Source of the DNA: Thermoanaerobaculia bacterium
Lineage (GTDB): Bacteria; Acidobacteriota; Thermoanaerobaculia; UBA5066
Reading direction: 5' to 3'
NCBI GenBank assembly: GCA_036504335.1
Contig: DASXVJ010000023.1
Span: 144,389-208,388 of the forward strand
DNA length: 64,000 bases
Part shown: piece after piece, positions 1 to 64,000 of the stretch
Layout of the letters: every line of letters begins with the position of its first letter
How positions within the stretch are numbered: position 1 is the stretch's first letter
The notes under the pieces: generated by a model
Told to the model about the DNA's origin: nothing
Database searches by the model: none
What the model saw: the letters and a program-made list of their open reading frames with translations, nothing else
Made by a program: the position numbers and the translations under genes

Positions 1-617
1 GCCCCGCCCGAGTTGCCGGGGTTGATCGCGGCGTCGGTCTGGAGGAAGTCGGAGTAGTTGCGGCCCGACTCGCCTTTCACCGTGCGGTGGACGGCCGAGA
101 CGATGCCCGTCGTGACGGTGTTGGAAAGCCCGAACGGGTTTCCGATCGCGATGACGGTCTCGCCGATCATGAGGTCCGACGTCGTGCCGAGCGCGGCAGC
201 CTTCAGGCCCTTCGGGTCGACGCTCAGGACCGCGAGGTCGTTGTCCGCGTCGGCGCCCTCGAGCTTCGCTTCCAGCTCGCGGCCGTCCGACGTCGTGACC
301 CAGATGCGCGAAGCGCCCGAGATCACGTGGTCGTTCGTCACGACGACGCCGGGCGCGATCACGACGCCCGAGCCGAGCGACTCGCTGCGCGACGTGCGCG
401 GGCGGGTCTCGCCCCCGAAGAAGAGGTCGACCGGACTGCGCCGCTGCTGGACGACGCGCTCGGCCGAGATGTTCACGACCGACGGGCTGATCTTCTCGAT
501 CGCGGCGACGATCGGGGTCCGGCGCTCCTCGCGCCCCGCTGCCTCAAGGGGCATCGAGACCGCGAGCGCGGCGAAGGCGAAAGCGAGGCGGGTTGACTTC
601 ATTTTCAGTCGTTTCAT
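1..617 (-). CDS. htrA: HtrA/DegP-family trypsin-like serine protease, N-terminal part (3' end runs off the window start)
   Basis: Reverse-strand translation gives MKRLKMKSTRLAFAFAALAV... (signal peptide) ...VTNDHVISGA...GNPFGLSNTVTTGIVSAV...DAAINPGNSGG, which includes the catalytic-Ser motif GNSGG. ATG at 617 (alternative 602). Absent from the ORF track because it has no stop inside the window. Confidence 0.8.
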   Translation of the reverse strand, partial: MKRLKMKSTRLAFAFAALAVSMPLEAAGREERRTPIVAAIEKISPSVVNISAERVVQQRRSPVDLFFGGETRPRTSRSESLGSGVVIAPGVVVTNDHVISGASRIWVTTSDGRELEAKLEGADADNDLAVLSVDPKGLKAAALGTTSDLMIGETVIAIGNPFGLSNTVTTGIVSAVHRTVKGESGRNYSDFLQTDAAINPGNSGG

Positions 618-645
618 AATTAAGTCGATATACCGGAAAGGAATT

Positions 646-1065
646 TTAAGTATTCTCAACACTCGGCAGAAGAAAGCGGTCCAGGCGCTCGTCGAACTCG
701 TCTATCGCGCGGGTCCGGACGTGCCGTCGGGCCAGCTCGCGACGTGGCTGGACCTCTCGCGCGACTCGGTCCACCAGCTGCTCCTGCCTCTCGTGAGGAA
801 CGGCTGGGTGGCGGCGGGCCGCGGGCGCAACGGCGGCTACCGGGCGACGCCGGTGGCGCCCGGCGTGACCGTCCTTTCCGTCGTGTCGCTCTATTCGCGC
901 GAGGGCCGCGACCCCACGCCCGACGACCCGGCCGCGCCGCGGTTCATCCGCAACCTCGACCAGCGGGCGTCCGAGCGCTATCGGCAATATCTTTCCTCCG
1001 TGACGGTGGGGGGCCTCGTCGCCGAGGTCCGCGCCGAGCGCGAGGAGCCCACCTACTCGATCTGA
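646..1065 (+). CDS. Rrf2-family transcriptional regulator (CymR/IscR-like); start codon uncertain
   Basis: The C-terminal two-thirds of frame 58..1065 reads ...KAVQALVELVYRAG..LATWLDLSRDSVHQLLLPLVRNGWVAAGRGRNGGYRATP, matching the Rrf2 wHTH and GxGGGY motif. There is no in-frame ATG/GTG/TTG near the expected N-terminus (ILNTRQKKAVQAL aligns with MRLTTKGRYAVTAM). Possible AUU start at 652, or a sequence error. Confidence 0.6.
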   Translation, partial: LSILNTRQKKAVQALVELVYRAGPDVPSGQLATWLDLSRDSVHQLLLPLVRNGWVAAGRGRNGGYRATPVAPGVTVLSVVSLYSREGRDPTPDDPAAPRFIRNLDQRASERYRQYLSSVTVGGLVAEVRAEREEPTYSI

Positions 1066-1131
1066 CCCTCTCGATCCGACTCTAGCAAGGCGCGCGCCCC
1101 GCCGCTGCGGCGCGGCGACAGAGGAAAGCAC

Positions 1132-2097
1132 ATGAAGATCGCATCGGACATCACGAAACTCGTCGGCGGAACGCCGCTCGTCCGCCTGAACCGCGTCACC
1201 GCGGGCATCGCCTCCGGCGCGACGGTCGGCGCGAAGCTCGAGTTCTTCAACCCGGCCCACTCCGTGAAGGACCGCATCGGCGTCGCGATGATCGAGGCGC
1301 TCGAGAAGCAGGGAAAGATCGCGCCGGGCAAGTCCGTCCTCATCGAGCCGACGTCGGGCAACACGGGGATCGGCCTCGCGTTCGTCGCGGCGGCCAAGGG
1401 GTACCGCCTCATCCTGACGATGCCCGAGACGATGTCGATCGAGCGGCGCAAGGTCCTGAAGCTCCTCGGGGCGGAGGTCATCCTGACGCCCGGCCCGCTC
1501 GGGATGAAGGGCGCGATCGCGAAGGCGCAGGAGCTGCTCGCCGAGTACGGCGCGAACGGGGTCCAGCCGCAGCAGTTCGAGAACCCCGCGAATCCGGCGA
1601 TCCACGAGGCCACGACGGCCGTCGAGCTCTGGAACGACACGGAAGGGAAGATGGACATCTTCGTCGCCGGTGTCGGGACGGGGGGCACCATGACGGGCGT
1701 CGGCCGGTACTGGAAGCCGAAGAAGCCGGCGGTCCGGCTCATCGCGGTCGAGCCGACGGCGTCCCCGGTCATTTCCGGGGGCGCGCCCGGCCCGCACAAG
1801 ATCCAGGGCATCGGCGCGGGCTTCATCCCGAAGAACCTCGACACGACGCTCGTGGACGAGACGTTCCAGGTGTCGAACGACCAGTCCTTCGCGATGGCGC
1901 GGCGCCTCGCGAAGGAAGAGGGCATCCTCGGCGGCATCTCGTCGGGCGCCGCGGTCCACGCGGCCGTCGAGATCGCGAAGCGGCCCGAGAGCGCGGGGAA
2001 ACTCATCGTCTGCGTGGTTCCCTCGACGTCCGAGCGCTACATCTCGACGGATCTCTTCAAGGAAGAGGAGGTTCCGTCGGGCGCGGCCGCTATTTAG
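1132..2097 (+). CDS. cysK: Cysteine synthase A (O-acetylserine sulfhydrylase)
   Basis: 321 aa. Carries the PLP-lysine motif SVKDRIG plus [10 protein letters not shown] and GTGGT. GAGGAAAG Shine-Dalgarno 5 nt before the ATG. Directly downstream of the Rrf2 regulator. Confidence 0.95.
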
Positions 2098-2597
2098 GGA
2101 TTGGCAGGGGGCAAACCGGTCCCCGGTTTTCCCCCTGACCCCCTTTCGGGGTTGATCCTGATGGCCTTCGGCTTCGTCTCCTCGCGCTTGGGCAGCTCCA
2201 CCGTGAGGACGCCGTTGTGGAACGACGCGACGATCTTCTCGTTGTCGACGTTCGCGGGAATCGTGAAGGAGCGGACGAACTTTCCGTAGCTCCGCTCGAC
2301 GCGGTGGTAGTTCTCGTCGGCGTTCTCCTTCTCGAACTTGCGCTCGCCTTCGAGCGACAGGATCCCGTCCTCGAAACGCAGCGCGATCTGGTTCTCGTCG
2401 AAGCCGGGCAGCTCGGCCTTGAGAACCGTCTTCTCCTTCGTCTCGAAGATGTCCACGGGCGGCGCCCACGTCCCCGTGAAGAGCTCCTCCTGCTGTTCGC
2501 GCCCGCCGCGGGCGAGGGTGGAGTCGAAGGCGCGGTTCAGGCGGTCCTGAAGCGTCGCGAGGTCGCGGAAGGGGTCGTTCCAGCGGATGACGGGCAT
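2094..2597 (-). CDS. Hsp20/alpha-crystallin small heat-shock protein
   Basis: [25 protein letters not shown]...[11 protein letters not shown] is an alpha-crystallin domain. The track ORF 2094..2723 is trimmed to M43, which is preceded by an AAGGAGGAA Shine-Dalgarno. Lies 19 bp downstream of clpB on the same strand. Confidence 0.9.
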
Positions 2598-2616
2598 GGG
2601 TCTCGTTCCTCCTTCA

Positions 2617-5238
<2,622 letters not shown>

Positions 5239-5247
5239 GACGCCAAG

Positions 5248-5276
5248 AATCTAGTATCTGAGTCTCATGATGTCAA
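5248..5276 (-). promoter_or_regulatory. Sigma-70-type promoter of clpB, leaderless arrangement
   Basis: On the minus strand: TTGACA (5271-5276), a 17-nt spacer, TAGATT (5248-5253), then 9 nt to the clpB ATG (5238). Sits in an AT-rich intergenic region with GAATCTA direct repeats at 5247 and 5281 and overlapping short inverted repeats at 5281-5328. Confidence 0.45.
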
Positions 5277-5367
5277 GTGTGAATCTACAGCAATGACGAA
5301 GATTCATATAAGTCATTTTCTATGAATGGTTAATGGGTCCGATGCCCCGTGCTAGGCTTTCGCGGCG

Positions 5368-7149
5368 ATGAGGCGCCGGGGCGCTGCGGAAGAAGAGAGC
5401 CGGGGCCGCGGGCTTCTTCCATTCATAGGAATCTTCTTCCTCGCTTTGGTCGTCCGTCTCGCGGTTTCCTCCTCACTTTCTTCCCTCGGCCTCTGGCAGA
5501 ACCCGCAGTTCGATGCGCACGAGAACCTCGTCTGGGCGCAGGCGATCGCGGCGGGCGATTTCACGTGGCCGTCGCCTCCCACGCACGGCCCCGCGTACCC
5601 GTTCTTCCTCGCCCTCCTGCTCAAGGTCTTTGGGTCGATGAACGCGGCGCGAATCGCCCAGGCCGCGCTCGCGTCCGTGACGTGCGTTCTCGTCGCGAAG
5701 ACCGGGGAGATTCTCTTTGAAAGGAGTGCGGGGATCGCAGCGGGACTCCTCCTCGCGGTCTCCGGGCCCCTCTCGCTCGTGGACACGAGCTTCTGGGAGG
5801 AGTCGTTCGTCGGCTGCCTTCTTTCATCGGCTCTTCTCCTTCTCGTGAAGAAGAAGACGACGGCCTCGGCGCTGGTCGTCGGCGCTCTTCTCGGCGTCGC
5901 ATGCGCGGCGCGGCCGACTGTGGGGTTGTTCGTTCTCGCGGCCCTCGCCGCCGTCCTCCTCCTCGAGGGATGGGCGCGGCGCGTTCCCGCGGCCCTCGCC
6001 GTCGCGGCGGGCGTGGCGCTCGTCCTCGTGCCGGCGGTCGCCGCCTCCTCGAAGGCTTCAGGCCGCTTCGTCTTCGTCCGCGCGTACGGCGCGGTGAACC
6101 TCTGGCTCGGCAACGACCCGGCTTCCGGAGGCGTGCAGAACGCGCGTCCGAACGGGCCGTGGGACAGGCTCGCGGCCGAACCCGCCCGCGCGGGCGTCCC
6201 GCCCGCGGGCGAGGAGGCGTACTTCACGAGGAAGGCCGTCCGGCGCGCGACGTCGGATCCGGCGGGGCTCGTGCGCGTCGTCGTCTCGAAACTCGGCTGG
6301 CTCACGCAGGCTGAGGAGCCGCGCGACAACCACGCGTTCGCGTTCTTTGCCGGGGGATCGGGGATTCTGAGAATGCTCCCCGGCTTCGGCCTGCTCTTCG
6401 CTCTCGCGGCCGCATCCGTGCTCGCCGCGCCGCCCGTGCGCCGAGTCGCGCTTCCACTCATGTGGATCGCCGCGGCCTCAGTCCCGCCTCTCGTCGCGCT
6501 CGCGGGAATGAGGTATCGGATTCCGATCGTTCCGCCTCTTGCGCTTTTTGCGGGCGCGGGAGCCGCGCTTCTCCTCGAGCGAATCAAGGCGCGCGACCCG
6601 CGGCGGCTCGCGGCGCCGGCTGTCGTCGCGCTCCTTGCGCTTCCTGCGACCCACCTGAGAAGACATTCTCCGTCTCACGTCTTCTCGGAGGAATGGACCC
6701 TTGACGGAAACGCGTGGATGGAGATGAGAAAGTGGGACGAGGCCGAGCGCTCACTGCGTCGCGCCGTCGACGCAGACCCGCAAGCGGCGCTCCCCGTCGA
6801 ATTCGTCGGCCGGCTCCGCCTCGCCCAGGGACGGGCCGTCGAAGCCGCGGGCGCCCTCGAACGATCTCTTCGAATGGACCCCGACTCGCGGTCGGCTCAC
6901 TTCTTTCTGGGACAGGCGCGCGAAGCGCTGCGGCGCTTCCCGGACGCGGCCGCGGCGTACCGCGAGGCGCTTGCGATTTCGCCTGCGTTCTTCCCCGCGC
7001 AATTCCACCTCGGGCGCGCGCTGATCCTCGCGGGAGATCCCGCGGCGGCGGTCCCGGAGCTCGAGAAGGCCGTCGCCCTTCAGCCCTCCGAGCAGCCTCC
7101 GCGCGAGCTCCTCGAGCGGGCGCGCGCCCTCGCCCTCACACCGCGCTGA
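5368..7149 (+). CDS. Membrane glycosyltransferase (GT-C fold, PMT/ArnT-like) with C-terminal TPR repeats
   Basis: 593 aa. The N-terminal roughly 420 aa is polytopic and hydrophobic, resembling dolichyl-phosphate-mannose/ArnT-type transferases. The C-terminal region has TPR-like repeats (NAWMEMRKWDEAERSLRRAV...). Start inferred from the ORF track. Confidence 0.7.
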   Translation: MRRRGAAEEESRGRGLLPFIGIFFLALVVRLAVSSSLSSLGLWQNPQFDAHENLVWAQAIAAGDFTWPSPPTHGPAYPFFLALLLKVFGSMNAARIAQAALASVTCVLVAKTGEILFERSAGIAAGLLLAVSGPLSLVDTSFWEESFVGCLLSSALLLLVKKKTTASALVVGALLGVACAARPTVGLFVLAALAAVLLLEGWARRVPAALAVAAGVALVLVPAVAASSKASGRFVFVRAYGAVNLWLGNDPASGGVQNARPNGPWDRLAAEPARAGVPPAGEEAYFTRKAVRRATSDPAGLVRVVVSKLGWLTQAEEPRDNHAFAFFAGGSGILRMLPGFGLLFALAAASVLAAPPVRRVALPLMWIAAASVPPLVALAGMRYRIPIVPPLALFAGAGAALLLERIKARDPRRLAAPAVVALLALPATHLRRHSPSHVFSEEWTLDGNAWMEMRKWDEAERSLRRAVDADPQAALPVEFVGRLRLAQGRAVEAAGALERSLRMDPDSRSAHFFLGQAREALRRFPDAAAAYREALAISPAFFPAQFHLGRALILAGDPAAAVPELEKAVALQPSEQPPRELLERARALALTPR

Positions 7150-7875
7150 TTACCCGAGCCGGGCGTCCCGCTCGCCGGCCTCGGCGAACCCCTTCGCGCG
7201 AAGCAGGCACGAATCGCACGCGCCGCAAGGCCTTCCCGTGGGCGAAGGGTCGTAACAGGACGTCGTGAGGCCGGGGTCGAGGCCGAGCGCGAGCGCGAGG
7301 CGGACGATGTCCGCCTTCGCGAGCGCGAGGAGCGGCGCGCGGATCGCAAAGCGCCGCCCCTCGTCTCCCGCCTTCGTCCCGAGGTTCGCGACGCGCTCGA
7401 ACGCGCGGAGGAACGCGGGCCGGCAATCCGGGTAGCCCGAGTAGTCGAGCGCGTTCGCGCCGATCACGATCTCGGTCGCGCCCGCGGTCTCGGCCGCGCC
7501 GAGCGCGAACGCGAGAAAGAGCGTGTTGCGCGCGGGGACGTACGTGACGGGGATGCGGGCCTTCCCGAGCGCCTTCTTCGGGACGCGGATGGAGCGGTCC
7601 GTGAGCGCCGAACCGCCGAGTGCGCCGAAGGAGGGGATCGCGATCACGCGGTGCGACGCGACGCGGTAGCGGCGGGCGAGCGAGCGAGCGGCGCGCAGCT
7701 CCACGCGGTGGCGCTGGCCGTAGTCGAAGGAGAGCGCGTGGACTGTCCACCCCCAGCGCGTCACGAGCGCGAGGCAGGTCGCGGAATCGAGGCCGCCGGA
7801 GAGGAGGAGGACGCAGGTCCTCCGCCCCTCGGCCGGCGCGTGGGGTATCGCCGCTGAAATCTTTCTCTTCATCTT
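7150..7875 (-). CDS. queC: 7-cyano-7-deazaguanine synthase
   Basis: Carries the LLSGGLDS PP-loop and the C-terminal Zn motif CxxCxxC...C (CYDPSPTGRPCGACDSC). Start trimmed to MKRKISA.... Confidence 0.9.
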   Translation of the reverse strand, partial: KMKRKISAAIPHAPAEGRRTCVLLLSGGLDSATCLALVTRWGWTVHALSFDYGQRHRVELRAARSLARRYRVASHRVIAIPSFGALGGSALTDRSIRVPKKALGKARIPVTYVPARNTLFLAFALGAAETAGATEIVIGANALDYSGYPDCRPAFLRAFERVANLGTKAGDEGRRFAIRAPLLALAKADIVRLALALGLDPGLTTSCYDPSPTGRPCGACDSCLLRAKGFAEAGERDARLG

Positions 7876-8525
7876 CCTGGAACATCTCCCCAAAGGACCT
7901 TGTGCACCTGGAGGTTCAGCCGCAGTCTTCTCTTCGAGTCGCGCACCCATTCGGCAACCTCGGGGGCGATCCTGGATTCTTTCCCTTCGAAGACGGGCGA
8001 AATCAGGACGGCTTTCGTCTCATCCAGGCGGTGCTTCTCGACGAGCGCTTCGGCCCATTCGAAGTCTTCCCGATCCGCCACGACGAACTTCACCTCGTCC
8101 CTCGGCCCGAGGAGCGCCAGGTTCCCGAGGTCGTTGCGGCTCTCCATGCCCGAGCCGGGGCACTTCACGTCGACAATCTTGATGACGCGCGCGTCCACGC
8201 GACCGACGGGCACGTGGCCGCCCGTCTCGACGAGGACGGTGTAGCCCCGGTCGCAGAGCGCGGACGCGAGCGCGTAGAAGCCCTCCTGCTCGAGCGGCTC
8301 GCCGCCTGTGAGCTCGACGAGCGGTGCCCCGAGGCGATCGACCTCGGAGAGGACCTCGCCTTCGGTCATCTCCGTCCCGCCCGAGAACGCGTACGCGCTG
8401 TCGCACCACGTGCAGCGCAGCGCGCAGCCCGTGAGCCGCACGAACGTGCACGGCAGGCCCGCGAAGGACGACTCGCCCTGCAGGCTGCGGAAGATCTCGG
8501 TGACGAGGAGGGGAGGGGCGGCCAT
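7869..8525 (-). CDS. queE: 7-carboxy-7-deazaguanine synthase (radical SAM)
   Basis: MAAPPLLVTEIFRSLQGESSFAGLPCTFVRLTGCALRCTWCD carries the CxxxCxxC cluster motif. The Arg-rich N-terminal extension of the track ORF (7869..8897) is discarded. Overlaps queC by 7 nt. Confidence 0.9.
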   Translation of the reverse strand: MAAPPLLVTEIFRSLQGESSFAGLPCTFVRLTGCALRCTWCDSAYAFSGGTEMTEGEVLSEVDRLGAPLVELTGGEPLEQEGFYALASALCDRGYTVLVETGGHVPVGRVDARVIKIVDVKCPGSGMESRNDLGNLALLGPRDEVKFVVADREDFEWAEALVEKHRLDETKAVLISPVFEGKESRIAPEVAEWVRDSKRRLRLNLQVHKVLWGDVPGR

Positions 8526-8557
8526 CGCGCGGACGATAGCGCGGCCATAATCGTCCC

Positions 8558-9340
8558 GTGCGGTTGAAGCTCGAGATTGCGTACCTGGGAACCTTCTTCG
8601 AAGGCTGGCAGGTGCAGGCGCCCCGCGAAGGCGGCGAAAAGCCGCGCACGGTCCAGGGCGAATTGGAGATTTCTTTGAATGAAATACTTCAGAGGGAGAT
8701 CCGGGTACACGGCTCCGGCCGCACCGATTCCGGCGTGCACGCGGACGCTCAGGTCGCCCATTTCGACGTTCCCGAGGGTGCGCCCCTCTTACCCTCTCAG
8801 AAAATCCCCCGTGCCCTGAATTCCAGGCTTCCATGGGATGTGCGGGTCCTGTCGGCGTCCGAGGCCTCGCCGGACTTCCACGCCCGCTACTCGGCAAGCG
8901 GCAAGGTCTACGTCTACCGCCTCCGCCGCGGTGACACCCTCCTCCCGCACGGAGGTCTCGTCGAGGCGCTCGCGGGAGAGCCGCTCGACGTCGGCGCGAT
9001 GCGTGCGGCGGCGGACCTTCTCGTCGGGACGCGCGACTTCGCGCCGTTCTCGATCACGGGCTCGGACCCCGGGACGACCGTGCGGACGCTCCGCCGTCTC
9101 GACGTCGCGGAGGACCGCTCGCTCCTCGTGATCACGGCGGAAGGCGACGGCTTCCTGCGCGGCATGGTGCGGCGGCTCGTGGGGACCCTCCGCGACGCGG
9201 GCCGGGGACACATCCGCCCGGACGAGGCTCTCGCCCGCCCGGGCCCGACCGCCGAGGCCCGCGGGCTCACGCTCGCCCGTGTGCTGTACGCGCCGGACGC
9301 GGCGGGGGCGCCGGGGCCGTCCCGGCCGCCCGCGCGATAG
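8558..9340 (+). CDS. truA: tRNA pseudouridine(38-40) synthase
   Basis: Core motif GSGRTDSGVHADAQVAHFDV with catalytic Asp. GTG start. Confidence 0.9.
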   Translation: MRLKLEIAYLGTFFEGWQVQAPREGGEKPRTVQGELEISLNEILQREIRVHGSGRTDSGVHADAQVAHFDVPEGAPLLPSQKIPRALNSRLPWDVRVLSASEASPDFHARYSASGKVYVYRLRRGDTLLPHGGLVEALAGEPLDVGAMRAAADLLVGTRDFAPFSITGSDPGTTVRTLRRLDVAEDRSLLVITAEGDGFLRGMVRRLVGTLRDAGRGHIRPDEALARPGPTAEARGLTLARVLYAPDAAGAPGPSRPPAR

Positions 9341-9373
9341 AATTCGCCGTTCGGGCGCATCCCGCCCGGCTGG

Positions 9374-10195
9374 ATGATCGACAAGGATTCCATCGCCGCC
9401 GCCGGTTCCCCCGATCGAGCCCTGCTCGACGGGCTCGACCTCGCGCGACTGCCCCGGCACGTGGCCGTGATCATGGACGGCAACGGGCGCTGGGCGCGCC
9501 AGCGCCGGCTGCCGCGCGTGGAGGGCCACCGCGCGGGGATCGCCTCCGTGCGGGCCACCGTGGAGACGGCCGCGCGCCTGAAGCTGACCGCGCTGACGCT
9601 CTACGCGTTCTCGACGGAGAACTGGAAGCGGCCGCACCTCGAGGTCGCGACGCTCATGGCGCTCCTCAAGGAGTACCTCAGGCGCGAGCTGAAGACGCTG
9701 CTCGACAACGACATCAGGTTCCGCGTCGTGGGCCGCATGGACGGGCTCGACCCTTCCGTGCAGCGTGAGCTGCAGAGCGCGCTCGACGCGACGGCGCACT
9801 GCAAGGGGATGGTGTTCAACATCGCGCTCAACTACTCCGGGCGCACCGAGCTCGCGGACGCGATGCGGTCGCTCGCCGCCGAGGTGAAGGCCGGACGCCT
9901 GCAGCCCGAGGAGATCGACGAGGCGGCGATCGAGGCGCGCCTCTACACGGCCGGCCTTCCCGACCCGGACCTCCTGATCCGGACGAGCGGCGAGATGCGG
10001 ATCTCGAACTACCTGCTCTGGCAGATCGCCTATTCCGAGATCTACGTGACGCCGGTCCTCTGGCCCGACTTCCGGGCCCGCGATTTCCTCGAGGCGATCG
10101 CGGAGTTCCAGAAGCGCGAGCGGCGGTACGGCGGCGTGCCGGAGACCGAGCCCCTGCGAGAGGACGGCCCGCGCCCGGCGGCGGCCACGCGGTGA
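9374..10195 (+). CDS. uppS: Undecaprenyl-diphosphate synthase
   Basis: Motifs HVAVIMDGNGRWA, LTLYAFSTENWKRP and RTSGEMRISNYLLWQ. Confidence 0.95.
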   Translation: MIDKDSIAAAGSPDRALLDGLDLARLPRHVAVIMDGNGRWARQRRLPRVEGHRAGIASVRATVETAARLKLTALTLYAFSTENWKRPHLEVATLMALLKEYLRRELKTLLDNDIRFRVVGRMDGLDPSVQRELQSALDATAHCKGMVFNIALNYSGRTELADAMRSLAAEVKAGRLQPEEIDEAAIEARLYTAGLPDPDLLIRTSGEMRISNYLLWQIAYSEIYVTPVLWPDFRARDFLEAIAEFQKRERRYGGVPETEPLREDGPRPAAATR

Positions 10196-11010
10196 GGTTC
10201 CAGAGGGAAGTCACGGCCGCCGTTCTCATCCCGGCGGTCCTCGCGGTGCTGGTCTTCGCGCCGACGTGGGCGTTCTCGCTGCTGGTCGCAGCGGCGGCCT
10301 GCGTCGCGCTCCTGGAGTTCTACGCTCTCCTCGCGGCCGCGGGCTGGATCGTGCCCCGCGCCGCGGGGCTCGTCCTCTTCGTGGCGCTCCTCGTTGCCGC
10401 GCACCTCGCCGCGCCCGTCGCCCTGCTCGCGCTCACGGCCGCGACGCTGCTTCTCCTCCCGACGCTCGTGATGTTCGCCTCGCCGGCCGAGGCGCTCTAC
10501 CTCCCGTCGTCGGCGGGCGCCGTCTTCGCGACGCTCTACGTCGCGCTCGGCGGAGCCTCGATCATCGGGCTGCGCGCGCACGGCTGGCAGCCCGTGGTGT
10601 TCCTCCTCGCGGTCGTCTGGGCCGGCGACTCGGCGGCGTACTACGTGGGCCGCCGCTGGGGGAAGCGCAAGCTCGCTCCCGTCGTGAGCCCGAAGAAGAC
10701 GTGGGAAGGCCTCTGGGGCCAGCTCGCAGGCGGGGCGCTCTTCGGGGCGGCCGCGGCGTTCCTGATCTCCCCGGGCGCGCGGGGCGACGCCTCCGTCGCC
10801 CTCGCAGGCGCCGCGTTCGGCCTCGTCGTGTCGGCCACCGCCGTCGTCGGCGATCTCGTGGAGTCGACGTTCAAGCGGAGCGTGCACGTCAAGGACTCCG
10901 GCGGCCTCCTGCCCGGCCACGGCGGCCTCCTCGACCGGCTGGACTCCTTGCTCTACGCTTCGCCCGTGCTGCTCTTCACCCTGACCCTCCTGCCCGGAGG
11001 CCCTCGTTGA
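10192..11010 (+). CDS. cdsA: Phosphatidate cytidylyltransferase
   Basis: Multi-pass membrane protein. CTP_transf_1 signature SxxKRxxxxKDSGxLLPGHGGxLDRxDS near the C-terminus. Confidence 0.9.
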   Translation: MRFQREVTAAVLIPAVLAVLVFAPTWAFSLLVAAAACVALLEFYALLAAAGWIVPRAAGLVLFVALLVAAHLAAPVALLALTAATLLLLPTLVMFASPAEALYLPSSAGAVFATLYVALGGASIIGLRAHGWQPVVFLLAVVWAGDSAAYYVGRRWGKRKLAPVVSPKKTWEGLWGQLAGGALFGAAAAFLISPGARGDASVALAGAAFGLVVSATAVVGDLVESTFKRSVHVKDSGGLLPGHGGLLDRLDSLLYASPVLLFTLTLLPGGPR

Positions 11011-12200
11011 CCGCGAAGAAGCGAATCGCGCTCCTCGGAGCCACGGGCTCGATCGGCGACTCGGCGCTCTCGGTCGTCGCCCACTTCCCCGAGCGCTTCG
11101 AGGTCGTCACGATGTCGGCGGGCTCGAACCTCGAGAAGTTCCTCCCCGCGATCGCGGCCGTGCGGCCGAAGGTCGTCTCCGTGAAGACCCGCGAGGACGC
11201 GGCCCGCGTGCGGCAGGAGTTCCCCGGCATCTCCGTCGGATTCGGCGAACAGGGCCTCGTGGACGTCGCGACGCACCCCGACGCCGACGTCGTCCTCGGC
11301 GGAATCGTCGGCTCGGCGGGCCTCATCCCCGCGTACGAGGCCGTCAAGCTCGGCAAGACGCTCGCGCTCGCGAACAAGGAGACGCTCGTCGTCGCGGGCG
11401 AGCCGCTCATGCGCGCGGCCCGCGCGGCCGGCGCCGCCGTCCTCCCCGTGGACTCGGAGCACTGCGCGCTCCACCAGGCCCTCCGCGCCGGCGCCGCTTC
11501 CGAGGTGAGGCGCCTCGTCCTCACCGCCTCCGGCGGTCCGTTCCGGACGCGGCCGTTCGAGACGTTCTGCGCGATCACGGTCGAGGACGCGCTCCGCCAC
11601 CCGACCTGGAAGATGGGCCCGAAGATCACGATCGACTCGGCGACGATGATGAACAAGGGCCTCGAGGTCATCGAGGCCCGCTGGCTCTTCGACGTCGAGG
11701 TCGAGCGCATCGGCGTCGTGATCCACCCGCAGTCGATCGTCCACTCGATGGTCGAGTACGTGGACGGGTCGGTCCTCGCGCAGATGTCCCCGAACGACAT
11801 GCGCTTCCCGATCCTCTACGCGCTCTGCTACCCCGAGAGGATCGACACGCCCCTGCCGCGCCTCGACCTCGCGGCGCTCGGGACGCTCACGTTCGAGGCG
11901 CTCGACGAGGGGCGTTACCCCGCCGTCCCGCTCGCGTGCGCCGCTCTCAGGACGGGCGGCTCGGCCCCCGCCGTGCTGAACGCGGCGAACGAGGTGGCCG
12001 TCGAGGCGTTCCTCAAGGGGCGGATCCCGTACCTCGGGATCGTCGAGACGGTCGCGCGGGTCCTCGCGCGGCACAAGGTCCTTCCGATTTCCTCCGTCGC
12101 GGCGGCCCTCGAGGCCGACGCATGGTCGCGGCGCGAAGCCGAGACCCTCCTCCCGGCGCTCGAGCGGCCGGCGGCAACCAATCGCGCCGTTCCGGCGTAA
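11007..12200 (+). CDS. dxr: 1-deoxy-D-xylulose-5-phosphate reductoisomerase
   Basis: Read in the frame of track ORF 10266..12200. N-terminus KRIALLGATGSIGDSAL carries the NADPH GxxGxxG motif. TTG start overlaps the cdsA stop (TTGA). Confidence 0.95.
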   Translation: MTAKKRIALLGATGSIGDSALSVVAHFPERFEVVTMSAGSNLEKFLPAIAAVRPKVVSVKTREDAARVRQEFPGISVGFGEQGLVDVATHPDADVVLGGIVGSAGLIPAYEAVKLGKTLALANKETLVVAGEPLMRAARAAGAAVLPVDSEHCALHQALRAGAASEVRRLVLTASGGPFRTRPFETFCAITVEDALRHPTWKMGPKITIDSATMMNKGLEVIEARWLFDVEVERIGVVIHPQSIVHSMVEYVDGSVLAQMSPNDMRFPILYALCYPERIDTPLPRLDLAALGTLTFEALDEGRYPAVPLACAALRTGGSAPAVLNAANEVAVEAFLKGRIPYLGIVETVARVLARHKVLPISSVAAALEADAWSRREAETLLPALERPAATNRAVPA

Positions 12201-12215
12201 TCAACCCGAGGTTTC

Positions 12216-13565
12216 ATGAACATCCCGACAAACGTCCTTGCCCTCGTCTTCGTGCTCTCGTTCCTGATCGTCTTCCACGAGGGCGGGCACTTCGCCGTGG
12301 CGAAGTTCTTCAAGTTCCCGGTCGAGATCTTCTCCCTCGGCTTCGGAAAGCGGCTCTTCGGCTGGAAGCGCAGGGAGACGGACTACCGCGTCTCGCTCAT
12401 CCCGCTCGGCGGCTACGTGAAGGTCGTGGGCCTCGGGCCCGACGAAAGCGACATCGTCGCCGGGGAGCATGCGGCGCCCGCGCAGCCCGGCACGCGCCTG
12501 CAGCGCCTCCTCATCCTCTTCGCCGGTCCCGGCGTGAACCTCGTCTTTGCGGTGCTTCTGACCATGGGTGCGTTCATGATCGGGATCGAGCTGCCGCGTT
12601 ACTTCGAAGAGCGGCCCGTCGTGACGTTTGTCGACCCGGGCAGTCCCGCGGAATCCGCCGGGGTCAAGCCCAACGACCTCATCACCTCACTGTTTGGCAA
12701 GCCGGTGACGACATGGCGCGAGGTGGAGTTGCAGACGGGTCTGGGCTCGCGCCAGAAAATCCCGATCGAAGTGCTTCGTGACGGCCAGACGGTCACGCTG
12801 ACGCTTCAGCCGGAGCCCAAGACCGAAGAGCAGAAGAAGTACGACGTCGGGTTCACGGGTCTGCACGCGGCGGTGCCCGTTTACGTCGGCAGCGTGCTGG
12901 CCGGCTCGCCGTCGGCCAAGGCCGGCCTGAAAGTGGACGACCGGATCGTCTCGGTGGGAGGCCACGAAGTGTCGTGCTTCTCTGCGGTGGTCTGGCGCAT
13001 CGCCCAGGAAGCCCAGGACTTCAAGGAGAAAGGCGCGCGGCCGATCGACATCGGCGTCGAGCGAGAGGGGGCGCGGCTGACCATTCCCGTCACCCCGCGC
13101 GCAGAGGGCGCCGCCTGGAGAATCGGGTTTGGCGCCAAGTTTCTCGACACCGTGAGGCGATCCCTCCCGGTAGGGGCCGCCTTTGAGTCTTCGGTGAGAG
13201 AACTGCGGGATCAGGTTCGCGCCACGGGAACCATTCTCGGCCGGCTCTTCGCATTCAAAGGATCTTTCCGACAGCTCTCGGGCCCGATCGACATCGCCAA
13301 GTTCTCCGGGGAAGCCGCCAGGGCGGGCGTCGCCCCGTTGCTGAGTCTCATGGGCGTCCTCTCGCTGCAGCTCGGCCTCCTGAACCTCCTGCCGATCCCG
13401 CTCCTCGACGGCGGCCAGATCTTCGTGACGCTTCTCGAGGCCGCCGCGCGGCGCGACTTCTCGATCAAGGTCAAGGAGCGCCTCCTGCAGGCCGGGTTCG
13501 CGTTCCTCGTCCTCATCATGGTCACCGTCCTCTACTTCGACGTCATCAAGAACGTCTCGTTCTGA
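12216..13565 (+). CDS. rseP: RIP metalloprotease RseP (site-2 protease)
   Basis: HEGGH zinc motif, PDZ domains, and a C-terminal LDGG motif. Confidence 0.9.
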
Positions 13566-14794
13566 TGCCGCGTCCTCGCACGGTCGGCGTGCCCGTCGGA
13601 GGGATCCAGGTCGGCGGCGGCGCGCCCGTGGTCGTCCAGTCCATGTCGAACACGGACACGGCGGACGTGGACGCCACGGTCAAGCAGGGACTCGAGCTCG
13701 CCGAGGCGGGCTCGGAGCTCGTGCGGATCACGGTGAACGTGGACGAGGCCGCGCAGGCCGTCCCGGAGATCAAGCGGCGCCTCCTCGCCGCCGGCTGCGG
13801 CGTCCCGCTCATCGGGGACTTCCACTACAACGGCCACGTCCTGCTGACGAAGTACCCGGAGATGGCGAGGGCCCTCGACAAGTACCGGATCAACCCGGGC
13901 AACGTCGGAACGGGGAAGCGCCGGGACGAGCAGTTCGCGACGATCTGCGGCGTCGCGCGCGACCTCGGGCGGCCCGTGCGCATCGGCGTGAACGGAGGCT
14001 CGCTGAACCAGGAGCTCGTCATGCAGAAGATGCAGGAAAACACGGACCGGGACCTCGGGAGGACGTCGGAGGAGATCGTCGCCGAGTGCATGGTCCTCTC
14101 CGCGCTCCAGTCCACCGAGCTCGCGCTCGAGTGCGGGCTGAGGAAGGACCAGATCATCATCTCGTGCAAGGTGTCGCGCCCGAGCGACCTCGTCGCGGTG
14201 TACCGCGACCTCGCGGCGAAGACGGACCAGCCGCTGCACCTCGGCCTCACGGAAGCCGGGATGGGGACGAAGGGCCTCGTGTGGTCGTCGGCGGCGATGG
14301 GGATCCTCCTCGCCGAGGGCATCGGCGACACGATCCGCGTGTCGCTCACGCCGCGCCCGGGCGGCGACCGGCGCGAGGAGGTCTACGCGGCGTGCGAGCT
14401 CCTGCAGGCGCTCGGGATCCGGAGCTTCGCGCCGTCCGTCACGGCCTGCCCCGGGTGCGGGCGCACGACGTCGACGACGTTCCAGGAGCTTGCCGAGCGG
14501 ATCCAGGGCTACGTGCGCGAGCGGATGCCCGTCTGGAAGGCGGAGCGCGAGGGCGTCGAGACGATGACGCTCGCCGTGATGGGCTGCATCGTGAACGGGC
14601 CGGGAGAGTCGAAGGCCGCGAACATCGGGATCTCGCTCCCGGGCACGGGCGAAGAGCCGAGCTGCCCCGTGTACGTCGACGGCCAGAAGTTCGCGACGCT
14701 CAAGGGCAACTACGACGAGCTCTCCGCCGCGTTCCGGAAGCTCGTGGACGACTACGTCGAGACGAAGTACCCGCGCAAGGGCGCGTCCTCCTAG
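13565..14794 (+). CDS. ispG: 4-hydroxy-3-methylbut-2-en-1-yl diphosphate synthase
   Basis: 409 aa GcpE family. Cluster Cys residues CPGCGRT...[13 protein letters not shown] overlaps the rseP stop (ATGA). Confidence 0.95.
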
Positions 14795-15768
14795 CGTCCC
14801 GAGTCCCCGGAGAAGCCCTTTCGGTCGAAGTGCGTCTTGAGGCGCCGCGAGAGCGCGAGCTGCTTGGCGTAGTTCAGCGAGTAGACCGCGGCCGGGACGC
14901 CGGCCGCGTTGAAGGGCACGGACGCGAGCGCGATCAGGAAGTGCCGCGCCTTCTGCATCGCCGTGAACTCGGGGTTCTTGAAGTCCACGACGGTCGTGTA
15001 GTACTTCCCGAGCATCTTGTAGACGTCCCCGAGGACGTTTGTGAAGCCCATCTCCGTTCCCCACGACAGGCACTCGCCCTCGCGGACGCAGCCGAGGAAC
15101 TCCCTCCACGTCGCGCCGGGCGCCATCGTGAAGACGCTCGCGACGGGCGGGTACGTGTGTGCGTCCGAGCCGCCGATGAGCGCAAGCGAGCCGCGCTTCT
15201 CCTTGGCGGCCGTCAGGAGATCCTCGACGAGCGCATTGTGCTGGTAGGCCATCGAGCCGTTCTTCACTTCGAAGACGTCGAAGAGCTCGAGCATCTTCGT
15301 GAAGAAATCCTCGGGGGCCTGGCGCATGCGGTAGGACTGGAAGAGGTGGTTCGCCGAGTAGAGGAGGCTTTCCGCGCGGAGGTACTCGACGAGGTCGAAG
15401 ATGTTCCGCCTCTTGACGTTGATGACCTTCCACTGCGCGAGCGTGAGGTCGAAGACGTTGACGTGGATGCGGTGGCCGGTCTTCGGGAAGAACGTCTCGA
15501 TCTCGGCCGAGACGAAGAAGTCGGTGTAGTCCGGGTGGCGGTCCCGGAATTTCAGGCAGCCGTCCACGGTGTCGTGGTCCGTGAACGTGACGAAGTCCAT
15601 GCCGCGCGCTTTCGCGAGGCGGTACGTCTCGTCGGGGTCGTTGTAGGAGTCGCGGGTGTTCCCCGCACGGAAGTACTTGAAGATCGAGGCGTTCGTGTGC
15701 AGGTGAAGGTCCGCCCGGGAGAGGGGGAGCGCGGGAGAGCCCGGATCCGGGGCGGCGGAATCGACCAT
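14791..15768 (-). CDS. PHP-domain metal-dependent phosphoesterase
   Basis: [10 protein letters not shown]...FVTFTDHD...GGSDAH matches PHP (polymerase/histidinol-phosphatase) motifs. Start trimmed to MVDSAAPD. Confidence 0.75.
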
Positions 15769-15834
15769 GGGGCGACGAGTCTCCGCGCCTCTCCGGGGCG
15801 AGTCAAGGAGCCGCGCTCCTGCTAGAGTGCCGCC

Positions 15835-16560
15835 ATGGGAGGGGTCTTCGGAAGAGTGCTGTACGCGCTTGTGCTGGCCGGCGTCCTCGCGACCGCGACC
15901 TGGGTCTCGTTCACGCGCTTCGTCGCGGGCAAGTCCCTCAAGACCCCGAGCTTCGTGAGCCTCACGCCCGACGAGGCGGCCGCCCGCGCCGCCGAGCTCG
16001 GCCTTTCCGTGCAGGTGGACGCGGCGCAGGAGGCGTTCGACGACGCCGTGCCCGCGCACCGCGTCCGCGCGCAGCTCCCGGCGGCCGAGACGGCCGTCAA
16101 GAGCGGCCAGACGATCCGCCTCTTCCTCTCCCTCGGGCCGCGCGCCGTGCGCATGCCCGACCTCACGGGGCTGCCGGCGCGCGCGGCGACGCTCGCGCTG
16201 GCGAAAGCCGGCCTCAAGGAGGCCGCCGTCGCGTCGGCGCGCCTGCCGGGGCCCACCGGCGTCGTCGCCCAGGGCGTCTCGGCGGGCGCGATCGCGGGGC
16301 CGGACACTCCGGTCGACGTTCTCGTGAACCGCGGAGCGTCCGACGTCGCGTGGGTGATGCCGGACCTCATCGGGCGCGACTTCGAGCGGGTCAGGACCGC
16401 CTTCGAGGAGCGCGGCTTCCGGATCGGCGGCGTGAGGAGCCAGGCCTACGAAGGCGCGGCGACCGGCACGATCCTCCGCCAGTTCCCGCTTTCCGGGGCG
16501 CCCGTCACGCGGCGCGACGCACTGAGCTTCGTGATCGCGTCGCCGGAGGCGGCGCCGTGA
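15835..16560 (+). CDS. PASTA-domain protein (membrane-anchored, 3 PASTA repeats)
   Basis: N-terminal transmembrane helix, then three repeats of about 65 aa containing PDLTGL and PDLIGR motifs typical of PASTA. Confidence 0.6.
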   Translation: MGGVFGRVLYALVLAGVLATATWVSFTRFVAGKSLKTPSFVSLTPDEAAARAAELGLSVQVDAAQEAFDDAVPAHRVRAQLPAAETAVKSGQTIRLFLSLGPRAVRMPDLTGLPARAATLALAKAGLKEAAVASARLPGPTGVVAQGVSAGAIAGPDTPVDVLVNRGASDVAWVMPDLIGRDFERVRTAFEERGFRIGGVRSQAYEGAATGTILRQFPLSGAPVTRRDALSFVIASPEAAP

Positions 16561-17237
16561 GCGCGGCGAAGGTCGCCCTCGCCCCGTCGATCCTCTCGGC
16601 GGACTTCGCGCGGCTCGGCGAGGCGGTCGCGGCGTGCGAGGCGGGAGGCGCGGACTGGATCCACTTCGACGTCATGGACGGACACTTCGTTCCGAACCTC
16701 ACGGTCGGGCCGATCGTCCTCGAGGCGCTCGCGAAGGCGACGAAGGTCCCCTTCGACGTCCACCTCATGATCGAGGAGCCGTTCCGGACGCTCGACCAGT
16801 ACCTCGACGCCGGCGCACGGCGCGTCGCGGTCCACGTCGAGGCCGAGCCGAACCTCCATCGGTTCGCCGAGCACGTGCGGAGCCGCGGCGTGTCGCCGGG
16901 GGTCGCCATCAACCCCGGGACGTCGCTCACCTCCCTCGACGAGGCCGTGCGCTTCGTGGACTTCGTCCTCGTGATGTCGGTGAACCCCGGATGGGGCGGT
17001 CAGTCGTTCATTCCCGGGTCCCTCGAACGGGTCGCCCGCCTCGCCGAGTCGATCCGGAGGGCGGGCTCGGCGGCGACGGTCGCCGTGGACGGCGGAGTGG
17101 GCGATGCCAACGCCGGCGCCCTCGCGGCCGCCGGGGCCACGCATCTCGTCGCGGGGGCGTCCGTCTTCGGGGGAGGCGACGTTCCGGCTGCGCTCGCACG
17201 GCTCGCACGGGCGGCCGGCCGCGGGCACGGAGCTTGA
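16557..17237 (+). CDS. rpe: Ribulose-phosphate 3-epimerase
   Basis: Motifs PSILSADFARLGE, HFDVMDGHFVPN and MSVNPGWGGQSFIP. GTG start overlaps the upstream stop (GTGA). Confidence 0.9.
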   Translation: MSAAKVALAPSILSADFARLGEAVAACEAGGADWIHFDVMDGHFVPNLTVGPIVLEALAKATKVPFDVHLMIEEPFRTLDQYLDAGARRVAVHVEAEPNLHRFAEHVRSRGVSPGVAINPGTSLTSLDEAVRFVDFVLVMSVNPGWGGQSFIPGSLERVARLAESIRRAGSAATVAVDGGVGDANAGALAAAGATHLVAGASVFGGGDVPAALARLARAAGRGHGA

Positions 17238-17253
17238 AAGAAACCCCGCCGCC

Positions 17254-18096
17254 GTGCATTCTCCGACGTCCGTGACACCCCTCCCCGTCCTCCCGCGCCG
17301 CCTCCCCGCGCTGATCGCCCTCGCCATCCTCCTCGGAGGCGCGGCGGGCTGCGCGAGCACCGACTCCGCGGCCAAGATGACGCGGGAGCTCCTCTCCATG
17401 CCGAAAGAGGAGGCCTACGCGAAGGGCGAGTCCCTCGTCCAGCAGAAGAAGTACGAGCTCGGGCGGCAGTACCTGCGGTTCGTCGCCGAGAACTACGCGA
17501 ACGACGCGATCGGCAAGCAGGCCGCCCTGCGGCTCGCGGACTCGTTCTTCGACGAGAAGACGCCGCTCGGCTATCTCGAGGCCGGCGTGAGGTACAAGGA
17601 CTTCCGGAACCGCTACCCCTCGCACCCGCGCTCGGACTACGCGCTTTTCCGGCTCGCCCAGTGCTCGGACAAGCAGGCCGAGAGGCCGGACCGCGAGCAG
17701 ACGAACACGCGGACCGCCGCGCTCGCATACCGCGAGCTCGTCCTCGCGTACCCGGATTCGCCGTACGCCACGGAGGGCCGCCTGCGCCTCGGCGCGATGC
17801 GCAACCTCCTCGCCGAGCATGAGTACGTCGTCGGGCATTTCTACGTGAAGCGCCGGGCCTGGCGCGCGGCCAAGGGCCGCATGGACACCGTTCTCGCGTC
17901 CTATCCGGACTACGCGAAGCTGGACAAGGTGCTCTTCGACTCGGGCGTCGCGGAGAACAAGATGGGGCACGAGGACGAGGCCCGGCAGCTCTGGGACCGC
18001 CTCGCGCGGGACTTCCCCTCCAGCCCGCTCGTGAGGAAGGTGCCGCGTCCGGCGGCTGCTCCGTCCGCTCCTCCCGCCAAAGCCGCCGGCGGCTGA
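17254..18096 (+). CDS. bamD: Outer-membrane protein assembly factor BamD (TPR lipoprotein)
   Basis: Lipoprotein signal with lipobox LLGGAAGC. YfiO/BamD-like TPR core. GTG start (alternative 17272). Confidence 0.7.
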   Translation: MHSPTSVTPLPVLPRRLPALIALAILLGGAAGCASTDSAAKMTRELLSMPKEEAYAKGESLVQQKKYELGRQYLRFVAENYANDAIGKQAALRLADSFFDEKTPLGYLEAGVRYKDFRNRYPSHPRSDYALFRLAQCSDKQAERPDREQTNTRTAALAYRELVLAYPDSPYATEGRLRLGAMRNLLAEHEYVVGHFYVKRRAWRAAKGRMDTVLASYPDYAKLDKVLFDSGVAENKMGHEDEARQLWDRLARDFPSSPLVRKVPRPAAAPSAPPAKAAGG

Positions 18097-18220
18097 GCCC
18101 TCGTCCCGCCCCTCGGGTTGACGCAAGCGGCTCCAGCGAATTAAGATACACCGTCCATTCGTCCCCTTTTCGCGCCCCCGTTGTCGATTCGGGGACACGG
18201 GTTTCGAGCAGGAGGTCGTC

Positions 18221-19084
18221 ATGCGTCACCGTCTCGCAGCGCTCTCGGCCGGCGTCCTGATCGCCGTCTCGTTCGCCGCCCGCGCCGACGATGCGCCAAA
18301 GGCGCCCGCCCTGACCGTGCGCGAAGGCGCCGCCCCGGCCGCGCCCCAGTCGCACCTCGAGAAGCTCGGCCGGCCTCCCGCTCCGATCACCGGACCACTG
18401 CCGGTGGGCGCCGAAGTGGACGTCTACTGCTCCGGCTACCTCGGGGACCGCGACGAGGCGTTCGTCGGACGCATCGTGAACGCCGAGAAAGAACGAAACC
18501 AGTCGATGTTCATGGCCGGCGACGTCATCTACATCGACATCGGGGCCGAGAACGGCGTTCAGGCCGGGATGGAGTTCACGATCGTCCGGCCGAGCCGCCT
18601 CGTGAACCGCTGGCGATCCGACCGCGAGGTCCTGGGCCGCATCTACATGACGCCCGGGCGCGTGCGCGTGCTCTGCGCCCAGGAGAGATCCTCCATCACC
18701 GAGATCATCTACTCCTGCAACGAGGTGGAGGTCGGAGACTTCGTCGCGCCCTTCGAGCCGGTCCCGGTGCCGCTCGTGCGCCGCACGCGGCCCACGACGA
18801 TCTGCGACACGCCGAACGGCAAGGCGATCGGCCACGTCGTCGACACGCGGGACGCGGTCACGCCCGTCGGGACGGACACGATCGTGTTCCTCGACCTCGG
18901 CGAACAGGACGGGCTGAACCCCGGCGACTTCCTCACGGTCTACCACCCGTCGACGCAGGCCCAGGGCGTGCGCACGGTGCTGGGCGAAGCGGCGATCCTC
19001 ACGACCCGCACCCGGTCGTCGGTCGCGATCATCACGTCGATGGTCGACTTCATCGCCGTCGGCGACGCCGTCGAAGTCAAGTAA
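18221..19084 (+). CDS. Secreted hypothetical protein with an internal duplicated beta-rich domain
   Basis: Signal peptide MRHRLAALSAGVLIAVSFAARA. Two copies of the motif DxIxIDIG-(A/E)-(E/Q)-(N/D)G-x3-G-x-EFT-(I/V)-x-(R/H)-P. Confidence 0.6.
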   Translation: MRHRLAALSAGVLIAVSFAARADDAPKAPALTVREGAAPAAPQSHLEKLGRPPAPITGPLPVGAEVDVYCSGYLGDRDEAFVGRIVNAEKERNQSMFMAGDVIYIDIGAENGVQAGMEFTIVRPSRLVNRWRSDREVLGRIYMTPGRVRVLCAQERSSITEIIYSCNEVEVGDFVAPFEPVPVPLVRRTRPTTICDTPNGKAIGHVVDTRDAVTPVGTDTIVFLDLGEQDGLNPGDFLTVYHPSTQAQGVRTVLGEAAILTTRTRSSVAIITSMVDFIAVGDAVEVK

Positions 19085-19090
19085 AGCCTC

Positions 19091-19134
19091 TCTTTTCGGC
19101 TCGCTCAGAAAAGACTTGCGGGACGAAAATCCCG
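19091..19134 (+). terminator. Putative tandem hairpins downstream of the secreted protein gene
   Basis: TCTTTTC(19091-97)...GAAAAGA(19108-14) stem, then CGGGA-cgaaaa-TCCCG (19119-19134). The U-tract that follows is weak. Confidence 0.3.
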
Positions 19135-19196
19135 TGATAATTTCCATTTCCCCCAAGCGGCCACAAGGCTTGCAAGTGTGCGGGAGGAACGTGTCT

Positions 19197-19430
19197 GTGA
19201 CGATCGACGGCCAGCTGCAGCGCATCATCGACGAGCTCGTGTCGAAGGGAATTCCGCTCGAGGCCGCCAAGCGGGAATTCGAGAAGAAGTACGTGTCCGC
19301 GGCCGTCATGCGTGCGTCCGGCAACATGGGCCGCGCCGCCAAGTCGCTCGGCATTCACCGCAACACCCTGCGGGCGAAGATCTCCCTCCTGAAGGTCAAG
19401 CCGCCGCTGCGCGGCCGGGACAACAGCTAG
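19197..19430 (+). CDS. Fis-family DNA-binding protein (HTH_8)
   Basis: C-terminal HTH MRASGNMGRAAKSLGIHRNTLRAKI. GTG at 19197 lies 9 nt after a GGAGG Shine-Dalgarno. The 104-aa track ORF is trimmed. Confidence 0.6.
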   Translation: MTIDGQLQRIIDELVSKGIPLEAAKREFEKKYVSAAVMRASGNMGRAAKSLGIHRNTLRAKISLLKVKPPLRGRDNS

Positions 19431-19433
19431 CGC

Positions 19434-20282
19434 CTAGCTGGGGCGCAGCCCGCCGCGCGCCATGGCCTCGAGGCGTGCGACGCGCTCCTCGGTGGGCGGG
19501 TGGGTCGAGAAGAGGCGCGCGAGGCCTCCCGCGAACGGGTTCACGATGAACAGGTGCGCCGTCGCCGGCGAGCCGTCCATCGGGAGCCGCTGCGACGCGG
19601 CCTCCAGCTTGCGGAGCGCCGAGGCGAGCTCGAGAGGCCGCCCCGAGAGCGCCGCACCCGTCTCGTCGGCCCGGAACTCCTTCTGACGGGAGATCATGGC
19701 CTGGACGATCATGGCCGCGATCGGGGCGAAGACGATCGCGAGGATCCCGACGAGGCCGCCGCCGCCTTCGCGGTCGTCCCGCCGCCCGCCGCCCGTCCAC
19801 ATCGCCATCTGGGCCAGGTGCGTGAGCGCGCCGGCCAGCGTCGCGGCGATCGCCCCGAGGAGGATGTCCCGGTTCGTCACGTGGCCGAGCTCGTGGGCGA
19901 GGACCGCCTCCAGCTCGTCGCGGTTCAGGATCTTCAGGATGCCCTCGGTGGCCGCGACGACGGCGTGCCGCGGGTTGCGGCCGGTTGCGAAGGCGTTCGG
20001 GGCGTCCTGCGGGATGACCGCCACGCGCGGCATCGGGACGTTCGCCTTCGCCGCGAGCGACCGGACGACCGCATGGAGCTCGGGCGCTTCCTCTTCCGTC
20101 ACGACACGCGCGCCGGTGCTCGCGAGGACCATCTTGTCCGAGAAGAAGTACGTGAAGAGGTTCATGACGGCCGCGATCACGAGGGCCATGACCGCGCCCT
20201 GCGAGCCGTAGGTGGCCTGCCCGACCGCGACGAGCAGAACCGTCAGAAACGTCATGAGGAAGACGATCTTCAGCGTGTTCAT
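19434..20282 (-). CDS. htpX: Zinc metalloprotease HtpX (M48)
   Basis: HELGH zinc motif and four transmembrane segments. Confidence 0.9.
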   Translation of the reverse strand: MNTLKIVFLMTFLTVLLVAVGQATYGSQGAVMALVIAAVMNLFTYFFSDKMVLASTGARVVTEEEAPELHAVVRSLAAKANVPMPRVAVIPQDAPNAFATGRNPRHAVVAATEGILKILNRDELEAVLAHELGHVTNRDILLGAIAATLAGALTHLAQMAMWTGGGRRDDREGGGGLVGILAIVFAPIAAMIVQAMISRQKEFRADETGAALSGRPLELASALRKLEAASQRLPMDGSPATAHLFIVNPFAGGLARLFSTHPPTEERVARLEAMARGGLRPS

Positions 20283-20341
20283 CGTGCTTCTCCGGACCCC
20301 GGGGTGTGTGCGTCCCGTGAACGGGAGTGAGACGGCCCGCG

Positions 20342-20521
20342 CTACTTGGGCTTGTTCTCGTCGTCCTTCTTGTCGCCGGACTCGCCCTGGCGCATCGCGT
20401 CCTTGAAGTTCTTGATGCCCTCGCCGAGGCCCTTGCCGAGCTGCGGGATCTTCCCCGCGCCGAACACGAGAATCACGATCACGAGGATGACGAGCAGTTC
20501 GGGGAGTCCGAGATTCGGCAC
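20342..20521 (-). CDS. tatA: Sec-independent translocase protein TatA/E
   Basis: Not in the ORF track; translated by hand. (V)[44 protein letters not shown]...KPK is a TM helix plus amphipathic helix. GTG start 5 nt after an AGGAGG Shine-Dalgarno. Confidence 0.8.
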
Positions 20522-20561
20522 GGGTGCCTCCTGAAGGGGTTGATCTTACTCCGGGCGGCGG

Positions 20562-21488
20562 TCAGAGAAACTCGAGGAGCCCCTCGAACGGCCCCCCCGG
20601 GGAGGTGCGGCGGCGGATGACGCGGCGCGCCGTCTCGCGGTGGGGACGGTAGAACGGGCGGCCCTTGAGGAGCATCTTCTCGAACGTCCCGAGGACCTTC
20701 CACGCCCTCTGCAGGAGGACGGCCTCCGACACGGCCCCGGCATCGGCCTCGACGGACGCGCCGGCGCGCTCGAAACGGAGCGACGCCGAGTCGTAATCAG
20801 GGGGCCCGAGACGCAGGTCCTGGAAGTCGATCGGGGCCAGCCGCCCGTCGGCGGTGCGCATGAGGTTGTTCGCGTGGTAGTCCCTGTGAGTCGGCACGGC
20901 GTCGCCGGTCGCCGCGGGGTCGGCGGCGGCCGCCGCGAGCGCGCCCGAGAGTCGGGCCCACTCGGCGGCGCGCGCGGGAGGGAGAGGGTCCTGCCCGTCT
21001 TTCTCGAGGGCCCAGTGGCGGGTGTGCTCGAGCTCGGCTGCGAAGAAGGCCGCGTCGAACGCGGGATTGCGCGTCGCGGCGGCGCGCGCAATCGTGCGGA
21101 TCGGGGTCAGGATCTCCTCGGCTTCGTCGAGGAGGCGGGGCCGGTCCTCGCGCGGGGCGTCCGCGAGGTCCATCGAGAGGTCGCGGTCGCCGAGGTCCTC
21201 GATGAGGGCGGAGCCGAGCTCGGGCGCGTCGTCGACGAGCGCGGGAACCCGCACGCCCGCGTGCGCGAGCGCCGCCCCGATCGCGGCCCAGTTCGCCTGC
21301 GCGGGCGATTCGGGCTGCGGGTACAGGACGACGAGGACGCTGCCGCCGCCCGGCGTCGCCTGGCGGAAGTACCGGCGCGCGCCGACGTCGCCGGCCAGCG
21401 GGACGCTCGGCGGACCGGCCGCGAGGCCGAAGCGTTCCCGCGCGCGCGAAAGGCGCTCGGCCTCTCCGTTCCGGGAGGCCGCCGTCAC
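20562..21488 (-). CDS. Phosphotransferase-family kinase (APH/choline-kinase fold; possibly anomeric sugar kinase)
   Basis: Brenner motif HRDYHANNLM and DFQDLRLGP (DxD). Confidence 0.7.
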   Translation of the reverse strand: MTAASRNGEAERLSRARERFGLAAGPPSVPLAGDVGARRYFRQATPGGGSVLVVLYPQPESPAQANWAAIGAALAHAGVRVPALVDDAPELGSALIEDLGDRDLSMDLADAPREDRPRLLDEAEEILTPIRTIARAAATRNPAFDAAFFAAELEHTRHWALEKDGQDPLPPARAAEWARLSGALAAAAADPAATGDAVPTHRDYHANNLMRTADGRLAPIDFQDLRLGPPDYDSASLRFERAGASVEADAGAVSEAVLLQRAWKVLGTFEKMLLKGRPFYRPHRETARRVIRRRTSPGGPFEGLLEFL

Positions 21489-22195
21489 GGCTTCGGAGCG
21501 GGAGCCGGGGCGGTCGGCGCCGGCGCGGGCGCTTCGTCGAGGAGCTCGACCGACAGGAGCTTCTGGGGGTTGCGCGGCTTGCCGAGCGGCGTGTTCGACG
21601 GATCGGGGTCGGAGGCGGATGCGATTCGGTCCACGACGTCCATCCCCTTCACGACCTCGCCAAACGCGGTGTATTGGTGGTCGAGCGACGGGTAGTCCTT
21701 GAGGACGACGAAGAACTGCGACGAACCGGAGTCCGGCGCCGAGGAGCGGGCCATCGAGACGATGCCGCGCTTGTGGACCGTGTCGTTGAACTCCGGTTTC
21801 AGGGTCACCGGGTTTCCCTTCGCGTCCGTCTTTCCCGCGTTGCCCCAGATGAAGGCGTTCTTCGGGTCCTTCGTGAGGGGGTCGCCGCCCTGCACGACGA
21901 AGTCCTTGATCACGCGGTGAAAGAGGGTCCCGTCGTAGAAGCCGGACCCGGCGAGGTCGACGAAATTCTTCACGTGGTTCGGGGCGCGGTCGTTGAAGAA
22001 ACGGACCGTGAAATCGCCCTGCGAGGTGCGGACGAGCGCGAGCGTGTGCGCGTAGTCACGCGCCTTCGCCGCCGCCTTCGACGGTGCCTTCTTCTTCGGC
22101 TTCGCGGGCGCGGCAGGGGCCGCGGCCGCGGACGCCGCCAGGAGGCCCAGGGCGAGGGCCGCCAGAATCCGGTTGCGCTGCGGTCTGCGGGTCAT
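21485..22195 (-). CDS. Cyclophilin-type peptidyl-prolyl cis-trans isomerase, secreted
   Basis: Signal peptide. Motifs FHRVIKDFVVQGGD and SMARSSAPDSGSSQFFV. Confidence 0.9.
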   Translation of the reverse strand: MTRRPQRNRILAALALGLLAASAAAAPAAPAKPKKKAPSKAAAKARDYAHTLALVRTSQGDFTVRFFNDRAPNHVKNFVDLAGSGFYDGTLFHRVIKDFVVQGGDPLTKDPKNAFIWGNAGKTDAKGNPVTLKPEFNDTVHKRGIVSMARSSAPDSGSSQFFVVLKDYPSLDHQYTAFGEVVKGMDVVDRIASASDPDPSNTPLGKPRNPQKLLSVELLDEAPAPAPTAPAPAPKP

Positions 22196-22254
22196 CGGGC
22201 TGCGTCCTCCTCGTGCCGACGCTCCGCCCTTGCAGGCGAGCGCCGGCAGCCCTG

Positions 22255-22863
22255 ATGATAGCCGCGATGCTGGCCCGGACCTTTCTCAGCCTCGTCGAGA
22301 AGGTCACCGAGGACCTGGACGTCGAGAAGCTCCGGGCCGAGGTGCAGTCGTTCTCGGCGAAGCACGCGGACCTCACGACCCGCGAGAAGGGCGAGCGGCT
22401 CGTCGCGGTCGCCGCCCGCCGCGCGGCCGCCTTCGGCGCCGCCGCGAGCCTGCCGCCGGGATGGCTCTCGCTCGCGACCGTCGCGCCCGAGCTCTCGGCG
22501 GTCCTCGTCCTCCAGAGCCGGCTCATCGTGTCGCTCCACCTTCTTTACGGAGGCCCCATGACGCCCGAGGAGCGGGCGCTCGAGGTGCTTGCGGGGCTCG
22601 CGGCGGGGGCCGGGATGAGCGTCGGGCGGCGCCTGACGACGCGCGCGGCCGAAGAGGTCGCCGCGCGCCTCGTCGTCCGTCTCGCCGGACGCGAGCTCGC
22701 TCACGTCGTTCCGGTCCTCGGAGCGCTCGCAGGCGCGGGCCTCAACTACGTGGCCGTACGCGCCGTCGGACGCGCGGCGCTCGCGCGCATCCAGCGCCTG
22801 CACGGTCCGCCCGAGATCCCCGGGAAGGGAGCCGTTCTCGACGTTTCCGGGCGGGTCGAGTAA
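22255..22863 (+). CDS. Hypothetical protein (EcsC/DUF697-like)
   Basis: Coding-like GC3. Start trimmed to MIAAMLARTF; the N-terminal part of the track ORF is junk. Confidence 0.5.
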   Translation: MIAAMLARTFLSLVEKVTEDLDVEKLRAEVQSFSAKHADLTTREKGERLVAVAARRAAAFGAAASLPPGWLSLATVAPELSAVLVLQSRLIVSLHLLYGGPMTPEERALEVLAGLAAGAGMSVGRRLTTRAAEEVAARLVVRLAGRELAHVVPVLGALAGAGLNYVAVRAVGRAALARIQRLHGPPEIPGKGAVLDVSGRVE

Positions 22864-22960
22864 CGTCGCACGCGGCGCGTGTTAAATTCCCCGCTTCACG
22901 GGCCATCCGTTGAGAATGATTCTCCTCGGGGGCGGGGCCGTGTATCTTCGGAGGATCTAC

Positions 22961-24847
22961 ATGCGGAAGGTGGTCTACAGGTCCATTCGCGGTGCGGCCA
23001 ACACCGCCTGGAACGTGTTCCAGGCCGTGAACCGCCGCGTGCCCGCGCGTTCCTTCCAGCCCTCCTGGTCGCCCGAGCCGCTCCCGAAGAGCCACGAGCG
23101 CACAAAGCCGCCTCTCGGGTTCCCGCGCCGCACGGACTCCCTCTGCCCGACCTGCACCCGGGAGGTCCGCGATGCGATCGTGGGCGGCACGCGTGAGCTC
23201 TCGGAGCTCATCGACGGTCGCCCCGGCGAGATCCCGGCCGACATCGTCCAGCGCGGCAACGAGATCTGGATGGTCAAGACGTGCCCGAAGCACGGCACGT
23301 TCGAGGACCTCATGGCGAGCGACGCGCGCTTCTTCGCACGCCTCGAAGAGAACTTCTTCGGCCGCGACGTGAGGATCGCGAAGGACAAGCTCCACGACCA
23401 CGGCTCCTCCTCGATGCGCTACGGCCGCGGCGCGGTCCTCACGGTGGACCTCACGAACCGCTGCAACATGATGTGCAACCCGTGCTTCATGGACGCCAAC
23501 CAGGTCGGCTACGTGCACGAGCTCGGGTGGGACGACGTCAAGGAGATCCTCGACAACGCCGTCTCGATCAAGCCGCAGCGCCAGATGTCCGTGCAGTTCT
23601 CGGGCGGCGAGCCCACGATCTCGCCGTTCTTCATCGAGGCCACGCGCTACGCCCGCGAGATCGGCTACTTCTCGGTCCAGTGTGCGACGAACGGAATTCG
23701 CTTCGCGCAGGAGCCGGAATTCGCGAAGGCCGCGTACGACGCGGGGCTCCGGCTCGCGTACCTCCAGTTCGACGGCGTCGGAGACGAGGCCAACGAGCAC
23801 CGCGGCGTCGGGAACCTCTACGACGTGAAGCTCCGGGCGCTCGCCAACCTCCACGCGGCGGGGATCGACGTCACGCTCGTCACGACGATCGTGAACGGCG
23901 TCAACGACGACCAGGTCGGCCCGACCCTGAAGTTCGCGATCGAGAACATCGACAAGATCAACGCCCTCTCGTTCCAGCCCGTGTCCTTCACGGGCCGCGA
24001 CGAGGAGATCGACGACGAAACGCGCACGAAGCAGCGCTATACGCTCGCCCATCTCGCGCACGACGTGAAGGACCAGGCCGGCATCGGCGAGCCGATGCGC
24101 GACTGGTTCCCGCTGTCGGCCTCGGGCCCGTTCTCGGACCTGAAAGACCTCCTCGGCGGCCTCGAGGCGCAGTGGGGCTCGCTCAAGTGCGGCTGCCACC
24201 CGAACTGCGGGATCGCGACGATGATGCTCGTGCGCCCGGACACGGGACAGGCCGTGCCCCTGACCCAGATCGTCGACGCGGACCGCCTGCTGCGCGACCT
24301 CACCGTCGTCACGGACGCCGCGCGCGGAAAGTTCCTGACGGTCCTCCAGACGGCGCTCGCTCTCGCGCGCAACATCCGTCCCGAGGGCGTTCCCCACAAC
24401 CTCGGCGTCTGGGAGACGCTCAAGGTCATGGACGGCCACACGGGCAAGGGCATGGGGATCGCGAAACAGGGCCGCTATCCGTGGCGCGTCCTCCTCGTGG
24501 CCGGGATGTGGTTCCAGGACCTCTTCAACTACGACTTCCGGCGGACGGAGATGTGCATCATTCCGTACGGAACGCAGCTCGGCGAGATCTCGTTCTGCGC
24601 GTACAACACCGGCGCGGGATGGCGGAAGATCGTCGAGGAGATGCACCAGAGCGCGACGCTCTCCGAGTGGTACAAGGACAAGGGCCGCCACCCCGTGTAC
24701 GCGCACGGCAAGCGCGTGCCGCTGCCCGCGTTCAACCCGGGGGCGCGCCCGTCGACGCTGCCGGTCTACGAGCCCGCGGCCGCCCGCACGGGCGACCTCC
24801 CGGCCGCCGCGATGCTTCCGAGCTTCGGCGCCGCTTCCGGGAAATAG
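22961..24847 (+). CDS. Radical SAM enzyme with N-terminal Zn-ribbon and C-terminal Cys/His-rich extension (function unknown)
   Basis: CNMMCNPC is a Cx3Cx2C motif in LTVDLTNRCNMMCNPCF. N-terminal CPTC...CPKHG treble-clef. C-terminal CGCHPNCG. GGAGGA Shine-Dalgarno 6 nt upstream of ATG 22961. Confidence 0.8.
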   Translation: MRKVVYRSIRGAANTAWNVFQAVNRRVPARSFQPSWSPEPLPKSHERTKPPLGFPRRTDSLCPTCTREVRDAIVGGTRELSELIDGRPGEIPADIVQRGNEIWMVKTCPKHGTFEDLMASDARFFARLEENFFGRDVRIAKDKLHDHGSSSMRYGRGAVLTVDLTNRCNMMCNPCFMDANQVGYVHELGWDDVKEILDNAVSIKPQRQMSVQFSGGEPTISPFFIEATRYAREIGYFSVQCATNGIRFAQEPEFAKAAYDAGLRLAYLQFDGVGDEANEHRGVGNLYDVKLRALANLHAAGIDVTLVTTIVNGVNDDQVGPTLKFAIENIDKINALSFQPVSFTGRDEEIDDETRTKQRYTLAHLAHDVKDQAGIGEPMRDWFPLSASGPFSDLKDLLGGLEAQWGSLKCGCHPNCGIATMMLVRPDTGQAVPLTQIVDADRLLRDLTVVTDAARGKFLTVLQTALALARNIRPEGVPHNLGVWETLKVMDGHTGKGMGIAKQGRYPWRVLLVAGMWFQDLFNYDFRRTEMCIIPYGTQLGEISFCAYNTGAGWRKIVEEMHQSATLSEWYKDKGRHPVYAHGKRVPLPAFNPGARPSTLPVYEPAAARTGDLPAAAMLPSFGAASGK

Positions 24848-24856
24848 CGCCCGGCC

Positions 24857-25642
24857 TCAGGGCGCGCGGAGAGCCGCCTCGGCGAGCGACGCGAGGCCTG
24901 CGGCCGCCTCGTCCGGCTGCTCGAGCGGAACCATGTGGCCGGCGCCCGGCACGGTCAGGAGCCTCACCCACGGCGCGTGCGCCGCGACGGCCGTCATGGC
25001 CTCCGAGTCGGCGGGCGGGGCGATCGCGTCCTCCTCGCCGACGGCGACGAGGAGAGGCCGGTCCCACGCGGAGAGAACCTCGAAGCCCTCGTCGCGCACG
25101 GCGAGGCCCGCAAGGTCGGCCATGGCCGTTTCGGGCGGCGTCGCGAGAACCATCCGAGTCACGAGGTCCTCGGCCGGCGTTCCCTTCGAGCCGTGGGCGA
25201 GGAGCTTCGGAAGCATCGCGGAGAGCACCGCCTCGATGCCGTCCTTGCGGATGGCCTCGATGGCCGCCTTCCGGCCCGCGCGTCCCGCGGTGTCGTCGGC
25301 GGAGGCCTTCGTGTCGAAGAGAGCGAGGCCACGGAGGCGGCCCTGAAAGCGCGCGCCGTGTCGCTTGATGAGCTCGAAGCAGACGTAGCCGCCCATCGAG
25401 AGCCCCGCGAGGAGGAAGGGCGCGTCGGCCGGCAGCGCCGCTCCGAGGTCGCGCGCGACGTCGTCCGCGAGGAGCGACATCGCGTGCGTGGCGGCGGCGG
25501 GATGCGGCGACCGCCCGCGCCCGCGCAGGTCCGGGGCGAAGACGGACGTGATCGGGCCGAGCCGGCCGTCCGCGGCCCGTTCGGCGAGCGGGTTCCACAT
25601 GCGCCGGTCGAGGGGGTAGCCGTGGAGCGCGACGAGGTGCAT
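24857..25642 (-). CDS. Alpha/beta hydrolase
   Basis: Nucleophile elbow GLSMGG; HGYP oxyanion region. Confidence 0.75.
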   Translation of the reverse strand: MHLVALHGYPLDRRMWNPLAERAADGRLGPITSVFAPDLRGRGRSPHPAAATHAMSLLADDVARDLGAALPADAPFLLAGLSMGGYVCFELIKRHGARFQGRLRGLALFDTKASADDTAGRAGRKAAIEAIRKDGIEAVLSAMLPKLLAHGSKGTPAEDLVTRMVLATPPETAMADLAGLAVRDEGFEVLSAWDRPLLVAVGEEDAIAPPADSEAMTAVAAHAPWVRLLTVPGAGHMVPLEQPDEAAAGLASLAEAALRAP

Positions 25643-25652
25643 GGCGGCCATC

Positions 25653-27110
25653 TTAGCGGCCGGCGGCGGGCACGACCCGCCACTCCGCGTCGCCGGCGTT
25701 TCCGGCCGGCCGTGTCCTCTCCTTCACGAAGGCGTAAACGGCCGTCTCGCGAATACGCTCGACGTCGGCGATCGGCTCACGGAAGAGGATCGGCAGGCCT
25801 GGGCTCGCCGCGAGAGCGTCCACGAGCCGCTCGTTGCCGCGGTCGCGCCTCAGGCAGTACCAGAAGGACGGGTTCACGTAGAAGCGGCCGGGTGCGCCCG
25901 TGCCGGTGAGAGGGTAGAGGTTCTGCAGCGCGCCGTGGACGAGAAGCGTGCCTCCGGCGGGAACGCGCTCTCTCACGAGCGCCGCGGCGGCCCGGCTCGC
26001 CGAGTCGTCCCAGTAGAAGACGGGCCCACCGGCCCGGTCGAGGAGCAACGGCCCCGCGCCGAGCGCGGCGACGGCGAGGAAGACGGCACACGCTGCGGCG
26101 CCGCCGGCGGCCCCGAAAAGGCGAAGAGGTCCGCCCCGGCCTTTCCGGAGCCGGCGGAAGACGACGGGCAGAACGAGGGCGAGCCGGGCGGCCGCGAGCG
26201 CGCCGAGCCCCGTCAGGGCCGCGAGGTGCAGGAGGCCGGGACGCGGCCAGGCCATCCCGACTGCGCCGAGCGCGACCGCCGCGAGCGGCGAGCGCAGACG
26301 GCGCGCCGGCAGCGCCGCGGCAGAGAGGCCGAGCGCGGCGAACGGCACGAAGAGCACGAGCGCCTCGTGCGCGTCCGCCCCGGTGAGCCGGACGGCGATC
26401 TCCCGCGACATCCCGGAGAAGACGGGGTAGATCAGCGTCCAGGCGAGGTGCCGAGTCGTCCGGAACGCAAGGGCCCACGAGAGCGCGAAGCCGAGGTAGG
26501 GAAGAGCGGCCGCTGCGCCGAAGAGAAGCGCGGCGCGCCGCCGGCCGCGCAGAGCGACCCACAGGAGCGCGGCGAGCGCCGCCCACGCCGAGGTCTGTTT
26601 GACGAGGATCCCGGCGCCGAAGACGAGGCCCGCGGCCGCGACGTCGCCGAGCGCACCGGTGCGTTCGTGGCGCTCCAGGAGGAGGACGCCCGCGAGAAGG
26701 AGGGGCGCGAGGAACGGCTCGGGCCAGATCGCGGGACCTTCCGCGTAGACGGTCAGGAGCGCGAGGACGGGGACGCCGAGCGCGAGCGCGGCCCGCGGGC
26801 CCGATCGTGCTCGGCGGTGCGGGCGCGTGCCGAGCACGACGAGGCCGCCCGCCGCCGCCAGCGAGAGGGCCGGGATCGCGCGCAGGACGTTCGGGGTGAA
26901 GCCGAACAGGGCGCCGGCGGCGGCCGTCAGGAGAATCAGGAGAGGCGTGTGCGGAAAGAGGATCCCGTCATAGAGCCTGACGCCGCGCGTCACGAACCAC
27001 GCGGGCGTGACGATCTCCGGCCAGGCCGTGACCGACACGACGAACGGGAGCGCACCCGCGAGAAGGGCCGCGAGCGCGGCGATCGGGGCGGCCGCGCGCG
27101 CCCCTCTCAC
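25653..27110 (-). CDS. Polytopic membrane protein, GT-C-like glycosyltransferase/DUF2029-like
   Basis: Roughly 12 predicted TM helices. GTG start overlaps the stop of the upstream gene (GTGA). Confidence 0.6.
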   Translation of the reverse strand: MRGARAAAPIAALAALLAGALPFVVSVTAWPEIVTPAWFVTRGVRLYDGILFPHTPLLILLTAAAGALFGFTPNVLRAIPALSLAAAGGLVVLGTRPHRRARSGPRAALALGVPVLALLTVYAEGPAIWPEPFLAPLLLAGVLLLERHERTGALGDVAAAGLVFGAGILVKQTSAWAALAALLWVALRGRRRAALLFGAAAALPYLGFALSWALAFRTTRHLAWTLIYPVFSGMSREIAVRLTGADAHEALVLFVPFAALGLSAAALPARRLRSPLAAVALGAVGMAWPRPGLLHLAALTGLGALAAARLALVLPVVFRRLRKGRGGPLRLFGAAGGAAACAVFLAVAALGAGPLLLDRAGGPVFYWDDSASRAAAALVRERVPAGGTLLVHGALQNLYPLTGTGAPGRFYVNPSFWYCLRRDRGNERLVDALAASPGLPILFREPIADVERIRETAVYAFVKERTRPAGNAGDAEWRVVPAAGR

Positions 27111-27484
27111 TCGGGCCGGTACGTCACGCTGTTGCGCGGGCCCTCCCAGACCGTGACCTCTTCGAGCCGCGCGCCGTCCCCGAGGAGCGCCGCCTTCCCG
27201 ATCTCGTCCGCGACCCAGAGCGCGACGTTCTCGGCGCTCGCATTCCTGCGGTCGAACGGCGGCACGGTGTTGAGGTCGCGGTTGTGGAGGCGCGAGGCGA
27301 GCTCTCTGACGAACGCTTCCGTCGGCACGAAGTCGACGGCGAGGCCGTACGGGCCGAGGCGATCGACCGAGAGCGCGACCTCGATCTTCCAGGAGTGGCC
27401 GTGCACGGGCTCGGGGCCGCCGACGTAATCCACGAGATGGTGCGCGGCCTCGAAAGTCGCGTGGCAGCGGACGGTCCAGCGCAT
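27107..27484 (-). CDS. 6-pyruvoyl-tetrahydropterin synthase family protein (QueD-like, catalytic Cys not conserved)
   Basis: FEAAHHL...PVHGHSWKIEV is the PTPS Zn-binding HGH motif. The Cys normally 4 residues before HGH is Pro (GGPEPVHGH). Confidence 0.75.
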   Translation of the reverse strand: MRWTVRCHATFEAAHHLVDYVGGPEPVHGHSWKIEVALSVDRLGPYGLAVDFVPTEAFVRELASRLHNRDLNTVPPFDRRNASAENVALWVADEIGKAALLGDGARLEEVTVWEGPRNSVTYRPE

Positions 27485-27518
27485 GGCCGCCAGTCTACGA
27501 CGCGTGGAACGGCCGCGC

Positions 27519-29174
27519 TCAAACGGTTTCGAGGTAGCGGTGCACGACGCCGACGGCGCCGGAGCCCTCGCCGACGGCCGCGGCGACTCTCTTGCCCGAG
27601 CCCGCGCGCACGTCGCCGGCGGCGAACACTCCCGGAACGCTCGACTCGAAGAGGAACGGGTCCCTCTCGAGCGTCCAGCCGCGGGGCCGCCGGCCCAGGG
27701 GCGTCAGATCGGGCCCGGTCACGACGAAGCCCGCCTCGTCGATCTCGAGGAACCCGGCGACCATCTCGGTCTGCGGCCTTGCACCGATGAAGATGAACAT
27801 CGCCGCCGCGTCGAGCTCGCGCTCGTCCCCCCCGGCGAGGCGGCGGACGACGATCTTCTCGAGCCGGCCGTCGCCCCGAACTGCGCTCACTTCGACGCCC
27901 GGCACGACGTCGATGTTCGGCGTCGCCTCGATCCGGTCGATCAGGTAGCGGGACATCGACTTGGCGAGGGAGTCCGCGCGGACGAGCATCGTGACGCGGC
28001 GCGCGTAGCGGGAGAAGAAGAGGGCTCCCTGGCCGGCCGAGTTCCCCGCGCCGACGACGCACACGTCCCGGCCACGATAGGTCGCGGCCTCGGTCATCGC
28101 CGCACCGTAGTAGACGCCGATCCCGAGGAGCGCCTCGGAGCCGGACGTCTCCAGCTTCCGCACGGCGACGCCTGTGGCCAGGACGACGGCGTAGCAGCTC
28201 ACGTCGGTCCCGTCGGCGAGCCGGGCGACGCGATACGGGTCCTCGCGGCGCAGGCTGACGACCTCCTGGGCGATCACCTCGGCGCCGAAGCGCCGCGCCT
28301 GGGTCGTGGCGCGGCGGGCGAGGTCGGCCCCGGATACGCCCGACGGGAAGCCGAGGTAGTTCTCGATCCTCGAGCTGGTGCCGGCCTGGCCGCCGGGCGC
28401 GCTCTGCTCGACGAGGGCCGTGCGCAGCCCCTCCGACGCTCCGTAGACCGCCGCGGCGAGGCCCGCCGGGCCTCCGCCGACGATCAGCAGGTCGTAGAAA
28501 GGCAGGCGCGCCTTCGTCTGCATCCCGGTCTTCTCCGCGAGCTCGCGGCTCGTCGGAGCGGCCAGGAACGTGCCGTCCGGGAAGAGGACGACGGGGAGCT
28601 TCGTCTCGGCGCCGAACGAGCGGATCAGCTCCCGGGTCGACGGGTCCTGGTCGACGTCGATCCACTGGTAGGGGATCTGGTTGCTCGACAGGAATTCCTT
28701 CACCGCGAAGCTGCGAGGCGACGACTGCGCGCCCGCGACCCGGATCCCTTCGTAGGGAAGGCGCACGTGCGCCGTCCAGTCGGACAGCAGGTCGTCGAGG
28801 ACCGGGTAGAGCCGCTCGGCGGGAGGGTCCCAGGGCTTCAGCAGGTAGTGATCCAGTCCGACGTCGTTGATGCCGGAGATCGCGGCCTGCGTGTCCGCGT
28901 ACGCCGTGAGGAGGACCCGGCGCGACTCGGGGTGAAGCTTGATCGCCTCGCGCAGGAATTCCGTGCCCGACATCATCGGCATCCGCTCGTCGGCGAGGAA
29001 GAGCGCGACCGGAGTTCCGCGCTGCTTGAGCTGGCGGGCGGCCTCGAGCGCTTCGCCCCCGGACACGGCCTTCAGGATGCGGTAGTCGCTCCGGTAGTGC
29101 TGCTTGAGGTCGCGCTCAATGGCGCCGAGCACCTCGGGGTCGTCGTCGACCGTCAGGATCACCGGTTTGGCCAT
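27519..29174 (-). CDS. Response regulator: REC domain fused to a Cys-less glutaredoxin-like linker and a thioredoxin-reductase-like FAD/NAD(P) oxidoreductase lacking the CxxC
   Basis: N-terminal REC (ILTVDDDPEVL...FLADERMPMMSG...LKP). Then GGGPAGLAAAVY (FAD GxGxxG) and VVGAGNSA (NAD). The TrxR CATC position reads YYGAAMTEAA. Confidence 0.8.
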   Translation of the reverse strand: MAKPVILTVDDDPEVLGAIERDLKQHYRSDYRILKAVSGGEALEAARQLKQRGTPVALFLADERMPMMSGTEFLREAIKLHPESRRVLLTAYADTQAAISGINDVGLDHYLLKPWDPPAERLYPVLDDLLSDWTAHVRLPYEGIRVAGAQSSPRSFAVKEFLSSNQIPYQWIDVDQDPSTRELIRSFGAETKLPVVLFPDGTFLAAPTSRELAEKTGMQTKARLPFYDLLIVGGGPAGLAAAVYGASEGLRTALVEQSAPGGQAGTSSRIENYLGFPSGVSGADLARRATTQARRFGAEVIAQEVVSLRREDPYRVARLADGTDVSCYAVVLATGVAVRKLETSGSEALLGIGVYYGAAMTEAATYRGRDVCVVGAGNSAGQGALFFSRYARRVTMLVRADSLAKSMSRYLIDRIEATPNIDVVPGVEVSAVRGDGRLEKIVVRRLAGGDERELDAAAMFIFIGARPQTEMVAGFLEIDEAGFVVTGPDLTPLGRRPRGWTLERDPFLFESSVPGVFAAGDVRAGSGKRVAAAVGEGSGAVGVVHRYLETV

Positions 29175-29177
29175 CCC

Positions 29178-30572
29178 TCAGCCCTTTCCTGCGTCGAGAG
29201 GGAGCGTCACGCGGAACTCGGTGCTCCCGGGGCGCGAGTCGGCCTCGATCTCTCCCTGGTGTTTGCGGACGATGCGCCGCGCGATGTCGAGGCCGAGGCC
29301 GGTGCCCTGGCCGACCGGCTTCGTCGTGAAGAACGGATCGAAGATGCGCTCCCGGATCTCCGGGGGCAATCCAGGCCCGTCGTCGACGACGCGCACGACG
29401 ACGGACGGGCCCTGGCGCGCCGCCGAGACGTCGACGCGGCCCTTGGCCGCGTCGAGCGCGTTGTCGACGAGATTCGCCCACACCTGGTTGAGCTCGCCCC
29501 CGAATCCCGGGATGCGCGGGAGGTCGGCCGGGGCGTCGAGGCTCACGCTCACGGACTTGCCGCGGGCCTTCGCGTTCAGCACGGCGAGCGTGTCGGCCAG
29601 CCCCTGGCGGACGTCCACCGGTTTGGGCATGGTGGCCTGGTCCATGTACGTGAAGCCCTTCACCGCCGCGACGAGATTGTGGATCTTCGTCGCGGAGGCC
29701 TCGATCTCGGACGCCAGCCGGTACGTCCCGCAGCCGGCCACGAGCCAGGGGAGGGTCGCCCGGAGAGCCTCGGCGTCGAGCGCCCCGGCGAGCTCGTCGA
29801 GGGATTCGAGAGTGACCGCGGACTCCGCGAGCGCCTCGGCGGCGGTGACGTCGGCGCCGTGACGCGAGAGCCAGCCGGCGAGGGCGTCTTCACGATCCGC
29901 CTGCTCGATGGGAGAGCGCCCGAACGTCGCGCCGGCCGCGAGCTGGCAGAGATTGCGCGCCCGGTCCACCGAGGCCCGCTGGGCCTCGGTGAGGCGGGCG
30001 GCGCCGAGCGCGCGGGACGCCGTTTCGAGCTCCGACAGCCCGAGCCGGAGTCCCTTGGCGCTCCGGGCGACCGCCGACGCCGGGTTATTCAGCTCGTGCG
30101 CGAGCCCCGCCGCCAGCTTGCCGAGGGAGGACATCCTTTCTTCGTGAAGGTCGCTCGACGTGAACTGGCGGGCGCGGTCGACCATGACGTGCACGAAGAT
30201 CGCGGTGAGGTCGTAGCAGTCGCGAATCAGCTCGGGGATCTCCTTGCGCGGGATCACGAGGATTTCCGTCGGCGCCTCGGCCTTCACGTCGCCCGGCGAC
30301 CCGGCGAGACGCGAGTACGGCAGGACGCCGCTCACGTCACCGCCGCGCCACTCCATGACCTTGTGGGGCCCGGCGCCCCGGTCGACGTAAATCGACAGGT
30401 GGCCCGAGAGGATGATGTAGAGACCCAGCACCGCATTGCCCTTGGCCGAGAGGACGTCTCCGGTCTCCAGCTTGACGAGGTGGCCGCGGGCGGCGAGCCA
30501 GGCGAGCTGGTCGGAAGGGGCGCCGGCGAGCAGCCGGTGCGCGGACAGACGATCGAGGATCGAACTCTCCAT
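29178..30572 (-). CDS. Cytoplasmic sensor histidine kinase with N-terminal cyclic-nucleotide-binding (CAP-like) domain
   Basis: H-box GLAHELNNP, N-box NLVDNALDA, G1 VVDDGPGLP, G2 GTGLGLDI. N-terminal roughly 120 aa has a cNMP-binding fold. No TM segment. Confidence 0.85.
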   Translation of the reverse strand: MESSILDRLSAHRLLAGAPSDQLAWLAARGHLVKLETGDVLSAKGNAVLGLYIILSGHLSIYVDRGAGPHKVMEWRGGDVSGVLPYSRLAGSPGDVKAEAPTEILVIPRKEIPELIRDCYDLTAIFVHVMVDRARQFTSSDLHEERMSSLGKLAAGLAHELNNPASAVARSAKGLRLGLSELETASRALGAARLTEAQRASVDRARNLCQLAAGATFGRSPIEQADREDALAGWLSRHGADVTAAEALAESAVTLESLDELAGALDAEALRATLPWLVAGCGTYRLASEIEASATKIHNLVAAVKGFTYMDQATMPKPVDVRQGLADTLAVLNAKARGKSVSVSLDAPADLPRIPGFGGELNQVWANLVDNALDAAKGRVDVSAARQGPSVVVRVVDDGPGLPPEIRERIFDPFFTTKPVGQGTGLGLDIARRIVRKHQGEIEADSRPGSTEFRVTLPLDAGKG

Positions 30573-30581
30573 GGTGAGAGT

Positions 30582-33227
30582 TTATGCGCCGAGGACGGTT
30601 TCGAGCCGCGTCACGCGCACGGCGTGCTGGCCCTCGGGCGGGACGCCGTATTCTTTCTCGAGGAATTTCTTCGGCGTCGTGGCGGTCGCTCCCATGAGCG
30701 AGAGGCGCTCTTCGCGCGTCTCGCCGTTCGGAAGCGTAAACGCGTAAACGGCCTCCGTCACGGCCCTTCCGAGCGACTTCGCGCCCTTCGGGAGCTCGAC
30801 AGAGGACGTGATCACGAGGCCCGGAGGGAGCCGGTCGTTCACGGCGGAGACGTGGGCGTCCGTCAGCGCGTCGAGGACGTCCACGTCGAAGAGCTCGTGT
30901 TTCGACTCGTGCCCGAGCGGAAGGGCCGGACCCATCGACAGGCGCAGGTGCGGGTTGTAGCCCTCCGTGTAACGCACGGGCGCGCCCGAGGCGCGCAACG
31001 CGCGCTCGAGGACGTCCATCGTGTTGCGGTGCGAGAGGTACCGCGCGTCGCCGAGCTTCTCGAACGAGAGGCGGTACGTCCGCGCGGACTCCGGCACGGG
31101 AGCCGCGACGCCGCTCGCGGGCGAGCGGCGCTCACGCAGCGGGAGAAGATCCGGCGTCGACTTCATGCGGTATGCCGCGCCCTTGGCTTTTTCGGTATAG
31201 GCGGAGGGGAGGGGAAAAGACTCTTCTGCTGAAGAAGAAGAGGGGAGAAGAGTTTCTTCGAGTGATTGTGAGGGCGATGCGCCCGCGCCCTGCGCAGGCG
31301 CGACGGGCAACGCCCCGCCGCCGAGGCTGCCTCTCTTACCTTCTAAGAAATCCGAATCCGAATCCGAAGCAAAATTGAATTCCTTCGGCAGCGGATTCGC
31401 GAGGACGATGTCCTCGCCGTTGCCCGGGACGCCGCAGGCGTAGCAGTGCCCCCACTTGCAGTCGTCCGTGTGCATCTCCTTGAGCGCCTTCTTCCACTCC
31501 ACGACGAGGAAGGGCTTGCGGATGGACGCGTCGACGACGTCCCAGGGGAGCGTCTCCTTGAGGTCCTTGTCGCGGAGGTGGCGGAACTTCGGGACGCCTG
31601 CGGCCTCGAGCGCCTCCGTCCAGCGCTCCCACGAGAAGTGCTCGCTCCACGCGTCGAAGCGTCCGCCCCTCTTCCACACGTCGAGGACGGCGCGGCCCAT
31701 CCGCCGGTCGCCGAGCGAGAGCATCGCCTCGATCTCGGCTTCCTTCGGCTCGTGCCACGTCATCTTCGCTCCCTTGACGGAGCGGAAACGGTCCTTCAGG
31801 TACGCGATCTTCCGCGAGAGGTTCTCGACGCCGTCGAACCCGAACCACTGGAAAGGCGTGAAGCTCTTCGGGATGAAGCAGCCGACCGAGACGTTCACCT
31901 GCGGTCTCACGCCGTGCCTGCGGCCCTGGGCGAGGATGTCCTTCACGAGCGTCACGAGCTCGTCGAGGTCCGGGTCGGTCTCCGTCGGGAGGCCGATCAT
32001 CGTGTAGACCTTGATCATGTCCCAGCCGCGCCCGAAGGCGACGTCGGCGGCCTGGACCATGTCGGCGTTCGTGAACGTCTTGTTGATGACGCGGCGGAGG
32101 CGGTCCGAGCCGGTTTCGGGCGCGAACGTGAAGCCGGACTTGCGCACCTCCGAGACGGCATCCGCGAGCGCGACGGAGAAGGCTTCGGCGCGGAGCGAGG
32201 GGAGGGAGATCGACACCTTCGTCTTCGCGAGCTCGGGCGCGAGGCACGCGACGAGCGGCTCGATCTGCGAGTAGTCCGCCGAGGAGAGCGAGAGGAGCCC
32301 GACCTCGCTCCAGCCCGCCTCGTCGATGAACGCCTTCGTCGCCTTCGCGACGTCGGCGGGGTCCAGCTCGCGCACGGGGCGGTACCAGTAGCCCGCCTGG
32401 CAGAACCGGCAACCCTGCGTGCAGCCGCGCATGATCTCGAGGCCGAGGCGGTCCTGGACGATGTCCACGGACGGGACCATGGGCTTTGCGGGATAGACGT
32501 CGGCCGAGAGCTTCTCCACCCAGACCCGCTTGACCTCTGCGGGAACTCCAGCCGTGTTCGGCGCGTACGCGGCGACACGATCCTCGTCATACGTCACGTC
32601 GTAGAGCGACGGGACGTAGATCCCCGGGCAGGCGGAGAACGCGAGGAGGCGCTCGCGGCGGGGGAGGCCCTTCGTCCGCGCGACGGCCCCGAGGAAAACG
32701 GGCAGCGCTTCCTCCGCGTCGCCGATCAAAAAGGCGTCGAAGAAATCGGCGAGGGGTTCGGGATTCGCGACGCAGGGGCCGCCGCCGATCACGACGGGGT
32801 GCGCGTCGCCGCGGTCCGCCGCGAGGACGGGGATCCCCGCGAGGTCGAGCATGTTCGGGACGTTCGTGTAGTTCATCTCGCTCTGGAGCGAGAGGCCGAA
32901 GACGTCGAAATCGCCCACGGGGGCGAAGGACTCGACGGAGAAGAGCGGGACCTTCTCCCGGCGCAGGACCGCCTCGAAGTCCGTCCACGGCGCGTACGTC
33001 CGCTCGCAGGCCCAGGCCGCGCGGCGGTTCACGATCTCATAGAGGATCTTCGTGCCCGTGTGGCTCATCCCGATCTCGTACGCGTCCGGGAAGCCGAGGC
33101 AGACCGTGACGTCCATCGCGCCGAGATCCTTGCGCACGACGTTCCGCTCCAGGCCGAGATAGCGCCCGGGGCGCTCGACGGCGAGGAGGAACGGCTCGAA
33201 GCGGGGGCGGACGGATGCGTAGCGCAA
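30582..33227 (-). CDS. Fused B12-binding radical SAM protein (TIGR03960-like) and DUF2344/TIGR03936-like C-terminal domain
   Basis: B12-binding N-terminus followed by a CxxxCxxC-type motif (CTQGCRFCQAGYWYRP). Ser/Asp/Glu-rich low-complexity linker. C-terminal DUF2344-like roughly 230 aa. TTG start at 33227 gives LRYASVRPRFEPFLLAVERPGRYLG, matching family N-termini; the upstream 290 aa of the track ORF are junk. Confidence 0.8.
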   Translation of the reverse strand: MRYASVRPRFEPFLLAVERPGRYLGLERNVVRKDLGAMDVTVCLGFPDAYEIGMSHTGTKILYEIVNRRAAWACERTYAPWTDFEAVLRREKVPLFSVESFAPVGDFDVFGLSLQSEMNYTNVPNMLDLAGIPVLAADRGDAHPVVIGGGPCVANPEPLADFFDAFLIGDAEEALPVFLGAVARTKGLPRRERLLAFSACPGIYVPSLYDVTYDEDRVAAYAPNTAGVPAEVKRVWVEKLSADVYPAKPMVPSVDIVQDRLGLEIMRGCTQGCRFCQAGYWYRPVRELDPADVAKATKAFIDEAGWSEVGLLSLSSADYSQIEPLVACLAPELAKTKVSISLPSLRAEAFSVALADAVSEVRKSGFTFAPETGSDRLRRVINKTFTNADMVQAADVAFGRGWDMIKVYTMIGLPTETDPDLDELVTLVKDILAQGRRHGVRPQVNVSVGCFIPKSFTPFQWFGFDGVENLSRKIAYLKDRFRSVKGAKMTWHEPKEAEIEAMLSLGDRRMGRAVLDVWKRGGRFDAWSEHFSWERWTEALEAAGVPKFRHLRDKDLKETLPWDVVDASIRKPFLVVEWKKALKEMHTDDCKWGHCYACGVPGNGEDIVLANPLPKEFNFASDSDSDFLEGKRGSLGGGALPVAPAQGAGASPSQSLEETLLPSSSSAEESFPLPSAYTEKAKGAAYRMKSTPDLLPLRERRSPASGVAAPVPESARTYRLSFEKLGDARYLSHRNTMDVLERALRASGAPVRYTEGYNPHLRLSMGPALPLGHESKHELFDVDVLDALTDAHVSAVNDRLPPGLVITSSVELPKGAKSLGRAVTEAVYAFTLPNGETREERLSLMGATATTPKKFLEKEYGVPPEGQHAVRVTRLETVLGA
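31333..31350. repeat. Copy (18/19) of the low-GC CTCTT(C)ACCTTCTAAGAAA motif
   Basis: ctcttaccttctaagaaa; encodes DFLEGKRG on the minus strand. Confidence 0.5.
31351..31368. repeat. Tandem hexamer (TCCGAA)x3 in the inter-domain linker, encoding SDSDSD
   Basis: Direct reading tccgaatccgaatccgaa. Confidence 0.6.
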
Positions 33228-33286
33228 GCGGGCTCTCCGAACGGGGCAGTCTAGCGGATCACCTGAGACGCTGTCGCGTGGCCGCG

Positions 33287-33919
33287 TCAGGCCGTCTTCA
33301 GGCCGACCGGGCAGGACACGCCCGTGCCGCCGATCCCGCAGTAGCCGTCGGGGTTCTTCGCGAGGTACTGCTGGTGATACTCCTCGGCGTAGTAGAAGGG
33401 CGGAGCGTCGAGGATTTCGGTCGTGATCGCGCCGTAGCCGGCCTCGGCGAGCTTCGCCGCGTACGCGGCCTTCGACGCCTCGGCGGCGGCCTTCTGCTGC
33501 GCGTCGAACGTGTAGATCCCGGAGCGGTACTGCGTGCCGGCGTCGTTGCCCTGGCGCATGCCCTGCGTCGGGTCGTGGCTCTCCCAGAAGATCCTCAGAA
33601 GACTCTCGTACGAGACCTGCGCCGGGTCGAAGGCGACGAGGACGACTTCGTTGTGACCCGTGCGTCCCGTGCACACCTCGCGATACGTCGGGTTCGGCGT
33701 GAGGCCCGCCGCGTACCCCGCCGCCGTCGTGAAGACGCCGGGCGTCTGCCAGAACTTTCTCTCCGCGCCCCAGAAGCAGCCGAGGCCGAAGAGCGCGATC
33801 TTCGTCCCGGCGGGGAACGGCGGCTCGAGCGGGTGCCCGTTGACGAAGTGCTTCGCCGGGACGGCCATCTTCTCCGCGCGTCCGGGGAGCGCATCTTCGG
33901 GGGTCGGCATGCGGAGCAT
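33287..33919 (-). CDS. msrA: Peptide-methionine (S)-S-oxide reductase
   Basis: GLGCFWGAE active site. Start trimmed to [14 protein letters not shown] to align with MsrA N-termini. Confidence 0.9.
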
Positions 33920-34014
33920 CTTTCCGGCGTAGAGCAAGGCCGTCGATTCTGCTCCTCGCGCGCGCGAAGGGGAAGATCCCCCCTCCGGCAAAACCGAACG
34001 TCCCGTTTCCCGCA

Positions 34015-34043
34015 TTGACTCGCCCCGGTGCTCGGCCTAGATT
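34015..34043 (+). promoter_or_regulatory. Sigma-70-type promoter, leaderless arrangement
   Basis: TTGACT (34015-20), 17-nt spacer, TAGATT (34038-43), then 8 nt to ATG 34052. Same geometry and the same -10 hexamer as the clpB promoter. Confidence 0.45.
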
Positions 34044-34051
34044 GCCGACCG

Positions 34052-34441
34052 ATGGCGCTCGACGAGAAACTCCGCGCGTATCTCCGCGAGCTCGGAGCCG
34101 CACTGAACGAGGCCGTGTCCTCGTCCGACAAGGTGCACGAGATTCTCGCGAAGGTGAAGAGCGAGGGCTACGGCGCGTATCTCTGTCTCGACGCGACCGT
34201 CGCGCTCGACAAGCGCGGGCGCCGCTCGTCGGCCGCGCTCCCGTCGATCCGCCGCGGCGGCCTCAACGCGTCGAAGGAAGAGCGGGAAGCGGGCGGCATG
34301 GATACGGCCGTCTTCCAGATCAACGTGAAGGACCTCGGCTTCCTGCGCTCCGTCGGAATCGACCCGACGCGCCCGGTCCGCGCGCGCCGGAATCCGCAGG
34401 CGGCCGTCACGATCCGGTCGACGGTCGCGAAACGCGGCTGA
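34052..34441 (+). CDS. Hypothetical protein (129 aa)
   Basis: High GC3 coding signature. Stop abuts the rlmN start. Confidence 0.45.
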   Translation: MALDEKLRAYLRELGAALNEAVSSSDKVHEILAKVKSEGYGAYLCLDATVALDKRGRRSSAALPSIRRGGLNASKEEREAGGMDTAVFQINVKDLGFLRSVGIDPTRPVRARRNPQAAVTIRSTVAKRG

Positions 34442-34443
34442 CG

Positions 34444-35538
34444 TTGCCCCCGCAGGATCTCCTCGGTCTCACCGCGCTCGACCTCGCGCGCGCCGTGCGC
34501 GACGTGGCGCCGGAGCCGTACCGCGCGGCCCAGATCGCGAAGTGGATCTACGAGCGCCGCGTGGCGAGCTTCGCCGAGATGTCCAACCTGCCGAAGTCGA
34601 TGCGCGAAGCCCTTGCGAAGGATTTCACGATCGGGCTCCCGAAGGTCGTCGCGCGGACCCCGGCGCCGGACGGCACCGAGAAGTTCCTGTTCGAGCTCGC
34701 GGACGGCGCGCGGGTGGAGGCCGTCTACATCGTCGAATCGAAGAAGAAGCCCTCCTGGACGGACCCCGACACGCCGGAAGCAGCGCGCGTCACGATCTGT
34801 CTCTCGTCCCAGGCCGGCTGCGCCGTGGACTGCGCGTTCTGCGTCACGGGCCGCATGGGCGCCGGCCGGAACCTCACGGCCGGGGAGATCGTCGGGCAGT
34901 ACCTCGTGATCGCGCGGGAGAAGGGCTTCGGGCCGCACGAGGCGAACGTGGTCTTCATGGGGATGGGAGAGCCGCTCCTGAACGTCGGAAACGTCAGGCG
35001 CACGCTCGACCTGCTCGAGGAGGAAGTCTCGCCGCGGCGGACGACCGTCTCGACCGCGGGCGTCGTCCCGGGCATCGAGGCGCTTGCCGCGCGCGCGCGC
35101 CGGCCGAACCTCGCGGTCTCCCTCTCGGGCGCGGACGACGAGACACGTTCGAAGCTCATGCCGATCAACCGGACGTACCCGATCGCGGAGCTCTTCGCCG
35201 CCCTCAAGCGCTGGCCGCTCGAGCGCGGGCGGAAGATCACGTTCGAGTGGGTCCTCATCGCGGGTGTGAACGACCGTCCCGAGGACGCCTCGAAGCTCGC
35301 CGCGCTCGTGAGACCTCTCCCGTCGAAGGTGAACCTCATCCCTCTCAACGAGTCGGAGGAGTGGCTGCCGGGGCTCAAGCGCCCGTCCGACGCGACCGTG
35401 GACGCGTTTGCGCGGGCCGTCGCGGCGGGCGGCGTGCCCGTGACGGTGCGCTGGTCGAAGGGCCTGCAGGCGGACGCGGCCTGCGGTCAGCTCAAGGGGC
35501 GTGAGACGCCCCGCCGCCCGGCGCCGCCGGCGCCTTGA
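34444..35538 (+). CDS. rlmN: 23S rRNA (adenine2503-C2)-methyltransferase, radical SAM
   Basis: CLSSQAGCAVDCAFC radical-SAM motif, GMGEPLLN, and the C-terminal Cys in WSKGLQADAACGQL. TTG start; N-terminus aligns with RlmN. Confidence 0.9.
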   Translation: MPPQDLLGLTALDLARAVRDVAPEPYRAAQIAKWIYERRVASFAEMSNLPKSMREALAKDFTIGLPKVVARTPAPDGTEKFLFELADGARVEAVYIVESKKKPSWTDPDTPEAARVTICLSSQAGCAVDCAFCVTGRMGAGRNLTAGEIVGQYLVIAREKGFGPHEANVVFMGMGEPLLNVGNVRRTLDLLEEEVSPRRTTVSTAGVVPGIEALAARARRPNLAVSLSGADDETRSKLMPINRTYPIAELFAALKRWPLERGRKITFEWVLIAGVNDRPEDASKLAALVRPLPSKVNLIPLNESEEWLPGLKRPSDATVDAFARAVAAGGVPVTVRWSKGLQADAACGQLKGRETPRRPAPPAP

Positions 35539-37534
35539 CCGGCGGCGCGGGTGCCGTCCCGAGGTAACGGTCCGTCCACTCGAGCAGCCGCGCGCGGATG
35601 TCCCTCACGTGCCTGGGCTCGGCCGGGCCGTGCGGCTCGCGCGCGTACGTCACCATCTCCACGGGCACGCCGCGCTTTTTCAGCGCGAGGTAAAGCTCGC
35701 GCCCCTGGGCGGGCGGCACGCGCGCGTCCGCCTCGCCGTGGAGGATGAGAGTCGGCGTCTTCGCGTTCTTCACGAACCACATCGGGCTGTGCGCCCTGAG
35801 GACGTCGAAGTCGTCCCACGGCATCGCGGCGAAGTAGCTCTCGATGAACTCGGGGATGTCCGCCGTGTAGTAGAAGCTCCAGAGGTCCGTGACGGGCGCG
35901 CCGGGCGAGACGAACCTGAAGCGGTCCGTGTGCGTGAGGATCCACGACGTCATGAAGCCGCCGTAGCTCCAGCCCATGACGCCCATGCGCGCGGGGTCGA
36001 CGGTTCCCTTCGCCACGAGCATGTCGACGCCCGCCATGAGGTCGAGATAGTCCTTGCCGCCCCAGTCGCGGGCGTTCGCCTTCTTGAACTTCTCGCCGTA
36101 GCCGCTGCTGCCGCGCGGGTTGACCTGGAGGACCGCGATGCCGCGCGCGACGAACGCGTCGATCGGGTAGATCCGCGAGAACGCCGAGTGGCTGAATGCG
36201 AAGCGGCCCGCGGGGCCTCCGTGGATGTTGAGCACGAACGGCAGCTTCACGGCCGGACGGTCGGGCGGCAGGTGGAGGAGGCCCTCGATCGGGAGGCCGT
36301 CGGGTCCCTTCCACGACACGACCTCGACCTTCGGCCGGAGCGCGCCCGCGACGGACGGGTTCGTCGCCGTGAGGCGCCGCGGCGCCGGCTTCGCGTCCGA
36401 CGGCGTGAGGACGTTCACGTCGGGCGGCTCCGCCGCGCTCTGGAGGACGAACGCGAGCGTCTTTCCGTCGCCGGCCGCCGTGAACGAGCCGAGGACGTGC
36501 GGGCCGGAGGTCAACGCCTTCGGAGCGCCGCCCGCGGCGGGCACGGAGAAGAGCTGCGTCGACATCCTCTGTTGCGCCGCGAAGAGAATCGACGCGGAAT
36601 CCGGCGTCCACGCGAAGTCGTCGGCCTCGAGGTCGGCGGCGCGCGTGAGGTTGCGCACGGGCCCGCCCGCCGCGGGAACGACGCAGATCTCGGTGCGGTG
36701 GCCGGGCCAGTCGTTCACGCGCCCGTCGCCGCTGAAGAACGCGACCCACTTCCCGTCGGGCGAGAACGCGGGGCTCGAGTCGGGCCCGGGCCGCTTCACG
36801 AGGTCCGAGGCCTTGCCGTTCTCCTTCGCCTCCCAGACGACGAGATCCGTGTTGAACCCGTCCGGCACCTTCGGCGTCGGCGCCACGGCGCCCACGAGGC
36901 GCGTGCCGTCGGGCGACCAATCGGCGGAGACCACGTGGCCGGAGCCGGAGGAGACGCGGACGACCGTCTTCGCCGCGACGTCCGCGATCCAGAGCGCCGC
37001 CGGTTTGACGTCGTCCCGATCGACGACGTTCGCGTCGTCCTTCTCCTCGCGCTTCTTCTTTTCGTCCGCTGCGGGCGGCACGGCGGCCGTGAAGGCGATC
37101 CGCCTCCCGTCGGGGCTCCACGTGAACGAGGCGACGGGGGAGCCGTGGCTCGTCAGGCGCGAGGCCTCGCCGCCGTTCGGGGCGATGAGCCAGACCTGGC
37201 GCGTCTCCTTTGCGTCCTTTTCGTCGCCGGCACGCCGTTCCGAGAGAAACGCGATCGTCTTCCCGTCCGGGGAGAAGCGCGGCCGCTCGTCGCGCTTCGG
37301 CGAGGCCGTCAGCTTGCGCGAGGCGCTCGTCGCGACGTCCACGAGCCACACGTCCGTGTCGAGGAGGTTCTCCTTGAAGTCCCAGGCGCCGACGACGTAC
37401 GCGACCGACTTCCCGTCGGGCGCGATCTGCGCGTCCGAGACCGTCTTCAACGCGAACAGGTCCGCGGCGGGTGGAGTCTGGGCGAGCGCGAATCCGGAGC
37501 ACGCGAGGACGAAAACGGCGGCGGCACGGCGCAT
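35492..37534 (-). CDS. S9-family serine peptidase (prolyl oligopeptidase/acylaminoacyl-peptidase type) with N-terminal beta-propeller
   Basis: Signal peptide, TolB-like propeller repeats (SPDGK), catalytic GWSYGG. 3' end overlaps rlmN by 47 bp (convergent). Confidence 0.85.
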   Translation of the reverse strand: MRRAAAVFVLACSGFALAQTPPAADLFALKTVSDAQIAPDGKSVAYVVGAWDFKENLLDTDVWLVDVATSASRKLTASPKRDERPRFSPDGKTIAFLSERRAGDEKDAKETRQVWLIAPNGGEASRLTSHGSPVASFTWSPDGRRIAFTAAVPPAADEKKKREEKDDANVVDRDDVKPAALWIADVAAKTVVRVSSGSGHVVSADWSPDGTRLVGAVAPTPKVPDGFNTDLVVWEAKENGKASDLVKRPGPDSSPAFSPDGKWVAFFSGDGRVNDWPGHRTEICVVPAAGGPVRNLTRAADLEADDFAWTPDSASILFAAQQRMSTQLFSVPAAGGAPKALTSGPHVLGSFTAAGDGKTLAFVLQSAAEPPDVNVLTPSDAKPAPRRLTATNPSVAGALRPKVEVVSWKGPDGLPIEGLLHLPPDRPAVKLPFVLNIHGGPAGRFAFSHSAFSRIYPIDAFVARGIAVLQVNPRGSSGYGEKFKKANARDWGGKDYLDLMAGVDMLVAKGTVDPARMGVMGWSYGGFMTSWILTHTDRFRFVSPGAPVTDLWSFYYTADIPEFIESYFAAMPWDDFDVLRAHSPMWFVKNAKTPTLILHGEADARVPPAQGRELYLALKKRGVPVEMVTYAREPHGPAEPRHVRDIRARLLEWTDRYLGTAPAPPVKAPAAPGGGASHAP

Positions 37535-37568
37535 GGAGCCTCCTGCGGACGAAGTGCGACGAAGGGTA

Positions 37569-38330
37569 TCAGGTGGGAAGGCGCACGACGCCGGTGAGAA
37601 TGCGCCCCGCCCCCGGCCCGTCCCGCCGCCACGACGGCAGATCGTGCGCTACGGCGTTGCAGAGGCCGGGCCGGCGGATCCGCGCGGGGTCGAGGCCGCG
37701 GGCGAGCAGCGCCGCCTCGTTGAACGCCGCGACGTCCACGAAGGCCTTGCCGCCCGCGCCGGCCGCGACTGCGCCCTCCGGCGCGGCGCCGTAGGCGTCG
37801 AGGAGCGCCGCGACGACCTCGGGGCCGACCTCGTACCGGTCGCGCGCGATCGAGGGGCCGAAGGCGGCGGAGAGGCCCCGCAGGGCGACGCCGCGGGCCT
37901 CGAGCGCGTCGAGGGCCGCGTCGAGGACGCGGAGCGCCGTGCCCCGCCACCCGGCGTGGATCGCGGCCATCCAGCCCGTCGCGGGATCGGCGAGGACGAT
38001 CGGGACGCAGTCGGCGGAGGCGACGGCGAGGAGGACGTTTGGCTGGCTGGCCGTGAGCACGTCTCCATCTTCGAGGAGGGTGTGCCCGCGCTTGCGCGCG
38101 GGTGCTTCGAAGGTAAGAACACGCGAGCCGTGCACCTGCACGAGCCTCACGACTTCCGCCCCCGGCGCGCCGAGCGCTTCGGCGAGGGCGCGGCCGGCGA
38201 GATCGGGCGAAAGCGATCGGGCTGTCAACGCGCCGCGCGTGAAACCCGCAACGAACCCTGGTGCGCCGGGCAAGGACAGCCGCGAAACCGCGCCGGCCAG
38301 GGTCGTGTGCGCGGCCGGATGCCCATCCAC
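37569..38330 (-). CDS. pgeF: Peptidoglycan editing factor PgeF (YfiH/laccase-domain protein)
   Basis: SADCVPIVL and HAGWRGT motifs of the Cu-oxidase_4/YfiH family. Confidence 0.85.
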   Translation of the reverse strand: MDGHPAAHTTLAGAVSRLSLPGAPGFVAGFTRGALTARSLSPDLAGRALAEALGAPGAEVVRLVQVHGSRVLTFEAPARKRGHTLLEDGDVLTASQPNVLLAVASADCVPIVLADPATGWMAAIHAGWRGTALRVLDAALDALEARGVALRGLSAAFGPSIARDRYEVGPEVVAALLDAYGAAPEGAVAAGAGGKAFVDVAAFNEAALLARGLDPARIRRPGLCNAVAHDLPSWRRDGPGAGRILTGVVRLPT

Positions 38331-38391
38331 GTGTCCATTCTAGGAAATCTTCTTCTTTCTCTTTTCTTTCCCCCTCTAGAATCCCCGCGTC

Positions 38392-38997
38392 TTGAAGAAC
38401 GCGACGCTTCGCCTCCCACGCTCTCTGCGGTCGCCCGCCGCGATCCAGCGCTTCCTCGACGGCCTCCGCTACAACAAGGAGAAGGACGGCGAGACGGCGC
38501 GTTCCCCACGCCGCGTTCTCGAGACGAAAGAGGCGCACTGCTTCGAGGGCGCGCTCTTCGCGGCGGCGGCGCTTCGCCGGCTCGGGCACCCGCCGCTCGT
38601 CGCCCAGCTCCACGCCGTGCGCGACGACGACCACGTCCTCGCGCTCTTCCGGGAGCGGCCCGGCGCGGGGTGCTGGGGCGCGGTCGCGAAGTCGAACTAC
38701 TCGGGCCTGCGCTTCCGCTCGCCGGTCTACCGCTCGCTGCGCGAGCTCGCCATGAGCTACTTCGACAGCTACTACAACCTCGAGGGCGAAAAGAGCCTCC
38801 GGTGCTTCGGGCGGCCCGTCGACCTCGCGCGCTTCGACGCCCGCGGCTGGGAGACGGCGAGAGAAGACCTCTGGGACGTCTCGACGCACGTCGCGACGCG
38901 CCGTTTCACTCCCCTCGTGAGCGCCGCGCAGGCGCGGCGCCTGCCGCCGATGGACCGGCGCCTCTTCGACGCCGGTCTCGTCGGGCGGCGCGTCTAG
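38392..38997 (+). CDS. Hypothetical protein with putative Cys-His-Asp hydrolase triad (transglutaminase/papain-like fold?)
   Basis: 201 aa; EAHCFEGAL...DDHVLALF. TTG start. Overlaps the TBDR 3' end by 4 bp. Confidence 0.5.
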   Translation: MKNATLRLPRSLRSPAAIQRFLDGLRYNKEKDGETARSPRRVLETKEAHCFEGALFAAAALRRLGHPPLVAQLHAVRDDDHVLALFRERPGAGCWGAVAKSNYSGLRFRSPVYRSLRELAMSYFDSYYNLEGEKSLRCFGRPVDLARFDARGWETAREDLWDVSTHVATRRFTPLVSAAQARRLPPMDRRLFDAGLVGRRV

Positions 38998-41645
38998 AAC
39001 CGGTAGCTGGCCCGCGTGTAGGCGAACGTTCCGTTGTACCCGTAAGGGGAGTTGTTCGGGTACCGGTTGATGCCGCTGTTGGAGTTCACGAAGAGGGTCG
39101 AATCCGGCGTCGCATTCCCGAGGTTCTGGGCGCCGATCGCGACGCGGAGATGGCTGAACACCCAGGAGAGCTCGAGGTCGAGGAGCCACTGGGCCGAGAA
39201 CGTCTGGTCGGCGGCCGTGCCCGGGCCGAACGGCGCCTCTCCCGAGCCGTTCGCGATGCCGCAGAACGAGCCGTAGCGCGTGGCGTTGACGACGACGTTC
39301 AGCGGCCCCCTCGTGTAGTCGACCGTCCCCCTCACGACGTCCTTCGGCTGGCCACACTCGAGGCGGCGGACTTCCAGGCGGTCGAAGAGAGTCGTCTGGA
39401 ACGCAGCGAGCTGGGGCGGCGTCGAGGCGATGTTCGTCACGCTCGTCTCCGCGTGCGTCCACGCGGCGAGCAGGCGCACGGCGCCGTTCGATCCCATGTC
39501 GACGCGGTAGTTCGCCGACAGGTCGACGCCGTCCGTGCGCGTGTCGATCGCGTTCGTGAAGAACCGCACGCCGCTCGCGCCGAAGGGCTGGAGGATCGGG
39601 TTCAGAGCCGCGCCCGTGAAGTTGCCCGAGAAGATGATCCGGTCCTTGATCGCGATGTTGAAATAGTCCGCCGTGACGTCGAAGTCATGGCTCGGCGACA
39701 GCACGAGGCCGCCCGCGAAGTTCACGGAGTCCTCCGGCTTCAGGGGCGTTGCGCCGAGAGCCTGGGCGACGCCGCTGTCGACGCGGGCCGTCAGGATGTC
39801 GAACGGCTGGTTGACGCCGTTGATGTTCAGGAAGTTCGTCGAGACGGTCGAGAAGTAGGACTGGTGAAGCGACGGGGCGCGGAAGCCCGTCGACGCCGAG
39901 CCCCGCGCGATGAGCCACGGAAGGACCTCGTAGCGCAGGGTGCCCTTGTAGTTCGTCGAGTTGCCGAAGTCCGTGTAGTGCTCGAAGCGAATCGCCGCGC
40001 CGACGCGGAGCTGCTTCGTGACGTCGGCCTCGGCGTCGGCGTAGAGCGACACGTTGCTGCGGTTCGTGTCGATCTCGTTTGCCGGGCGGAAGCCGGGGAA
40101 AACCTGCGAACCCGGAGGTGCTGCCGAGCCGTCCTGCGCCTTGACGCCGCCGTCGACGTACGAGGCGGGCTCTCCGGCGATCTGCCGGTAGCGCTCGTTG
40201 CGGAACTCTGCGCCGAGGGCGAGGTTCAGCGGCCCGGCGAGGCCGATGGCGAACTGGCGCGTGACGTCGAGGTTCGCGAGAAACTGCCCGAAGACGAGCG
40301 ACCCGGCGTCGAAGGAGGTCTGGTTCGGCGGAATCGCCGGGCCGAGCGACGTGTTGAGGCTGTCCACGACCTTGAAGTCGAACTGGTTGCGCCCGTACTG
40401 GACCGAAGCGTCCCAGAACCAGCGATTCGCGAGGACGCCGCGCACGCCCGCGGTCGCCGAGTAGTCGATCGTCGTCGGCGTGATCTTCGGGAGGAACCCG
40501 TTCGGGTAGATCGTCCGCCAGTTCTGTGCCTGCAGCGCGCGCCGGAAGTTCCCCGCCGAGTCCGCGTAGCGGTGGCTCGCGCCGCCGAAGAGATAGGCGC
40601 TCACCGCGCCGTCCGCGCTCAGGGGCAAGACGCCGTTGAGGAAGCCGAGATAGTCGGTCGTCGCGGGGTCGCCGTAGCGCGTGTCGGGCTGCGTGATCGG
40701 GTCGCGGGAGCCCTGCGCCCGCGGGTCGTCTCCCGCGCGGTTCGTCGCGTTGCGGCGACGGAACTCGCCGGTGACGTTGATCGAGCCCCCGCCGACCGGG
40801 AACCCGCCGCTCGCGTTGAGGTCGAGGACCGATCCGTCGCCATGGGTCGTGATGCCGGTCGTCGCCGTGACGTCGAGCGGCGCCGGGCCGGAGCGCAGCC
40901 CGAGATTCAGAACGCCCGCGATCGCGTCCGAGCCGTACTGCGCGGCGGCGCCGTCCTTCAGGACCTCGATGCGGTCGAGCGCCTGCGCAGGGATCGCGTT
41001 GAGGTCGACGCCGGCCGAGCCGCGTCCGATCGTCCCGTTCACGTTCACGAGCGCGCTGGGGTGGCGCCTCTTTCCGTTCAGGAGCACGAGAAACTGGTCG
41101 GGCCCGAGGCTTCGGATCGAGGCGGGCCGGGTCGTGTCGGTCCCGTCGGAGATCGTCGTGCGCGGGAAGTTGAACGACGGCTCGAGCTTCTCGAGAATCT
41201 GGAACACCTCGCCCGAGCCGCTCGCCTTCTCGATCGCGGACGCGGGAAACACTTCCACGGGGACGGCCTTCTCGACGTCGGCCCCGGCCGCGCGCGAGCC
41301 GACGGTCACCTGAGCGCTCACGCCGAGCGCCATCGCGAAGTCCTGCGCCACGGGCCCGGGCGCGAGCGTGACCTTCGTGGACTTCTCCGCGAGCCCGGGC
41401 GCCGTGACGCGCACGTCCACCGTGCGGCCTTTTCCGATTCCCGCCGGAACACGGATTTCGTAGCGGCCGTTCCGGTCCGCATGGGCCGTGAGCTCGAGGG
41501 CGGGGACGCTCACGGTGGCACCGGGGTACGGCTGCCCGTCCTCCTTCGTGGTGACCCGGCCCGACAGGACGGTTGCGGAGTCCTGGGCCTGAACAGCAGC
41601 GGACCCCAGCAGGAATGCGAACGCGAACGCAAAGAATTGCTTCAT
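38994..41645 (-). CDS. TonB-dependent outer-membrane receptor with N-terminal carboxypeptidase-regulatory-like domain
   Basis: Signal peptide, plug and barrel motifs, C-terminal aromatic residue (…YTRASYRF). GGGAGGA Shine-Dalgarno 7 nt upstream. Confidence 0.85.
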   Translation of the reverse strand: MKQFFAFAFAFLLGSAAVQAQDSATVLSGRVTTKEDGQPYPGATVSVPALELTAHADRNGRYEIRVPAGIGKGRTVDVRVTAPGLAEKSTKVTLAPGPVAQDFAMALGVSAQVTVGSRAAGADVEKAVPVEVFPASAIEKASGSGEVFQILEKLEPSFNFPRTTISDGTDTTRPASIRSLGPDQFLVLLNGKRRHPSALVNVNGTIGRGSAGVDLNAIPAQALDRIEVLKDGAAAQYGSDAIAGVLNLGLRSGPAPLDVTATTGITTHGDGSVLDLNASGGFPVGGGSINVTGEFRRRNATNRAGDDPRAQGSRDPITQPDTRYGDPATTDYLGFLNGVLPLSADGAVSAYLFGGASHRYADSAGNFRRALQAQNWRTIYPNGFLPKITPTTIDYSATAGVRGVLANRWFWDASVQYGRNQFDFKVVDSLNTSLGPAIPPNQTSFDAGSLVFGQFLANLDVTRQFAIGLAGPLNLALGAEFRNERYRQIAGEPASYVDGGVKAQDGSAAPPGSQVFPGFRPANEIDTNRSNVSLYADAEADVTKQLRVGAAIRFEHYTDFGNSTNYKGTLRYEVLPWLIARGSASTGFRAPSLHQSYFSTVSTNFLNINGVNQPFDILTARVDSGVAQALGATPLKPEDSVNFAGGLVLSPSHDFDVTADYFNIAIKDRIIFSGNFTGAALNPILQPFGASGVRFFTNAIDTRTDGVDLSANYRVDMGSNGAVRLLAAWTHAETSVTNIASTPPQLAAFQTTLFDRLEVRRLECGQPKDVVRGTVDYTRGPLNVVVNATRYGSFCGIANGSGEAPFGPGTAADQTFSAQWLLDLELSWVFSHLRVAIGAQNLGNATPDSTLFVNSNSGINRYPNNSPYGYNGTFAYTRASYRF

Positions 41646-41723
41646 GAATCTCTCCTCCCGGAAAGTAAAAAGAGGCCCGGCACCGGATAATTGAAGCGAC
41701 TCTGTCGCAGATAGCGCCGCGGG

Positions 41724-43148
41724 TCAAGGGGCGTGCGGCGCGCCCCCCGCCCCCGCGATCGCGTTCGCGTAGTACCGGAGGAGCGGCAGCTCCGCGGCGA
41801 CGGGCCGGAAGAGACCGCCGTCCGCGAGGACGACGTGCCGGAGCATGAGCGCCCTGAGGCCGACGGACACGGCGTAGTCCTGGTCGCCGCGCGGCACGTG
41901 GACGTATGCGCCCCCGGCTTCGAGAGCGCGCCAGCGGGCGAGGACCTCGGACTTCAGCTCGAGCTCGCTCCACGCCCGCTCCGGCGCGTCGACGAGGACG
42001 CTCGCGACGAGCGAGACGGGCAGGACCGGAATCACGCGCGCGATCCGCTCCATGAGGTCCTTCGCGAGGCCCTCGACGGCGGCGAACCGCGCCTCCCGCG
42101 AGACGGTCCCGAGGTCGAGGTCCTTCCGTGCGAGCCACTCCCGCGTCGACACAGGAGACCCGAAGCTCACGCAGGCATAGCCGAAGCGGCGCCACTCGTT
42201 CGCGATCACGAGGCGCGCGTTGCGCCGGACGAAGCGGAGCGTCTCGGCGAGGGTGTCGGCCGGAGAGGCTTTGCCCTGCGCCGGGGAGCGGTCGAGGAGG
42301 AGCGTGCGGTCTTCGAGGACGCGGTCGTAGTTGACTCCGACCGGGATGAAGACGAGATCGCGCGGACCCTTCGGGTCGAAGCCGCGGAGCATGTAGTCGA
42401 GGAGGCCGAGCTTCGGGGGGCGCAGCGCGCCGTCCTTCGAGAGCCCGCCCTCGGGGTAGACGGCCTGCGGAACGCCGTTCGCCGTGGCCATCGCGACCCA
42501 GCGCTCGAGGACGCGCCGGTAGAGCGGATCCTTCGAGTCGCGCCGCACGAAGTACGCGCCGGTCGCCCGCAGGAATCCCTGGATGGGCCAGATCCGCGCC
42601 CATTCGCCGACGGCGTAGCTGAGAGCCGTCTTCTCGGCCGCCAGGTACGAGAGGAGGAAGTAGTCCATGTTGCTCCGGTGGTTCATGACGAAGACCACCG
42701 TCGAGCCGTCGGGGATCGCCCGCAGGCCGGCGTCGTCCGCCGTGCCGAGGCGCACGCGGTAGAGCGAGCGCGCGACCGCGCGGGCGATCGCGTAACCCGC
42801 GCGAAAGTAGATCCACGCGTTGAAGGCCGGGACGATCTCCCGCGCGTCGCGGTCGACGCGTTTCTGCACTTCGTCGCGGGAGAGGCCCGACTCCTTCGCG
42901 AACGCGTCGGCGGCCTCGAGGACCTTGAGGTCGAAGCGGAGCTGGTCCACGAGAACCTCGCGCTTCGTCATCTTGAACGGCGGGAGGCGCACGGGGAGGC
43001 GCGCGTTCAGCTCGTCGATGACGCGGTTCGCGCGGCGGCGCATCACGGCGCGGGCGGCGGGGCGGAGCAGCCGGTCGAGAACCGCCCAGCCCGCGAGAGA
43101 TGCGAGCAGGACGAAGGCCCAGAGCGGGACTGCGACGGAGGAGGACAT
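41724..43148 (-). CDS. Acyltransferase (PlsC/LPLAT family, HxxxxD) with C-terminal extension
   Basis: Motif VFVMNHRSNMDYFLL (H-x4-D). Confidence 0.7.
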   Translation of the reverse strand: MSSSVAVPLWAFVLLASLAGWAVLDRLLRPAARAVMRRRANRVIDELNARLPVRLPPFKMTKREVLVDQLRFDLKVLEAADAFAKESGLSRDEVQKRVDRDAREIVPAFNAWIYFRAGYAIARAVARSLYRVRLGTADDAGLRAIPDGSTVVFVMNHRSNMDYFLLSYLAAEKTALSYAVGEWARIWPIQGFLRATGAYFVRRDSKDPLYRRVLERWVAMATANGVPQAVYPEGGLSKDGALRPPKLGLLDYMLRGFDPKGPRDLVFIPVGVNYDRVLEDRTLLLDRSPAQGKASPADTLAETLRFVRRNARLVIANEWRRFGYACVSFGSPVSTREWLARKDLDLGTVSREARFAAVEGLAKDLMERIARVIPVLPVSLVASVLVDAPERAWSELELKSEVLARWRALEAGGAYVHVPRGDQDYAVSVGLRALMLRHVVLADGGLFRPVAAELPLLRYYANAIAGAGGAPHAP

Positions 43149-43204
43149 CGGAATTTTCTCCGAAGATTAAGGCATGAGAGCCGAAGCGAGGTCTAATCGC
43201 CTCC

Positions 43205-44296
43205 ATGGAAGCGCGGATTCCATCCTTCGCGGCGCACGCCGTACTCGCCGGGCTCCTCGCGGCGGCCCCCGCCGTGCATGCCCAGATCCTTCCGGCCGAG
43301 CCTGCCTCGGGTCACGCCATTCTCGGAGATTTCCGATTCTCTTCGGGCGAAGTGCTCCCCGACGTCCGGATTTCATACGTGACGTACGGCCGGCGCCTCG
43401 ACGACGGCCGCGGAAAGACCGCGAACGCGGTGCTCGTCCTGCACGGGACGGGCGGCTCGTCGGCGCAGTTCCTCGGGCCGACGTTCGCCGGCGTGCTGTT
43501 CGGCCCCGGCCAGCCGCTCGACGCCTCGCGCTACTACATCGTGATCCCCGACGGGCTCGGCCACGGCGGCTCCTCGAAACCGAGCGACGGCCTGAAGGCG
43601 AAGTTCCCGCGCTACACGTACGACGACATGGTCCGCGCGCAGTACCGGCTCCTGACCGAGAGCCTCGGCGTCACGCACCTGAGGCTCGTGATCGGCACGT
43701 CGATGGGCGGGATGCACACGTGGGCGTGGGGCGAGGCGTATCCGGACTTCATGGACGCGCTCCTGCCGCTCGCGAGCCTGCCGGCGCCGATCGCCGGGCG
43801 CAACCGGATGTGGCGGAAGATGGCGATGGACCTCATCCGCGGGGATCCCGAGTGGAGGGGCGGCGGCTACACGGCGCAGCCGCCGGGCCTCCGCGGCGCG
43901 CTCTCGCTCCTCCTGACGGTCTCGGGCAGCCCGCTCGGCTGGATGCAGCAGGCGCCCGACCGTGTCGCCGCGGACGCGGCCGTGGACAAGTACATGTCGG
44001 AGCGGCTCGCGAAGATGGACGCGAACGACCTCCTCTGGGCGCTCGACGCCTCGCGCGACTACGATCCGTGGCTCGGCCTCGAGAAGATCAAGGCGCCTCT
44101 CCTCGCGATCAACTTCGCGGACGACGCGATCAACCCGCCGGAGCTCGGGATCCTCGAGAAGGGAATCGCGCGCGTGAAGAACGGGCAGGCCGTCGTGTTT
44201 CCGCTCTCGGAGAAGACGCGCGGCCACCAGACGCACACCCTCGCGGACATCTGGAAAACCTACCTGAACGAGCTTCTGGTCCGGTCTCGGCCGTAG
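43205..44296 (+). CDS. Secreted alpha/beta hydrolase (homoserine-acetyltransferase-like fold)
   Basis: Signal peptide. GTSMGG nucleophile elbow. Confidence 0.7.
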   Translation: MEARIPSFAAHAVLAGLLAAAPAVHAQILPAEPASGHAILGDFRFSSGEVLPDVRISYVTYGRRLDDGRGKTANAVLVLHGTGGSSAQFLGPTFAGVLFGPGQPLDASRYYIVIPDGLGHGGSSKPSDGLKAKFPRYTYDDMVRAQYRLLTESLGVTHLRLVIGTSMGGMHTWAWGEAYPDFMDALLPLASLPAPIAGRNRMWRKMAMDLIRGDPEWRGGGYTAQPPGLRGALSLLLTVSGSPLGWMQQAPDRVAADAAVDKYMSERLAKMDANDLLWALDASRDYDPWLGLEKIKAPLLAINFADDAINPPELGILEKGIARVKNGQAVVFPLSEKTRGHQTHTLADIWKTYLNELLVRSRP

Positions 44297-44305
44297 GCGC
44301 GGCCC

Positions 44306-45514
44306 TCAGCGCAGCGCGCGCGCCAGACGCGCCACGCCCTCGGCGAAGACGTCGGGCGGGGGGAGGAGGCTCAGCACGAGCCAGGCCTCGGAGGGGAACT
44401 CGTAGAAGTAGCCGGGGTGGACGAGGACGTCGTGCGTCTCGAGGAGGTCGAGAACGATCTCTTCCTCGGGTCTCACGGCCGGGACCCTCAGGCACGCGGC
44501 CCATCCCGCGGCCACCGGCGCGACCGTGACGGCGCCGCCCGCGGGGAATGCCGTCTTGAGCGCGCGCTCGTTCCTGAGGACGCGCGCCCAGATCGACTCG
44601 ACGGCGCGACGGCTGCCCTCGAGGAGGCGCGGGAGCGCGAGCTGCACGGGCGTCCCGACGGAGAGGTACGCGTCCGCGACCCACTCGAGGCGGCGCAGCG
44701 CATCTTCGAGCGGTCCCGCCGGGCCGTTCGCGAGGATCCAGCCGAGCTTGAGCTGGGGAAGCGCCGCGGACTTCGAGAGGCCGCCGAGCGAAAACACGAG
44801 CGCCTCGCTCCGCACGGCCGCGACCGGCGCGTCGTCGGGGCGGTCCGAGTAGCGGTAGTCGACGAAGACCTCGTCCGAGATCACGGCGAAGCCCTTCTCC
44901 GCCGCGAGCGCGAGGAGCGCGTCGAGCTCGGCGGCGCCGATCGAGCTGCCCGTCGGGTTGTTCGGGTTCACGACGACGACGGCCGCCGTGCGCACACCCG
45001 CCACCGCGAGGCGCGTGACCTCGTGCGCGACGGCCGAGGCGTGCACGCGGAAGCCATCCTCGGCGGCGAGCGGGTAGCGCGCGAGCGTCACGCTCTCGAG
45101 GCCGGCGAGGGCGTCGAGGAGCGGGTACGACGGGGCGGGGACGAGGACCGCGTCGCCGGGGTCGGCGAGGACCTTGAAGAGCCAGCCGTAGGCCTCGCTC
45201 GTCGAGGCGGTGAGGACGAGCCGCTCGGGTGGTGCGAGGACGCCGTGGACGGCCGCGTACCAGTTGCTCACCGCGAGGCGCGCGCGCCGCAAGCCCCGGG
45301 GGTCCGGCTCGTAGACGAGGCCGCGCGGGTCCGCGAGCGGCGCGAGGAGGCCGGCGTCTTCCGGGACGTCGAGGAAGAGGTCGGCGCCGCCCGAACGCAG
45401 GGCGACCGCCGTGGGGTTCGAGACGGTCAGGTCGAGGTGCGGCCGCGCGCGCGCCGCGAGGGCCCGCGTGACGCGGTTCTCCTCGTGGACGGGCGGCAGG
45501 CGCTTCGAGAACAC
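44306..45514 (-). CDS. PLP-dependent aminotransferase, class I/II
   Basis: SLGGLSKSAALPQLKLGW (Schiff-base Lys) and NPNNPTG. Confidence 0.85.
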   Translation of the reverse strand: MFSKRLPPVHEENRVTRALAARARPHLDLTVSNPTAVALRSGGADLFLDVPEDAGLLAPLADPRGLVYEPDPRGLRRARLAVSNWYAAVHGVLAPPERLVLTASTSEAYGWLFKVLADPGDAVLVPAPSYPLLDALAGLESVTLARYPLAAEDGFRVHASAVAHEVTRLAVAGVRTAAVVVVNPNNPTGSSIGAAELDALLALAAEKGFAVISDEVFVDYRYSDRPDDAPVAAVRSEALVFSLGGLSKSAALPQLKLGWILANGPAGPLEDALRRLEWVADAYLSVGTPVQLALPRLLEGSRRAVESIWARVLRNERALKTAFPAGGAVTVAPVAAGWAACLRVPAVRPEEEIVLDLLETHDVLVHPGYFYEFPSEAWLVLSLLPPPDVFAEGVARLARALR

Positions 45515-45520
45515 CGGCCT

Positions 45521-47632
45521 TCAGCGCCCCGCGACGAGGTCTTCCGGCTTCCACGGCGACGGCGGGCCGCCGAGCCACCGGGCGAACCAGTCCAGGTGGG
45601 CCGCGTAGTAGAGAGCCATCTCGAATGCGCTCGGCCAGTGGCCCGCCTTCTCGAAGACGATCAGGCGCGACGGGACGCCGCGGGCCTGGAGGTCCGTGAA
45701 GAACTCGAGCGACTGCGTGTACGGCACGCGGTAGTCCTTCTCGCCGGTGACGACGAGGCACGGCGTCCTGAACGCCGTCACGTACTCCGACGGGCTCTGC
45801 GAGCGGTAGAGGGCCGCGTTCTCCCACGGGGCGCCCCTGAGGTCCCACTGGGGGAACCAGACCTCCTCCGTCGAGGAGTACATCGCGCGCAGGTCGTAGA
45901 CGCCCATCATCGAGGCGAGCGCCTTGAAGCGCGTCGTGTGGCCCTCGAGCCACATCATCGCATAGCCGCCCCACGACCAGCCCATCGCGCCCATGCGGTC
46001 CTTGTCGACGTAGGGGAGCTTCTCGAGCGCGTCCGTCACCTTCTCGACGTCCGTCATCACCTTGCCGTTCCAGTCGCCGGAGATCGCGGACGTGTAGGCC
46101 TGGCCGAAGCCGGTCGAGCCGTGCGGGTTCGGGAACGCGACGACGTAGCCCGCGCCGGGGTAGACCTGCCAGTCGCCGCGGTAGGCGTCCGCCCACTGCT
46201 GCTGCGGCCCGCCGTGGACGTTCAGGATCAGCGGGTACTTCTTCGACGGATCGAAGCCGTGCGGCTTGACGATCCACACGTGGACGGGCTTTCCACCGGC
46301 GCCCGGCACCGTGATCTCCTCGGCCGGGCGGACGTCGACCTCCTTCTCGAAGGCCGCGTTGTGCGTCGTGAGGCGGGTGCCGGCCCCGTCGCCGCCGGAC
46401 GCGACGCCGAGGCGCCACAGCTCGTGGGGGCTCCCGATCCGGCGTCGGGCCGCGACGGCGAACGAGGCGTCGGGCGCGAGCGCCCACGCGTCGATCGCGC
46501 CGACGGACGACACGGCGCGCAGCGCGCCCGTCGCGAGGACGATCTCGAAGAGCGGCGTCCGGCCCTTCACCTCGGCCGTGAAGAAGATCCGCGTCCCGTC
46601 CCTCGAGAACTCGAAGTCGCGGACCGTGTCGTCGAAGGAAGCCGTCAGGTCTCGCTCGGCGCCGGTCGCGCGGTCGCGCAGGACGATCCGGAACCGGTCG
46701 GCCTCGTAACGCGGCGTCGCCTGGCGCTTGAACGCGAGGGATCGGCCGTCCGGCGAGTAGCGGGGCGAACCGTCGAAGCCCTTGTTCGCCGCCGTGACGT
46801 TCTGCGGGGCCGCGAGGGAAGCGACATCGGCCGGCACGCGTACGGTCCAGACGTCCGCGTTCGTCGAAAAGGCCCCGTCGGCATCGCGATTGGACGAAAA
46901 CGCGAGCTCCTTGCCGTCGGGCGAGAGGTCGAAGTCGCGCCCGCCCCCGACCGCGAAGACCGGCGAGTCGAAGTCGCCGGGCGTCAGGTCGCGGATCGCC
47001 TTGCCCGCGTCCGCCTCGGCGAGGTCGAGGACAAGAACGTGCGTGCGCTTGCCGTCCTTCCAGTCGGTCCAGTGCCGGTAGAGAAGGGAATCGGCGAGGT
47101 GGGCCTTGATCTTGTTCGCGTCCCGCGCGTCGGACGCCTTCTTGTTGCATGCCGCGTCGGCGCCGCAGGACGGCGTGACGTCGGCCGCAAACATCAGGAA
47201 GCGGCCATCCCGTGAGAACGCCGGCCCGTCGATCCCGCCGGGGAATCTCGTCTTCTGCTCGGCTTCGCCGCCGCCGAGCGGCAGGAAGAAGACCTGCGGC
47301 TCGCCCGTACGCGTCGAGACGAAAGCGAGCGTCCTTCCGTCGGGGGAGAAGAAGGGATGCTCGTCGCGCGCGTCGCCGGAGGTGAGCGGCCGGGCGTTCG
47401 AGCCGTCGGCGTCGACGCGCCAGAGGGCCACGGTCTTCTTCTTCGCGGCCCAGTCGTTCGTCGTGACGGCGTAGACGATCGTCTTCCCGTCGGGCGAGAT
47501 CGCGGGCTCGCCGACGCCTTTCGTCCTGTAGAGGTCCTCGAGCGTGAACGCGCGGCCGGAGTCGGCGGCGGGGGCGGGGGAGGCGAGAACGGCGAGGAGG
47601 GCGAGGGCGAGGGGCGCGGACCTTTTCGGCAT
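45521..47632 (-). CDS. S9-family serine peptidase with N-terminal beta-propeller (paralog of 35492..37534)
   Basis: Signal peptide, SPDG propeller repeats, catalytic GWSWGG. Confidence 0.85.
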   Translation of the reverse strand: MPKRSAPLALALLAVLASPAPAADSGRAFTLEDLYRTKGVGEPAISPDGKTIVYAVTTNDWAAKKKTVALWRVDADGSNARPLTSGDARDEHPFFSPDGRTLAFVSTRTGEPQVFFLPLGGGEAEQKTRFPGGIDGPAFSRDGRFLMFAADVTPSCGADAACNKKASDARDANKIKAHLADSLLYRHWTDWKDGKRTHVLVLDLAEADAGKAIRDLTPGDFDSPVFAVGGGRDFDLSPDGKELAFSSNRDADGAFSTNADVWTVRVPADVASLAAPQNVTAANKGFDGSPRYSPDGRSLAFKRQATPRYEADRFRIVLRDRATGAERDLTASFDDTVRDFEFSRDGTRIFFTAEVKGRTPLFEIVLATGALRAVSSVGAIDAWALAPDASFAVAARRRIGSPHELWRLGVASGGDGAGTRLTTHNAAFEKEVDVRPAEEITVPGAGGKPVHVWIVKPHGFDPSKKYPLILNVHGGPQQQWADAYRGDWQVYPGAGYVVAFPNPHGSTGFGQAYTSAISGDWNGKVMTDVEKVTDALEKLPYVDKDRMGAMGWSWGGYAMMWLEGHTTRFKALASMMGVYDLRAMYSSTEEVWFPQWDLRGAPWENAALYRSQSPSEYVTAFRTPCLVVTGEKDYRVPYTQSLEFFTDLQARGVPSRLIVFEKAGHWPSAFEMALYYAAHLDWFARWLGGPPSPWKPEDLVAGR

Positions 47633-47670
47633 GCGCCGAGTCTATCGGCCCGCGCCCTTCGTCGGCAGCC

Positions 47671-48159
47671 TCAGCTCGTGAGGCCGTCGCGCTTCTTGAG
47701 GATTTCGTCGAGGAACCAGCGGTTCTTCTGGTGCACCTGGACGAGGCGCGTGTAGAGGTCGGCGGTGCCGATGTCGCCGGCGTCCGTTGCGACCTCGGCG
47801 TCCGTGTGCATCTCGGCGATGATGACGTCGAGGGCCGCGCGGGCCTCGGTGAGCATCTCGCGCATCCCGAGCACGCCTTCCGAGGGCTTCACGGTCGCGG
47901 CCGGGAGGTAGTCGGCCGGATCGCCGATCGGGGCGCCGCCGACCATGATCGCGCGCTCGGCGAACTCGTCGATCGCGGCGAACGTCTGCGCGGCCTGCTC
48001 GTCGAGGAGCAGGTGGATGTCGCGGAACAGCGGCCCGTAGCTGAGCCAGTGGTACTTCTTGTAGTTGAGGTAGGCGACGAGGGCGTTCGCCTGCTGACGC
48101 TGGAGCGTCGCGACGACGGCGTCTGCGCCGTGGCCCTTCTTCCTGTTCTTCTTCGGCAT
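47671..48159 (-). CDS. dps: DNA-protection-during-starvation protein (ferritin-like)
   Basis: Dps ferroxidase-centre residues (HW...D...E) in ALVAYLNYKKYHWLSYGPLFRDIHLLLDEQA. Confidence 0.9.
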   Translation of the reverse strand: MPKKNRKKGHGADAVVATLQRQQANALVAYLNYKKYHWLSYGPLFRDIHLLLDEQAAQTFAAIDEFAERAIMVGGAPIGDPADYLPAATVKPSEGVLGMREMLTEARAALDVIIAEMHTDAEVATDAGDIGTADLYTRLVQVHQKNRWFLDEILKKRDGLTS

Positions 48160-48178
48160 TCGGGAACCTCCGATCCTT

Positions 48179-48206
48179 AATTTAGACTAAGTCTAAAGAA
48201 TGTCAA
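48179..48206 (-). promoter_or_regulatory. dps promoter (TTGACA-N16-TAAATT) overlapping a perfect 17-bp palindrome operator candidate
   Basis: Minus strand: TTGACA (48201-06) and TAAATT (48179-84). Palindrome TTTAGACT-A-AGTCTAAA at 48181-48197. GGAGG Shine-Dalgarno at 48167-71. Confidence 0.45.
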
Positions 48207-48254
48207 GCGGGCGGATGCTACATTCCCGCCCCCGACAGGGCAGACAGGAACCCA

Positions 48255-49931
48255 ATGGCCGAACAGTACATCTTCACGATGCAGAACCTGCGGAAGGTGG
48301 TCCCGCCGCAGCGCGAGATTCTCCGCGGCATCTACCTCTCGTTCTTCCCGGGCGCCAAGATCGGCATCCTCGGGCTGAACGGCGCCGGCAAGTCCACCGT
48401 CCTGCGCATCATGGCGGGGCTCGACAAGGAGTTCACGGGCGAGGCGTTTCCGGCCGAGGGGACGCGCATCGGGTTCCTTTCGCAGGACCCGCAGCTCGAC
48501 CCGAAGAAGACCGTCCTCGAGAACGTCGAGGAAGGCGTCGCGCCGGTCAAGAAGCTGCTCGCGCGCTTCGACGAGCTGGGCGAGAAGATGGGCGAGAGCC
48601 TCCCCGACGCCGAGATGGAAAAGGTCATGGCCGAGTACGGGAAGGTGCAGGACGCGATCGAGGCCGCGAACGGCTGGGACCTGGACCGCACGCTCGAGAC
48701 GGCCATGGACGCGCTCCGCTGCCCGCCCCCCGACGCGGACGTCACGAAGATCTCGGGTGGCGAAAGGCGCCGCGTCGCGCTCTGCCGCCTCCTCCTCCAG
48801 AAGAACGACATGCTCCTCCTCGACGAGCCCACGAACCATCTCGACGCCGAGTCCGTCGCGTGGCTCGAGCAGTTCCTCAAGGAGTTTCCGGGCACCGTTG
48901 TCGCCGTCACGCACGACCGCTACTTCCTCGACAACGTCGCGGGCTGGATCCTCGAGCTGGACCGCGGCGCCGGAATCCCGTGGAAGGGCAACTATTCGTC
49001 CTGGCTCGAGCAGAAGGAGGCGCGCCTCGAGATCGAGGAGAAGACCGAGAGCGCGCGCCAGCGCTCGCTCAAGCGCGAGCTCGAGTGGGTGCGCATGGCC
49101 CCGCGCGCGCGCCAGGCCAAGAGCAAGGCGCGCCTCATGGCCTACGAGCAGCTCGTCTCCGAGAGCGGCATCGAGGCGCGGGGCGAGACGAACGAGATCT
49201 ACATCCCGCCCGGTCCGCGCCTCGGAGACGTCGTCGTGCGGGCCGAGCGCGTGAAGAAGTCCTTCGGCGACAAGCTCCTCTTCGACGACCTGAGCTTCGA
49301 CCTGCCGAAGGGCGGCATCGTGGGGGTCATCGGCCCGAACGGCGCCGGCAAGACGACGCTCTTCAAGATGATCATGGGGCTCGAGAAGCCGGACGGCGGA
49401 AGGCTCCAGGTCGGCGAGACCGTCGTCGCGAGCTACGTGGACCAGAACCGCGAGAAGCCCGACGCGAAGAAGACCGTGCACGACGAGCTGTCGGAGGGGA
49501 ACGACCTCGTGATGCTCGGTAAGCGCGAGATGCCGAGCCGCGCGTTCTGTGCGATGTACAACTTCAAGGGCGCCGACCAGCAGAAGCTCGTCGCGAACCT
49601 GTCCGGCGGCGAGATGAACCGCCTCCACCTCGCGCGGACGCTCAAGAGGGGCGGCAATCTCCTCCTCCTCGACGAGCCGACGAACGACCTCGACGTCGAC
49701 ACGCTCCGCGCGCTCGAGGAGGCGCTCCTCTCCTTCGGCGGCTGCGCCGTCGTGATCAGCCACGACCGCTGGTTCCTCGACCGCGTCGCGACGCACATGC
49801 TCGCGTTCGAGGGCGACAGCAAGACCGTCTGGTACGAGGGCAACTACCAGGACTACGAGGCCGACCGCCACAAGCGCCTCGGCGCCGAGGCCGACCGCCC
49901 GCACCGGATCAAGTACAGAAAACTGTCCTAG
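48255..49931 (+). CDS. ettA: Energy-dependent translational throttle protein EttA (ABC-F ATPase)
   Basis: Two ABC cassettes (GLNGAGKST / LSGGERRR and GPNGAGKTT / LSGGEMNR) with an arm/linker between them. Confidence 0.95.
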
Positions 49932-49942
49932 AATCCGGGCGA

Positions 49943-51175
49943 TTGCCTGAGATAGAGATCCGATCGCGATCGAACCGCATCGACGCCCTCGACGTCGTGC
50001 GCGGGCTCGTCATGGTCGTGATGGCGCTCGACCACGTGCGGGCTTACGTCTCGAGCGTCCCGTTCGACCCGGTCGACATGGCGCGCACGTACCCGGCGCT
50101 CTTCACCACGCGCTGGATCACGCACTTCTGCGCGCCCGCGTTCAGCTTCCTCGCGGGGACGGGCGCCTTCCTGTCCCTCTCGAGGGGGAAGACGCCCGAG
50201 AGCCTCGCGTGTTTCCTCGCGAGCCGCGGCCTCTTCCTGATCGCGCTCGAGTTTGTCGTCCTCAGGTTCGTGTGGCTCTTCAACCTCTGGCCCATGGGCT
50301 TTCTCGCGACGCTCTGGTCGCTCGGGATCGCGATGCTCGTCCTCGCACTCCTCGTGCGGATGCGCCTCGGACCGTGGCCGATCGCGGCGGCCGGGGCCGT
50401 CCTCGTCGCGGGGCACAACGCGTTCGATTTCGTCGACAGACTGCCGCTGACGGGCTTCGCCGCTGCCGCCTGGAAGGTCCTCCACGCGGGCGGGATGATC
50501 CCGTTCGGGACGCCGCCGCCCGGGTTCCCGCTGCCCGGACTCTTCACCCTCGAGGTCGGGTATCCGGCGATCCCGTGGCCCGGCGTCATGGCGCTCGGCT
50601 ACGCGTTCGGCGCCGTCCTCGCGAAACCGGGGAAGGAGCGCCGGCGCGTCGTTCTCGCTCTCGGCTTCGCGGCGACCGTCGCGTTCGTCGTCCTGCGCCT
50701 CGCGAACGCTTACGGCGACGCGCGGGCCTGGGCGCCGCAGAGGAGCGCCGCGATGACGCTCGCCGCTTTCCTGAATTGCGAGAAGTACCCGCCGTCGCTG
50801 TGCTTCCTCCTCATGACGCTCGGCCCCGTCCTGATGGTTTTTGCGTGGTGCGACCGGACGCCGGGCCCAGCCGGGCGCGCACTCTCCGTCTATGGGCGCG
50901 TCCCGATGTTCTTCTACGTCGCGCACCTGCCCCTCGTCCACCTCCTCGCCGTCGCCGTCGCGGCCGTGCAGGCGGGCGGTCTCTCGGGGCCTCTCGTGCG
51001 CTGGGCGGCGTTCCAGTCGCCGTCGTTCGTCGTCCCGCCGCCCTCCGGGTTCGGCCTTTCCCTCCCGGGCGTCTACGCGCTCTGGATCGGCGTCGTCCTC
51101 GCGCTCTACGTGCCCTGCGTGCGCTACGGCGCATTCAAGGCGAAGAGCCGCGCGGTCTGGACGACGTACCTCTAG
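49943..51175 (+). CDS. DUF1624/HGSNAT-like acyltransferase-3 family membrane protein
   Basis: RIDALDVVRGLVMVVMALDHV N-terminal motif; about 10 TM helices. Confidence 0.65.
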   Translation: MPEIEIRSRSNRIDALDVVRGLVMVVMALDHVRAYVSSVPFDPVDMARTYPALFTTRWITHFCAPAFSFLAGTGAFLSLSRGKTPESLACFLASRGLFLIALEFVVLRFVWLFNLWPMGFLATLWSLGIAMLVLALLVRMRLGPWPIAAAGAVLVAGHNAFDFVDRLPLTGFAAAAWKVLHAGGMIPFGTPPPGFPLPGLFTLEVGYPAIPWPGVMALGYAFGAVLAKPGKERRRVVLALGFAATVAFVVLRLANAYGDARAWAPQRSAAMTLAAFLNCEKYPPSLCFLLMTLGPVLMVFAWCDRTPGPAGRALSVYGRVPMFFYVAHLPLVHLLAVAVAAVQAGGLSGPLVRWAAFQSPSFVVPPPSGFGLSLPGVYALWIGVVLALYVPCVRYGAFKAKSRAVWTTYL

Positions 51176-51184
51176 CGCGGCCGC

Positions 51185-52087
51185 TCAGCCGGCATTCGAG
51201 ACGGGGCGCAGCGTCCGGAAGAAGCCGCGGACGAGCGTGGACGCGACGTGCGCCCGATAGGCCGCGGTCGAGCGCACGTCGTCGATCGGCGCGATGTCGC
51301 GCTGCACCGCGGCGTCGAGCTGGTCGTCGGGCACGGCGAGCGGGCCCGGCGACACCGCGAGAGCCCGCACGGTGGGAAGCGCCACCGTCACGGGCGCCAC
51401 GGAGCCCATCCCGAGCCCGACCCTCACGCAGCGGCCGCGCTCGTACTCGCCGACCGCCGCGAGGGCGACCTTCGAGATCGACTGCGCCGCGCGCGTCCCG
51501 ACCTTGCGCCAGAGCTGGTGCGCGCCGGACTTCGGCAGGGTGAACTCGACCCGCACGAGGATCTCGTCGGCGGCGCGCGCCGTGCGCCGGTAGCCCGTGA
51601 ACCACTGTCCGATCGGGACGCGCCGCTCGCCGAGCACGCTTGCCAGGACGACGTCCGCGTCGAGCGCCATGAGGGCGGCGCTCCCGTCGGCGGCGGGCGA
51701 CGCGGTCGCCAGGTTTCCGCCGAGCGTTCCACGCGCCTGGATCTGCACGGCGCCGACGTCGCGTGCCATCGCCGTGAGCATCGGAACGCGGCGCGTGAGG
51801 ACGGCGTGATGACGCACCTCGAGGTACGTCGCCGCCGCCCCGATCACGGCCCGCTCGCCCGCGATCTTCACTCCGAGGAGCTCGGGGACGCGCGAGACGT
51901 CGAGGACCAGCGGCAGCTCGCCGCCGAGCGAGAGCGGCGCGAGCCGCTGGGAGACGATCCAGTCGGTGCCGCCCGCGACGAGGACGGTCTCCTCCCCCTT
52001 GCCGGCGCGGCGCGAAAGCGTCGCGCAGGCCTCGGCGAGGGACGCGGGCCGCTCGAAGGCGTGGAGGGGCAGCTCAGCCAGGCTCAC
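51185..52087 (-). CDS. Xanthine-dehydrogenase-family FAD-binding subunit (CoxM/XdhB-like)
   Basis: FAD-binding motifs AGGTDW and GTLGGNLA; CO-dehydrogenase flavoprotein C-terminal domain. Confidence 0.85.
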   Translation of the reverse strand: MSLAELPLHAFERPASLAEACATLSRRAGKGEETVLVAGGTDWIVSQRLAPLSLGGELPLVLDVSRVPELLGVKIAGERAVIGAAATYLEVRHHAVLTRRVPMLTAMARDVGAVQIQARGTLGGNLATASPAADGSAALMALDADVVLASVLGERRVPIGQWFTGYRRTARAADEILVRVEFTLPKSGAHQLWRKVGTRAAQSISKVALAAVGEYERGRCVRVGLGMGSVAPVTVALPTVRALAVSPGPLAVPDDQLDAAVQRDIAPIDDVRSTAAYRAHVASTLVRGFFRTLRPVSNAG

Positions 52088-52550
52088 GCGACGTCCTCTC
52101 CTTCGCGGCGGCTCGCACGGCCTCGACGATGCGCTGGTAGCCGGTGCAGCGGCAGAGGTTGCCCGCGAGCGCCTCGCGGATGTCCGTCTCGCCCGGCTGT
52201 GGAATCGCCGCGAGGAGCGCCTCGGCCGAGACGAGGAAGCCGGGCGTGCAGATCCCGCACTGCGCGCCGCCCTCCTTCACGAACGCCTCCTGGAGGGGCG
52301 AGAGGTGCTCGGGATCGCCGAGGCCTTCGACGGTCGTCACGGCGCGCCCCTCGACCTGTCCGAAGAGGACGAGGCACGCGTTCACGGGGGCGCCGTCGAG
52401 GAGGACGGTGCACGATCCGCACTCGCCTTCGCCGCAGCCCTCTTTCGTGCCCGTCAGGCCGAGCGCCCCGCGCAGGACGTCGAGGAGCCGCGAGGAGGGC
52501 GGCGCGTCGACCGCCGCGGGTCGCCCGTTGAGGACGAAGCGCACGTTCAC
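52074..52550 (-). CDS. Xanthine-dehydrogenase-family [2Fe-2S] subunit (CoxS-like)
   Basis: CGEGECGSC and CGICTPG...CRCTGY cluster motifs. GTG start; the rest of the 711-aa track ORF is an out-of-frame artefact. Confidence 0.85.
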   Translation of the reverse strand: MNVRFVLNGRPAAVDAPPSSRLLDVLRGALGLTGTKEGCGEGECGSCTVLLDGAPVNACLVLFGQVEGRAVTTVEGLGDPEHLSPLQEAFVKEGGAQCGICTPGFLVSAEALLAAIPQPGETDIREALAGNLCRCTGYQRIVEAVRAAAKERTSREPG

Positions 52551-54805
52551 CGCCGGGTCTCCTTCGAGAGCGCGAAGAGCGTCTCGGGCAGGAGCGGGAG
52601 GTCGTCGCAGACGATTCCCGTCGCGTGCTCGACGGCCGCGGCGACCGCGGGCGCGCCGCCGTCCATCGGAATCTCGCCGAGGCCTTTGGCGCCCCCGCCG
52701 GGACCTCTCGAGAACGGGTCCTCGACGAGGAGCGTCGTGAAGCGCGGGGCGTCGAGGATCGTCGGGATCACGTAGTCCGTCAGGCGGGCGTTCACGACGC
52801 GGCCCTCGCGCATCACGAGGTTTTCCTGGAGCGCCCAGCCGATCGCCTGCAGGAGGCCGCCCTCGATCTGGCCCTTGCAGTTGGTCGGGTGAATGGCCCT
52901 GCCGACGTCGTGCGCGCTCCAGAGGCCGAGCACGCTCGTCTCGAACGTGTCGAGGTCCACCTCGACCTCCGCGATCGCGCAGCCCCAGCCGTACACGGGG
53001 TACGCGTCGCCGCGATACGTGGCGTCGTCCCACGCGAGGCCCGGCGGCGGCTCGTACTCCCGCTCCACAGTGACGGTTCCGTGGGCCGCGAGGAGACGGC
53101 GGGCCGCGTCTTCGAACGAGCCGCCCTTCTGCTGGCGTTCTCCCTCGATCTGCGCGAAAAGCGACCGGGCGGCCGCCTCGAGGACGCCGCCCACGATCAT
53201 CACGGTGCGCGACGCGACCGTCGGCCCGGAGTCGGGCACGGCCGCCGTCGACGGCGTGGCGAACTCGACGCGATCCATCGAGACCCAGAGAGCCTCGGCC
53301 GCGATCTGACGGAAGACCGTCTCCGTGCCCTGTCCGATGTCCGTCGAGCCGCCGCGGACGCGGAAGCGGGCCCGGCCCGTCTGCGGGTCCGCCAGGAGGT
53401 CGACCGCGATGCGCGCGCGGTGCGCGAGCTCGCCCGAGCCCGTGAAGCCGGCGCCGTGAAGATAGACGCTCGCGCCGACGCCGCGGGCCTTGCGCGCCGT
53501 CACGGCGCCGGGCGGCGGGAGGCGGAACATGCCGGAGGCCGCCGGCGCAGGTGACGCGCGCCTTTCCTCCCACCGGCTCGCCTTCTTCGCCTCCTCGACG
53601 CAGCGGGCGACGCCGACGGACTCCTTCAGGAACTGGCCGGTCGGCGTCGTGTCCCCGACCCGCAGGAGGTTCTTCTCGCGCAGGAGAAGCGGGTCGAGGC
53701 GCAGCGTGCGCGCGATCCGGTCCATGTGCCGCTCCATGGCCCAGATCGTCTGGGGCGCGCCGAACCCCCGGAAGGCGCCGTTTGGAGGCGTGTTCGTGGC
53801 GACGGCCTGCGCCTCGATCGCGACGTGCTCCCAGCGGTAGGCGCCCGCGGCGTGGAGGGCGCCGCGCGAGAGGACGACGGGCGAGAGCGTCACGTACGCG
53901 CCTCCGTCGAGCACGATCCGGATGGAAGCGGCGCGGAGCGTCCCGTCGCGGTCGCAGCCGGACGTGATCGACACGGAGGACGGGTGGCGCTTCGTCGTCG
54001 CCTCGATGTCCTCCTTGCGGTCGTAGATCATCTTCACGGGCCGGCCGCTCGCCTTCGCGAGGAGAAGGGCGTGCAGCGCGAGGATCGTCGGGTACTCCTC
54101 CTTGCCGCCGAAGCCGCCGCCCGTGACGGCCTGCGTCACGTCGACCCGCTCGTCCGTGAGCCCGAACGTCCGCTTGATCCCCTTGTGGATGTAGTACGGG
54201 CACTGGCACGAGGACAGGACGTGCGCTCCGCCGTCCTCGTCCCAGTGCGCGAGGACGCCCTGCGGCTCGAGGTAGACGTGCTCCTGGTGGGGCGTCGTGT
54301 ACGTCCCCGAGAGCTGGACGGGGCAGGCCGCGATCGCGGCCGCCGCGTCGCCCTTCGCGATGTGGACGGTGCGGAAGACGTTGTCGGACCCGTAGATCTG
54401 CGCGCTGCGGGAGAGCGCGTCCGCCACGGTCAGGACCGGAGGCAGCGGCTCGATGTCGGCCCGGAGGTGCTGGAGAGCGCGTTGGACCCTCAGCCCGTCC
54501 TCGCCCGCGACGAGCGCGAGCGGCTCGCCCGCGTGCCGGACGTCGTCCGCCGCGAGGACGGGCTGGTCCTCCTCGATGAGGGCGACGACGTTCGCGGGGA
54601 CGTTCTCCGCCGTGACGACCGTGAGGCCCGTCCAGTCGAAGGAAGGGTCCTTCGCGATGCCGCGCAGGCGGCCGCGTGCGACCGTCGAGCGCAGCGTGGC
54701 GCCCACCAATGTCCCCGGCACGGCGACGTCGTCGACGTAGCGCGCCCGCCCCGTGACCTTCGCGGGTCCGTCCGGGCGCGGGACGCTGCGGCCGACGAGC
54801 GCCAT
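52547..54805 (-). CDS. Xanthine-dehydrogenase-family molybdopterin-binding large subunit (CoxL/XdhA-like)
   Basis: MALVGRSVPRPDGPAKVTGRARYVDD N-terminus and the aldehyde-oxidase a/b hammerhead and MoCo domains. The 1134-aa track ORF is trimmed to the ATG overlapping the yfcH stop (ATGA). Confidence 0.85.
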   Translation of the reverse strand: MALVGRSVPRPDGPAKVTGRARYVDDVAVPGTLVGATLRSTVARGRLRGIAKDPSFDWTGLTVVTAENVPANVVALIEEDQPVLAADDVRHAGEPLALVAGEDGLRVQRALQHLRADIEPLPPVLTVADALSRSAQIYGSDNVFRTVHIAKGDAAAAIAACPVQLSGTYTTPHQEHVYLEPQGVLAHWDEDGGAHVLSSCQCPYYIHKGIKRTFGLTDERVDVTQAVTGGGFGGKEEYPTILALHALLLAKASGRPVKMIYDRKEDIEATTKRHPSSVSITSGCDRDGTLRAASIRIVLDGGAYVTLSPVVLSRGALHAAGAYRWEHVAIEAQAVATNTPPNGAFRGFGAPQTIWAMERHMDRIARTLRLDPLLLREKNLLRVGDTTPTGQFLKESVGVARCVEEAKKASRWEERRASPAPAASGMFRLPPPGAVTARKARGVGASVYLHGAGFTGSGELAHRARIAVDLLADPQTGRARFRVRGGSTDIGQGTETVFRQIAAEALWVSMDRVEFATPSTAAVPDSGPTVASRTVMIVGGVLEAAARSLFAQIEGERQQKGGSFEDAARRLLAAHGTVTVEREYEPPPGLAWDDATYRGDAYPVYGWGCAIAEVEVDLDTFETSVLGLWSAHDVGRAIHPTNCKGQIEGGLLQAIGWALQENLVMREGRVVNARLTDYVIPTILDAPRFTTLLVEDPFSRGPGGGAKGLGEIPMDGGAPAVAAAVEHATGIVCDDLPLLPETLFALSKETRR

Positions 54806-55710
54806 CAGTCTCCGACGACGTCCTTCAGCGCGGGGAGGACGTCCTTGAAGCGGAACGTGAACCCGAGGCCGAGGGCTTTCCGGGGGACGACGCGCTGGCC
54901 GTCGAGGACGACCGTCGCCATCTCGCCGAGCGCGAGCCGGATCGCGGCGGCGGGGGCCTTCGCGAAGCTCGGGCGGTGGAGCGCGCGGCCGAGAGCGGTC
55001 GCGAAGTCGCGCATCGTGACGGGGTTCGGCGCCGTCGCGTTGACGGGGCCGGCGACCGCGGGGTTCTCGACGGTCCAGAGGTACATCTCGACGAGGTCGG
55101 CCTGGTGAATCCACGACATCCACTGCCGGCCGCTGCCGAGCGGACCGCCGACGAACGCCTTGAACGGCGGGAGCATCTTCGCGAGGGCGCCTCCGCCGGC
55201 GCCGAGGACGACCCCCGTCCGCAGCATCGCGACCCTCGTGCCGAGCGGCTCGAAGGCGCGCGCGGCGGCCTCCCACTCGACGCACAGGCGTGCGAGGAAG
55301 TCGTCGCCGGGGGACGCGCTCTCGTCGAGGATCTCGTCGCCGCGCGGGCCGTAGAAGCCGACCGCCGACGCGTTCACGAGGACCGCGGGCTTCTGCGCGG
55401 CCTTCTCGGCGGCCGCCTTCAGGCGCGCGGCGGCGTTGAGGCGGCTCGTCGCGATGCGCTCCTTGGCCGCGGCGGTCCAGCGCTGGGCGATCGTCTCTCC
55501 GGCGAGGTTCACGAGGGCGCCGGCGCCGTCGACGAAGCCCTCCCACGCCGCGCCTTCCGCCCACGAGACGACGCGGACCTTCGGATGCACGTGGTCGCGC
55601 GAGCGCGACGCGTCGCGTGTGAGGGCGATCACGTCGTGACCCTTCGCGACGAGACGCTCGCACAGCTTCGGCCCGATGAAGCCGGTTCCACCGGTGACGA
55701 TGACGCGCAT
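54805..55710 (-). CDS. yfcH: TIGR01777/YfcH-family NAD-dependent epimerase (DUF1731)
   Basis: VTGGTGFIG Rossmann motif and C-terminal DUF1731. Confidence 0.8.
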   Translation of the reverse strand: MRVIVTGGTGFIGPKLCERLVAKGHDVIALTRDASRSRDHVHPKVRVVSWAEGAAWEGFVDGAGALVNLAGETIAQRWTAAAKERIATSRLNAAARLKAAAEKAAQKPAVLVNASAVGFYGPRGDEILDESASPGDDFLARLCVEWEAAARAFEPLGTRVAMLRTGVVLGAGGGALAKMLPPFKAFVGGPLGSGRQWMSWIHQADLVEMYLWTVENPAVAGPVNATAPNPVTMRDFATALGRALHRPSFAKAPAAAIRLALGEMATVVLDGQRVVPRKALGLGFTFRFKDVLPALKDVVGD

Positions 55711-55775
55711 CCGCTCTCCTTGTCCCCCGATCGTACCGAAATCGGACGGGCCGGGAGCGCCGTATCCTTTCGGGG

Positions 55776-56660
55776 GTGAGAGTTGTCCGCCGAGCCGCCG
55801 CCGCCGGATTCGCCGTCGCGCTTGCCGCGGGGCCAGCGGGCGCGTCCGACGTGGATCCGGTCGAGCTGATCCGGCGGGTCGTGAGGAGCCAGCGGCGAGT
55901 CGAGGCCGTCTTCGAGGGCGTGACGTTCGACCAGCGCGAGGTCCAGATCACGTGGGGGGCGAAGGGCCGCCCGGAGAAGGTCGAATCGCGCCTCTTCTAC
56001 GTCTTCGCCGGCGAGAACGGCGCGGAGGGCTCCCGCGAGCTCGTCGAGGTCGACGGCCGCCCGGCGACGGAGGACGAAAAGAGAAAGGCCGCCGAGCGGG
56101 ACGAAAAGAGCCGGAAGCGGCGCGTCGAGGAGAAGGCCGAGGCGGCGGCGAAGGCCCCGCCGCGCATAGCCGGCGACGAGGACGACCCGCTCGTCGGCTC
56201 GCGCCGGCTCTCGGAGCTCATCGGCCGGTATACGATCCGGCTCGTGGGCGAAGAGGTCATCGAGGGGCGGCTCGCCTACGTCCTCGACTTCTCCCCGAGC
56301 CCCACGGCCCCGGCTCCGAAGGGGCTCGGCGACCGCGCGCTGAACGCCCTCGAGGGCCGCGCCGTGATCGACGCCTCCACGTTCCAGGTCCGGTCGGTCG
56401 AGGCCCGCCTGACCCGGCCCCTGAAGGTCGCCGGGGGCCTCGCCGCGAACGTGAAGGACGCGGACGTGTCGTACACGGGCCAGCCCGCCGGGGGCGGCCT
56501 CTGGTTCCCGTGCGCCGTGGACTTCCGCGTGACCGGCAAGACCGCGCTCTTCTTCCGTCTCGACACGTCGTTCCGGGCGACGTTCACGAACCTGAGGCGT
56601 TTCAACGTCGAAACCGAAACGGACGTCCGCCCGGAGGCGGACGCCGGGAGCACACCATGA
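55776..56660 (+). CDS. Secreted hypothetical protein (LolA-like fold?)
   Basis: Signal peptide AAAGFAVALAAGPAGA. Charged KR/E-rich insert in the middle. GTG start. Confidence 0.5.
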   Translation: MRVVRRAAAAGFAVALAAGPAGASDVDPVELIRRVVRSQRRVEAVFEGVTFDQREVQITWGAKGRPEKVESRLFYVFAGENGAEGSRELVEVDGRPATEDEKRKAAERDEKSRKRRVEEKAEAAAKAPPRIAGDEDDPLVGSRRLSELIGRYTIRLVGEEVIEGRLAYVLDFSPSPTAPAPKGLGDRALNALEGRAVIDASTFQVRSVEARLTRPLKVAGGLAANVKDADVSYTGQPAGGGLWFPCAVDFRVTGKTALFFRLDTSFRATFTNLRRFNVETETDVRPEADAGSTP

Positions 56661-57229
56661 CCCCTTCCCGCCGCCGCTCCGTTCTCCTCGCCGCCGGCGC
56701 ATTCGTCGCCGCCGCCATGGGTTACGCCTACTGGCTCTCGCTCACGCCGGCCACGCACCCGGACCACGACCACGGGATCCTGAACCTCGACGCGGGGGGA
56801 CGCCTCGTCGTCGAGACGCGCGACGGAAAGAGCCGCAACCTCGTCGGAAAGCCGGGCCATGCGCTCGTGCTGCACTTCTTCTCGACGGCGGCGCCCGGCG
56901 CCTCCGACGAGCTCGCGGGAATCTTCCTCCAGCAGGAGGCGCTCAAGGGCGACACGAGCGTCGAGTTCGTCCTCATCGCGCGCGAGAAGGATTTCGCTGC
57001 CCTGGACGCGTGGCTCAAGGAGAAAAGCCTCGTGCCGCCGTTCCCGCAGACGCTCGTGCTCGACCCATCGGGCGACGCGACGATGAAGCTCAACTCGAAG
57101 CGGCCGAGCGAGACGATGTTTTTCGCGGCCGACGGCAAGCTCGCGTCGCAGGCGCGCGGCTCGCTCCGCTGGCCCGACGGCGCCGCCCCGCACCTCGCGA
57201 AGGCGCGGAGCGGCGAGGCGATCGAGTAG
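56657..57229 (+). CDS. Thioredoxin-fold (TlpA/redoxin-like) protein lacking the CxxC motif
   Basis: N-terminal TM anchor. HALVLHFFSTAAPGASDE aligns with the WCxxC region, with Cys replaced by S/A. ATG overlaps the upstream stop (ATGA). Confidence 0.5.
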   Translation: MTPSRRRSVLLAAGAFVAAAMGYAYWLSLTPATHPDHDHGILNLDAGGRLVVETRDGKSRNLVGKPGHALVLHFFSTAAPGASDELAGIFLQQEALKGDTSVEFVLIAREKDFAALDAWLKEKSLVPPFPQTLVLDPSGDATMKLNSKRPSETMFFAADGKLASQARGSLRWPDGAAPHLAKARSGEAIE

Positions 57230-57232
57230 CGG

Positions 57233-57706
57233 CTACTTCTTGGCCGGCGCGGGGTCGTCCGACGCCTGGTCGGAGACGTACTTCCAGGAGCCGTCCTTCT
57301 GCTGGGCGGCGACCGCGCACCACCTCCCGACCTCCGTCGTCGGCGCGCCGCCGGCCTTCGGCACCGTCGTGATCTTGAAGGCACCCCAGCCCGCCGACAC
57401 CTTGCCGGACGACCGGTAGTGGTTGTCCATCACGGCGGCTTCCGTCACCTTGACTTCCTTGAGCCAGCCCGCGTAGGCGTCCGCAATCGCCTTCTTGCCC
57501 TTGATCGCGCCGCTCCCGGGAAGGACGAGGACGGCGTCGTCGGCGTAGAGCGCGGCGCACGCCGCCGCGTCGTTGGCGAGCATCGCCTTCGTCCACGCGC
57601 TGTCCAGGGTCATCAGTCCGTGCCTGGGCGCCTCGTCGGCCGCCAGGGCGGGACCGGCCGCGAGAGCCACGCACGCGAGAAAACACGCCAGGATCGTCTT
57701 CTTCAT
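57233..57706 (-). CDS. Secreted SnoaL/NTF2-like (DUF4440-type) protein
   Basis: Signal peptide. Roughly 130-aa alpha+beta cone fold pattern (LYADDAVLVLPG...GKKAI). Confidence 0.55.
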   Translation of the reverse strand: MKKTILACFLACVALAAGPALAADEAPRHGLMTLDSAWTKAMLANDAAACAALYADDAVLVLPGSGAIKGKKAIADAYAGWLKEVKVTEAAVMDNHYRSSGKVSAGWGAFKITTVPKAGGAPTTEVGRWCAVAAQQKDGSWKYVSDQASDDPAPAKK

Positions 57707-57754
57707 GGATTCTCCTTCCGTCTTCGGTTGGGACGGAGATTCTATCTCAGCGAA
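57707..57754 (-). promoter_or_regulatory. Stem-loop sequestering the Shine-Dalgarno of the SnoaL-like gene
   Basis: Plus strand TCCGTC (57715-20)...GACGGA with a 10-nt loop. The left arm is the reverse complement of the GGAAGGAG Shine-Dalgarno. Confidence 0.3.
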
Positions 57755-58642
57755 TCAGCGTCGCGACTCGCCGAGCGTGATCAGGACGACGGCCCCGACG
57801 ATCACGGCGGCGGCGACGAGCGTCCGCGTCGAGACCGGCTCGGCGGCGAGGAGCCAGCCCAGGAACACGGCGACGACCGGGTTCACGAACGCGTACGTCG
57901 AGACGAGCGCCGGCGAGGCGGCGCGCAGCAGCCAGATGTACGCCGTGAACGCGACGAGCGAGCCGAAGACGACGAGGTAGGCGACGGCCGCGAGCGACCG
58001 GCCCGAGACGAGGGAGGGCGAGAAGCGCGCCCACTCGCCCGCGAACCCGGAGGCGCCGCCGAGGAGGGCGCCGCCCGCGAGCATCTGAAGGGCGGTCGCC
58101 TGGAGCGGCGACGCGGACGGCTGGAAGTGGCGCGAGAGGAGGGAGCCGAGCGCCCACGCGAAGGCCGCGAACAGGACGGCCGCGGCGCCCCCGAGGTCCA
58201 CGCGCTCGCCCCCGAGGCCGGCCGGCCCCACGAGGAGAACGACGCCGATGACCCCGAGCGCGACGCCGAAGAGAGCGCGGCCGGACGGACGCCGCCGCTC
58301 CTGGGGGAGCGTCGCCTGCAGGAGCACGATGAAGAGCGGCTCGACGGCGACGAGGAGGGCCGCGAGGCCGGAGGCGATCCGCAGCTCGGCCCAGACGACG
58401 CCGCCGTTGCCGCAGAGGAGCATGAGCCCGCCGGTCAGGAAGGCCGGGCCGAGGTCGCGAAGGGCGATGCGCGGCGCGCCGCGATATTTCACCCATGCGA
58501 GGAGGAGGCTGCCGGCCACGAGGTACCTCGCCGACGCCATCGTGAACGGCGGAATCGTCTCGAGGGCCCAGCGGATCGCGAGATACGTCGAGCCCCAGAC
58601 GACGTAGATGACGAGGAGCGCGGGGGCGACGCCGCGTTTCAC
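57755..58642 (-). CDS. EamA/DMT-superfamily transporter
   Basis: Ten TM helices in two EamA repeats. Confidence 0.8.
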   Translation of the reverse strand: MKRGVAPALLVIYVVWGSTYLAIRWALETIPPFTMASARYLVAGSLLLAWVKYRGAPRIALRDLGPAFLTGGLMLLCGNGGVVWAELRIASGLAALLVAVEPLFIVLLQATLPQERRRPSGRALFGVALGVIGVVLLVGPAGLGGERVDLGGAAAVLFAAFAWALGSLLSRHFQPSASPLQATALQMLAGGALLGGASGFAGEWARFSPSLVSGRSLAAVAYLVVFGSLVAFTAYIWLLRAASPALVSTYAFVNPVVAVFLGWLLAAEPVSTRTLVAAAVIVGAVVLITLGESRR

Positions 58643-60510
58643 GGGGCGATCATCGCCTCCCAGACCGCGCGGGACATCTTCCGCGCCGCGGCGTTGACGC
58701 GCTCGCGGCCCGTTTCGTTCGCACCGAAGTCGTTCGCGAGGAGGACGAGGACGTACTCCCGCCCGTCCGGCAGGCGGACGACTGCGGCGTCGTGCTGGAC
58801 GGACGAGATCGAGCCCGTCTTGTGCGCGACGACGGCGCCCGACTGCGGGTGCAGGCCGGCCGGAATCTCCTCGTTGAACGTCTGGCCGATCAGGATCTCC
58901 CAGGCCTTCGCCTTCGCGGCCGCCGAGAGCTTCGGCGTCCGGACGACGGCTTCCATGACGGCGCCCATCCCCGCGGCGTCCGTTTCGTTGTTCATGCCCT
59001 TCTCGAACGCCCTGGTGTCCTCGACGCAGCGCCGCACGTGGACGGTCGGCGCCCCGAGCGTGTCCGTGAACCTCTGGACCTCGGCGGGGCCGAGAAGCGT
59101 CAGGAGGATGTTCGTCGCGAGATTCGACGAGCGGACGATCATCTCCCGCGCGAGGAACTCGAGCGTGGCCGTCTTTCCGGCGCGCGCGACCGTCGGACCG
59201 TCGTTGTCCTCGAGGCCGATCGAGAACGGCGAGCCGTCCACGAGGCTCCTGAACTCGTTCTTCACGGGCAGCTCGTCCGCGAGCTTAAGCGACCCCTCGT
59301 CGACTCGCCGGAGCAGCTCGAGGAGGACGGGCGTCTTCATCGTGGACGCGGCGTGCATGACCAGAGAGGGATTCTGCGAAACCGAGAGACCCGTCGAGAG
59401 GTCTTTGAACCAGATGCCGAAGCGCGCCCCGCTGGCGCGAGAGATTTCTTCGAGTGTGGATTCGAGCCGGCGCACCTTCGCGGCGTCGAGACGCGCCCCG
59501 AAGCCCTCTTCACCTTCTAAGAAAGTCTTCTCCTTCTCTTTCTTCAATCTCCTCGCGTACCGGAACAGAGGCTTCAGGAACGGGCTGTCGTAGGGCGTGA
59601 TCTGCACGCCCGGCACGTTGTGCCGCGTGGATTGCAGCACGGTCCCGTCGCCGATCCACATGGCCTCGTGGTCGATCTTGTCCTCGGTGCCGAAGAAGAG
59701 GAGGTCGCCGGGCCGGAGCTTCTCGAACGCGACGGGTACGAGCTGCGGGTCCTGGAACGCCTGCTCGAAGCTGTTGCGCCGAAGGGTGACGCCGTGCTCC
59801 GAGAAGATCCGCGTCATGAGCCCCGAGCAGTCGAAGCCGAGAGGCGTCGTCCCGCCCCACGTGTAGGGCGCGCCGAGGAAGCGCTTGCCGAACGCGATCC
59901 AGTCGGAGGGGGACTTGAGAGGAAGAGAAGACGAAGATTCTTTGAAAGGGAAGATGGAGACGTCGCGCGCGGCGACCCAGCCCCTGCGCCCGTCCGGAAG
60001 AAGCGCCCTCACCCAGGAATACGCGCCGCTGGCCCCGCGCTCTTCACCTTCTAAGAAACCTCCGACTTCCAGCGTCACACCGACCGGAGCCGTGAGAAGC
60101 GGCTTCTGCTTCGTGAACGAGGGCGACGAATAGATGTGCGCGAAGGTCGAAGAAACACGTACCACTTTCGCATGCTGGGGTAGCGCCTGCGCGCCGTCAT
60201 CTCGACGGATCGCCCGTTCAGGAATCCAAGCCACCTCCCCCGCGGCGGTCCTCACTTTCGCAAAGCCGGCCGCGTCCTCGAGGACCGTCACGCGGTCGCC
60301 CAGGATCGCCTGGTCGTCCACGCTCGACGTCTCGTCGGGTCTCACGAAGAGGTCCTGGACCGCCGCGACGACGATGGCCGTCTTCGCAGGTGCGGGTGTC
60401 GCGCCGGGAGATGCGGAGAGAGAGTTTTCTTCGAATGAGAAGAGAAGAAGGGCCGCGGCGAGCGCGCGAATGGCGGAGGTGCGGCGAACGGGGTTTCCTT
60501 CGAGGCGCAT
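58639..60510 (-). CDS. Secreted SH3b-SH3b-NlpC/P60 (YkfC-like) endopeptidase fused to a C-terminal class-A beta-lactamase-like serine hydrolase domain
   Basis: Two SH3b domains. NlpC/P60 catalytic FDCSGLMTRIF...H. C-terminal SxxK (ASTMK), SxN (SSN) and KTG (HKTGS) motifs. Confidence 0.8.
   Translation of the reverse strand: MRLEGNPVRRTSAIRALAAALLLFSFEENSLSASPGATPAPAKTAIVVAAVQDLFVRPDETSSVDDQAILGDRVTVLEDAAGFAKVRTAAGEVAWIPERAIRRDDGAQALPQHAKVVRVSSTFAHIYSSPSFTKQKPLLTAPVGVTLEVGGFLEGEERGASGAYSWVRALLPDGRRGWVAARDVSIFPFKESSSSLPLKSPSDWIAFGKRFLGAPYTWGGTTPLGFDCSGLMTRIFSEHGVTLRRNSFEQAFQDPQLVPVAFEKLRPGDLLFFGTEDKIDHEAMWIGDGTVLQSTRHNVPGVQITPYDSPFLKPLFRYARRLKKEKEKTFLEGEEGFGARLDAAKVRRLESTLEEISRASGARFGIWFKDLSTGLSVSQNPSLVMHAASTMKTPVLLELLRRVDEGSLKLADELPVKNEFRSLVDGSPFSIGLEDNDGPTVARAGKTATLEFLAREMIVRSSNLATNILLTLLGPAEVQRFTDTLGAPTVHVRRCVEDTRAFEKGMNNETDAAGMGAVMEAVVRTPKLSAAAKAKAWEILIGQTFNEEIPAGLHPQSGAVVAHKTGSISSVQHDAAVVRLPDGREYVLVLLANDFGANETGRERVNAAARKMSRAVWEAMIAP
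59506..59524. repeat. Low-GC 19-mer CTCTTCACCTTCTAAGAAA, copy 1
   Basis: Identical to 60030..60048. Encodes TFLEGEEG in the NlpC/P60-to-beta-lactamase linker. Confidence 0.6.
60030..60048. repeat. Low-GC 19-mer CTCTTCACCTTCTAAGAAA, copy 2
   Basis: Identical to 59506..59524. Encodes GFLEGEER between the SH3b domains. Confidence 0.6.
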
Positions 60511-60535
60511 CCCGGGATTCCACCATAATCGCCGC

Positions 60536-61675
60536 ATGACGCAGCCCATTTCCCGCCGCGGACTCATTCTCTCTTCCGCCGCCGCAGCCGCCTCCTCCGC
60601 CCTCCCGGAAGCCCTGTTCGCGGAATCCCCGTCCCGTCCGTCTGCGGCCCCGGTCTCCCTGTCCTACCGCCCGCTCATCCTGAAGCTCGCGCACACGTGG
60701 ACGATCGCCCGCGGCTCGTCGGACGAGAAAAAGAACGGGCTCCTCACGATCACGTCCGAGGGAGTGACGGGCTACGGCGAGGCCGCCGCGAACAAGCGCT
60801 GGGGCCAGAGCTGGGAGACGTCGGAGGCCGCGTACGCGAAGGTGGAAAAGGCCGTCGCCGGCCTGTCGCCGTGGGACCACCTGACGTGGCTCGAAAAGGC
60901 CGAGGCCGCCGCCGGGAACGACCACGAGGTCGTCGCGGCGCTCGACATCGCGCTCTGGGACTGGAAGGGCAAGCGGCTCGGGCGCCCGGTGCACCAGCTC
61001 CTCGGCGTGCCCGCGCACGGGATGCCGGTGACGACGTTTTCGATCGGCATCGACACGGCCGACGTCATGAAGCAGAAGACGAAGGAAGCGGCCGCGTTCC
61101 CGAAGCTCAAGATCAAGATCGGCCTTCCGAGCGACGAGGAGAACATCGCGGCGATCCGCTCGGTCTCGAGCCAGGCGCTCACGGTGGACGCGAACGAGGG
61201 CTGGGCGACGGTCGACGAGGCCCGCAGGAAGATCCTCTGGCTGAACGGCGTCAAGCCGCTCTACCTCGAGCAGCCGATGCCGGCCGCGCTGGACGCCGAG
61301 ATGGTGAAGCTCAAGGGCCTCGCGGCGTACCCCGTCCTCGGCGACGAAGGGGTCCTGACGGCGGCGGACGTCGCGAAGAAGGCGGGCCTCTTCGACGGCG
61401 TCGTCGTGAAGCTCGCGAAGGCGGGCGGCATCACGCGCTCGTGGGAACAGGTCGTCGTCGCGCGCGCCGTGGGCCTGAAGACGATGTGCGGCTGCATGAT
61501 CGAGTCCTCCGTCGGGATCGCCGCGGGCCTCGCGCTGGGCCCGCTCTTCGACTGGCTGGACCTCGACGGGAACCTCCTGCTCGCGAAAGACCCGTTCACG
61601 GGGCTCCGGATCGACAAGGGCGTCTGGGCGATGCCGGAAGGCCCGGGCCTCGGCGTGACGCCGGTTCAGGCCTAG
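60536..61675 (+). CDS. L-Ala-D/L-Glu epimerase (enolase superfamily, YkfB/YcjG-like), Tat signal
   Basis: Twin-arginine signal SRRGLILSSAAAAASSA. MR/MLE fold with KIKIG (Lys) and DANEGW metal ligands. Divergent from the NlpC/P60 gene with about 25 bp between starts. Confidence 0.8.
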   Translation: MTQPISRRGLILSSAAAAASSALPEALFAESPSRPSAAPVSLSYRPLILKLAHTWTIARGSSDEKKNGLLTITSEGVTGYGEAAANKRWGQSWETSEAAYAKVEKAVAGLSPWDHLTWLEKAEAAAGNDHEVVAALDIALWDWKGKRLGRPVHQLLGVPAHGMPVTTFSIGIDTADVMKQKTKEAAAFPKLKIKIGLPSDEENIAAIRSVSSQALTVDANEGWATVDEARRKILWLNGVKPLYLEQPMPAALDAEMVKLKGLAAYPVLGDEGVLTAADVAKKAGLFDGVVVKLAKAGGITRSWEQVVVARAVGLKTMCGCMIESSVGIAAGLALGPLFDWLDLDGNLLLAKDPFTGLRIDKGVWAMPEGPGLGVTPVQA

Positions 61676-62571
61676 GCGGGGAGAACCAGCCGCGGCCGTT
61701 CGCCCGAGCGCGTGCGGCCGCGCGACTTGAGGAGGGCCTGGTCGGCGCGCGCGATCGTCTTCTCGAGGGCCTCGCCGTCCTCCCGCGCCGCCCAGCCCAT
61801 GGAGAACGGGACGATCAGCTCGCGGTCGGCCGTGGCCTGGAGGCGCCGGGCCGCGAACTCCGTCGCCGCCGCGTCGGCCCCGTCGAGCAGGAGGAGGAAC
61901 TCGTCGCCGCCCATACGGACGGCCGTTTCCTCGGCGCGCGTCTGGCGCATGAGGAACCTGGCGACGCGGTTCAGGACGGCGTCGCCCGCCTCGTGGCCGA
62001 ACTCGTCGTTGTACTGCTTGAAGTAGTCGAGGTCGACCATGATGCAGCCCCACGCACCCGAGAAGGACGGATGGGAGCCGCTCGCGTGTCGGCGCTCGAA
62101 CTCGTTCAGGTACCGCCGGTTGAAGCAGCCCGTGAGCGGGTCGCGCAGGCTCTGGTCGAGGAGGCGCTGCTCGAGGAGCTTGCGGTCCGTGATGTCGATC
62201 AGGATGCCGTGAAAGAAGACCTCGCCGGTCGCGGGGTCCTTCGCGCACGTGGCCGAATCGATGACGGTGCGAACCTCGCCTCCGGCGCGGCGGATCTCCA
62301 TCTCGAAGTCGCGGACCACGCCCTCCCGGTGGAGGATCTCGAGCTCGGCCTCGCGGCGCGCGACGTCGACGACGAGGTCCGCGGCCCTGCAGGCCCTGAG
62401 CGCGTCGAGCGACGACACGCCGAACATCGCGAGAAACGCGCGGTTCGCGTCGAGAACGTGTCCGTCGCGGTCCGTGACGTAGATCCCCTCGCGGAGATCC
62501 CGGACGAGGCCGCGCAGCGTCTCGGCGTCGTCGAGACGGGAAAGCCTGCTGGGCATGATGGGCGGGCGCAT
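61672..62571 (-). CDS. PAS-GGDEF diguanylate cyclase
   Basis: PAS domain (IYVTDRDGHVLDANRAF). GGDEF motif RMGGDEFLLLL and RYGGEEF-type site. Confidence 0.8.
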   Translation of the reverse strand: MRPPIMPSRLSRLDDAETLRGLVRDLREGIYVTDRDGHVLDANRAFLAMFGVSSLDALRACRAADLVVDVARREAELEILHREGVVRDFEMEIRRAGGEVRTVIDSATCAKDPATGEVFFHGILIDITDRKLLEQRLLDQSLRDPLTGCFNRRYLNEFERRHASGSHPSFSGAWGCIMVDLDYFKQYNDEFGHEAGDAVLNRVARFLMRQTRAEETAVRMGGDEFLLLLDGADAAATEFAARRLQATADRELIVPFSMGWAAREDGEALEKTIARADQALLKSRGRTRSGERPRLVLPA

Positions 62572-62596
62572 CCTATAAGAGACCGCCCCTCGGAAA

Positions 62597-64000
62597 TCAA
62601 TCCCTTCCGGAAAGGCCCTTTTTTCGCAGGAACTCGGACATTTCGAGTCCGCGGCGGATGACGTCGTTCCACGGAAAGAGGGCGCCCGGGTCGTCCTTGC
62701 GATCCGGAGCGATGTGCTCATGGCCGGCGATCCAGGGTGCGGGGATGTCGAACATCGCCGTCAGGACGCCAACGAGGCGGACGACCGTCTCGATCTGCGC
62801 CGGCGAGAACGGGACCTTGTTCCCGTCGCCGGTGATTTCCACGCCGACCGACGTCCGGTTCAGCGCGAGGCGGCCGTGGAGCGTCGAGGGCCCCGCGTGC
62901 CAGGACCGGTGCTCGAGCGAGACGAACTGGTAGAGGCGGCCGTCGCGCCCGACGAGGAAGTGGGAGGACACGCGGCTCTCGGGCTTCTGGAAGAGCGCGA
63001 TGCACTCCTCGTCCGTGGCCTGTGACGTGTGGTGGAGGATGAGCGCGGAGATCGGCTCGATCTTCGACGGCCGGAACCCTTCCCACCACGAGTTCGGCAT
63101 CGGGATCAGGCACGCGTCGCGCGTCTCGCCGCCCGCGAGCGCCCACGCGTCCCAGAAGCGCCGGTCCGTGTCGCGCCAGACGCGGACGAGGTTCGACGGC
63201 TGCGCCGCCGCGCGCGCCTCGGCGAGCGTCGTCTCCATGCGGGGGACGGCCGGACGCAGCGCGGGAACGGCGGGCGGCTCGGGCGGGAGCGCGACGTCCG
63301 GAAGCGTCTCGGACCACGCGTTCACGACCGCCGCGGCGATCTCGCCCATCGCGCGCGTCGCCTGTGCGGTCGCGCCCTTCTCGTCCGGGATGCGATCGGC
63401 GAACGCGACGAGGACGAACCGGCCCTTCTTCGTCGTGAGGATGCCCGAGTCGTTGCGGACGCCGCCGTAGCTGCCTGTCTTGCCGGCCCAGGTCGAGCTC
63501 TTTTCGTCGAGGAGCAGGCGGGGCAGCCGGTCGCGCGTGTGCTGGACGGCAAGGAGCTTCGCGACGACGCGGTCGGAGGCGGGGTCGAGGAGCGTGCGCG
63601 TCGCGACGCGGCGGTAATACTCGGCGGTCGCGTTCGGCGTCATGACGCCGAGCGGCGCCCATTTTCCCTCGCCCTTCCCGAGGTCCGGGATGCGGCCGAC
63701 GAGGCGGATGTCCGGAAGGCCGAGCTTCGCCATGCGCGCGTTCACGGCGTCCGCGCCGAAGAGGTCGATGAAATGGTTTGCGGACGTGTTGTCGGAGATC
63801 GCGACCATGAGCGAGAGGAGATCGCGGTTCGTGGGCGTGAGGCCGGGGTCGAATTCGTCGAGCATCCCGGAGCCCGCGGCGAGGCTCTTCGCGGAGAGCT
63901 TCCAGCGGTCGGTCAGGTCCAGCGTGCCTTCGGCCTCGCGCGCGGCGGCCTCGGCGAGGAGGGCGATCTTGATGACGCTCGCGGCCTCGAAGGGCTCGGC
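62597..64000 (-). CDS. Class-A beta-lactamase-like domain fused to an AmpD/AmiD-type N-acetylmuramoyl-L-alanine amidase (Amidase_2); 5' end beyond window
   Basis: By-hand extension upstream of the track ORF shows ...FEAASVIKIALL (SxxK); then SDN (ISDNTSAN) and KTG (AGKTGS). The C-terminal half has HHTSQ...ECIALF...HFLVGRDGRLYQFV...HAGPS...GVEI...H, an Amidase_2/PGRP Zn motif. Confidence 0.75.
   Translation of the reverse strand, partial: AEPFEAASVIKIALLAEAAAREAEGTLDLTDRWKLSAKSLAAGSGMLDEFDPGLTPTNRDLLSLMVAISDNTSANHFIDLFGADAVNARMAKLGLPDIRLVGRIPDLGKGEGKWAPLGVMTPNATAEYYRRVATRTLLDPASDRVVAKLLAVQHTRDRLPRLLLDEKSSTWAGKTGSYGGVRNDSGILTTKKGRFVLVAFADRIPDEKGATAQATRAMGEIAAAVVNAWSETLPDVALPPEPPAVPALRPAVPRMETTLAEARAAAQPSNLVRVWRDTDRRFWDAWALAGGETRDACLIPMPNSWWEGFRPSKIEPISALILHHTSQATDEECIALFQKPESRVSSHFLVGRDGRLYQFVSLEHRSWHAGPSTLHGRLALNRTSVGVEITGDGNKVPFSPAQIETVVRLVGVLTAMFDIPAPWIAGHEHIAPDRKDDPGALFPWNDVIRRGLEMSEFLRKKGLSGRD

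What the first reader, a model, noticed from the sequence alone, without database searches (positions are those of the whole stretch)
22961..24847. Radical-SAM enzyme with N-terminal treble-clef Zn-ribbon and C-terminal CGCHPNCG extension
The cluster motif is Cx3Cx2C (CNMMCNPC). It is preceded by about 140 aa containing CPTC...CPKHG and followed by about 250 aa containing a CGCHPNCG motif. The architecture is neither SPASM-type nor B12-type. This architecture is reminiscent of lipid-modifying radical-SAM enzymes such as archaeal/bacterial tetraether-synthase (Tes)-like proteins. That comparison is a hypothesis only. The gene sits next to a GT-C membrane protein and a hydrolase.
Basis: inference. 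Interest (0 to 1): 0.55.

Follow-up and report, generated by a model that had tools for sequence, protein, structure and literature searches.

The report
Bacterial tetraether-synthase homolog missing one cluster
This gene encodes a bacterial relative of the archaeal enzyme that welds two membrane-lipid tails together. It keeps the catalytic core but has lost one of the three iron-sulfur clusters, so it is a candidate, still untested, maker of membrane-spanning lipids in soil Acidobacteria.

Summary
The AlphaFold model matches 7TOM/7TOL with TM 0.87 and matches no other solved fold beyond the generic radical-SAM core.

It is not a canonical Tes. It scores 327 bits against NCBI's Tes model (cutoff 450). 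In 111 of 111 clade members the CX3CX2C that binds the N-terminal [4Fe-4S] cluster is deleted. That motif is invariant in 119 archaeal Tes.

These elements are retained and invariant:
- the rubredoxin-like site C62/C65/C108/H111
- the radical-SAM cluster C168/C172/C175
- the catalytic C-terminal cluster ligands C416/C532/C546/M516
- Y536

The clade also carries its own signature: C410, C412, seven conserved His, and Met-Trp and Pro-Tyr where Tes has Met-His and His-Tyr.

The clade is widespread in Acidobacteriota and Myxococcota, including cultured Sorangium. No gene neighbour is conserved across phyla, and the adjacent GT-C and hydrolase genes are convergent and not linked.

The most likely function is radical C-C coupling of lipid tails. 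This is unproven. Bacterial Tes homologs are already known in the literature, so I class this as a new variant of a known kind.

The parts
22950..22955 (+). Shine-Dalgarno-like GGAGGA, 5 nt upstream of the ATG
   Evidence: Read directly from the sequence.
22961..24847 (+). Tes-like radical-SAM gene, 628 aa plus stop
   Evidence: The JGI gene call is identical.
22964..23032 (+). Clade-specific N-terminal cationic amphipathic helix (aa 2-24), part of a 53-aa extension that MJ0619 lacks
   Evidence: AF2 predicts a helix at pLDDT 88-96. The hydrophobic moment is about 0.6 and the extension is mapped.
23126..23320 (+). Rubredoxin-like / Zn_ribbon_HMPTM domain (aa 56-120). Ligands C62, C65, C108, H111 correspond to MJ0619 C9, C12, C33, H36. 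It carries a 22-aa insertion (aa 68-89).
   Evidence: Pfam PF23545, E 2.6e-16. Ligands are 100% conserved. Insertion mapped.
23378..23434 (+). Degenerate N-terminal auxiliary-cluster loop (aa 140-158). The archaeal C73-X3-C77-X2-C80 is replaced by K143...H145-D-H147-G-S-S150, and the loop is 5 aa shorter.
   Evidence: Alignments. The Cys are absent in 111/111 clade members and present in 119/119 archaeal Tes.
23435..24085 (+). Radical-SAM core (aa 159-375) with CX3CX2C at nt 23462-23485. The GGE motif (G215-E217) and the SAM contacts F176, Q339, S342 are conserved.
   Evidence: Pfam PF04055, E 2e-21. Invariant columns; residue mapping.
24086..24730 (+). C-terminal auxiliary-cluster and lipid-pocket domain (aa 376-590). 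C416, C532, C546 and M516 correspond to MJ0619 C338, C455, C470 and Met439. Y536 corresponds to Tyr459. C410 and C412 are clade-specific.
   Evidence: Invariant in the 85-sequence alignment A1. Mapping.
24188..24211 (+). CGCHPNCG motif (aa 410-417). Only C416 and H413 are shared with archaeal Tes.
24731..24844 (+). Variable, predicted-disordered C-terminal tail (aa 591-628)
   Evidence: pLDDT below 50. Not conserved in homologs.
22255..22863 (+). Upstream co-directional EcsC-family gene (202 aa), 97 nt before the Tes-like gene. This is the only plausible operon partner.
   Evidence: Pfam EcsC. JGI gene call. Found upstream in 13-17 related loci of the same class only.

Best explanation
The gene encodes a bacterial member of the Tes/GDGT-MAS radical-SAM superfamily. 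It belongs to a distinct, highly conserved clade found in Acidobacteriota and Myxococcota.

Inferred mechanism, by homology with MJ0619:
1. The CX3CX2C [4Fe-4S] cluster (C168/C172/C175) reductively cleaves SAM.
2. The 5'-deoxyadenosyl radical abstracts H from the terminal carbon of a lipid alkyl tail held in a hydrophobic tunnel.
3. The first substrate radical is parked as a C-S adduct on the C-terminal [4Fe-4S] cluster (C416/C532/C546, with labile M516).
4. A second SAM generates a second tail radical, which attacks the adduct and forms a C(sp3)-C(sp3) bond.

In a bacterium, the expected product is a membrane-spanning diacid or tetraester/tetraether lipid of the iso-diabolic-acid or brGDGT type.

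Unlike archaeal Tes, this enzyme would run on three metallocentres rather than four. It would have the rubredoxin-like Fe, the RS cluster and the C cluster, because the surface N-terminal [4Fe-4S] site has been deleted.

Shown here: homology, fold, ligand conservation and loss, and clade distribution. Inferred: the substrate, the product and the mechanism.

The confidence of 0.5 refers to the lipid tail-coupling function. Confidence that the protein is a Tes-superfamily homolog lacking the N-cluster motif is above 0.95.
For: Homology and fold:
- NCBIfam Tes model, E 2e-97, covering aa 58-563.
- 7TOL, E 8e-68.
- AF2 model with pLDDT 85 and pTM 0.87.
- Foldseek TM 0.87 to 7TOM/7TOL, with nothing else above 0.67.

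Catalytic residues:
- The RS Cys, the GGE motif, and F176/Q339/S342 (equivalent to the 5'-dAH contacts F106/Q268/S271) are conserved.
- C416, C532, C546, M516 and Y536 are invariant across 85 bacterial and archaeal sequences.
- Ligand identities are taken from PMC9433317.

Other support:
- dN/dS of 0.12-0.18 indicates purifying selection.
- The N-terminal amphipathic cationic helix is compatible with membrane association.
- The clade occurs in Vicinamibacteria, Blastocatellia and a MAG labelled Solibacteraceae. These belong to acidobacterial subdivisions reported to make iso-diabolic acid (PMC13159169).
- Bacterial Tes homologs have been proposed, and correlated in cultures, with iso-diabolic tetraester and brGDGT production (PMC8941075, PMC10087280; Chen et al. 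2025 as cited in PMC13023045).
Against: - No member of this clade has been tested. A 2025 paper states that bacterial Tes homologs are not experimentally confirmed (PMC11868695).
- The protein scores 327 bits, below the 450-bit Tes cutoff.
- The [4Fe-4S]N ligands are missing.
- Residues flanking the catalytic Met and Tyr differ systematically from every N-cluster-bearing Tes (Met-His to Met-Trp, His-Tyr to Pro-Tyr, invariant Asp290 to His364). There are seven clade-specific conserved His. The active site is therefore remodelled and the substrate may differ.
- The clade is present in Sorangium at about 60% identity. To my knowledge, Sorangium is not reported to make membrane-spanning lipids.
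- No lipid-biosynthesis gene is a conserved neighbour.
Confidence: 0.5

Rival explanations
1. The protein is a Tes-fold radical-SAM enzyme that acts on a hydrophobic substrate but does chemistry other than intermolecular tail-to-tail coupling. Examples would be intramolecular macrocyclisation, cross-linking or modification of a different lipid class, or a non-glycerolipid substrate.
For: - The active-site neighbourhood is systematically remodelled relative to all N-cluster-bearing Tes: W517, P535, H364 and seven clade-specific His.
- The N cluster is lost.
- The score is sub-threshold against the Tes model.
- In the rough NJ tree, the nearest sister group (P0246, P0247, P0271) has lost even the C-cluster Cys, so the lineage is functionally labile.
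- The clade is present in taxa not known for membrane-spanning lipids, such as Sorangium.
- MJ0619 itself makes both macrocyclic archaeol and GDGT (PMC9433317).
Against: The RS cluster, the C-cluster ligands, the labile Met and the Tyr are all retained and invariant. The whole four-domain fold, including the lipid-pocket domain, is kept. No alternative substrate is suggested by gene context.
Confidence: 0.33
2. The protein is a pterin methyltransferase (7,8-dihydro-6-hydroxymethylpterin dimethyltransferase, HMPTM), as some JGI annotations of homologs state.
For: Several homologs carry this name in JGI. The Pfam domain is named Zn_ribbon_HMPTM. A PTPS/QueD gene lies 2.3 kb away.
Against: The HMPTM assignment of MJ0619 could not be reproduced. 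The structure shows a narrow hydrophobic lipid tunnel that is incompatible with a pterin (PMC9433317). The nearby PTPS gene is on the other strand. A QueC gene is present elsewhere in the window, so the PTPS gene is plausibly QueD of queuosine synthesis.
Confidence: 0.02
3. The protein is a SPASM/twitch-type peptide or cofactor maturase (PqqE-, AnSME- or mycofactocin-like).
For: Weak NCBIfam hits to NirJ, AhbC/D, MftC and PqqE, restricted to the radical-SAM core at aa 155-370.
Against: All these hits are far below their cutoffs (for example PqqE 38.8 vs 381 bits). There is no SPASM Pfam hit. The C-terminal domain aligns with the Tes C domain rather than a SPASM domain. No precursor-peptide or RRE gene lies nearby.
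Confidence: 0.02
4. The gene is a decaying, non-functional relic of a Tes gene acquired from archaea.
For: One cluster-binding motif has been lost.
Against: dN/dS is 0.12-0.18. Identity is 56-94% across two phyla, with all remaining ligands invariant. The ORF is intact and has an SD sequence.
Confidence: 0.02

Closest known systems
Archaeal tetraether synthase Tes / GDGT-MAS (MJ0619, PDB 7TOL/7TOM; MA_1486; NCBIfam NF045702)
   Same: - Same four-domain fold (TM 0.87).
- Rubredoxin-like CX2C...CX2H site.
- CX3CX2C RS cluster and SAM contacts.
- C-terminal cluster with 3 Cys plus a labile Met, and the conserved Tyr.
   Different: - Only 30-33% identity and 327 bits against a 450-bit cutoff.
- The [4Fe-4S]N CX3CX2C motif is deleted.
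- 53-aa N-terminal and 43-aa C-terminal extensions, and a 22-aa insertion in the rubredoxin-like domain.
- C410 and C412 added.
- Met-Trp and Pro-Tyr in place of Met-His and His-Tyr, and His364 in place of the conserved Asp.
- The host is bacterial, so the substrate cannot be assumed to be archaeol.
Canonical-type bacterial Tes homologs (reported at 40-42% identity to MA_1486 in Ca. Koribacter versatilis and Ca. Solibacter usitatus; PMC8941075)
   Same: Both are bacterial Tes-superfamily proteins proposed to make membrane-spanning lipids.
   Different: In the 50%-identity representative library, the proteins that keep the N-cluster Cys score 432-593 bits to the Tes model and are no more than 37% identical to this protein. 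The taxonomy of those representatives is not given. I therefore infer, but have not shown, that the Koribacter and Solibacter proteins belong to that group. This protein's clade is separate in the rough NJ tree.
Mss, bacterial membrane-spanning lipid synthase (Thermotoga, Thermoanaerobacter; PMC13159169)
   Same: It is a radical-SAM enzyme that couples two fatty-acyl tails, which is the function proposed here.
   Different: The literature describes Mss as only remotely related to Tes and found in anaerobes. I did not have its sequence, so no direct comparison was made. The present protein is clearly of the Tes type.
TrsS radical SAM (seleno)protein (NF045646)
   Same: It shares the rubredoxin-like domain and the RS core (209 bits over aa 90-374).
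   Different: The score is far below the 490-bit cutoff. The C-terminal domain matches Tes, not TrsS.

Membership tests
Tes / GDGT-MAS (NF045702, IPR034474) | Radical-SAM CX3CX2C cluster motif and SAM-binding residues | tested here: met
   C168/C172/C175, the GGE motif 215-217, and F176, Q339, S342 are conserved.
Tes / GDGT-MAS (NF045702, IPR034474) | N-terminal rubredoxin-like site CX2C...CX2H (MJ0619 C9, C12, C33, H36) | tested here: met
   C62, C65, C108, H111 are 100% conserved in the clade. Pfam PF23545.
Tes / GDGT-MAS (NF045702, IPR034474) | N-terminal auxiliary [4Fe-4S] cluster ligated by C73, C77, C80 plus a His | tested here: not met
   The three Cys are absent in the window protein and in 111/111 clade members. 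They are present in 119/119 archaeal Tes. H145 and H147 remain in the shortened loop.
Tes / GDGT-MAS (NF045702, IPR034474) | C-terminal [4Fe-4S] cluster with 3 Cys plus labile Met439, and conserved Tyr459 | tested here: met
   C416, C532, C546, M516 and Y536 are invariant in alignment A1.
Tes / GDGT-MAS (NF045702, IPR034474) | Whole-protein fold of 7TOL/7TOM | tested here: met
   Foldseek E 2e-37, TM (target-normalised) 0.87, 539 aligned columns. Model pLDDT 85.
Tes / GDGT-MAS (NF045702, IPR034474) | Score at or above the curated equivalog cutoff (450 bits) | tested here: not met
   326.7 bits. Controls: MJ0619 scores 744, and N-cluster-bearing representatives score 432-593.
Tes / GDGT-MAS (NF045702, IPR034474) | Catalyses tail-to-tail C-C coupling of membrane lipid chains | not testable with these tools
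   This needs expression or deletion followed by lipid analysis. No clade member has been tested in the literature I could search (PMC11868695).
SPASM/twitch radical-SAM enzymes (PqqE, AnSME, MftC) | C-terminal SPASM/twitch Cys-rich domain and family-level HMM score | tested here: not met
   No SPASM Pfam hit. PqqE scores 38.8 vs 381 and MftC scores 52.7 vs 265.
B12-binding radical-SAM enzymes | N-terminal cobalamin-binding domain | tested here: not met
   No B12-binding Pfam domain. The N-terminus is a rubredoxin-like domain.
TrsS (NF045646) | Score at or above 490 bits over the full profile | tested here: not met
   209 bits, and only profile positions 13-296 are matched.
Mss (bacterial MSL synthase) | Sequence similarity to Tmari_0825 / WP_129545148.1 | not tested

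The most novel reading that the evidence does not exclude
This N-cluster-less clade is a 'three-metallocentre Tes' and is the so far unidentified membrane-spanning-lipid synthase (iso-diabolic-acid or brGDGT type) of many Acidobacteriota (Thermoanaerobaculia, Vicinamibacteria, Blastocatellia, Polarisedimenticolia) and of Polyangia. At 30-33% identity to archaeal Tes, it sits at the edge of the >30% identity / E<1e-50 filters used in brGDGT-producer surveys and so may be under-counted there. If so, the list of candidate source organisms for brGDGT palaeoclimate proxies would need to be widened. The surface [4Fe-4S]N cluster of Tes would also be shown to be dispensable for C(sp3)-C(sp3) coupling.
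Probability: 0.35. Interest if true: 0.8.

Novelty: new variant of a known kind. Interest (0 to 1): 0.45.

Why it matters
Branched GDGTs are among the most widely used terrestrial palaeotemperature and pH proxies, yet the enzymes and organisms that make them are still unsettled. Bacterial Tes homologs are leading candidates but remain uncharacterised.

This analysis does three things:
- It separates a large, strongly conserved bacterial clade from canonical Tes.
- It shows that the clade keeps the catalytic cluster but has lost the N-terminal cluster and has a remodelled active site.
- It identifies cultured carriers (Sorangium strains) in which the function could be tested genetically.

If the clade does couple lipid tails, two things follow. 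It shows which Tes cofactors are essential, and it widens the set of suspected brGDGT or iso-diabolic-acid producers. If it does not, it warns against inferring tetraether production from 'Tes hits' in metagenomes.

Tried and rejected
- **Gene context as a functional clue.** tblastn of 18 window neighbours, plus de novo clustering of neighbours in 80 related loci, found only class-level synteny (PPIase-EcsC/ThiO-Tes-like). No neighbour is conserved across phyla. The GT-C gene was found in 0 of 80 loci and the hydrolase in only 10 close relatives.
- **The upstream FAD oxidoreductase in relatives.** It proved to be ThiO, the thiamin-pathway glycine oxidase, so it gives no lipid link.
- **Isolated lipid-type neighbours.** A fatty-acid desaturase in L037 and PlsC-like genes in Sorangium loci are each confined to a single lineage.
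- **Looking for a named Solibacter usitatus or Edaphobacter ortholog.** A third homolog search, using L037 as query, returned only unnamed MAG proteins and a Luteitalea sp. protein. Whether proven brGDGT producers carry this clade remains open.
- **Testing whether C410/C412 lie next to H145/H147 as a replacement metal site.** The structure tool returns no coordinates. In the rough tree, the C410/C412 pair also occurs in N-cluster-bearing representatives (P0272, P0292). It is therefore not simply a compensatory gain.
- **Regulatory and RNA scans.** The promoter/terminator scan around the gene gave nothing above shuffles. Rfam gave no hit in the whole window.
- **Literature search for a characterised bacterial Tes.** One query was swamped by noise. 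The Chen et al. 2025 GCA paper, cited in PMC13023045, is not held.
- **An initial miscount.** My first residue count for Met439 and Tyr459 in the PDB alignment was off by one. It was corrected with full-length MJ0619 (P0121).
Full report
**1. The observation**

The region 22961-24847 (+) is a single ORF of 628 codons starting at ATG. A GGAGGA sequence lies 5 nt upstream. A TTG 51 nt further upstream is in frame, but homologs of exactly 628 aa and the JGI gene call on the source contig support the ATG. The source is JGI metagenome 3300035523, contig Ga0376481_000053, 357 kb.

Third-position GC is 0.94 in a window of about 70% GC. dN/dS against close relatives is 0.12-0.18. The gene is therefore real and under purifying selection.

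- CPTC at aa 62-65
- CPKHG at aa 108-112
- CNMMCNPC at aa 168-175
- CGCHPNCG at aa 410-417

The protein has only 12 cysteines.

**2. What it is**

Pfam finds Zn_ribbon_HMPTM (aa 55-120) and Radical_SAM (aa 164-326), and nothing of the SPASM or B12 type. The best NCBIfam model by a wide margin is NF045702, 'tetraether lipid synthase Tes'. It aligns end to end (aa 58-563; E 2e-97; 326.7 bits) but falls below the curated 450-bit cutoff.

The only strong match among solved structures is GDGT-MAS (Tes) from Methanocaldococcus jannaschii, 7TOL/7TOM, at E 8e-68. BLASTP identity is 30% to MJ0619 and 33% to a Methanosalsum Tes.

An AlphaFold2 model built on an 85-sequence alignment is confident (pLDDT 85, pTM 0.87). 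It superposes on 7TOM/7TOL with a target-normalised TM-score of 0.87 over about 539 columns. The next hits (MoaA, viperin, HydE) share only the radical-SAM core.

**3. Metallocentre by metallocentre**

Lloyd et al. (PMC9433317) describe four metal sites in MJ0619:
- a rubredoxin-like Fe (C9, C12, C33, H36)
- a surface N-terminal [4Fe-4S] cluster (C73, C77, C80 and a His)
- the RS cluster
- a C-terminal [4Fe-4S] cluster with three Cys and a labile Met439, near a strictly conserved Tyr459

The C-terminal cluster carries the C-S lipid intermediate.

I aligned the window protein with 110 close homologs and 119 archaeal Tes, with representatives of the whole superfamily, and in alignment A1. The results:

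| Site in MJ0619 | Window protein | Conservation |
|---|---|---|
| Rubredoxin-like C9, C12, C33, H36 | C62, C65, C108, H111 | conserved in both groups |
| RS cluster | C168, C172, C175, plus GGE motif | conserved in both groups |
| 5'-dAH contacts F106, Q268, S271 | F176, Q339, S342 | conserved |
| C cluster C338, C455, C470, Met439 | C416, C532, C546, M516 | invariant in all 85 sequences of A1 |
| Tyr459 | Y536 | invariant in all 85 sequences of A1 |
| N cluster C73-X3-C77-X2-C80 | absent | see below |

The N-cluster motif is invariant in the 119 archaeal proteins. It is absent from the window protein and from all 111 members of its clade. The loop is 5 residues shorter and reads K143-L-H145-D-H147-G-S-S150. 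On sequence grounds, the N-terminal auxiliary cluster cannot form as it does in Tes.

**4. A distinct clade with its own signature**

A scan of 1.84 billion 50%-identity representatives gave 505 clusters at E<=1e-30. In their alignment and in a rough NJ tree, every protein that keeps the N-cluster Cys is no more than 37% identical to the window protein. Those proteins score 432-593 bits to the Tes model, and MJ0619 scores 744. The window clade scores 299-327 bits.

Features specific to the clade:
- C410 and C412
- Conserved His at 145, 147, 186, 280, 364, 493 and 577. Position 364 is an almost invariant Asp elsewhere.
- Trp517 after the catalytic Met, where other Tes have His
- Pro535 before the Tyr, where other Tes have His

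The C410/C412 pair also occurs in two N-cluster-bearing representatives (P0272, P0292). An N-less intermediate (P0242) also carries the pair. The pair therefore probably predates the loss of the cluster rather than compensating for it.

The sister group (P0246, P0247, P0271) has additionally lost the C-cluster cysteines.

Relative to MJ0619, the window protein also has:
- a 53-aa N-terminal extension containing a confidently predicted cationic amphipathic helix (aa 2-24)
- a 22-aa insertion in the rubredoxin-like domain
- a 43-aa C-terminal extension, mostly disordered

**5. Distribution and context**

More than 8000 database proteins match. The best 120 are at least 65% identical, and those that carry a name are mostly labelled Thermoanaerobaculia or Acidobacteriota.

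In one-genome-per-species GTDB contigs there are at least 572 relatives. The best 80 come from:
- Thermoanaerobaculia (64-90% identity)
- Polarisedimenticolia
- Vicinamibacteria
- Blastocatellia
- a MAG labelled Solibacteraceae
- many Myxococcota/Polyangia, including complete genomes of cultured Sorangium strains (about 60%)

Gene order is conserved only within the class: PASTA-BamD-...-PPIase-(EcsC and/or ThiO)-Tes-like. No neighbour is conserved across phyla.

The hydrolase is retained only in 10 close relatives, and the GT-C gene was found in none of the 80 loci. Only the EcsC-family gene (22255-22863) is co-directional.

The rest of the window holds ordinary housekeeping genes. These include uppS-cdsA-rseP-ispG and a PlsB-like acyltransferase 17 kb away. 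There is no dedicated lipid-modification cluster.

**6. How it most likely works**

The fold and every residue tied to Tes chemistry are retained. These are the RS cluster, the SAM contacts, and the C cluster with its labile Met and the nearby Tyr. The best-supported mechanism is therefore the Tes mechanism:
1. Two sequential SAM cleavages take place.
2. Each abstracts H from a terminal carbon of a lipid tail.
3. The first radical is stored transiently as a C-S bond on the C-terminal cluster.
4. A C(sp3)-C(sp3) bond then forms.

This follows PMC9433317 and the review PMC13459092. In a bacterium the product would be a membrane-spanning lipid of the diabolic or iso-diabolic type. This is what Zeng et al. 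(PMC8941075) and Halamka et al. (PMC10087280) proposed for bacterial Tes homologs. The enzyme would work without the surface N cluster, which in MJ0619 is only suggested to tune redox potentials or relay electrons.

I put about 0.5 on this function. The main rival, at about 0.33, is a related but different radical reaction on a hydrophobic substrate. Three observations motivate it: the remodelled active-site neighbourhood, the sub-threshold HMM score, and the clade's presence in organisms not known for membrane-spanning lipids. The pterin-methylase annotation, a SPASM-type maturase and a decaying pseudogene are each effectively excluded (PMC9433317).

**7. What is known, and novelty**

Bacterial Tes homologs are well documented:
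- 456 were found in IMG genomes (PMC8941075).
- Lloyd et al. noted them in a sequence-similarity network.
- 281 Black Sea MAGs carry them (PMC11868695).

Their activity was still described as unconfirmed in 2025 (PMC11868695). A 2026 paper cites culture correlations between a Tes homolog and iso-diabolic tetraesters in Koribacter (PMC13023045, citing Chen et al. 2025, which I could not read).

In the papers I could search, I found no statement that a major bacterial clade lacks the [4Fe-4S]N site or carries the signature described above. This absence of evidence comes from a limited library.

One practical point follows. PMC13023045 reported no Tes homolog in the family Thermoanaerobaculaceae using a >30% identity / E<1e-50 filter. 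Proteins of this clade sit at 30-33% identity, so such filters are at the edge of detecting them.

**8. Verdict**

The protein is a new variant of a known kind. It is a Tes-superfamily enzyme that fails two Tes membership criteria (the N cluster and the HMM cutoff) but retains the catalytic core. Interest is moderate at 0.45. The family and the brGDGT hypothesis are already in the literature, but the clade definition, the cofactor loss and the cultured carriers make the open question more directly testable.

Noticed in passing
window 27519-29174 (-) and 29178-30572 (-): A 551-aa fusion of a response-regulator receiver domain, a glutaredoxin-like segment and a thioredoxin-reductase-type flavoprotein. 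It lies directly downstream of a histidine kinase that has an N-terminal cyclic-nucleotide-binding domain. This is an unusual two-component output.
   Followed up: no
related loci L009-L031, L044, L048, L082 (about 1.0-1.3 kb upstream of the Tes-like gene): A ThiO glycine oxidase gene (303 bits, above cutoff) sits immediately upstream and co-directional in 21 relatives. It is missing from this position in the window and its closest relatives L001-L008, where EcsC abuts the Tes-like gene.
   Followed up: partly
proteins P0246, P0247, P0271 (representative library): A sister group of the window clade, 37-41% identical. It keeps the rubredoxin-like site and the RS motif but has lost both the N-cluster and the C-cluster cysteines. 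It scores 220-251 bits to the Tes model. Its function is unknown.
   Followed up: partly
L037 11875-12849 (+); L081 5228-7548 and 10073-11569: In one MAG, a fatty-acid desaturase-family gene lies directly downstream of the Tes-like gene. In another, two MacB/FtsX permease genes lie upstream and a GMC (cholesterol-oxidase-like) oxidoreductase lies downstream. Each arrangement was seen in one or a few lineages only.
   Followed up: partly
window 9374-14794 (+): The standard uppS - cdsA - (gap, probably dxr) - rseP - ispG block. A QueC gene lies at 7150-7950 (-) and a PTPS/QueD gene at 27107-27484 (-).
   Followed up: no
window 14791-16059 (-): A 422-aa protein with only a weak CehA/McbA (PHP-type) metallohydrolase match. 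Homologs at 31-35% identity lie directly upstream of the Tes-like gene in five more distant loci (L025, L028, L029, L033, L035).
   Followed up: partly
window 41724-43148 (-): A short (474 aa) PlsB-like glycerol-3-phosphate acyltransferase, 131 bits and far below the PlsB cutoff. It is the only other glycerolipid-acyl gene noticed in the window besides cdsA.
   Followed up: no
whole window: No Rfam family reaches its gathering score anywhere in the 64 kb. Very long spurious antisense ORFs occur opposite real genes, as expected at 70% GC. An example is 27483-31232 (+), 1249 aa.
   Followed up: no

What the first reader, a model, noticed from the sequence alone, without database searches (positions are those of the whole stretch)
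24857..33227. Long minus-strand operon of uncharacterised enzymes with a convergent Zn-ribbon radical-SAM gene
Six genes are separated by 34 nt or less, or overlap (GTGA overlap at 27107-27110; a single 1-nt gap, 25652, between the GT-C stop and the hydrolase start). In transcription order they are a fused B12-rSAM::DUF2344 protein, the cNMP-binding HK, the REC-flavoprotein, a PTPS/QueD-like protein, a GT-C-type polytopic membrane protein and an alpha/beta hydrolase. A 628-aa radical-SAM enzyme (22961..24847) ends 10 bp from the operon's 3' end. The TIGR03960/TIGR03936-type pair is a widespread family with no assigned function. Co-transcription with a signalling pair and with pterin/glycosyl/hydrolase-type enzymes points to a regulated small-molecule or lipid modification pathway.
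Basis: inference. Interest (0 to 1): 0.6.

Follow-up and report, generated by a model that had tools for sequence, protein, structure and literature searches.

The report
Mosaic gene run, not one pathway
The six tightly packed genes are real, but comparison with about 160 related loci shows they are three unrelated modules that happen to lie next to each other in a few Thermoanaerobaculia genomes, so this is an ordinary gene run and not a new pathway operon.

Summary
Coordinates, spacings and domain calls are all correct. The window comes from a public, already annotated Thermoanaerobaculia (Acidobacteriota) MAG.

The interpretation as one regulated small-molecule or lipid pathway is not supported. 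Across 80 genome loci and 80 metagenome loci, only one link holds throughout the class: TIGR03960::TIGR03936 radical SAM followed by the PTPS-like gene. Even that junction is repeatedly split by insertions.

- **PTPS-like gene:** it carries the ExxHGH signature of PTPS-III, the folate FolB-bypass enzyme, and lacks the QueD cysteine.
- **Kinase and REC-flavoprotein:** they form a self-contained, class-wide two-component pair. In other genomes the pair sits at unrelated loci. Its thioredoxin-reductase-like domain lacks the CxxC motif.
- **GT-C and hydrolase:** these are lineage-restricted and dispensable. GT-C homologues elsewhere sit in unrelated contexts.
- **Radical SAM pair in other phyla:** in five Bacillota and Actinomycetota replicons it lies among housekeeping genes (RNase E/G, L21, Obg, rodA, L19), never next to a PTPS gene.
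- **Convergent radical SAM:** it is a bacterial homologue of archaeal tetraether synthase (Tes/GDGT-MAS) that lacks the N-terminal auxiliary cluster. It belongs to the neighbouring conserved block.

A conserved -10-like TAGACT hexamer 7 nt upstream of the PTPS start codon suggests an internal promoter. Interest is low.

The parts
33287..33991 (-). msrA (peptide methionine sulfoxide reductase). It is the upstream co-directional neighbour, 59 nt from the radical SAM gene. Its start codon is uncertain.
   Evidence: PMSR 207 bits and TIGR00401 221 bits. msrA followed by the radical SAM gene is conserved in the closest clade.
33248..33253 (-). TAGACT, a -10-like hexamer 20 nt upstream of the radical SAM TTG start codon.
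   Evidence: The same hexamer lies upstream of the radical SAM gene in 16 related loci.
30582..33227 (-). Fused TIGR03960 B12-binding radical SAM :: low-complexity linker of about 110 aa :: TIGR03936/DUF2344. An orphan family.
   Evidence: 680 and 117 bits, both above the cutoffs. CTQGCRFC = CX3CX2C. Orthologues at 57-89% identity in 80 Acidobacteriota species.
29178..30572 (-). Cytoplasmic sensor histidine kinase with an N-terminal cNMP-binding domain, an H-box (AHELNNP) and HATPase_c.
   Evidence: It always lies directly upstream of the REC-flavoprotein gene, including at unrelated loci.
27519..29174 (-). Response regulator: REC, then a Cys-less glutaredoxin-like stretch, then a thioredoxin-reductase-like flavoprotein without CxxC.
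   Evidence: TIGR01292 scores 232 bits, below its 343 cutoff. The TrxR CAIC aligns to GAAM. More than 120 homologues of 551 aa at 78% identity or more.
27492..27497 (-). TAGACT hexamer 7 nt upstream of the PTPS ATG. It is a candidate -10 element for a leaderless transcript. It also lies inside a relic (GCGTCGTAGACTG) of the ancestral radical SAM stop-codon junction.
   Evidence: It is found at 6-8 nt from the PTPS start in 19 loci. It is retained in L002, L006 and L015, where it no longer serves as a stop codon.
27107..27484 (-). PTPS-fold (COG0720) protein with the ExxHGH motif. Predicted PTPS-III type, a 6-hydroxymethyl-7,8-dihydropterin synthase (folate FolB bypass).
   Evidence: PF01242 93 bits. 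The GGPEPxHGHS motif is invariant in the 8 representative orthologues aligned. In the 71-sequence alignment most of its positions are at least 97% conserved and the first Gly at least 80%. The best solved match, PH0634, also has ExxHGH. Motif definitions come from PMC5041015, PMC5445326 and PMC2229834.
25653..27110 (-). GT-C / GT39-like polytopic membrane protein. Lineage-restricted and fast-evolving.
   Evidence: PMT_2 28.5 bits. Hydrophobic segments. Only 67 homologues found, 43-100% identical. Present in about 12 of 80 loci.
24857..25651 (-). Alpha/beta-fold hydrolase with GLSMG nucleophile elbow. Generic.
   Evidence: Abhydrolase_6 and Abhydrolase_1. Only sub-threshold NCBIfam hits. Present in about 25 of 80 loci.
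22961..24847 (+). Convergent radical SAM, a bacterial homologue of archaeal tetraether synthase Tes / GDGT-MAS (MJ0619).
   Evidence: 7TOL E = 8e-68 over residues 90-571. NF045702 scores 327 bits, below its 450 cutoff. All 12 Cys are invariant in 30 orthologues. The N-terminal auxiliary-cluster Cys are absent.
22213..22863 (+). EcsC-like protein directly upstream of the Tes homologue on the same strand. Part of the neighbouring conserved block.
   Evidence: Syntenic with Tes in about 35 loci.

Best explanation
The 8.4-kb run is a lineage-specific mosaic of three functionally independent modules. Insertions at gene junctions packed them head to tail. It does not encode one pathway.

**Module 1, conserved across the class.** This is the orphan housekeeping radical SAM TIGR03960::TIGR03936 together with the next gene, a PTPS-fold protein with the PTPS-III signature. 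PTPS-III is predicted to make 6-hydroxymethyl-dihydropterin for folate synthesis.

**Module 2.** This is an autonomous two-component pair. A cytoplasmic cNMP-binding histidine kinase phosphorylates a REC domain, and the REC domain controls a thioredoxin-reductase-like flavoprotein that has lost its redox cysteines. The pair sits elsewhere in most related genomes. In the window's lineage it landed in the last codons of the radical SAM gene.

**Module 3.** This is a dispensable GT39-like membrane glycosyltransferase plus a generic alpha/beta hydrolase.

The convergent gene is a bacterial Tes/GDGT-MAS homologue. It belongs to the adjacent conserved block, and the DNA between it and the PTPS gene is a variable-cargo zone.

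What is shown: gene content, synteny patterns and motif states. What is inferred: the enzyme activities and the transcription units. I infer that the radical SAM, kinase and regulator genes are co-transcribed. I infer that the PTPS, GT-C and hydrolase genes are also driven by a conserved TAGACT -10-like element.
For: **Synteny.** Among 80 species-level loci with radical SAM orthologues at 57-89% identity, 70 hold both the radical SAM and the PTPS gene. In 55 of these the PTPS gene is the next called gene, usually at -4 to +20 nt. In 80 soil-metagenome loci, 46 of the 64 with enough upstream sequence show the same junction. Most of the remainder have 0.5-2.2 kb inserted there, or an antisense S9 peptidase gene.

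**Patchy distribution of the other genes.** The kinase/regulator pair is present in only 6 of the 80 loci, and it follows the hydrolase in L007. GT-C is present in about 12 loci and the hydrolase in about 25, all within the close clade.

**Kinase/regulator pair elsewhere.** Two genomes lack the pair at this locus, those of L058 and L079. There the regulator is 81-83% identical, has the cNMP kinase 1 nt upstream, and lies about 130-350 kb away next to unrelated genes.

**Insertion relic.** The sequence GCGTCGTAGACTG upstream of the PTPS gene is identical to the radical SAM stop-codon junction of relatives that lack the insertion.

**GT-C homologues.** Those at 43-53% identity sit beside MFS and polysaccharide genes, era/ybeY, or UDG and a peptidase.

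**Variable cargo.** Between the PTPS gene and Tes, other loci carry a SpoIIE phosphatase, an MFS transporter, a glyoxalase or other genes.

**Other phyla.** The radical SAM pair is followed by RNase E/G and L21 in Acetoanaerobium and Nonomuraea. It is followed by L21-L27-Obg in Collinsella, by L19-LepB-YlqF in Ruminococcus and by PfkA in Monoglobus. None has a PTPS gene nearby.

**PTPS motif.** It has ExxHGH and not CxxxHGH.

**TAGACT.** All 5 window hits and 60 of 80 locus hits lie within 100 nt upstream of a same-strand start. The reverse-complement control gives 10%.
Against: - There are no transcript data, so all six genes could still be read as one mRNA in this organism.
- The loci are related, so the TAGACT counts are not independent. 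The hexamer could also be partly a relic of the stop-codon context.
- The direction of change (gain or loss of the kinase/regulator pair, GT-C and hydrolase) is inferred from a patchy distribution on a simple distance clustering.
- The PTPS-III assignment rests on a signature motif only. The Asp-His pair of QueD/PTPS is not conserved here, and absence of folB could not be checked.
- The class-wide radical SAM to PTPS adjacency may reflect a real functional link that I cannot exclude.
Confidence: 0.75

Rival explanations
1. The six genes form one co-regulated operon for a small-molecule or lipid modification pathway. The kinase and REC-flavoprotein regulate the radical SAM, pterin-type, glycosyl and hydrolase enzymes.
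For: - The spacing is tight and there are no terminator-like sites between the genes.
- The identical six-gene order occurs in L002 and L090 and partly in L038.
Against: - The order exists only in a handful of close relatives. Sister genomes at 86-92% identity lack the kinase/regulator pair, GT-C or both.
- The kinase/regulator pair and GT-C occur in unrelated contexts elsewhere.
- The radical SAM pair has housekeeping neighbours in other phyla.
- A conserved promoter-like element lies upstream of the PTPS gene.
Confidence: 0.07
2. The orphan radical SAM TIGR03960::TIGR03936 and the PTPS-fold protein are a true functional pair, analogous to QueD and QueE. The T-fold enzyme would make or hold a pterin or 7-deazapurine-type substrate for the B12-radical SAM.
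For: - The adjacency is conserved across the whole class despite heavy rearrangement around it.
- The gaps are often -4 to +20 nt.
- QueD and QueE set a precedent for a T-fold plus radical SAM pairing (established knowledge).
Against: - No PTPS gene lies next to TIGR03960 in five genomes from two other phyla.
- The junction tolerates insertions, including an antisense gene, so co-transcription is not required.
- The ExxHGH motif points to the ordinary folate enzyme.
Confidence: 0.12
3. The Tes homologue, GT-C and hydrolase together form a membrane-lipid module: synthesis of a membrane-spanning lipid followed by head-group glycosylation or remodelling.
For: - Tes/GDGT-MAS homology.
- GT-C enzymes act on lipid-linked donors at the membrane (established knowledge).
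- The three genes are neighbours in about 10 loci.
Against: - Tes is on the opposite strand and convergent.
- L012, L022 and L090 keep GT-C and the hydrolase without Tes, and many loci keep Tes without either.
- More distant GT-C homologues are not near Tes.
Confidence: 0.04
4. The MJ0619-family radical SAM acts on the PTPS-III product, 6-hydroxymethyl-dihydropterin, as in the original 'HMPTM' annotation. That would make this a methylated-pterin locus.
For: - PTPS-III and the MJ0619 homologue are syntenic in about 40 loci and immediate neighbours in L019, L025 and L026.
- The Pfam and UniProt naming (HMPTM) reflects the older proposal.
Against: - Lloyd et al. could not reproduce pterin methylation. 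They showed lipid binding and biphytanyl formation by MJ0619 (PMC9433317).
- The two genes are convergent.
- The distant clade keeps the PTPS gene without Tes.
Confidence: 0.02

Closest known systems
TIGR03960 / TIGR03936 (Radical_SAM_N2 + Radical_SAM + DUF2344), a widespread orphan B12-binding radical SAM pair
   Same: Both models score well above their cutoffs. The CX3CX2C motif is present. The two parts are fused here and adjacent in other phyla.
   Different: Here they are fused through a low-complexity linker of about 110 aa. The gene is followed by a PTPS-III-like gene, whereas the other phyla sampled have RNase E/G, L21, L27 and Obg there.
PTPS-III (COG0720 subfamily), 6-hydroxymethyl-7,8-dihydropterin synthase that bypasses FolB. 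Examples: P. falciparum PTPS, P. furiosus PF1278.
   Same: The ExxHGH signature with Glu in place of the catalytic Cys. The three Zn-binding His residues. A size of about 125 aa. The closest solved structure, PH0634, has the same motif.
   Different: The positions aligned with Asp70-His71 of E. coli QueD are His-Asn and are not conserved within the clade. PGAP names relatives '6-carboxytetrahydropterin synthase'. Activity and absence of folB are untested.
Tetraether lipid synthase Tes / GDGT-MAS (MJ0619, PDB 7TOL)
   Same: Homology along the full length (E = 8e-68). The rubredoxin-like CX2C...CX2H is present. The radical SAM CX3CX2C is present. The C-terminal Cys residues, and a Met aligned in the region of the labile Met439 ligand, are present. 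Bacterial homologues in Acidobacteria are already reported and proposed for brGDGT-type lipids (PMC8941075).
   Different: It lacks Cys73, Cys77 and Cys80 of the N-terminal auxiliary [4Fe-4S] cluster, which align to HDHGSSSM. It scores 327 bits against the 450-bit equivalog cutoff. Its substrate in bacteria is unknown.
Low-molecular-weight thioredoxin reductase (TrxB) and TrxR-like flavoproteins
   Same: FAD and NAD(P)-binding Rossmann domains align along their whole length with TrxR structures (4ZN0, E = 3e-47).
   Different: The redox-active CxxC is replaced by GAAM. The protein carries an N-terminal REC domain and a Cys-less glutaredoxin-like stretch. It scores below the TIGR01292 cutoff. 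It is therefore not a thioredoxin reductase.
QueD-QueE (T-fold enzyme plus radical SAM in 7-deazaguanine synthesis)
   Same: A COG0720 protein encoded next to a radical SAM enzyme.
   Different: The COG0720 protein lacks the QueD CxxxHGH motif and scores 54 bits against the 89-bit TIGR03367 cutoff. The radical SAM is TIGR03960, not QueE.

Membership tests
Single conserved pathway operon | The gene set and its order are conserved together across related genomes | tested here: not met
   The full order is found only in L002 and L090, and partly in L038. Only the radical SAM to PTPS link is class-wide. The kinase/regulator pair occurs in 6 of 80 loci, GT-C in about 12 and the hydrolase in about 25.
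Single conserved pathway operon | Co-transcription from one promoter | not testable with these tools
   Short gaps and no terminators are compatible with read-through. A conserved TAGACT lies 7 nt upstream of the PTPS ATG. RNA data are needed.
TIGR03960 / TIGR03936 | HMM scores above the curated cutoffs | tested here: met
   680.2 against 462.3, and 116.9 against 71.9.
TIGR03960 / TIGR03936 | Radical SAM CX3CX2C motif | tested here: met
   CTQGCRFC in the translation. Radical_SAM Pfam hit at residues 264-427.
PTPS-III (folate FolB bypass) | ExxHGH signature with Glu replacing the catalytic Cys | tested here: met
   E25-P-V-H28-G-H30. E25, H28, G29 and H30 are invariant in the 8 representative orthologues and lie in the conserved block of the 71-sequence alignment. 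The motif is defined in PMC5041015 and PMC5445326, and Glu-38 is essential in PfPTPS.
PTPS-III (folate FolB bypass) | The genome lacks folB, and the enzyme makes 6-hydroxymethyl-dihydropterin | not testable with these tools
   Only a 64-kb window is available and no assay is possible.
QueD (PTPS-I) | CxxxHGH motif and TIGR03367 score above its cutoff | tested here: not met
   Pro occupies the Cys position. The score is 54 bits against a cutoff of 89.25.
Tes / GDGT-MAS | Equivalog HMM score above its cutoff | tested here: not met
   NF045702 scores 326.7 bits against 450. Homology itself is clear: 7TOL E = 8e-68.
Tes / GDGT-MAS | Rubredoxin-like CX2C...CX2H and radical SAM CX3CX2C | tested here: met
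   C62, C65, C108 and H111, plus C168, C172 and C175. All are invariant in 30 orthologues.
Tes / GDGT-MAS | N-terminal auxiliary [4Fe-4S] cluster ligated by C73, C77, C80 and a His | tested here: not met
   The aligned segment is HDHGSSSM with a 5-residue deletion and contains no Cys. Ligands are taken from PMC9433317.
Tes / GDGT-MAS | C-terminal cluster with a labile Met ligand | tested here: inconclusive
   The Met in GMWFQD aligns with CMHFMD. C416, C532 and C546 align with Cys of MJ0619. The full ligand list was not available in the text I read.
Two-component system | Kinase with H-box and ATPase, a REC domain with acidic pocket, and the two genes paired | tested here: met
   AHELNNP plus HATPase_c. 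REC has DDD near the N-terminus and a Response_reg hit. The genes are adjacent (1-3 nt apart) in four different genomic contexts.
Thioredoxin reductase | Redox-active CxxC, and TIGR01292 score above its cutoff | tested here: not met
   CAIC of 4ZN0 aligns to GAAM. The score is 232 bits against a cutoff of 343.
GT-C / GT39 glycosyltransferase | PMT_2 domain in a polytopic membrane protein | tested here: met
   28.5 bits against 26.1, which is marginal. About 10-12 hydrophobic segments lie within residues 1-360. PGAP names it 'glycosyltransferase family 39 protein'.

The most novel reading that the evidence does not exclude
The class-wide pairing of the orphan TIGR03960::TIGR03936 radical SAM with a PTPS-fold (ExxHGH) protein reflects a shared pterin- or deazapurine-related function. 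That would give the first substrate clue for a radical SAM family that is widespread in bacteria and has no assigned role. In this reading the two-component flavoprotein pair was recruited into the unit in the window's lineage.
Probability: 0.1. Interest if true: 0.6.

Novelty: new member of a known kind. Interest (0 to 1): 0.2.

Why it matters
This finding matters mainly as a caution. Tight spacing and shared orientation in a compact, high-GC genome do not by themselves indicate a pathway.

Three by-products may be useful:
- The COG0720 gene, which PGAP labels QueD-like, carries the PTPS-III folate signature. This is a likely misannotation across Thermoanaerobaculia.
- This class carries a conserved Tes/GDGT-MAS homologue that lacks one of the three Fe-S clusters. 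That is relevant to the open question of which bacteria and enzymes make membrane-spanning (brGDGT-type) lipids.
- The orphan TIGR03960/TIGR03936 pair keeps company with RNA-processing and ribosome genes in other phyla and with rlmN here. That is a more promising functional lead than the lipid or small-molecule idea.

Tried and rejected
- **Protein search with the PTPS protein.** The 120 listed hits were all at least 73% identical, so they gave no context outside the class.
- **Metagenome scan with a PTPS alignment.** It again returned only the same class.
- **Literature searches.** Searches for TIGR03960, TIGR03936, DUF2344, PF10105, PF19864 and COG5011 found nothing relevant.
- **Profile search of DUF2344 against PDB sequences.** Nothing scored below E = 0.1. 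TIGR03960 has only a weak match, to 9CCB.
- **AlphaFold2 on the DUF2344 domain without an alignment.** Mean pLDDT was 41.6, which is unusable, so I ran no fold search. Alignments from loci are not accepted by that tool.
- **Papers not held.** Phillips 2012 (PMC3262898) and Pribat 2009 (PMC2698474) were unavailable. I took the motif definitions from PMC5041015, PMC5445326 and PMC2229834.
- **A conserved promoter upstream of the kinase gene: rejected.** The window has TAAACT 6 nt upstream of the kinase ATG. L002 and L006 have no such hexamer and only a 3-nt gap there.
- **TAGACT as a pure stop-codon relic: rejected.** The hexamer is also found upstream of the radical SAM gene, rlmN and two other window genes.
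- **A Biopython neighbour-joining tree.** It timed out, so I used average-linkage clustering on p-distances.

Full report
**1. Observation**

The window has 70% GC. In transcription order they are:
- 30582-33227, an 881-aa fusion of TIGR03960 and TIGR03936/DUF2344, scoring 680 and 117 bits, both above the cutoffs
- 29178-30572, a histidine kinase with cNMP_binding and HATPase_c
- 27519-29174, a protein with REC, a glutaredoxin-like stretch and a Pyr_redox_2 domain
- 27107-27484, a PTPS-fold protein
- 25653-27110, a polytopic protein with a marginal PMT_2 hit
- 24857-25651, an alpha/beta hydrolase

The gaps are 9, 3, 34, -4 (GTGA) and 1 nt. The convergent 628-aa radical SAM gene (22961-24847) stops 9 nt before the hydrolase stop codon. 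No terminator-like sites, Rfam families or tRNAs lie within the run.

The window comes from a public Thermoanaerobaculia MAG that PGAP has already annotated. The GT-C and REC-flavoprotein sequences have 100% identical NCBI entries, named 'glycosyltransferase family 39 protein' and 'FAD-dependent oxidoreductase'.

**2. Synteny**

A scan of one genome per species returned 80 loci around orthologues of the radical SAM fusion. The orthologues are 57-89% identical, and almost all records are titled Thermoanaerobaculia, Holophagales or unclassified Acidobacteriota. I mapped every window protein onto these loci and clustered all called proteins.
- **Radical SAM to PTPS.** This is the only link present throughout. 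Seventy loci hold both genes. In 55 of them the PTPS gene is the next called gene, typically -4 to +20 nt away.
- **Kinase and regulator.** They occur in six loci only. In L002, L006, L015 and L038 they are placed as in the window. In L007 they follow the hydrolase.
- **GT-C and hydrolase.** GT-C occurs in about 12 loci and the hydrolase in about 25, all in the close clade. Sister genomes at 86-92% identity differ in which of these genes they carry.
- **Metagenome loci.** A second set of 80 loci was retrieved with a PTPS alignment. It shows the radical SAM C-terminus directly upstream of the PTPS gene in 46 of the 64 loci with enough upstream sequence. Most of the others still have the radical SAM gene upstream but separated by 0.5-2.2 kb, in some cases by an S9 peptidase gene on the opposite strand.

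The junction is therefore a recurrent insertion site, and co-transcription of the two genes is not required.

**3. The kinase/regulator pair is autonomous**

Homologues of the REC-flavoprotein are very conserved. The 120 best are 78% identical or more, and nearly all are 551 aa long. Two genomes lack the pair at the radical SAM locus. The regulator is nonetheless on the same contigs as L058 and L079, about 130 and 350 kb away.

In both cases a cNMP-binding kinase gene ends 1 nt upstream of the regulator gene. The neighbours are unrelated genes: AsmA and a Ser/Thr kinase in one case, and cytochrome oxidase and a P-type ATPase in the other.

In the window, the 34-nt spacer upstream of the PTPS gene contains GCGTCGTAGACTG. 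This is identical to the radical SAM stop-codon junction of relatives without the pair. The pair therefore entered within the last codons of the radical SAM gene.

The flavoprotein is not a thioredoxin reductase. The CxxC of solved TrxRs aligns to GAAM, and the TIGR01292 score is below its cutoff.

**4. GT-C and hydrolase**

The GT-C family is tiny, with 67 proteins found at 43-100% identity. Three members at 43-53% identity lie in unrelated neighbourhoods:
- one next to MFS and sugar-nucleotide genes, in the same MAG whose radical SAM locus (L020) lacks GT-C
- one after ybeY and era
- one between UDG and an M24 peptidase

The space between the PTPS gene and Tes carries different cargo in different species, including a SpoIIE phosphatase, an MFS transporter and a glyoxalase.

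**5. The PTPS-like protein**

It keeps the three Zn-binding His residues and has GGPEPxHGHS, which contains ExxHGH. This motif is invariant in the 8 representative orthologues aligned. In the 71-sequence alignment most of its positions are at least 97% conserved. The protein lacks the QueD CxxxHGH cysteine.

ExxHGH is the published signature of PTPS-III, the enzyme that makes 6-hydroxymethyl-7,8-dihydropterin and replaces FolB (PMC5041015, PMC5445326). In the Plasmodium enzyme this Glu is required for that product (PMC2229834). The closest solved structure, PH0634, has the same motif.

The gene is most simply read as a folate housekeeping gene that is mislabelled as QueD-like. One caveat is that the residues aligned with QueD Asp70-His71 are not conserved.

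**6. The radical SAM pair elsewhere**

A tblastn search of the plasmid collection found five orthologues on large replicons of Bacillota and Actinomycetota. Their neighbours are:
- mreC-mrdA-rodA upstream and rplU-rpmA-obg downstream in Collinsella
- rplS-lepB-ylqF-rnhB in Ruminococcus
- pfkA in Monoglobus
- RNase E/G, L21, Prp and Obg in Acetoanaerobium
- rodA upstream and RNase E/G downstream in Nonomuraea

None has a COG0720 gene nearby. In this class, rlmN lies divergently upstream in most loci. These are housekeeping contexts centred on RNA and the ribosome, and they point away from a lipid or small-molecule role. I found no paper on the family and no solved relative of DUF2344. A single-sequence structure prediction of DUF2344 failed.

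**7. The convergent radical SAM**

It is a clear homologue of GDGT-MAS/Tes (7TOL, E = 8e-68; NF045702 327 bits, below the 450 cutoff). MJ0619 was once annotated as a hydroxymethylpterin methylase, which explains the Pfam name Zn_ribbon_HMPTM. It was later shown to be the tetraether lipid synthase (PMC9433317).

The window protein keeps the rubredoxin-like CX2C...CX2H, the radical SAM motif, and the C-terminal Cys residues plus a Met aligned in the region of Met439. [quoted passage not shown]

Bacterial Tes homologues in Acidobacteria are already published, with a proposed role in brGDGT formation (PMC8941075). The gene belongs to the neighbouring syntenic block (EcsC-like, Tes, cyclophilin, APH, M48 peptidase). 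It is absent from L012, L022 and L090, which keep GT-C and the hydrolase.

**8. Transcription signals**

TAGACT occurs five times in the window, and every occurrence lies within 70 nt upstream of a same-strand gene start. Across the 80 loci, 60 of its 80 occurrences lie within 100 nt upstream of a same-strand start, mostly 6-8 or about 20 nt away. The reverse complement gives 10%. The loci are related, so these counts are not independent.

The hexamer lies 7 nt upstream of the PTPS ATG in the window. It is retained there in L002, L006 and L015, where it no longer serves as the radical SAM stop codon. This fits a -10 element driving a leaderless PTPS transcript. No comparable conserved element precedes the kinase gene.

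My inference is that the radical SAM, kinase and regulator genes are read together, and that the PTPS, GT-C and hydrolase genes have an additional promoter of their own.

**9. Verdict**

The layout is real but ordinary. It is a lineage-specific juxtaposition of three modules: a housekeeping radical SAM with a probable folate enzyme, an autonomous two-component pair, and dispensable membrane and hydrolase genes. A known kind of Tes homologue lies next door.

The pathway interpretation is not supported. The remaining open point is the class-wide adjacency of the radical SAM and PTPS genes. I rate a real functional link there at about 10%.

Noticed in passing
window 27492-27497, 33248-33253, 47639-47644, 48183-48188, 48190-48195: All five TAGACT hexamers in the window lie upstream of a same-strand gene start, at 6-7, 20, 30 or 66 nt. 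Related TAnnnT hexamers (TAGAAT, TAAACT) are similarly enriched upstream of starts in the 80 related loci. This suggests a -10 consensus of the form TA(G/A)A(C/A)T and frequent leaderless mRNAs in this class.
   Followed up: partly
window 30885-31415 approx. (residues about 605-715 of the radical SAM fusion): A Ser/Ala/Pro/Gly-rich low-complexity linker of about 110 aa joins TIGR03960 to DUF2344. The length of the fusion varies from 823 to 927 aa among orthologues. In L037 and L040 my crude ORF calls split the two parts into separate ORFs, as they are in other phyla.
   Followed up: no
L013, L018-L020, L023, L029-L031, L034, L044, L060 (upstream of the radical SAM gene, opposite strand): In the mid-distance clade, a squalene/phytoene synthase gene (SQS_PSY, 231 bits) and an FAD-binding oxidoreductase gene lie just upstream of the radical SAM gene. 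A DAO-type FAD oxidoreductase sits directly beside the Tes homologue. These are isoprenoid- or lipid-type genes near Tes that the window itself lacks.
   Followed up: partly
L041-L080 (distant clade), directly upstream of the radical SAM gene, same strand: A PLP-dependent threonine-synthase-like protein with an N-terminal Cys-rich Zn-ribbon-like motif (PALP, 259 bits) precedes the radical SAM fusion in about 27 loci. In the window's clade msrA occupies that position.
   Followed up: no
window 27483-31232 (+) and 30582-34103 (-): Very long ORFs (1249 aa antisense, and a 1173-aa upstream extension of the radical SAM ORF) are artefacts of the 70% GC content. Their third-position GC and the overlap with msrA show that they are not genes.
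   Followed up: yes
window 34028-34441 (+) and its homologues in 60 loci: A conserved small protein of about 125-135 aa with no Pfam match lies immediately upstream of rlmN on the same strand across the whole class.
   Followed up: no
window 22961-24847 (+): The Tes/GDGT-MAS homologue has 12 Cys residues, all invariant in 30 orthologues. They include a CGCHPNC cluster (C410, C412, C416) where MJ0619 has a single aligned Cys. The metal-site layout may therefore differ from the archaeal enzyme beyond the loss of the N-terminal cluster.
   Followed up: partly

Follow-up and report, generated by a model that had tools for sequence, protein, structure and literature searches.

The 125-aa protein encoded at 27107..27484 of the window, by which we mean the whole 64-kb stretch of Thermoanaerobaculia DNA analysed here, belongs to the COG0720 family, carries Pro at the position of the catalytic Cys of QueD and has an invariant Glu directly after it. 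We consider it probable that the gene encodes a PTPS-III-type enzyme that bypasses dihydroneopterin aldolase (FolB) in folate synthesis. Most likely, it is an ordinary paralog of an already described kind, and a novel role in queuosine or glycosyl-pterin synthesis is not what the data favour.

The PTPS-family gene, its fold and its active site

The gene and the codons of its key residues are as follows:

27107..27484 (-): PTPS-family gene (COG0720, T-fold), E-only (PTPS-III-type) subclass; 125 aa, from Pfam and the AF2 fold
27440..27442 (-): His15 of FEAAH, third Zn ligand, invariant; E. coli QueD has His16 at this alignment position
27413..27415 (-): Pro24, at the QueD Cys position, read from the sequence
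27395..27412 (-): Glu25-Pro-Val-His28-Gly-His30, the ExxHGH signature, read from the sequence
27281..27286 (-): His67-Asn68, where QueD/PTPS have the Asp-His pair that acts as partner of the catalytic Cys and activates it in QueD; the pair is not conserved here
27143..27145 (-): Glu114 (WEGPxN), matching the C-terminal Glu of PTPS/QueD, invariant, from alignment

The product begins MRWTVRCHATFEAAHHLVDYVGGPEPVHGHSW..., and the ORF shows the GC3 pattern of coding DNA and coincides exactly with the JGI gene call. Pfam PF01242 (PTPS) matched the protein over profile positions 2-120 of 121 with 92.6 bits (cutoff 22.4; E = 2.2e-26). With the AF2 model (pLDDT 82.5) as query, the top Foldseek matches were the solved PTPS/QueD-like T-fold structures 2dj6, 4ntk, 3i2b and 2oba (TM 0.75-0.87), the best being 2dj6, which is PH0634 of Pyrococcus horikoshii (TM 0.81/0.87). 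Scores fell below the cutoffs of both the NCBIfam QueD equivalog TIGR03367 (54.0 bits, cutoff 89.25) and the PTPS-related domain TIGR03112 (31 bits, curated cutoff 69.35). A PTPS HMM search of all six frames found no second PTPS-family ORF across the 64-kb window, and no second PTPS gene was present in 87 loci. Hundreds of MAG proteins, across which identity is 80-89%, are close relatives of the window protein. Some E-only homologs (P0199, P0200, P0204 and others) appeared to carry N-terminal fusions; Pfam shows no second domain in them, so these are probably start-codon miscalls.

A sequence-only reading of this DNA had described the gene as a PTPS/QueD homolog, the sole family member of the stretch, which retains FEAAH (His15) and HGH (His28 and His30), has Pro for the catalytic Cys and has its only Cys at residue 7. 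All of this was confirmed by the Pfam and six-frame HMM searches, by the sequence and by alignment with E. coli QueD. That reading left out Glu25, the residue after Pro24.

In the window motif, YVGGPEPVHGH, Glu25 stands three residues before HGH. Pro24 replaces the QueD Cys in 119 of 121 close homologs, and the sole Cys, residue 7, is Val in 8 of the 121. Glu25, His28, Gly29 and His30 are invariant in all 121 and in 25 of 25 distant E-only relatives (32-49% identity), the latter also sharing invariant His15, Asp51 and Glu114. The three Zn-ligand residues His15, His28 and His30 were present and invariant in the homologs examined. In the alignments, Glu114 falls on Glu110 of E. coli QueD and on the Glu of the PH0634 WEG motif; it thus matches the conserved C-terminal Glu of PTPS/QueD, which is the pterin anchor in this family.

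Representatives of the family were obtained by 50% clustering, and the top 150 included 65 E-only, 36 Cys+Glu and 41 Cys-only proteins. The Asp-His pair is found in 39 of 40 Cys-only and 35 of 36 Cys+Glu representatives (74 of 76 Cys-containing ones), and in just 17 of 64 E-only representatives; this position varies inside the close clade too, being HN in the window protein. The nearest outgroups (P0190, P0192, P0194 and P0201) have no Cys at all. Because the outgroups are Cys-free, Cys7 is replaceable by Val and the Asp-His pair is lost, a Cys-based mechanism is excluded for this subclade, whose sequences follow the pattern PEPxHGHSW...WEGPxN.

Probable assignment to the PTPS-III class

Two published accounts (PMC5041015; PMC5445326) give ExxHGH as the signature of PTPS-III, CxxxHGH as that of QueD and CxxxxxHGH as that of PTPS-II, and the second gives FGPAQ for PTPS-IV (PMC5445326). 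The window protein has ExxHGH as E25-P-V-H-G-H. It departs from CxxxHGH at Pro24, has no Cys between His15 and His28 that could form the PTPS-II motif, and does not contain FGPAQ anywhere in its sequence. In P. falciparum PTPS, the motif is YNGFRETLHGH, and Glu38 is needed for 6HMDP formation: the E38C mutant yields no 6HMDP and the E38L mutant no detectable product (PMC2229834). In P. vivax, Glu37 is named 'catalytic residue' in PDB entries 3m0n and 3lze. Relative to HGH, the conserved Glu25 stands exactly where Plasmodium PTPS has its catalytic Glu38, which puts the window protein in the described PTPS-III class. A conserved Glu thus occupies the structurally equivalent position, a result that the sequence-only reading had itself named as telling against its interpretation. 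According to published summaries (PMC5041015; PMC4674097), ExxHGH is enough for FolB-bypass activity in every tested case, and one of them, citing Pribat 2009, reports that folB is missing in Acidobacteria and other phyla, with PTPS-III replacing it (PMC4674097).

The nearest full-length representatives of the 50% clusters are all E-only. A search with the E-only profile returned 90 Cys+Glu (PTPS-I/III-type) proteins among 117 matches, suggesting that the E-only and the CExxHGH dual-function enzymes are of common ancestry and that the E-only forms may derive from dual-function relatives. The best solved relative by sequence was PH0634 (E = 3e-11 with the single sequence), and the clade profile scored it at 90 bits versus 70 bits for E. 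coli QueD. From its motif and the description of the Pyrococcus furiosus PTPS-III PF1278, we infer that PH0634 is likewise a PTPS-III. Its structures (2dj6/2dtt) represent a protein with 32% identity to ours whose EDVHGH and WEGxxN motifs have counterparts here; PH0634 is, however, archaeal and keeps Asp-His (LDHRNLN), a pair that the window protein lacks, and the archaeal substrate may be a monophosphate (PMC5041015).

Set against the known PTPS-III enzymes, namely Plasmodium falciparum PTPS and those of Acidobacteria, Chloroflexi, Planctomycetes and Spirochaetes, the window protein has ExxHGH in common, shows the same lack of Cys at the QueD position, and keeps the Glu near the C terminus as well as all three Zn-binding His residues. 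Its host phylum, Acidobacteriota, is among those reported without folB. It differs in having His-Asn for Asp-His and in not clustering with folate genes, and its identity to Plasmodium PTPS is just 15-18% in structural alignment. Relative to QueD/PTPS-I, as represented by E. coli QueD (4ntk), the fold, size, Zn ligands and FEAAH are alike at 27-29% identity in structural alignment, whereas Cys27 is replaced by Pro and Asp70-His71 by His-Asn, the TIGR03367 cutoff is missed, and the gene does not lie beside queC/queE. The PTPS-I/III dual enzymes share the Glu, but they keep both the Cys and, in nearly all representatives, the Asp-His pair, of which the window protein has neither.

By analogy with Plasmodium and bacterial PTPS-III, the protein would be a Zn enzyme with His15, His28 and His30 as ligands, in which Glu25 would serve as the general base, replacing the Cys of QueD and classical PTPS. 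Most likely, it would make 6-hydroxymethyl-7,8-dihydropterin directly from 7,8-dihydroneopterin triphosphate, and this product would feed HPPK/DHPS with FolB bypassed. Under this scheme, folB is presumably absent from the genome, and a separate Cys-type queD encoded elsewhere would serve queC and queE.

Gene neighbourhood and alternative explanations

Neighbouring genes were clustered in 80 genomes found by a genome-contig scan, with 45 close (same clade) and 34 distant genomes counted. Genes in the loci of relatives were called by codon log-odds; in 70% GC DNA, antisense ORFs had the same GC3 profile as coding ORFs. The other genes of interest in the window are as follows:

30582..33227 (-): fused TIGR03960 B12-binding radical-SAM / TIGR03936 (DUF2344) protein; NCBIfam 680 and 117 bits, both above cutoffs
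29178..30572 (-): cNMP-binding histidine kinase, from domain search
27519..29174 (-): receiver-glutaredoxin-like-thioredoxin-reductase fusion, from domain search
25653..27110 (-): GT-C / GT39 (PMT_2) membrane protein; PMT_2 28.5 bits, NCBI 'glycosyltransferase family 39 protein'
24857..25651 (-): alpha/beta hydrolase (Abhydrolase_6, Abhydrolase_1), the final gene of the same-strand string
7150..8525 (-): queC (7150..7872) and a queE-like gene (7869..8525), preQ0 genes that need QueD activity somewhere in the genome

A scan of 24-34.5 kb revealed no promoters or terminators inside the gene string above shuffled controls. The folate genes folE, folK and folP were found neither in the 64-kb window nor in the 10 kb upstream of it, and none lay within 10 kb of the PTPS gene in the 80 related genomes, whose PTPS loci also contained no que genes. 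This lack of folate neighbours speaks against the folate assignment; clustering of this kind supports membership in PTPS-III but does not define it, and a published network analysis likewise describes PTPS-III as having hardly any conserved neighbourhood (PMC5445326). Among the contexts of five other E-only relatives, one gene adjoins a chorismate-binding (TrpE/PabB-family) gene and another lies two genes from formate-tetrahydrofolate ligase; the acidobacterial Cys+Glu 'QueD' P0386 had no pathway genes in its context.

The sequence-only reading had placed queC and queE together about 19 kb from the PTPS gene, and this proved correct, with the qualification that the second gene is QueE-like: QueC scored 193 bits against TIGR00364, above cutoff, and the radical-SAM gene at 7869..8525 scored 257 bits against TIGR04349 (cutoff 300). 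It is conceivable, if unlikely, that the window protein is the only COG0720 enzyme of its genome and provides the 6-carboxy-tetrahydropterin for queE/queC, either as a QueD that works without the Cys or as a dual QueD/PTPS-III. Both que genes are intact; no other PTPS-family ORF, and no Cys-type PTPS, occurs in the ~74 kb examined (the 64-kb window plus 10 kb upstream) of the 357-kb contig; and the NCBI name of the protein and the mostly Cys+Glu matches of the E-only profile agree with such a role. However, with a genome size of roughly 3-4 Mb, the window covers only ~2% of the total, and one would simply expect a queD to lie outside it. QueD and QueD2, moreover, depend on their catalytic Cys; the C23A exchange in QueD2 abolishes Q-tRNA, and the residue is indispensable in QueD-type enzymes (PMC9894224). 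In the subclade, by contrast, no Cys is conserved and the Asp-His pair is gone, the QueD-model score of the window protein is well under the cutoff, and the PTPS gene clustered with queC/queE in 0 of 80 genomes.

One relative bears on both sides of this question. The distant E-only protein P0416 (locus L090; GSLEPLHGH, 34% identity), in which the His of Asp-His is lost, is encoded by the first gene of a PTPS-queC-DUF366-queE-like operon, in which queC follows it immediately and the queE-like gene is of the radical-SAM type, and because it lies in a queC cluster, E-only proteins are not always apart from 7-deazaguanine synthesis. P0416, however, has Cys118 (WETEDC), where the window protein has an invariant Asn118, and the latter has no que neighbours. 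We therefore retain one part of the sequence-only reading and set aside the other: the protein is indeed not a canonical QueD (no Cys, no Asp-His, 54 bits versus 89), but neither of the two functions then proposed, a noncanonical QueD or a partner of the adjacent glycosyltransferase, is favoured, the noncanonical QueD being less likely than PTPS-III.

The conserved neighbour of the PTPS gene in relatives is the uncharacterised B12 radical-SAM gene. It lies directly upstream on the same strand in 35 of 45 close and 12 of 34 distant genomes, and in most of them the gap is -4 to 27 bp. In the window, the kinase and fusion genes (27519..30572) separate the two, a pair inserted in the window's lineage only: it is so placed in 5 of 45 close genomes besides the window's contig, whereas L003, L006 and the majority of relatives lack it. 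The tight linkage, and the fact that the TIGR03960/TIGR03936 family has no assigned function, could be accommodated by an undescribed pathway in which both enzymes act, for example in pterin methylation or rearrangement, although we regard this as rather improbable. All genomes in which the radical-SAM and PTPS genes are paired come from a single lineage at class level, where synteny is extensive, and the radical-SAM neighbour is missing in a second Thermoanaerobaculia group (Fpg-Udk-PTPS) and in the E-only relatives of Omnitrophota, Nitrospinaceae and Phycisphaerales. TIGR03960 proteins are also common across bacteria in which no PTPS gene lies beside theirs. A literature search on TIGR03960/DUF2344 and on DUF366 returned nothing relevant.

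Loss of the Asp-His pair and the lack of pathway genes around it would also fit a paralog whose catalysis has degenerated, or a PTPS-family protein of some other uncharacterised function, such as 'PTPS-V', a class with no assigned role. There is little to recommend this explanation, however, as the 80-89% identity among relatives and the invariant metal ligands, Glu25 and Glu114 suggest strong purifying selection, and the published summaries cited above describe ExxHGH as sufficient for FolB bypass in all tested cases.

The proposal that the PTPS protein and the GT-C (GT39) membrane glycosyltransferase encoded next to it work together, for example to make a glycosylated pterin, is very improbable: the GT-C gene, which starts with GTG, shares 4 nt (GTGA) with the end of the PTPS gene, which suggests co-translation, and the same arrangement recurs in some relatives (L003 and L006), but GT-C is directly downstream in just 11 of 45 close and 0 of 34 distant genomes, which largely refutes the partnership. 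GT-C is a variable neighbour of PTPS and not a conserved partner. Elsewhere, a hydrolase, an MFS transporter, a Tes-like gene or others follow PTPS directly, and the alpha/beta hydrolase lies within three genes of it in 21 of 45 close genomes. A 53%-identical GT-C homolog was found among sugar-nucleotide genes in a polysaccharide-type region, with the PTPS of that genome on another contig. GT-C enzymes use lipid-linked sugar donors on the membrane's outer face, and the known pteridine glycosyltransferases are soluble.

Annotation and pathway reconstruction

The window protein, which has the NCBI TPA entry HEY3350404.1 and lies at JGI on contig Ga0376481_000053 of 3300035523, and hundreds of its close relatives are named '6-carboxytetrahydropterin synthase' by NCBI and '6-pyruvoyltetrahydropterin/6-carboxytetrahydropterin synthase' by JGI, whereas the active-site signature points instead to the FolB-bypass reaction of PTPS-III. 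The value of the assignment is mostly one of annotation, and current understanding is not challenged. We think it unlikely that this E-only enzyme, free of both Cys and Asp-His, is the only COG0720 protein of Thermoanaerobaculia, either providing a Cys-independent supply of folate and preQ0 or acting in a radical-SAM pterin pathway. If the genome had no other PTPS and no folB, it would offer a test case in which two pathways depend on one Cys-free enzyme. For the PTPS-III assignment preferred here, the correct name changes how folate and queuosine synthesis are reconstructed for Thermoanaerobaculia, an uncultured lineage that is widespread in soil and sediment.

Active-site motif and family of the PTPS protein

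The open reading frame at 27107..27484 (minus strand) encodes a protein of 125 amino acids, beginning MRWTVRCHATFEAAHHLVDYVGGPEPVHGHSWKIEV, the full length of which matched Pfam PTPS (PF01242) with 92.6 bits. It is identical to NCBI HEY3350404.1, from a Thermoanaerobaculia (Acidobacteriota) MAG, and the identical gene is present in the JGI calls for the 357-kb metagenome contig Ga0376481_000053 (dataset 3300035523). Genes in the window (G+C, 70%) were called by codon log-odds trained on its Pfam-supported genes, in agreement with the JGI calls in the region compared. A six-frame search with the family HMM gave no second PTPS-like ORF in the 64-kb window, as stated by the sequence-only reading, which had called this the sole QueD-family gene.

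That reading had described FEAAH and HGH motifs, a single Cys at residue 7 and replacement of the QueD catalytic Cys (CxxxHGH) by Pro; we confirmed each of these, the replaced position being Pro24. It overlooked Glu25, which directly follows, so that the segment reads E-P-V-H-G-H. Published COG0720 signatures are CxxxHGH for PTPS-I/QueD, CxxxxxHGH for PTPS-II, ExxHGH for PTPS-III, CExxHGH for dual PTPS-I/III and FGPAQ for PTPS-IV (PMC5041015; PMC5445326). In the founding PTPS-III, P. falciparum PTPS, the active site is YNGFRETLHGH (from mutagenesis primers), Glu38 fills the spatial place of the Cys, E38C yields no 6-hydroxymethyl-dihydropterin and E38L no detectable product (PMC2229834). YVGGPEPVHGH of the window protein aligns in register with this site, and therefore a conserved Glu occupies the Cys-equivalent position, the very observation that the sequence-only reading had named as counting against its proposals.

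In 121 close homologs, at 80-89% identity and from Thermoanaerobaculia/Acidobacteriota MAGs throughout, F11-E-A-A-H15, E25, H28-G-H30 and W113-E-G115 were invariant, Cys7 was Val in eight and positions 67-68 were not constant. When 1.84 billion cluster representatives were searched exhaustively, 2395 matched, and the best 150 included 65 with Glu alone ahead of HGH (E-only), 36 with Cys and Glu and 41 with Cys only. The closest full-length relatives in this search (42-53% identity) were all E-only with the same PEPxHGH core, and across 25 E-only proteins (32-49% identity) F11, H15, E25, HGH, D51 and E114 were invariant. The Asp-His pair, partner of the catalytic Cys in QueD and PTPS, was near-universal in representatives with an active-site Cys (74/76; 39/40 Cys-only and 35/36 Cys+Glu) and relaxed where Glu stood alone (17/64); in the window protein it is replaced by His-Asn. 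Ten of 54 E-only representatives, the nearest outgroups of the window clade among them, contained no Cys at all. Taken together, the Cys-free outgroups, the variable Cys7 and the loss of Asp-His exclude for this subclade the Cys-based chemistry on which QueD-type enzymes depend; the C23A mutation in QueD2 abolished Q-tRNA (PMC9894224).

The C-terminal tail distinguishes E-only subtypes, WEGPxN in the window clade (with position 118 an invariant Asn) versus a Cys-bearing WExPxC; a tail Cys occurred in 26/54 E-only, 10/39 Cys-only and 10/36 Cys+Glu representatives. A profile of distant E-only proteins retrieved mainly Cys+Glu proteins (90/117), which places E-only forms near the dual-function PTPS-I/III enzymes, their probable ancestors.

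The top PDB match by sequence was PH0634 of Pyrococcus horikoshii (E = 3e-11), which carries EDVHGH and WEGKDN and thus shares the C-terminal WEGxxN with the window clade. The clade profile scored PH0634 at 90 bits, a P. aeruginosa homolog at 78 and E. coli QueD at 70. An AlphaFold model of the window protein (pLDDT 82.5) likewise had PH0634 as its best fold match (TM 0.81/0.87, rmsd 2.2 Å). PF1278 of Pyrococcus furiosus has been described as a PTPS-III folate enzyme (PMC5041015). We consider the window protein to be probably a PTPS-III-type (Glu-for-Cys) paralog in its predicted function, a kind known since 2008-2009 that had been predicted for Acidobacteria in particular. Acidobacteria lack folB and use PTPS-III according to Pribat 2009, as cited in PMC4674097; from this literature statement, our single source on the point, we infer that folB is absent from the host genome. 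A separate Cys-type queD would be expected elsewhere in that genome.

Queuosine genes and E-only relatives

The earlier placement of queC and queE together at 7150..8525 held, the second gene only as queE-like: queC scored 193 bits against TIGR00364, above cutoff, and its partner 257 bits against TIGR04349 (cutoff, 300).

5368..7149, plus strand: second PMT_2-type GT-C protein with C-terminal TPR repeats, ending one base short of convergent queC (7150)

We sampled the contexts of five other E-only relatives. One adjoins a chorismate-binding (TrpE/PabB-family) gene, and another has formate-tetrahydrofolate ligase two genes away. A third, homolog P0416 (locus L090 8001..10478; also L091 and L092), lies in a PTPS-queC-DUF366-queE-like operon, in which QueC is above cutoff and the radical-SAM gene only weakly QueE-like; upstream of it, at a distance of about 4 kb, are PabB-like and PabC/IlvE-like genes. 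Linkage to 7-deazaguanine genes can therefore occur among E-only proteins. P0416 (GSLEPLHGH) has no Cys at the QueD position but carries Cys118 in WETEDC, a tail of the form WExxxC that makes it a different subtype from the window protein with its Asn118; it could be a QueD with a relocated Cys or a dual enzyme. That the window protein is itself a Cys-independent QueD or dual enzyme seems unlikely. It fell below all three NCBIfam subfamily cutoffs (QueD, 54 vs 89.25). In the genomes tabulated below, no folate or queuosine gene lay within 10 kb of PTPS. The missing neighbours agree with a published analysis in which PTPS-III genes had almost no conserved neighbourhood (PMC5445326).

Gene neighbourhood

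The PTPS gene lies in a same-strand string, convergent with a radical-SAM gene:

30582..33227, minus strand: B12 radical-SAM fusion, TIGR03960/TIGR03936 (DUF2344), first in the string
27519..30572, minus strand: cNMP-binding histidine kinase, then receiver/thioredoxin-reductase fusion
27107..27484, minus strand: PTPS
25653..27110, minus strand: GT-C gene, PMT_2/GT39-type membrane protein
minus strand, after the GT-C gene: alpha/beta hydrolase
22910..24847, plus strand: Tes-like radical-SAM protein with HMPTM zinc ribbon, convergent with the string

A locus scan in which each GTDB species was represented by one genome yielded 80 loci. Genes were called in 80 high-GC loci (77 from the scan plus three obtained separately, among them the window's contig), proteins were clustered, and, with the window's contig set aside, neighbours were tabulated for 79 genomes: 45 of the close clade (71-96% identity) and 34 distant (47-53% identity). 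Two loci (L008 and L016) of one assembly, CAVZPE01, carry PTPS regions on different contigs, with 87% and 86% identity to the window protein, which may reflect a mixed bin or a duplication.

The radical-SAM fusion gene lay within three genes of PTPS in all 45 close genomes, directly upstream in 35, and was directly upstream in 12/34 distant Acidobacteriota genomes (gaps mostly -4 to 27 bp). A functional partnership between the two proteins is improbable in our estimate. A literature search on the fusion found nothing; in some genomes, such as that of locus L006, it exists as two separate genes. The kinase/regulator pair, an unusual two-component pair in which the receiver is fused to a glutaredoxin-like segment and to a thioredoxin-reductase domain scoring 232 bits, under cutoff, against TIGR01292, is an insertion between radical-SAM gene and PTPS in the window and 5/45 close genomes. 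A second group of distant genomes has the order Fpg-uridine kinase-PTPS-lipoprotein-O-methyltransferase, and a homolog from Omnitrophota lies between a thioredoxin gene and a GST-like one. Some other or uncharacterized function for the window protein has the same small chance as the radical-SAM partnership.

The sequence-only reading had correctly placed a membrane glycosyltransferase beside PTPS, the GTG start of the GT-C gene overlapping the PTPS stop, and had proposed that the two work together. The GT-C gene directly followed PTPS in just 11/45 close genomes and was next to it in 0/34 distant ones; other direct followers in close genomes were the hydrolase (11/45), an MFS transporter, the Tes-like gene and other genes. 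In one genome a GT-C homolog (53% identity) has sugar-nucleotide genes around it, and PTPS is on another contig. Rare adjacency and a homolog away from PTPS thus do not support the partnership, which we regard as very improbable.

The Tes-like protein scored best in NCBIfam against NF045702, the tetraether lipid synthase Tes of archaea, with 326.6 bits where the cutoff is 450. Its synteny is conserved: in 32/45 close genomes its cluster was no more than three genes away from PTPS. Lipid and isoprenoid genes are abundant in the window, with uppS, cdsA, dxr, ispG, an rseP-like M50 protease and a PlsB-like GPAT acyltransferase at 9374..14794 and 41724..43148; relatives' PTPS loci have squalene/phytoene-synthase-like and FAD-reductase-like genes nearby (clusters 25 and 20).

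Naming of the family

The window protein and hundreds of relatives are named '6-carboxytetrahydropterin synthase' (QueD activity) by NCBI and '6-pyruvoyltetrahydropterin/6-carboxytetrahydropterin synthase' by JGI. The QueD signature Cys is missing from all relatives so named, and by their motifs these proteins are likely to be systematically over-annotated, in the manner described in PMC5041015. A bacterial Tes homolog in this class may be relevant to how membrane-spanning lipids are made; the main value of the finding lies in correcting the pipeline name '6-carboxytetrahydropterin synthase'.
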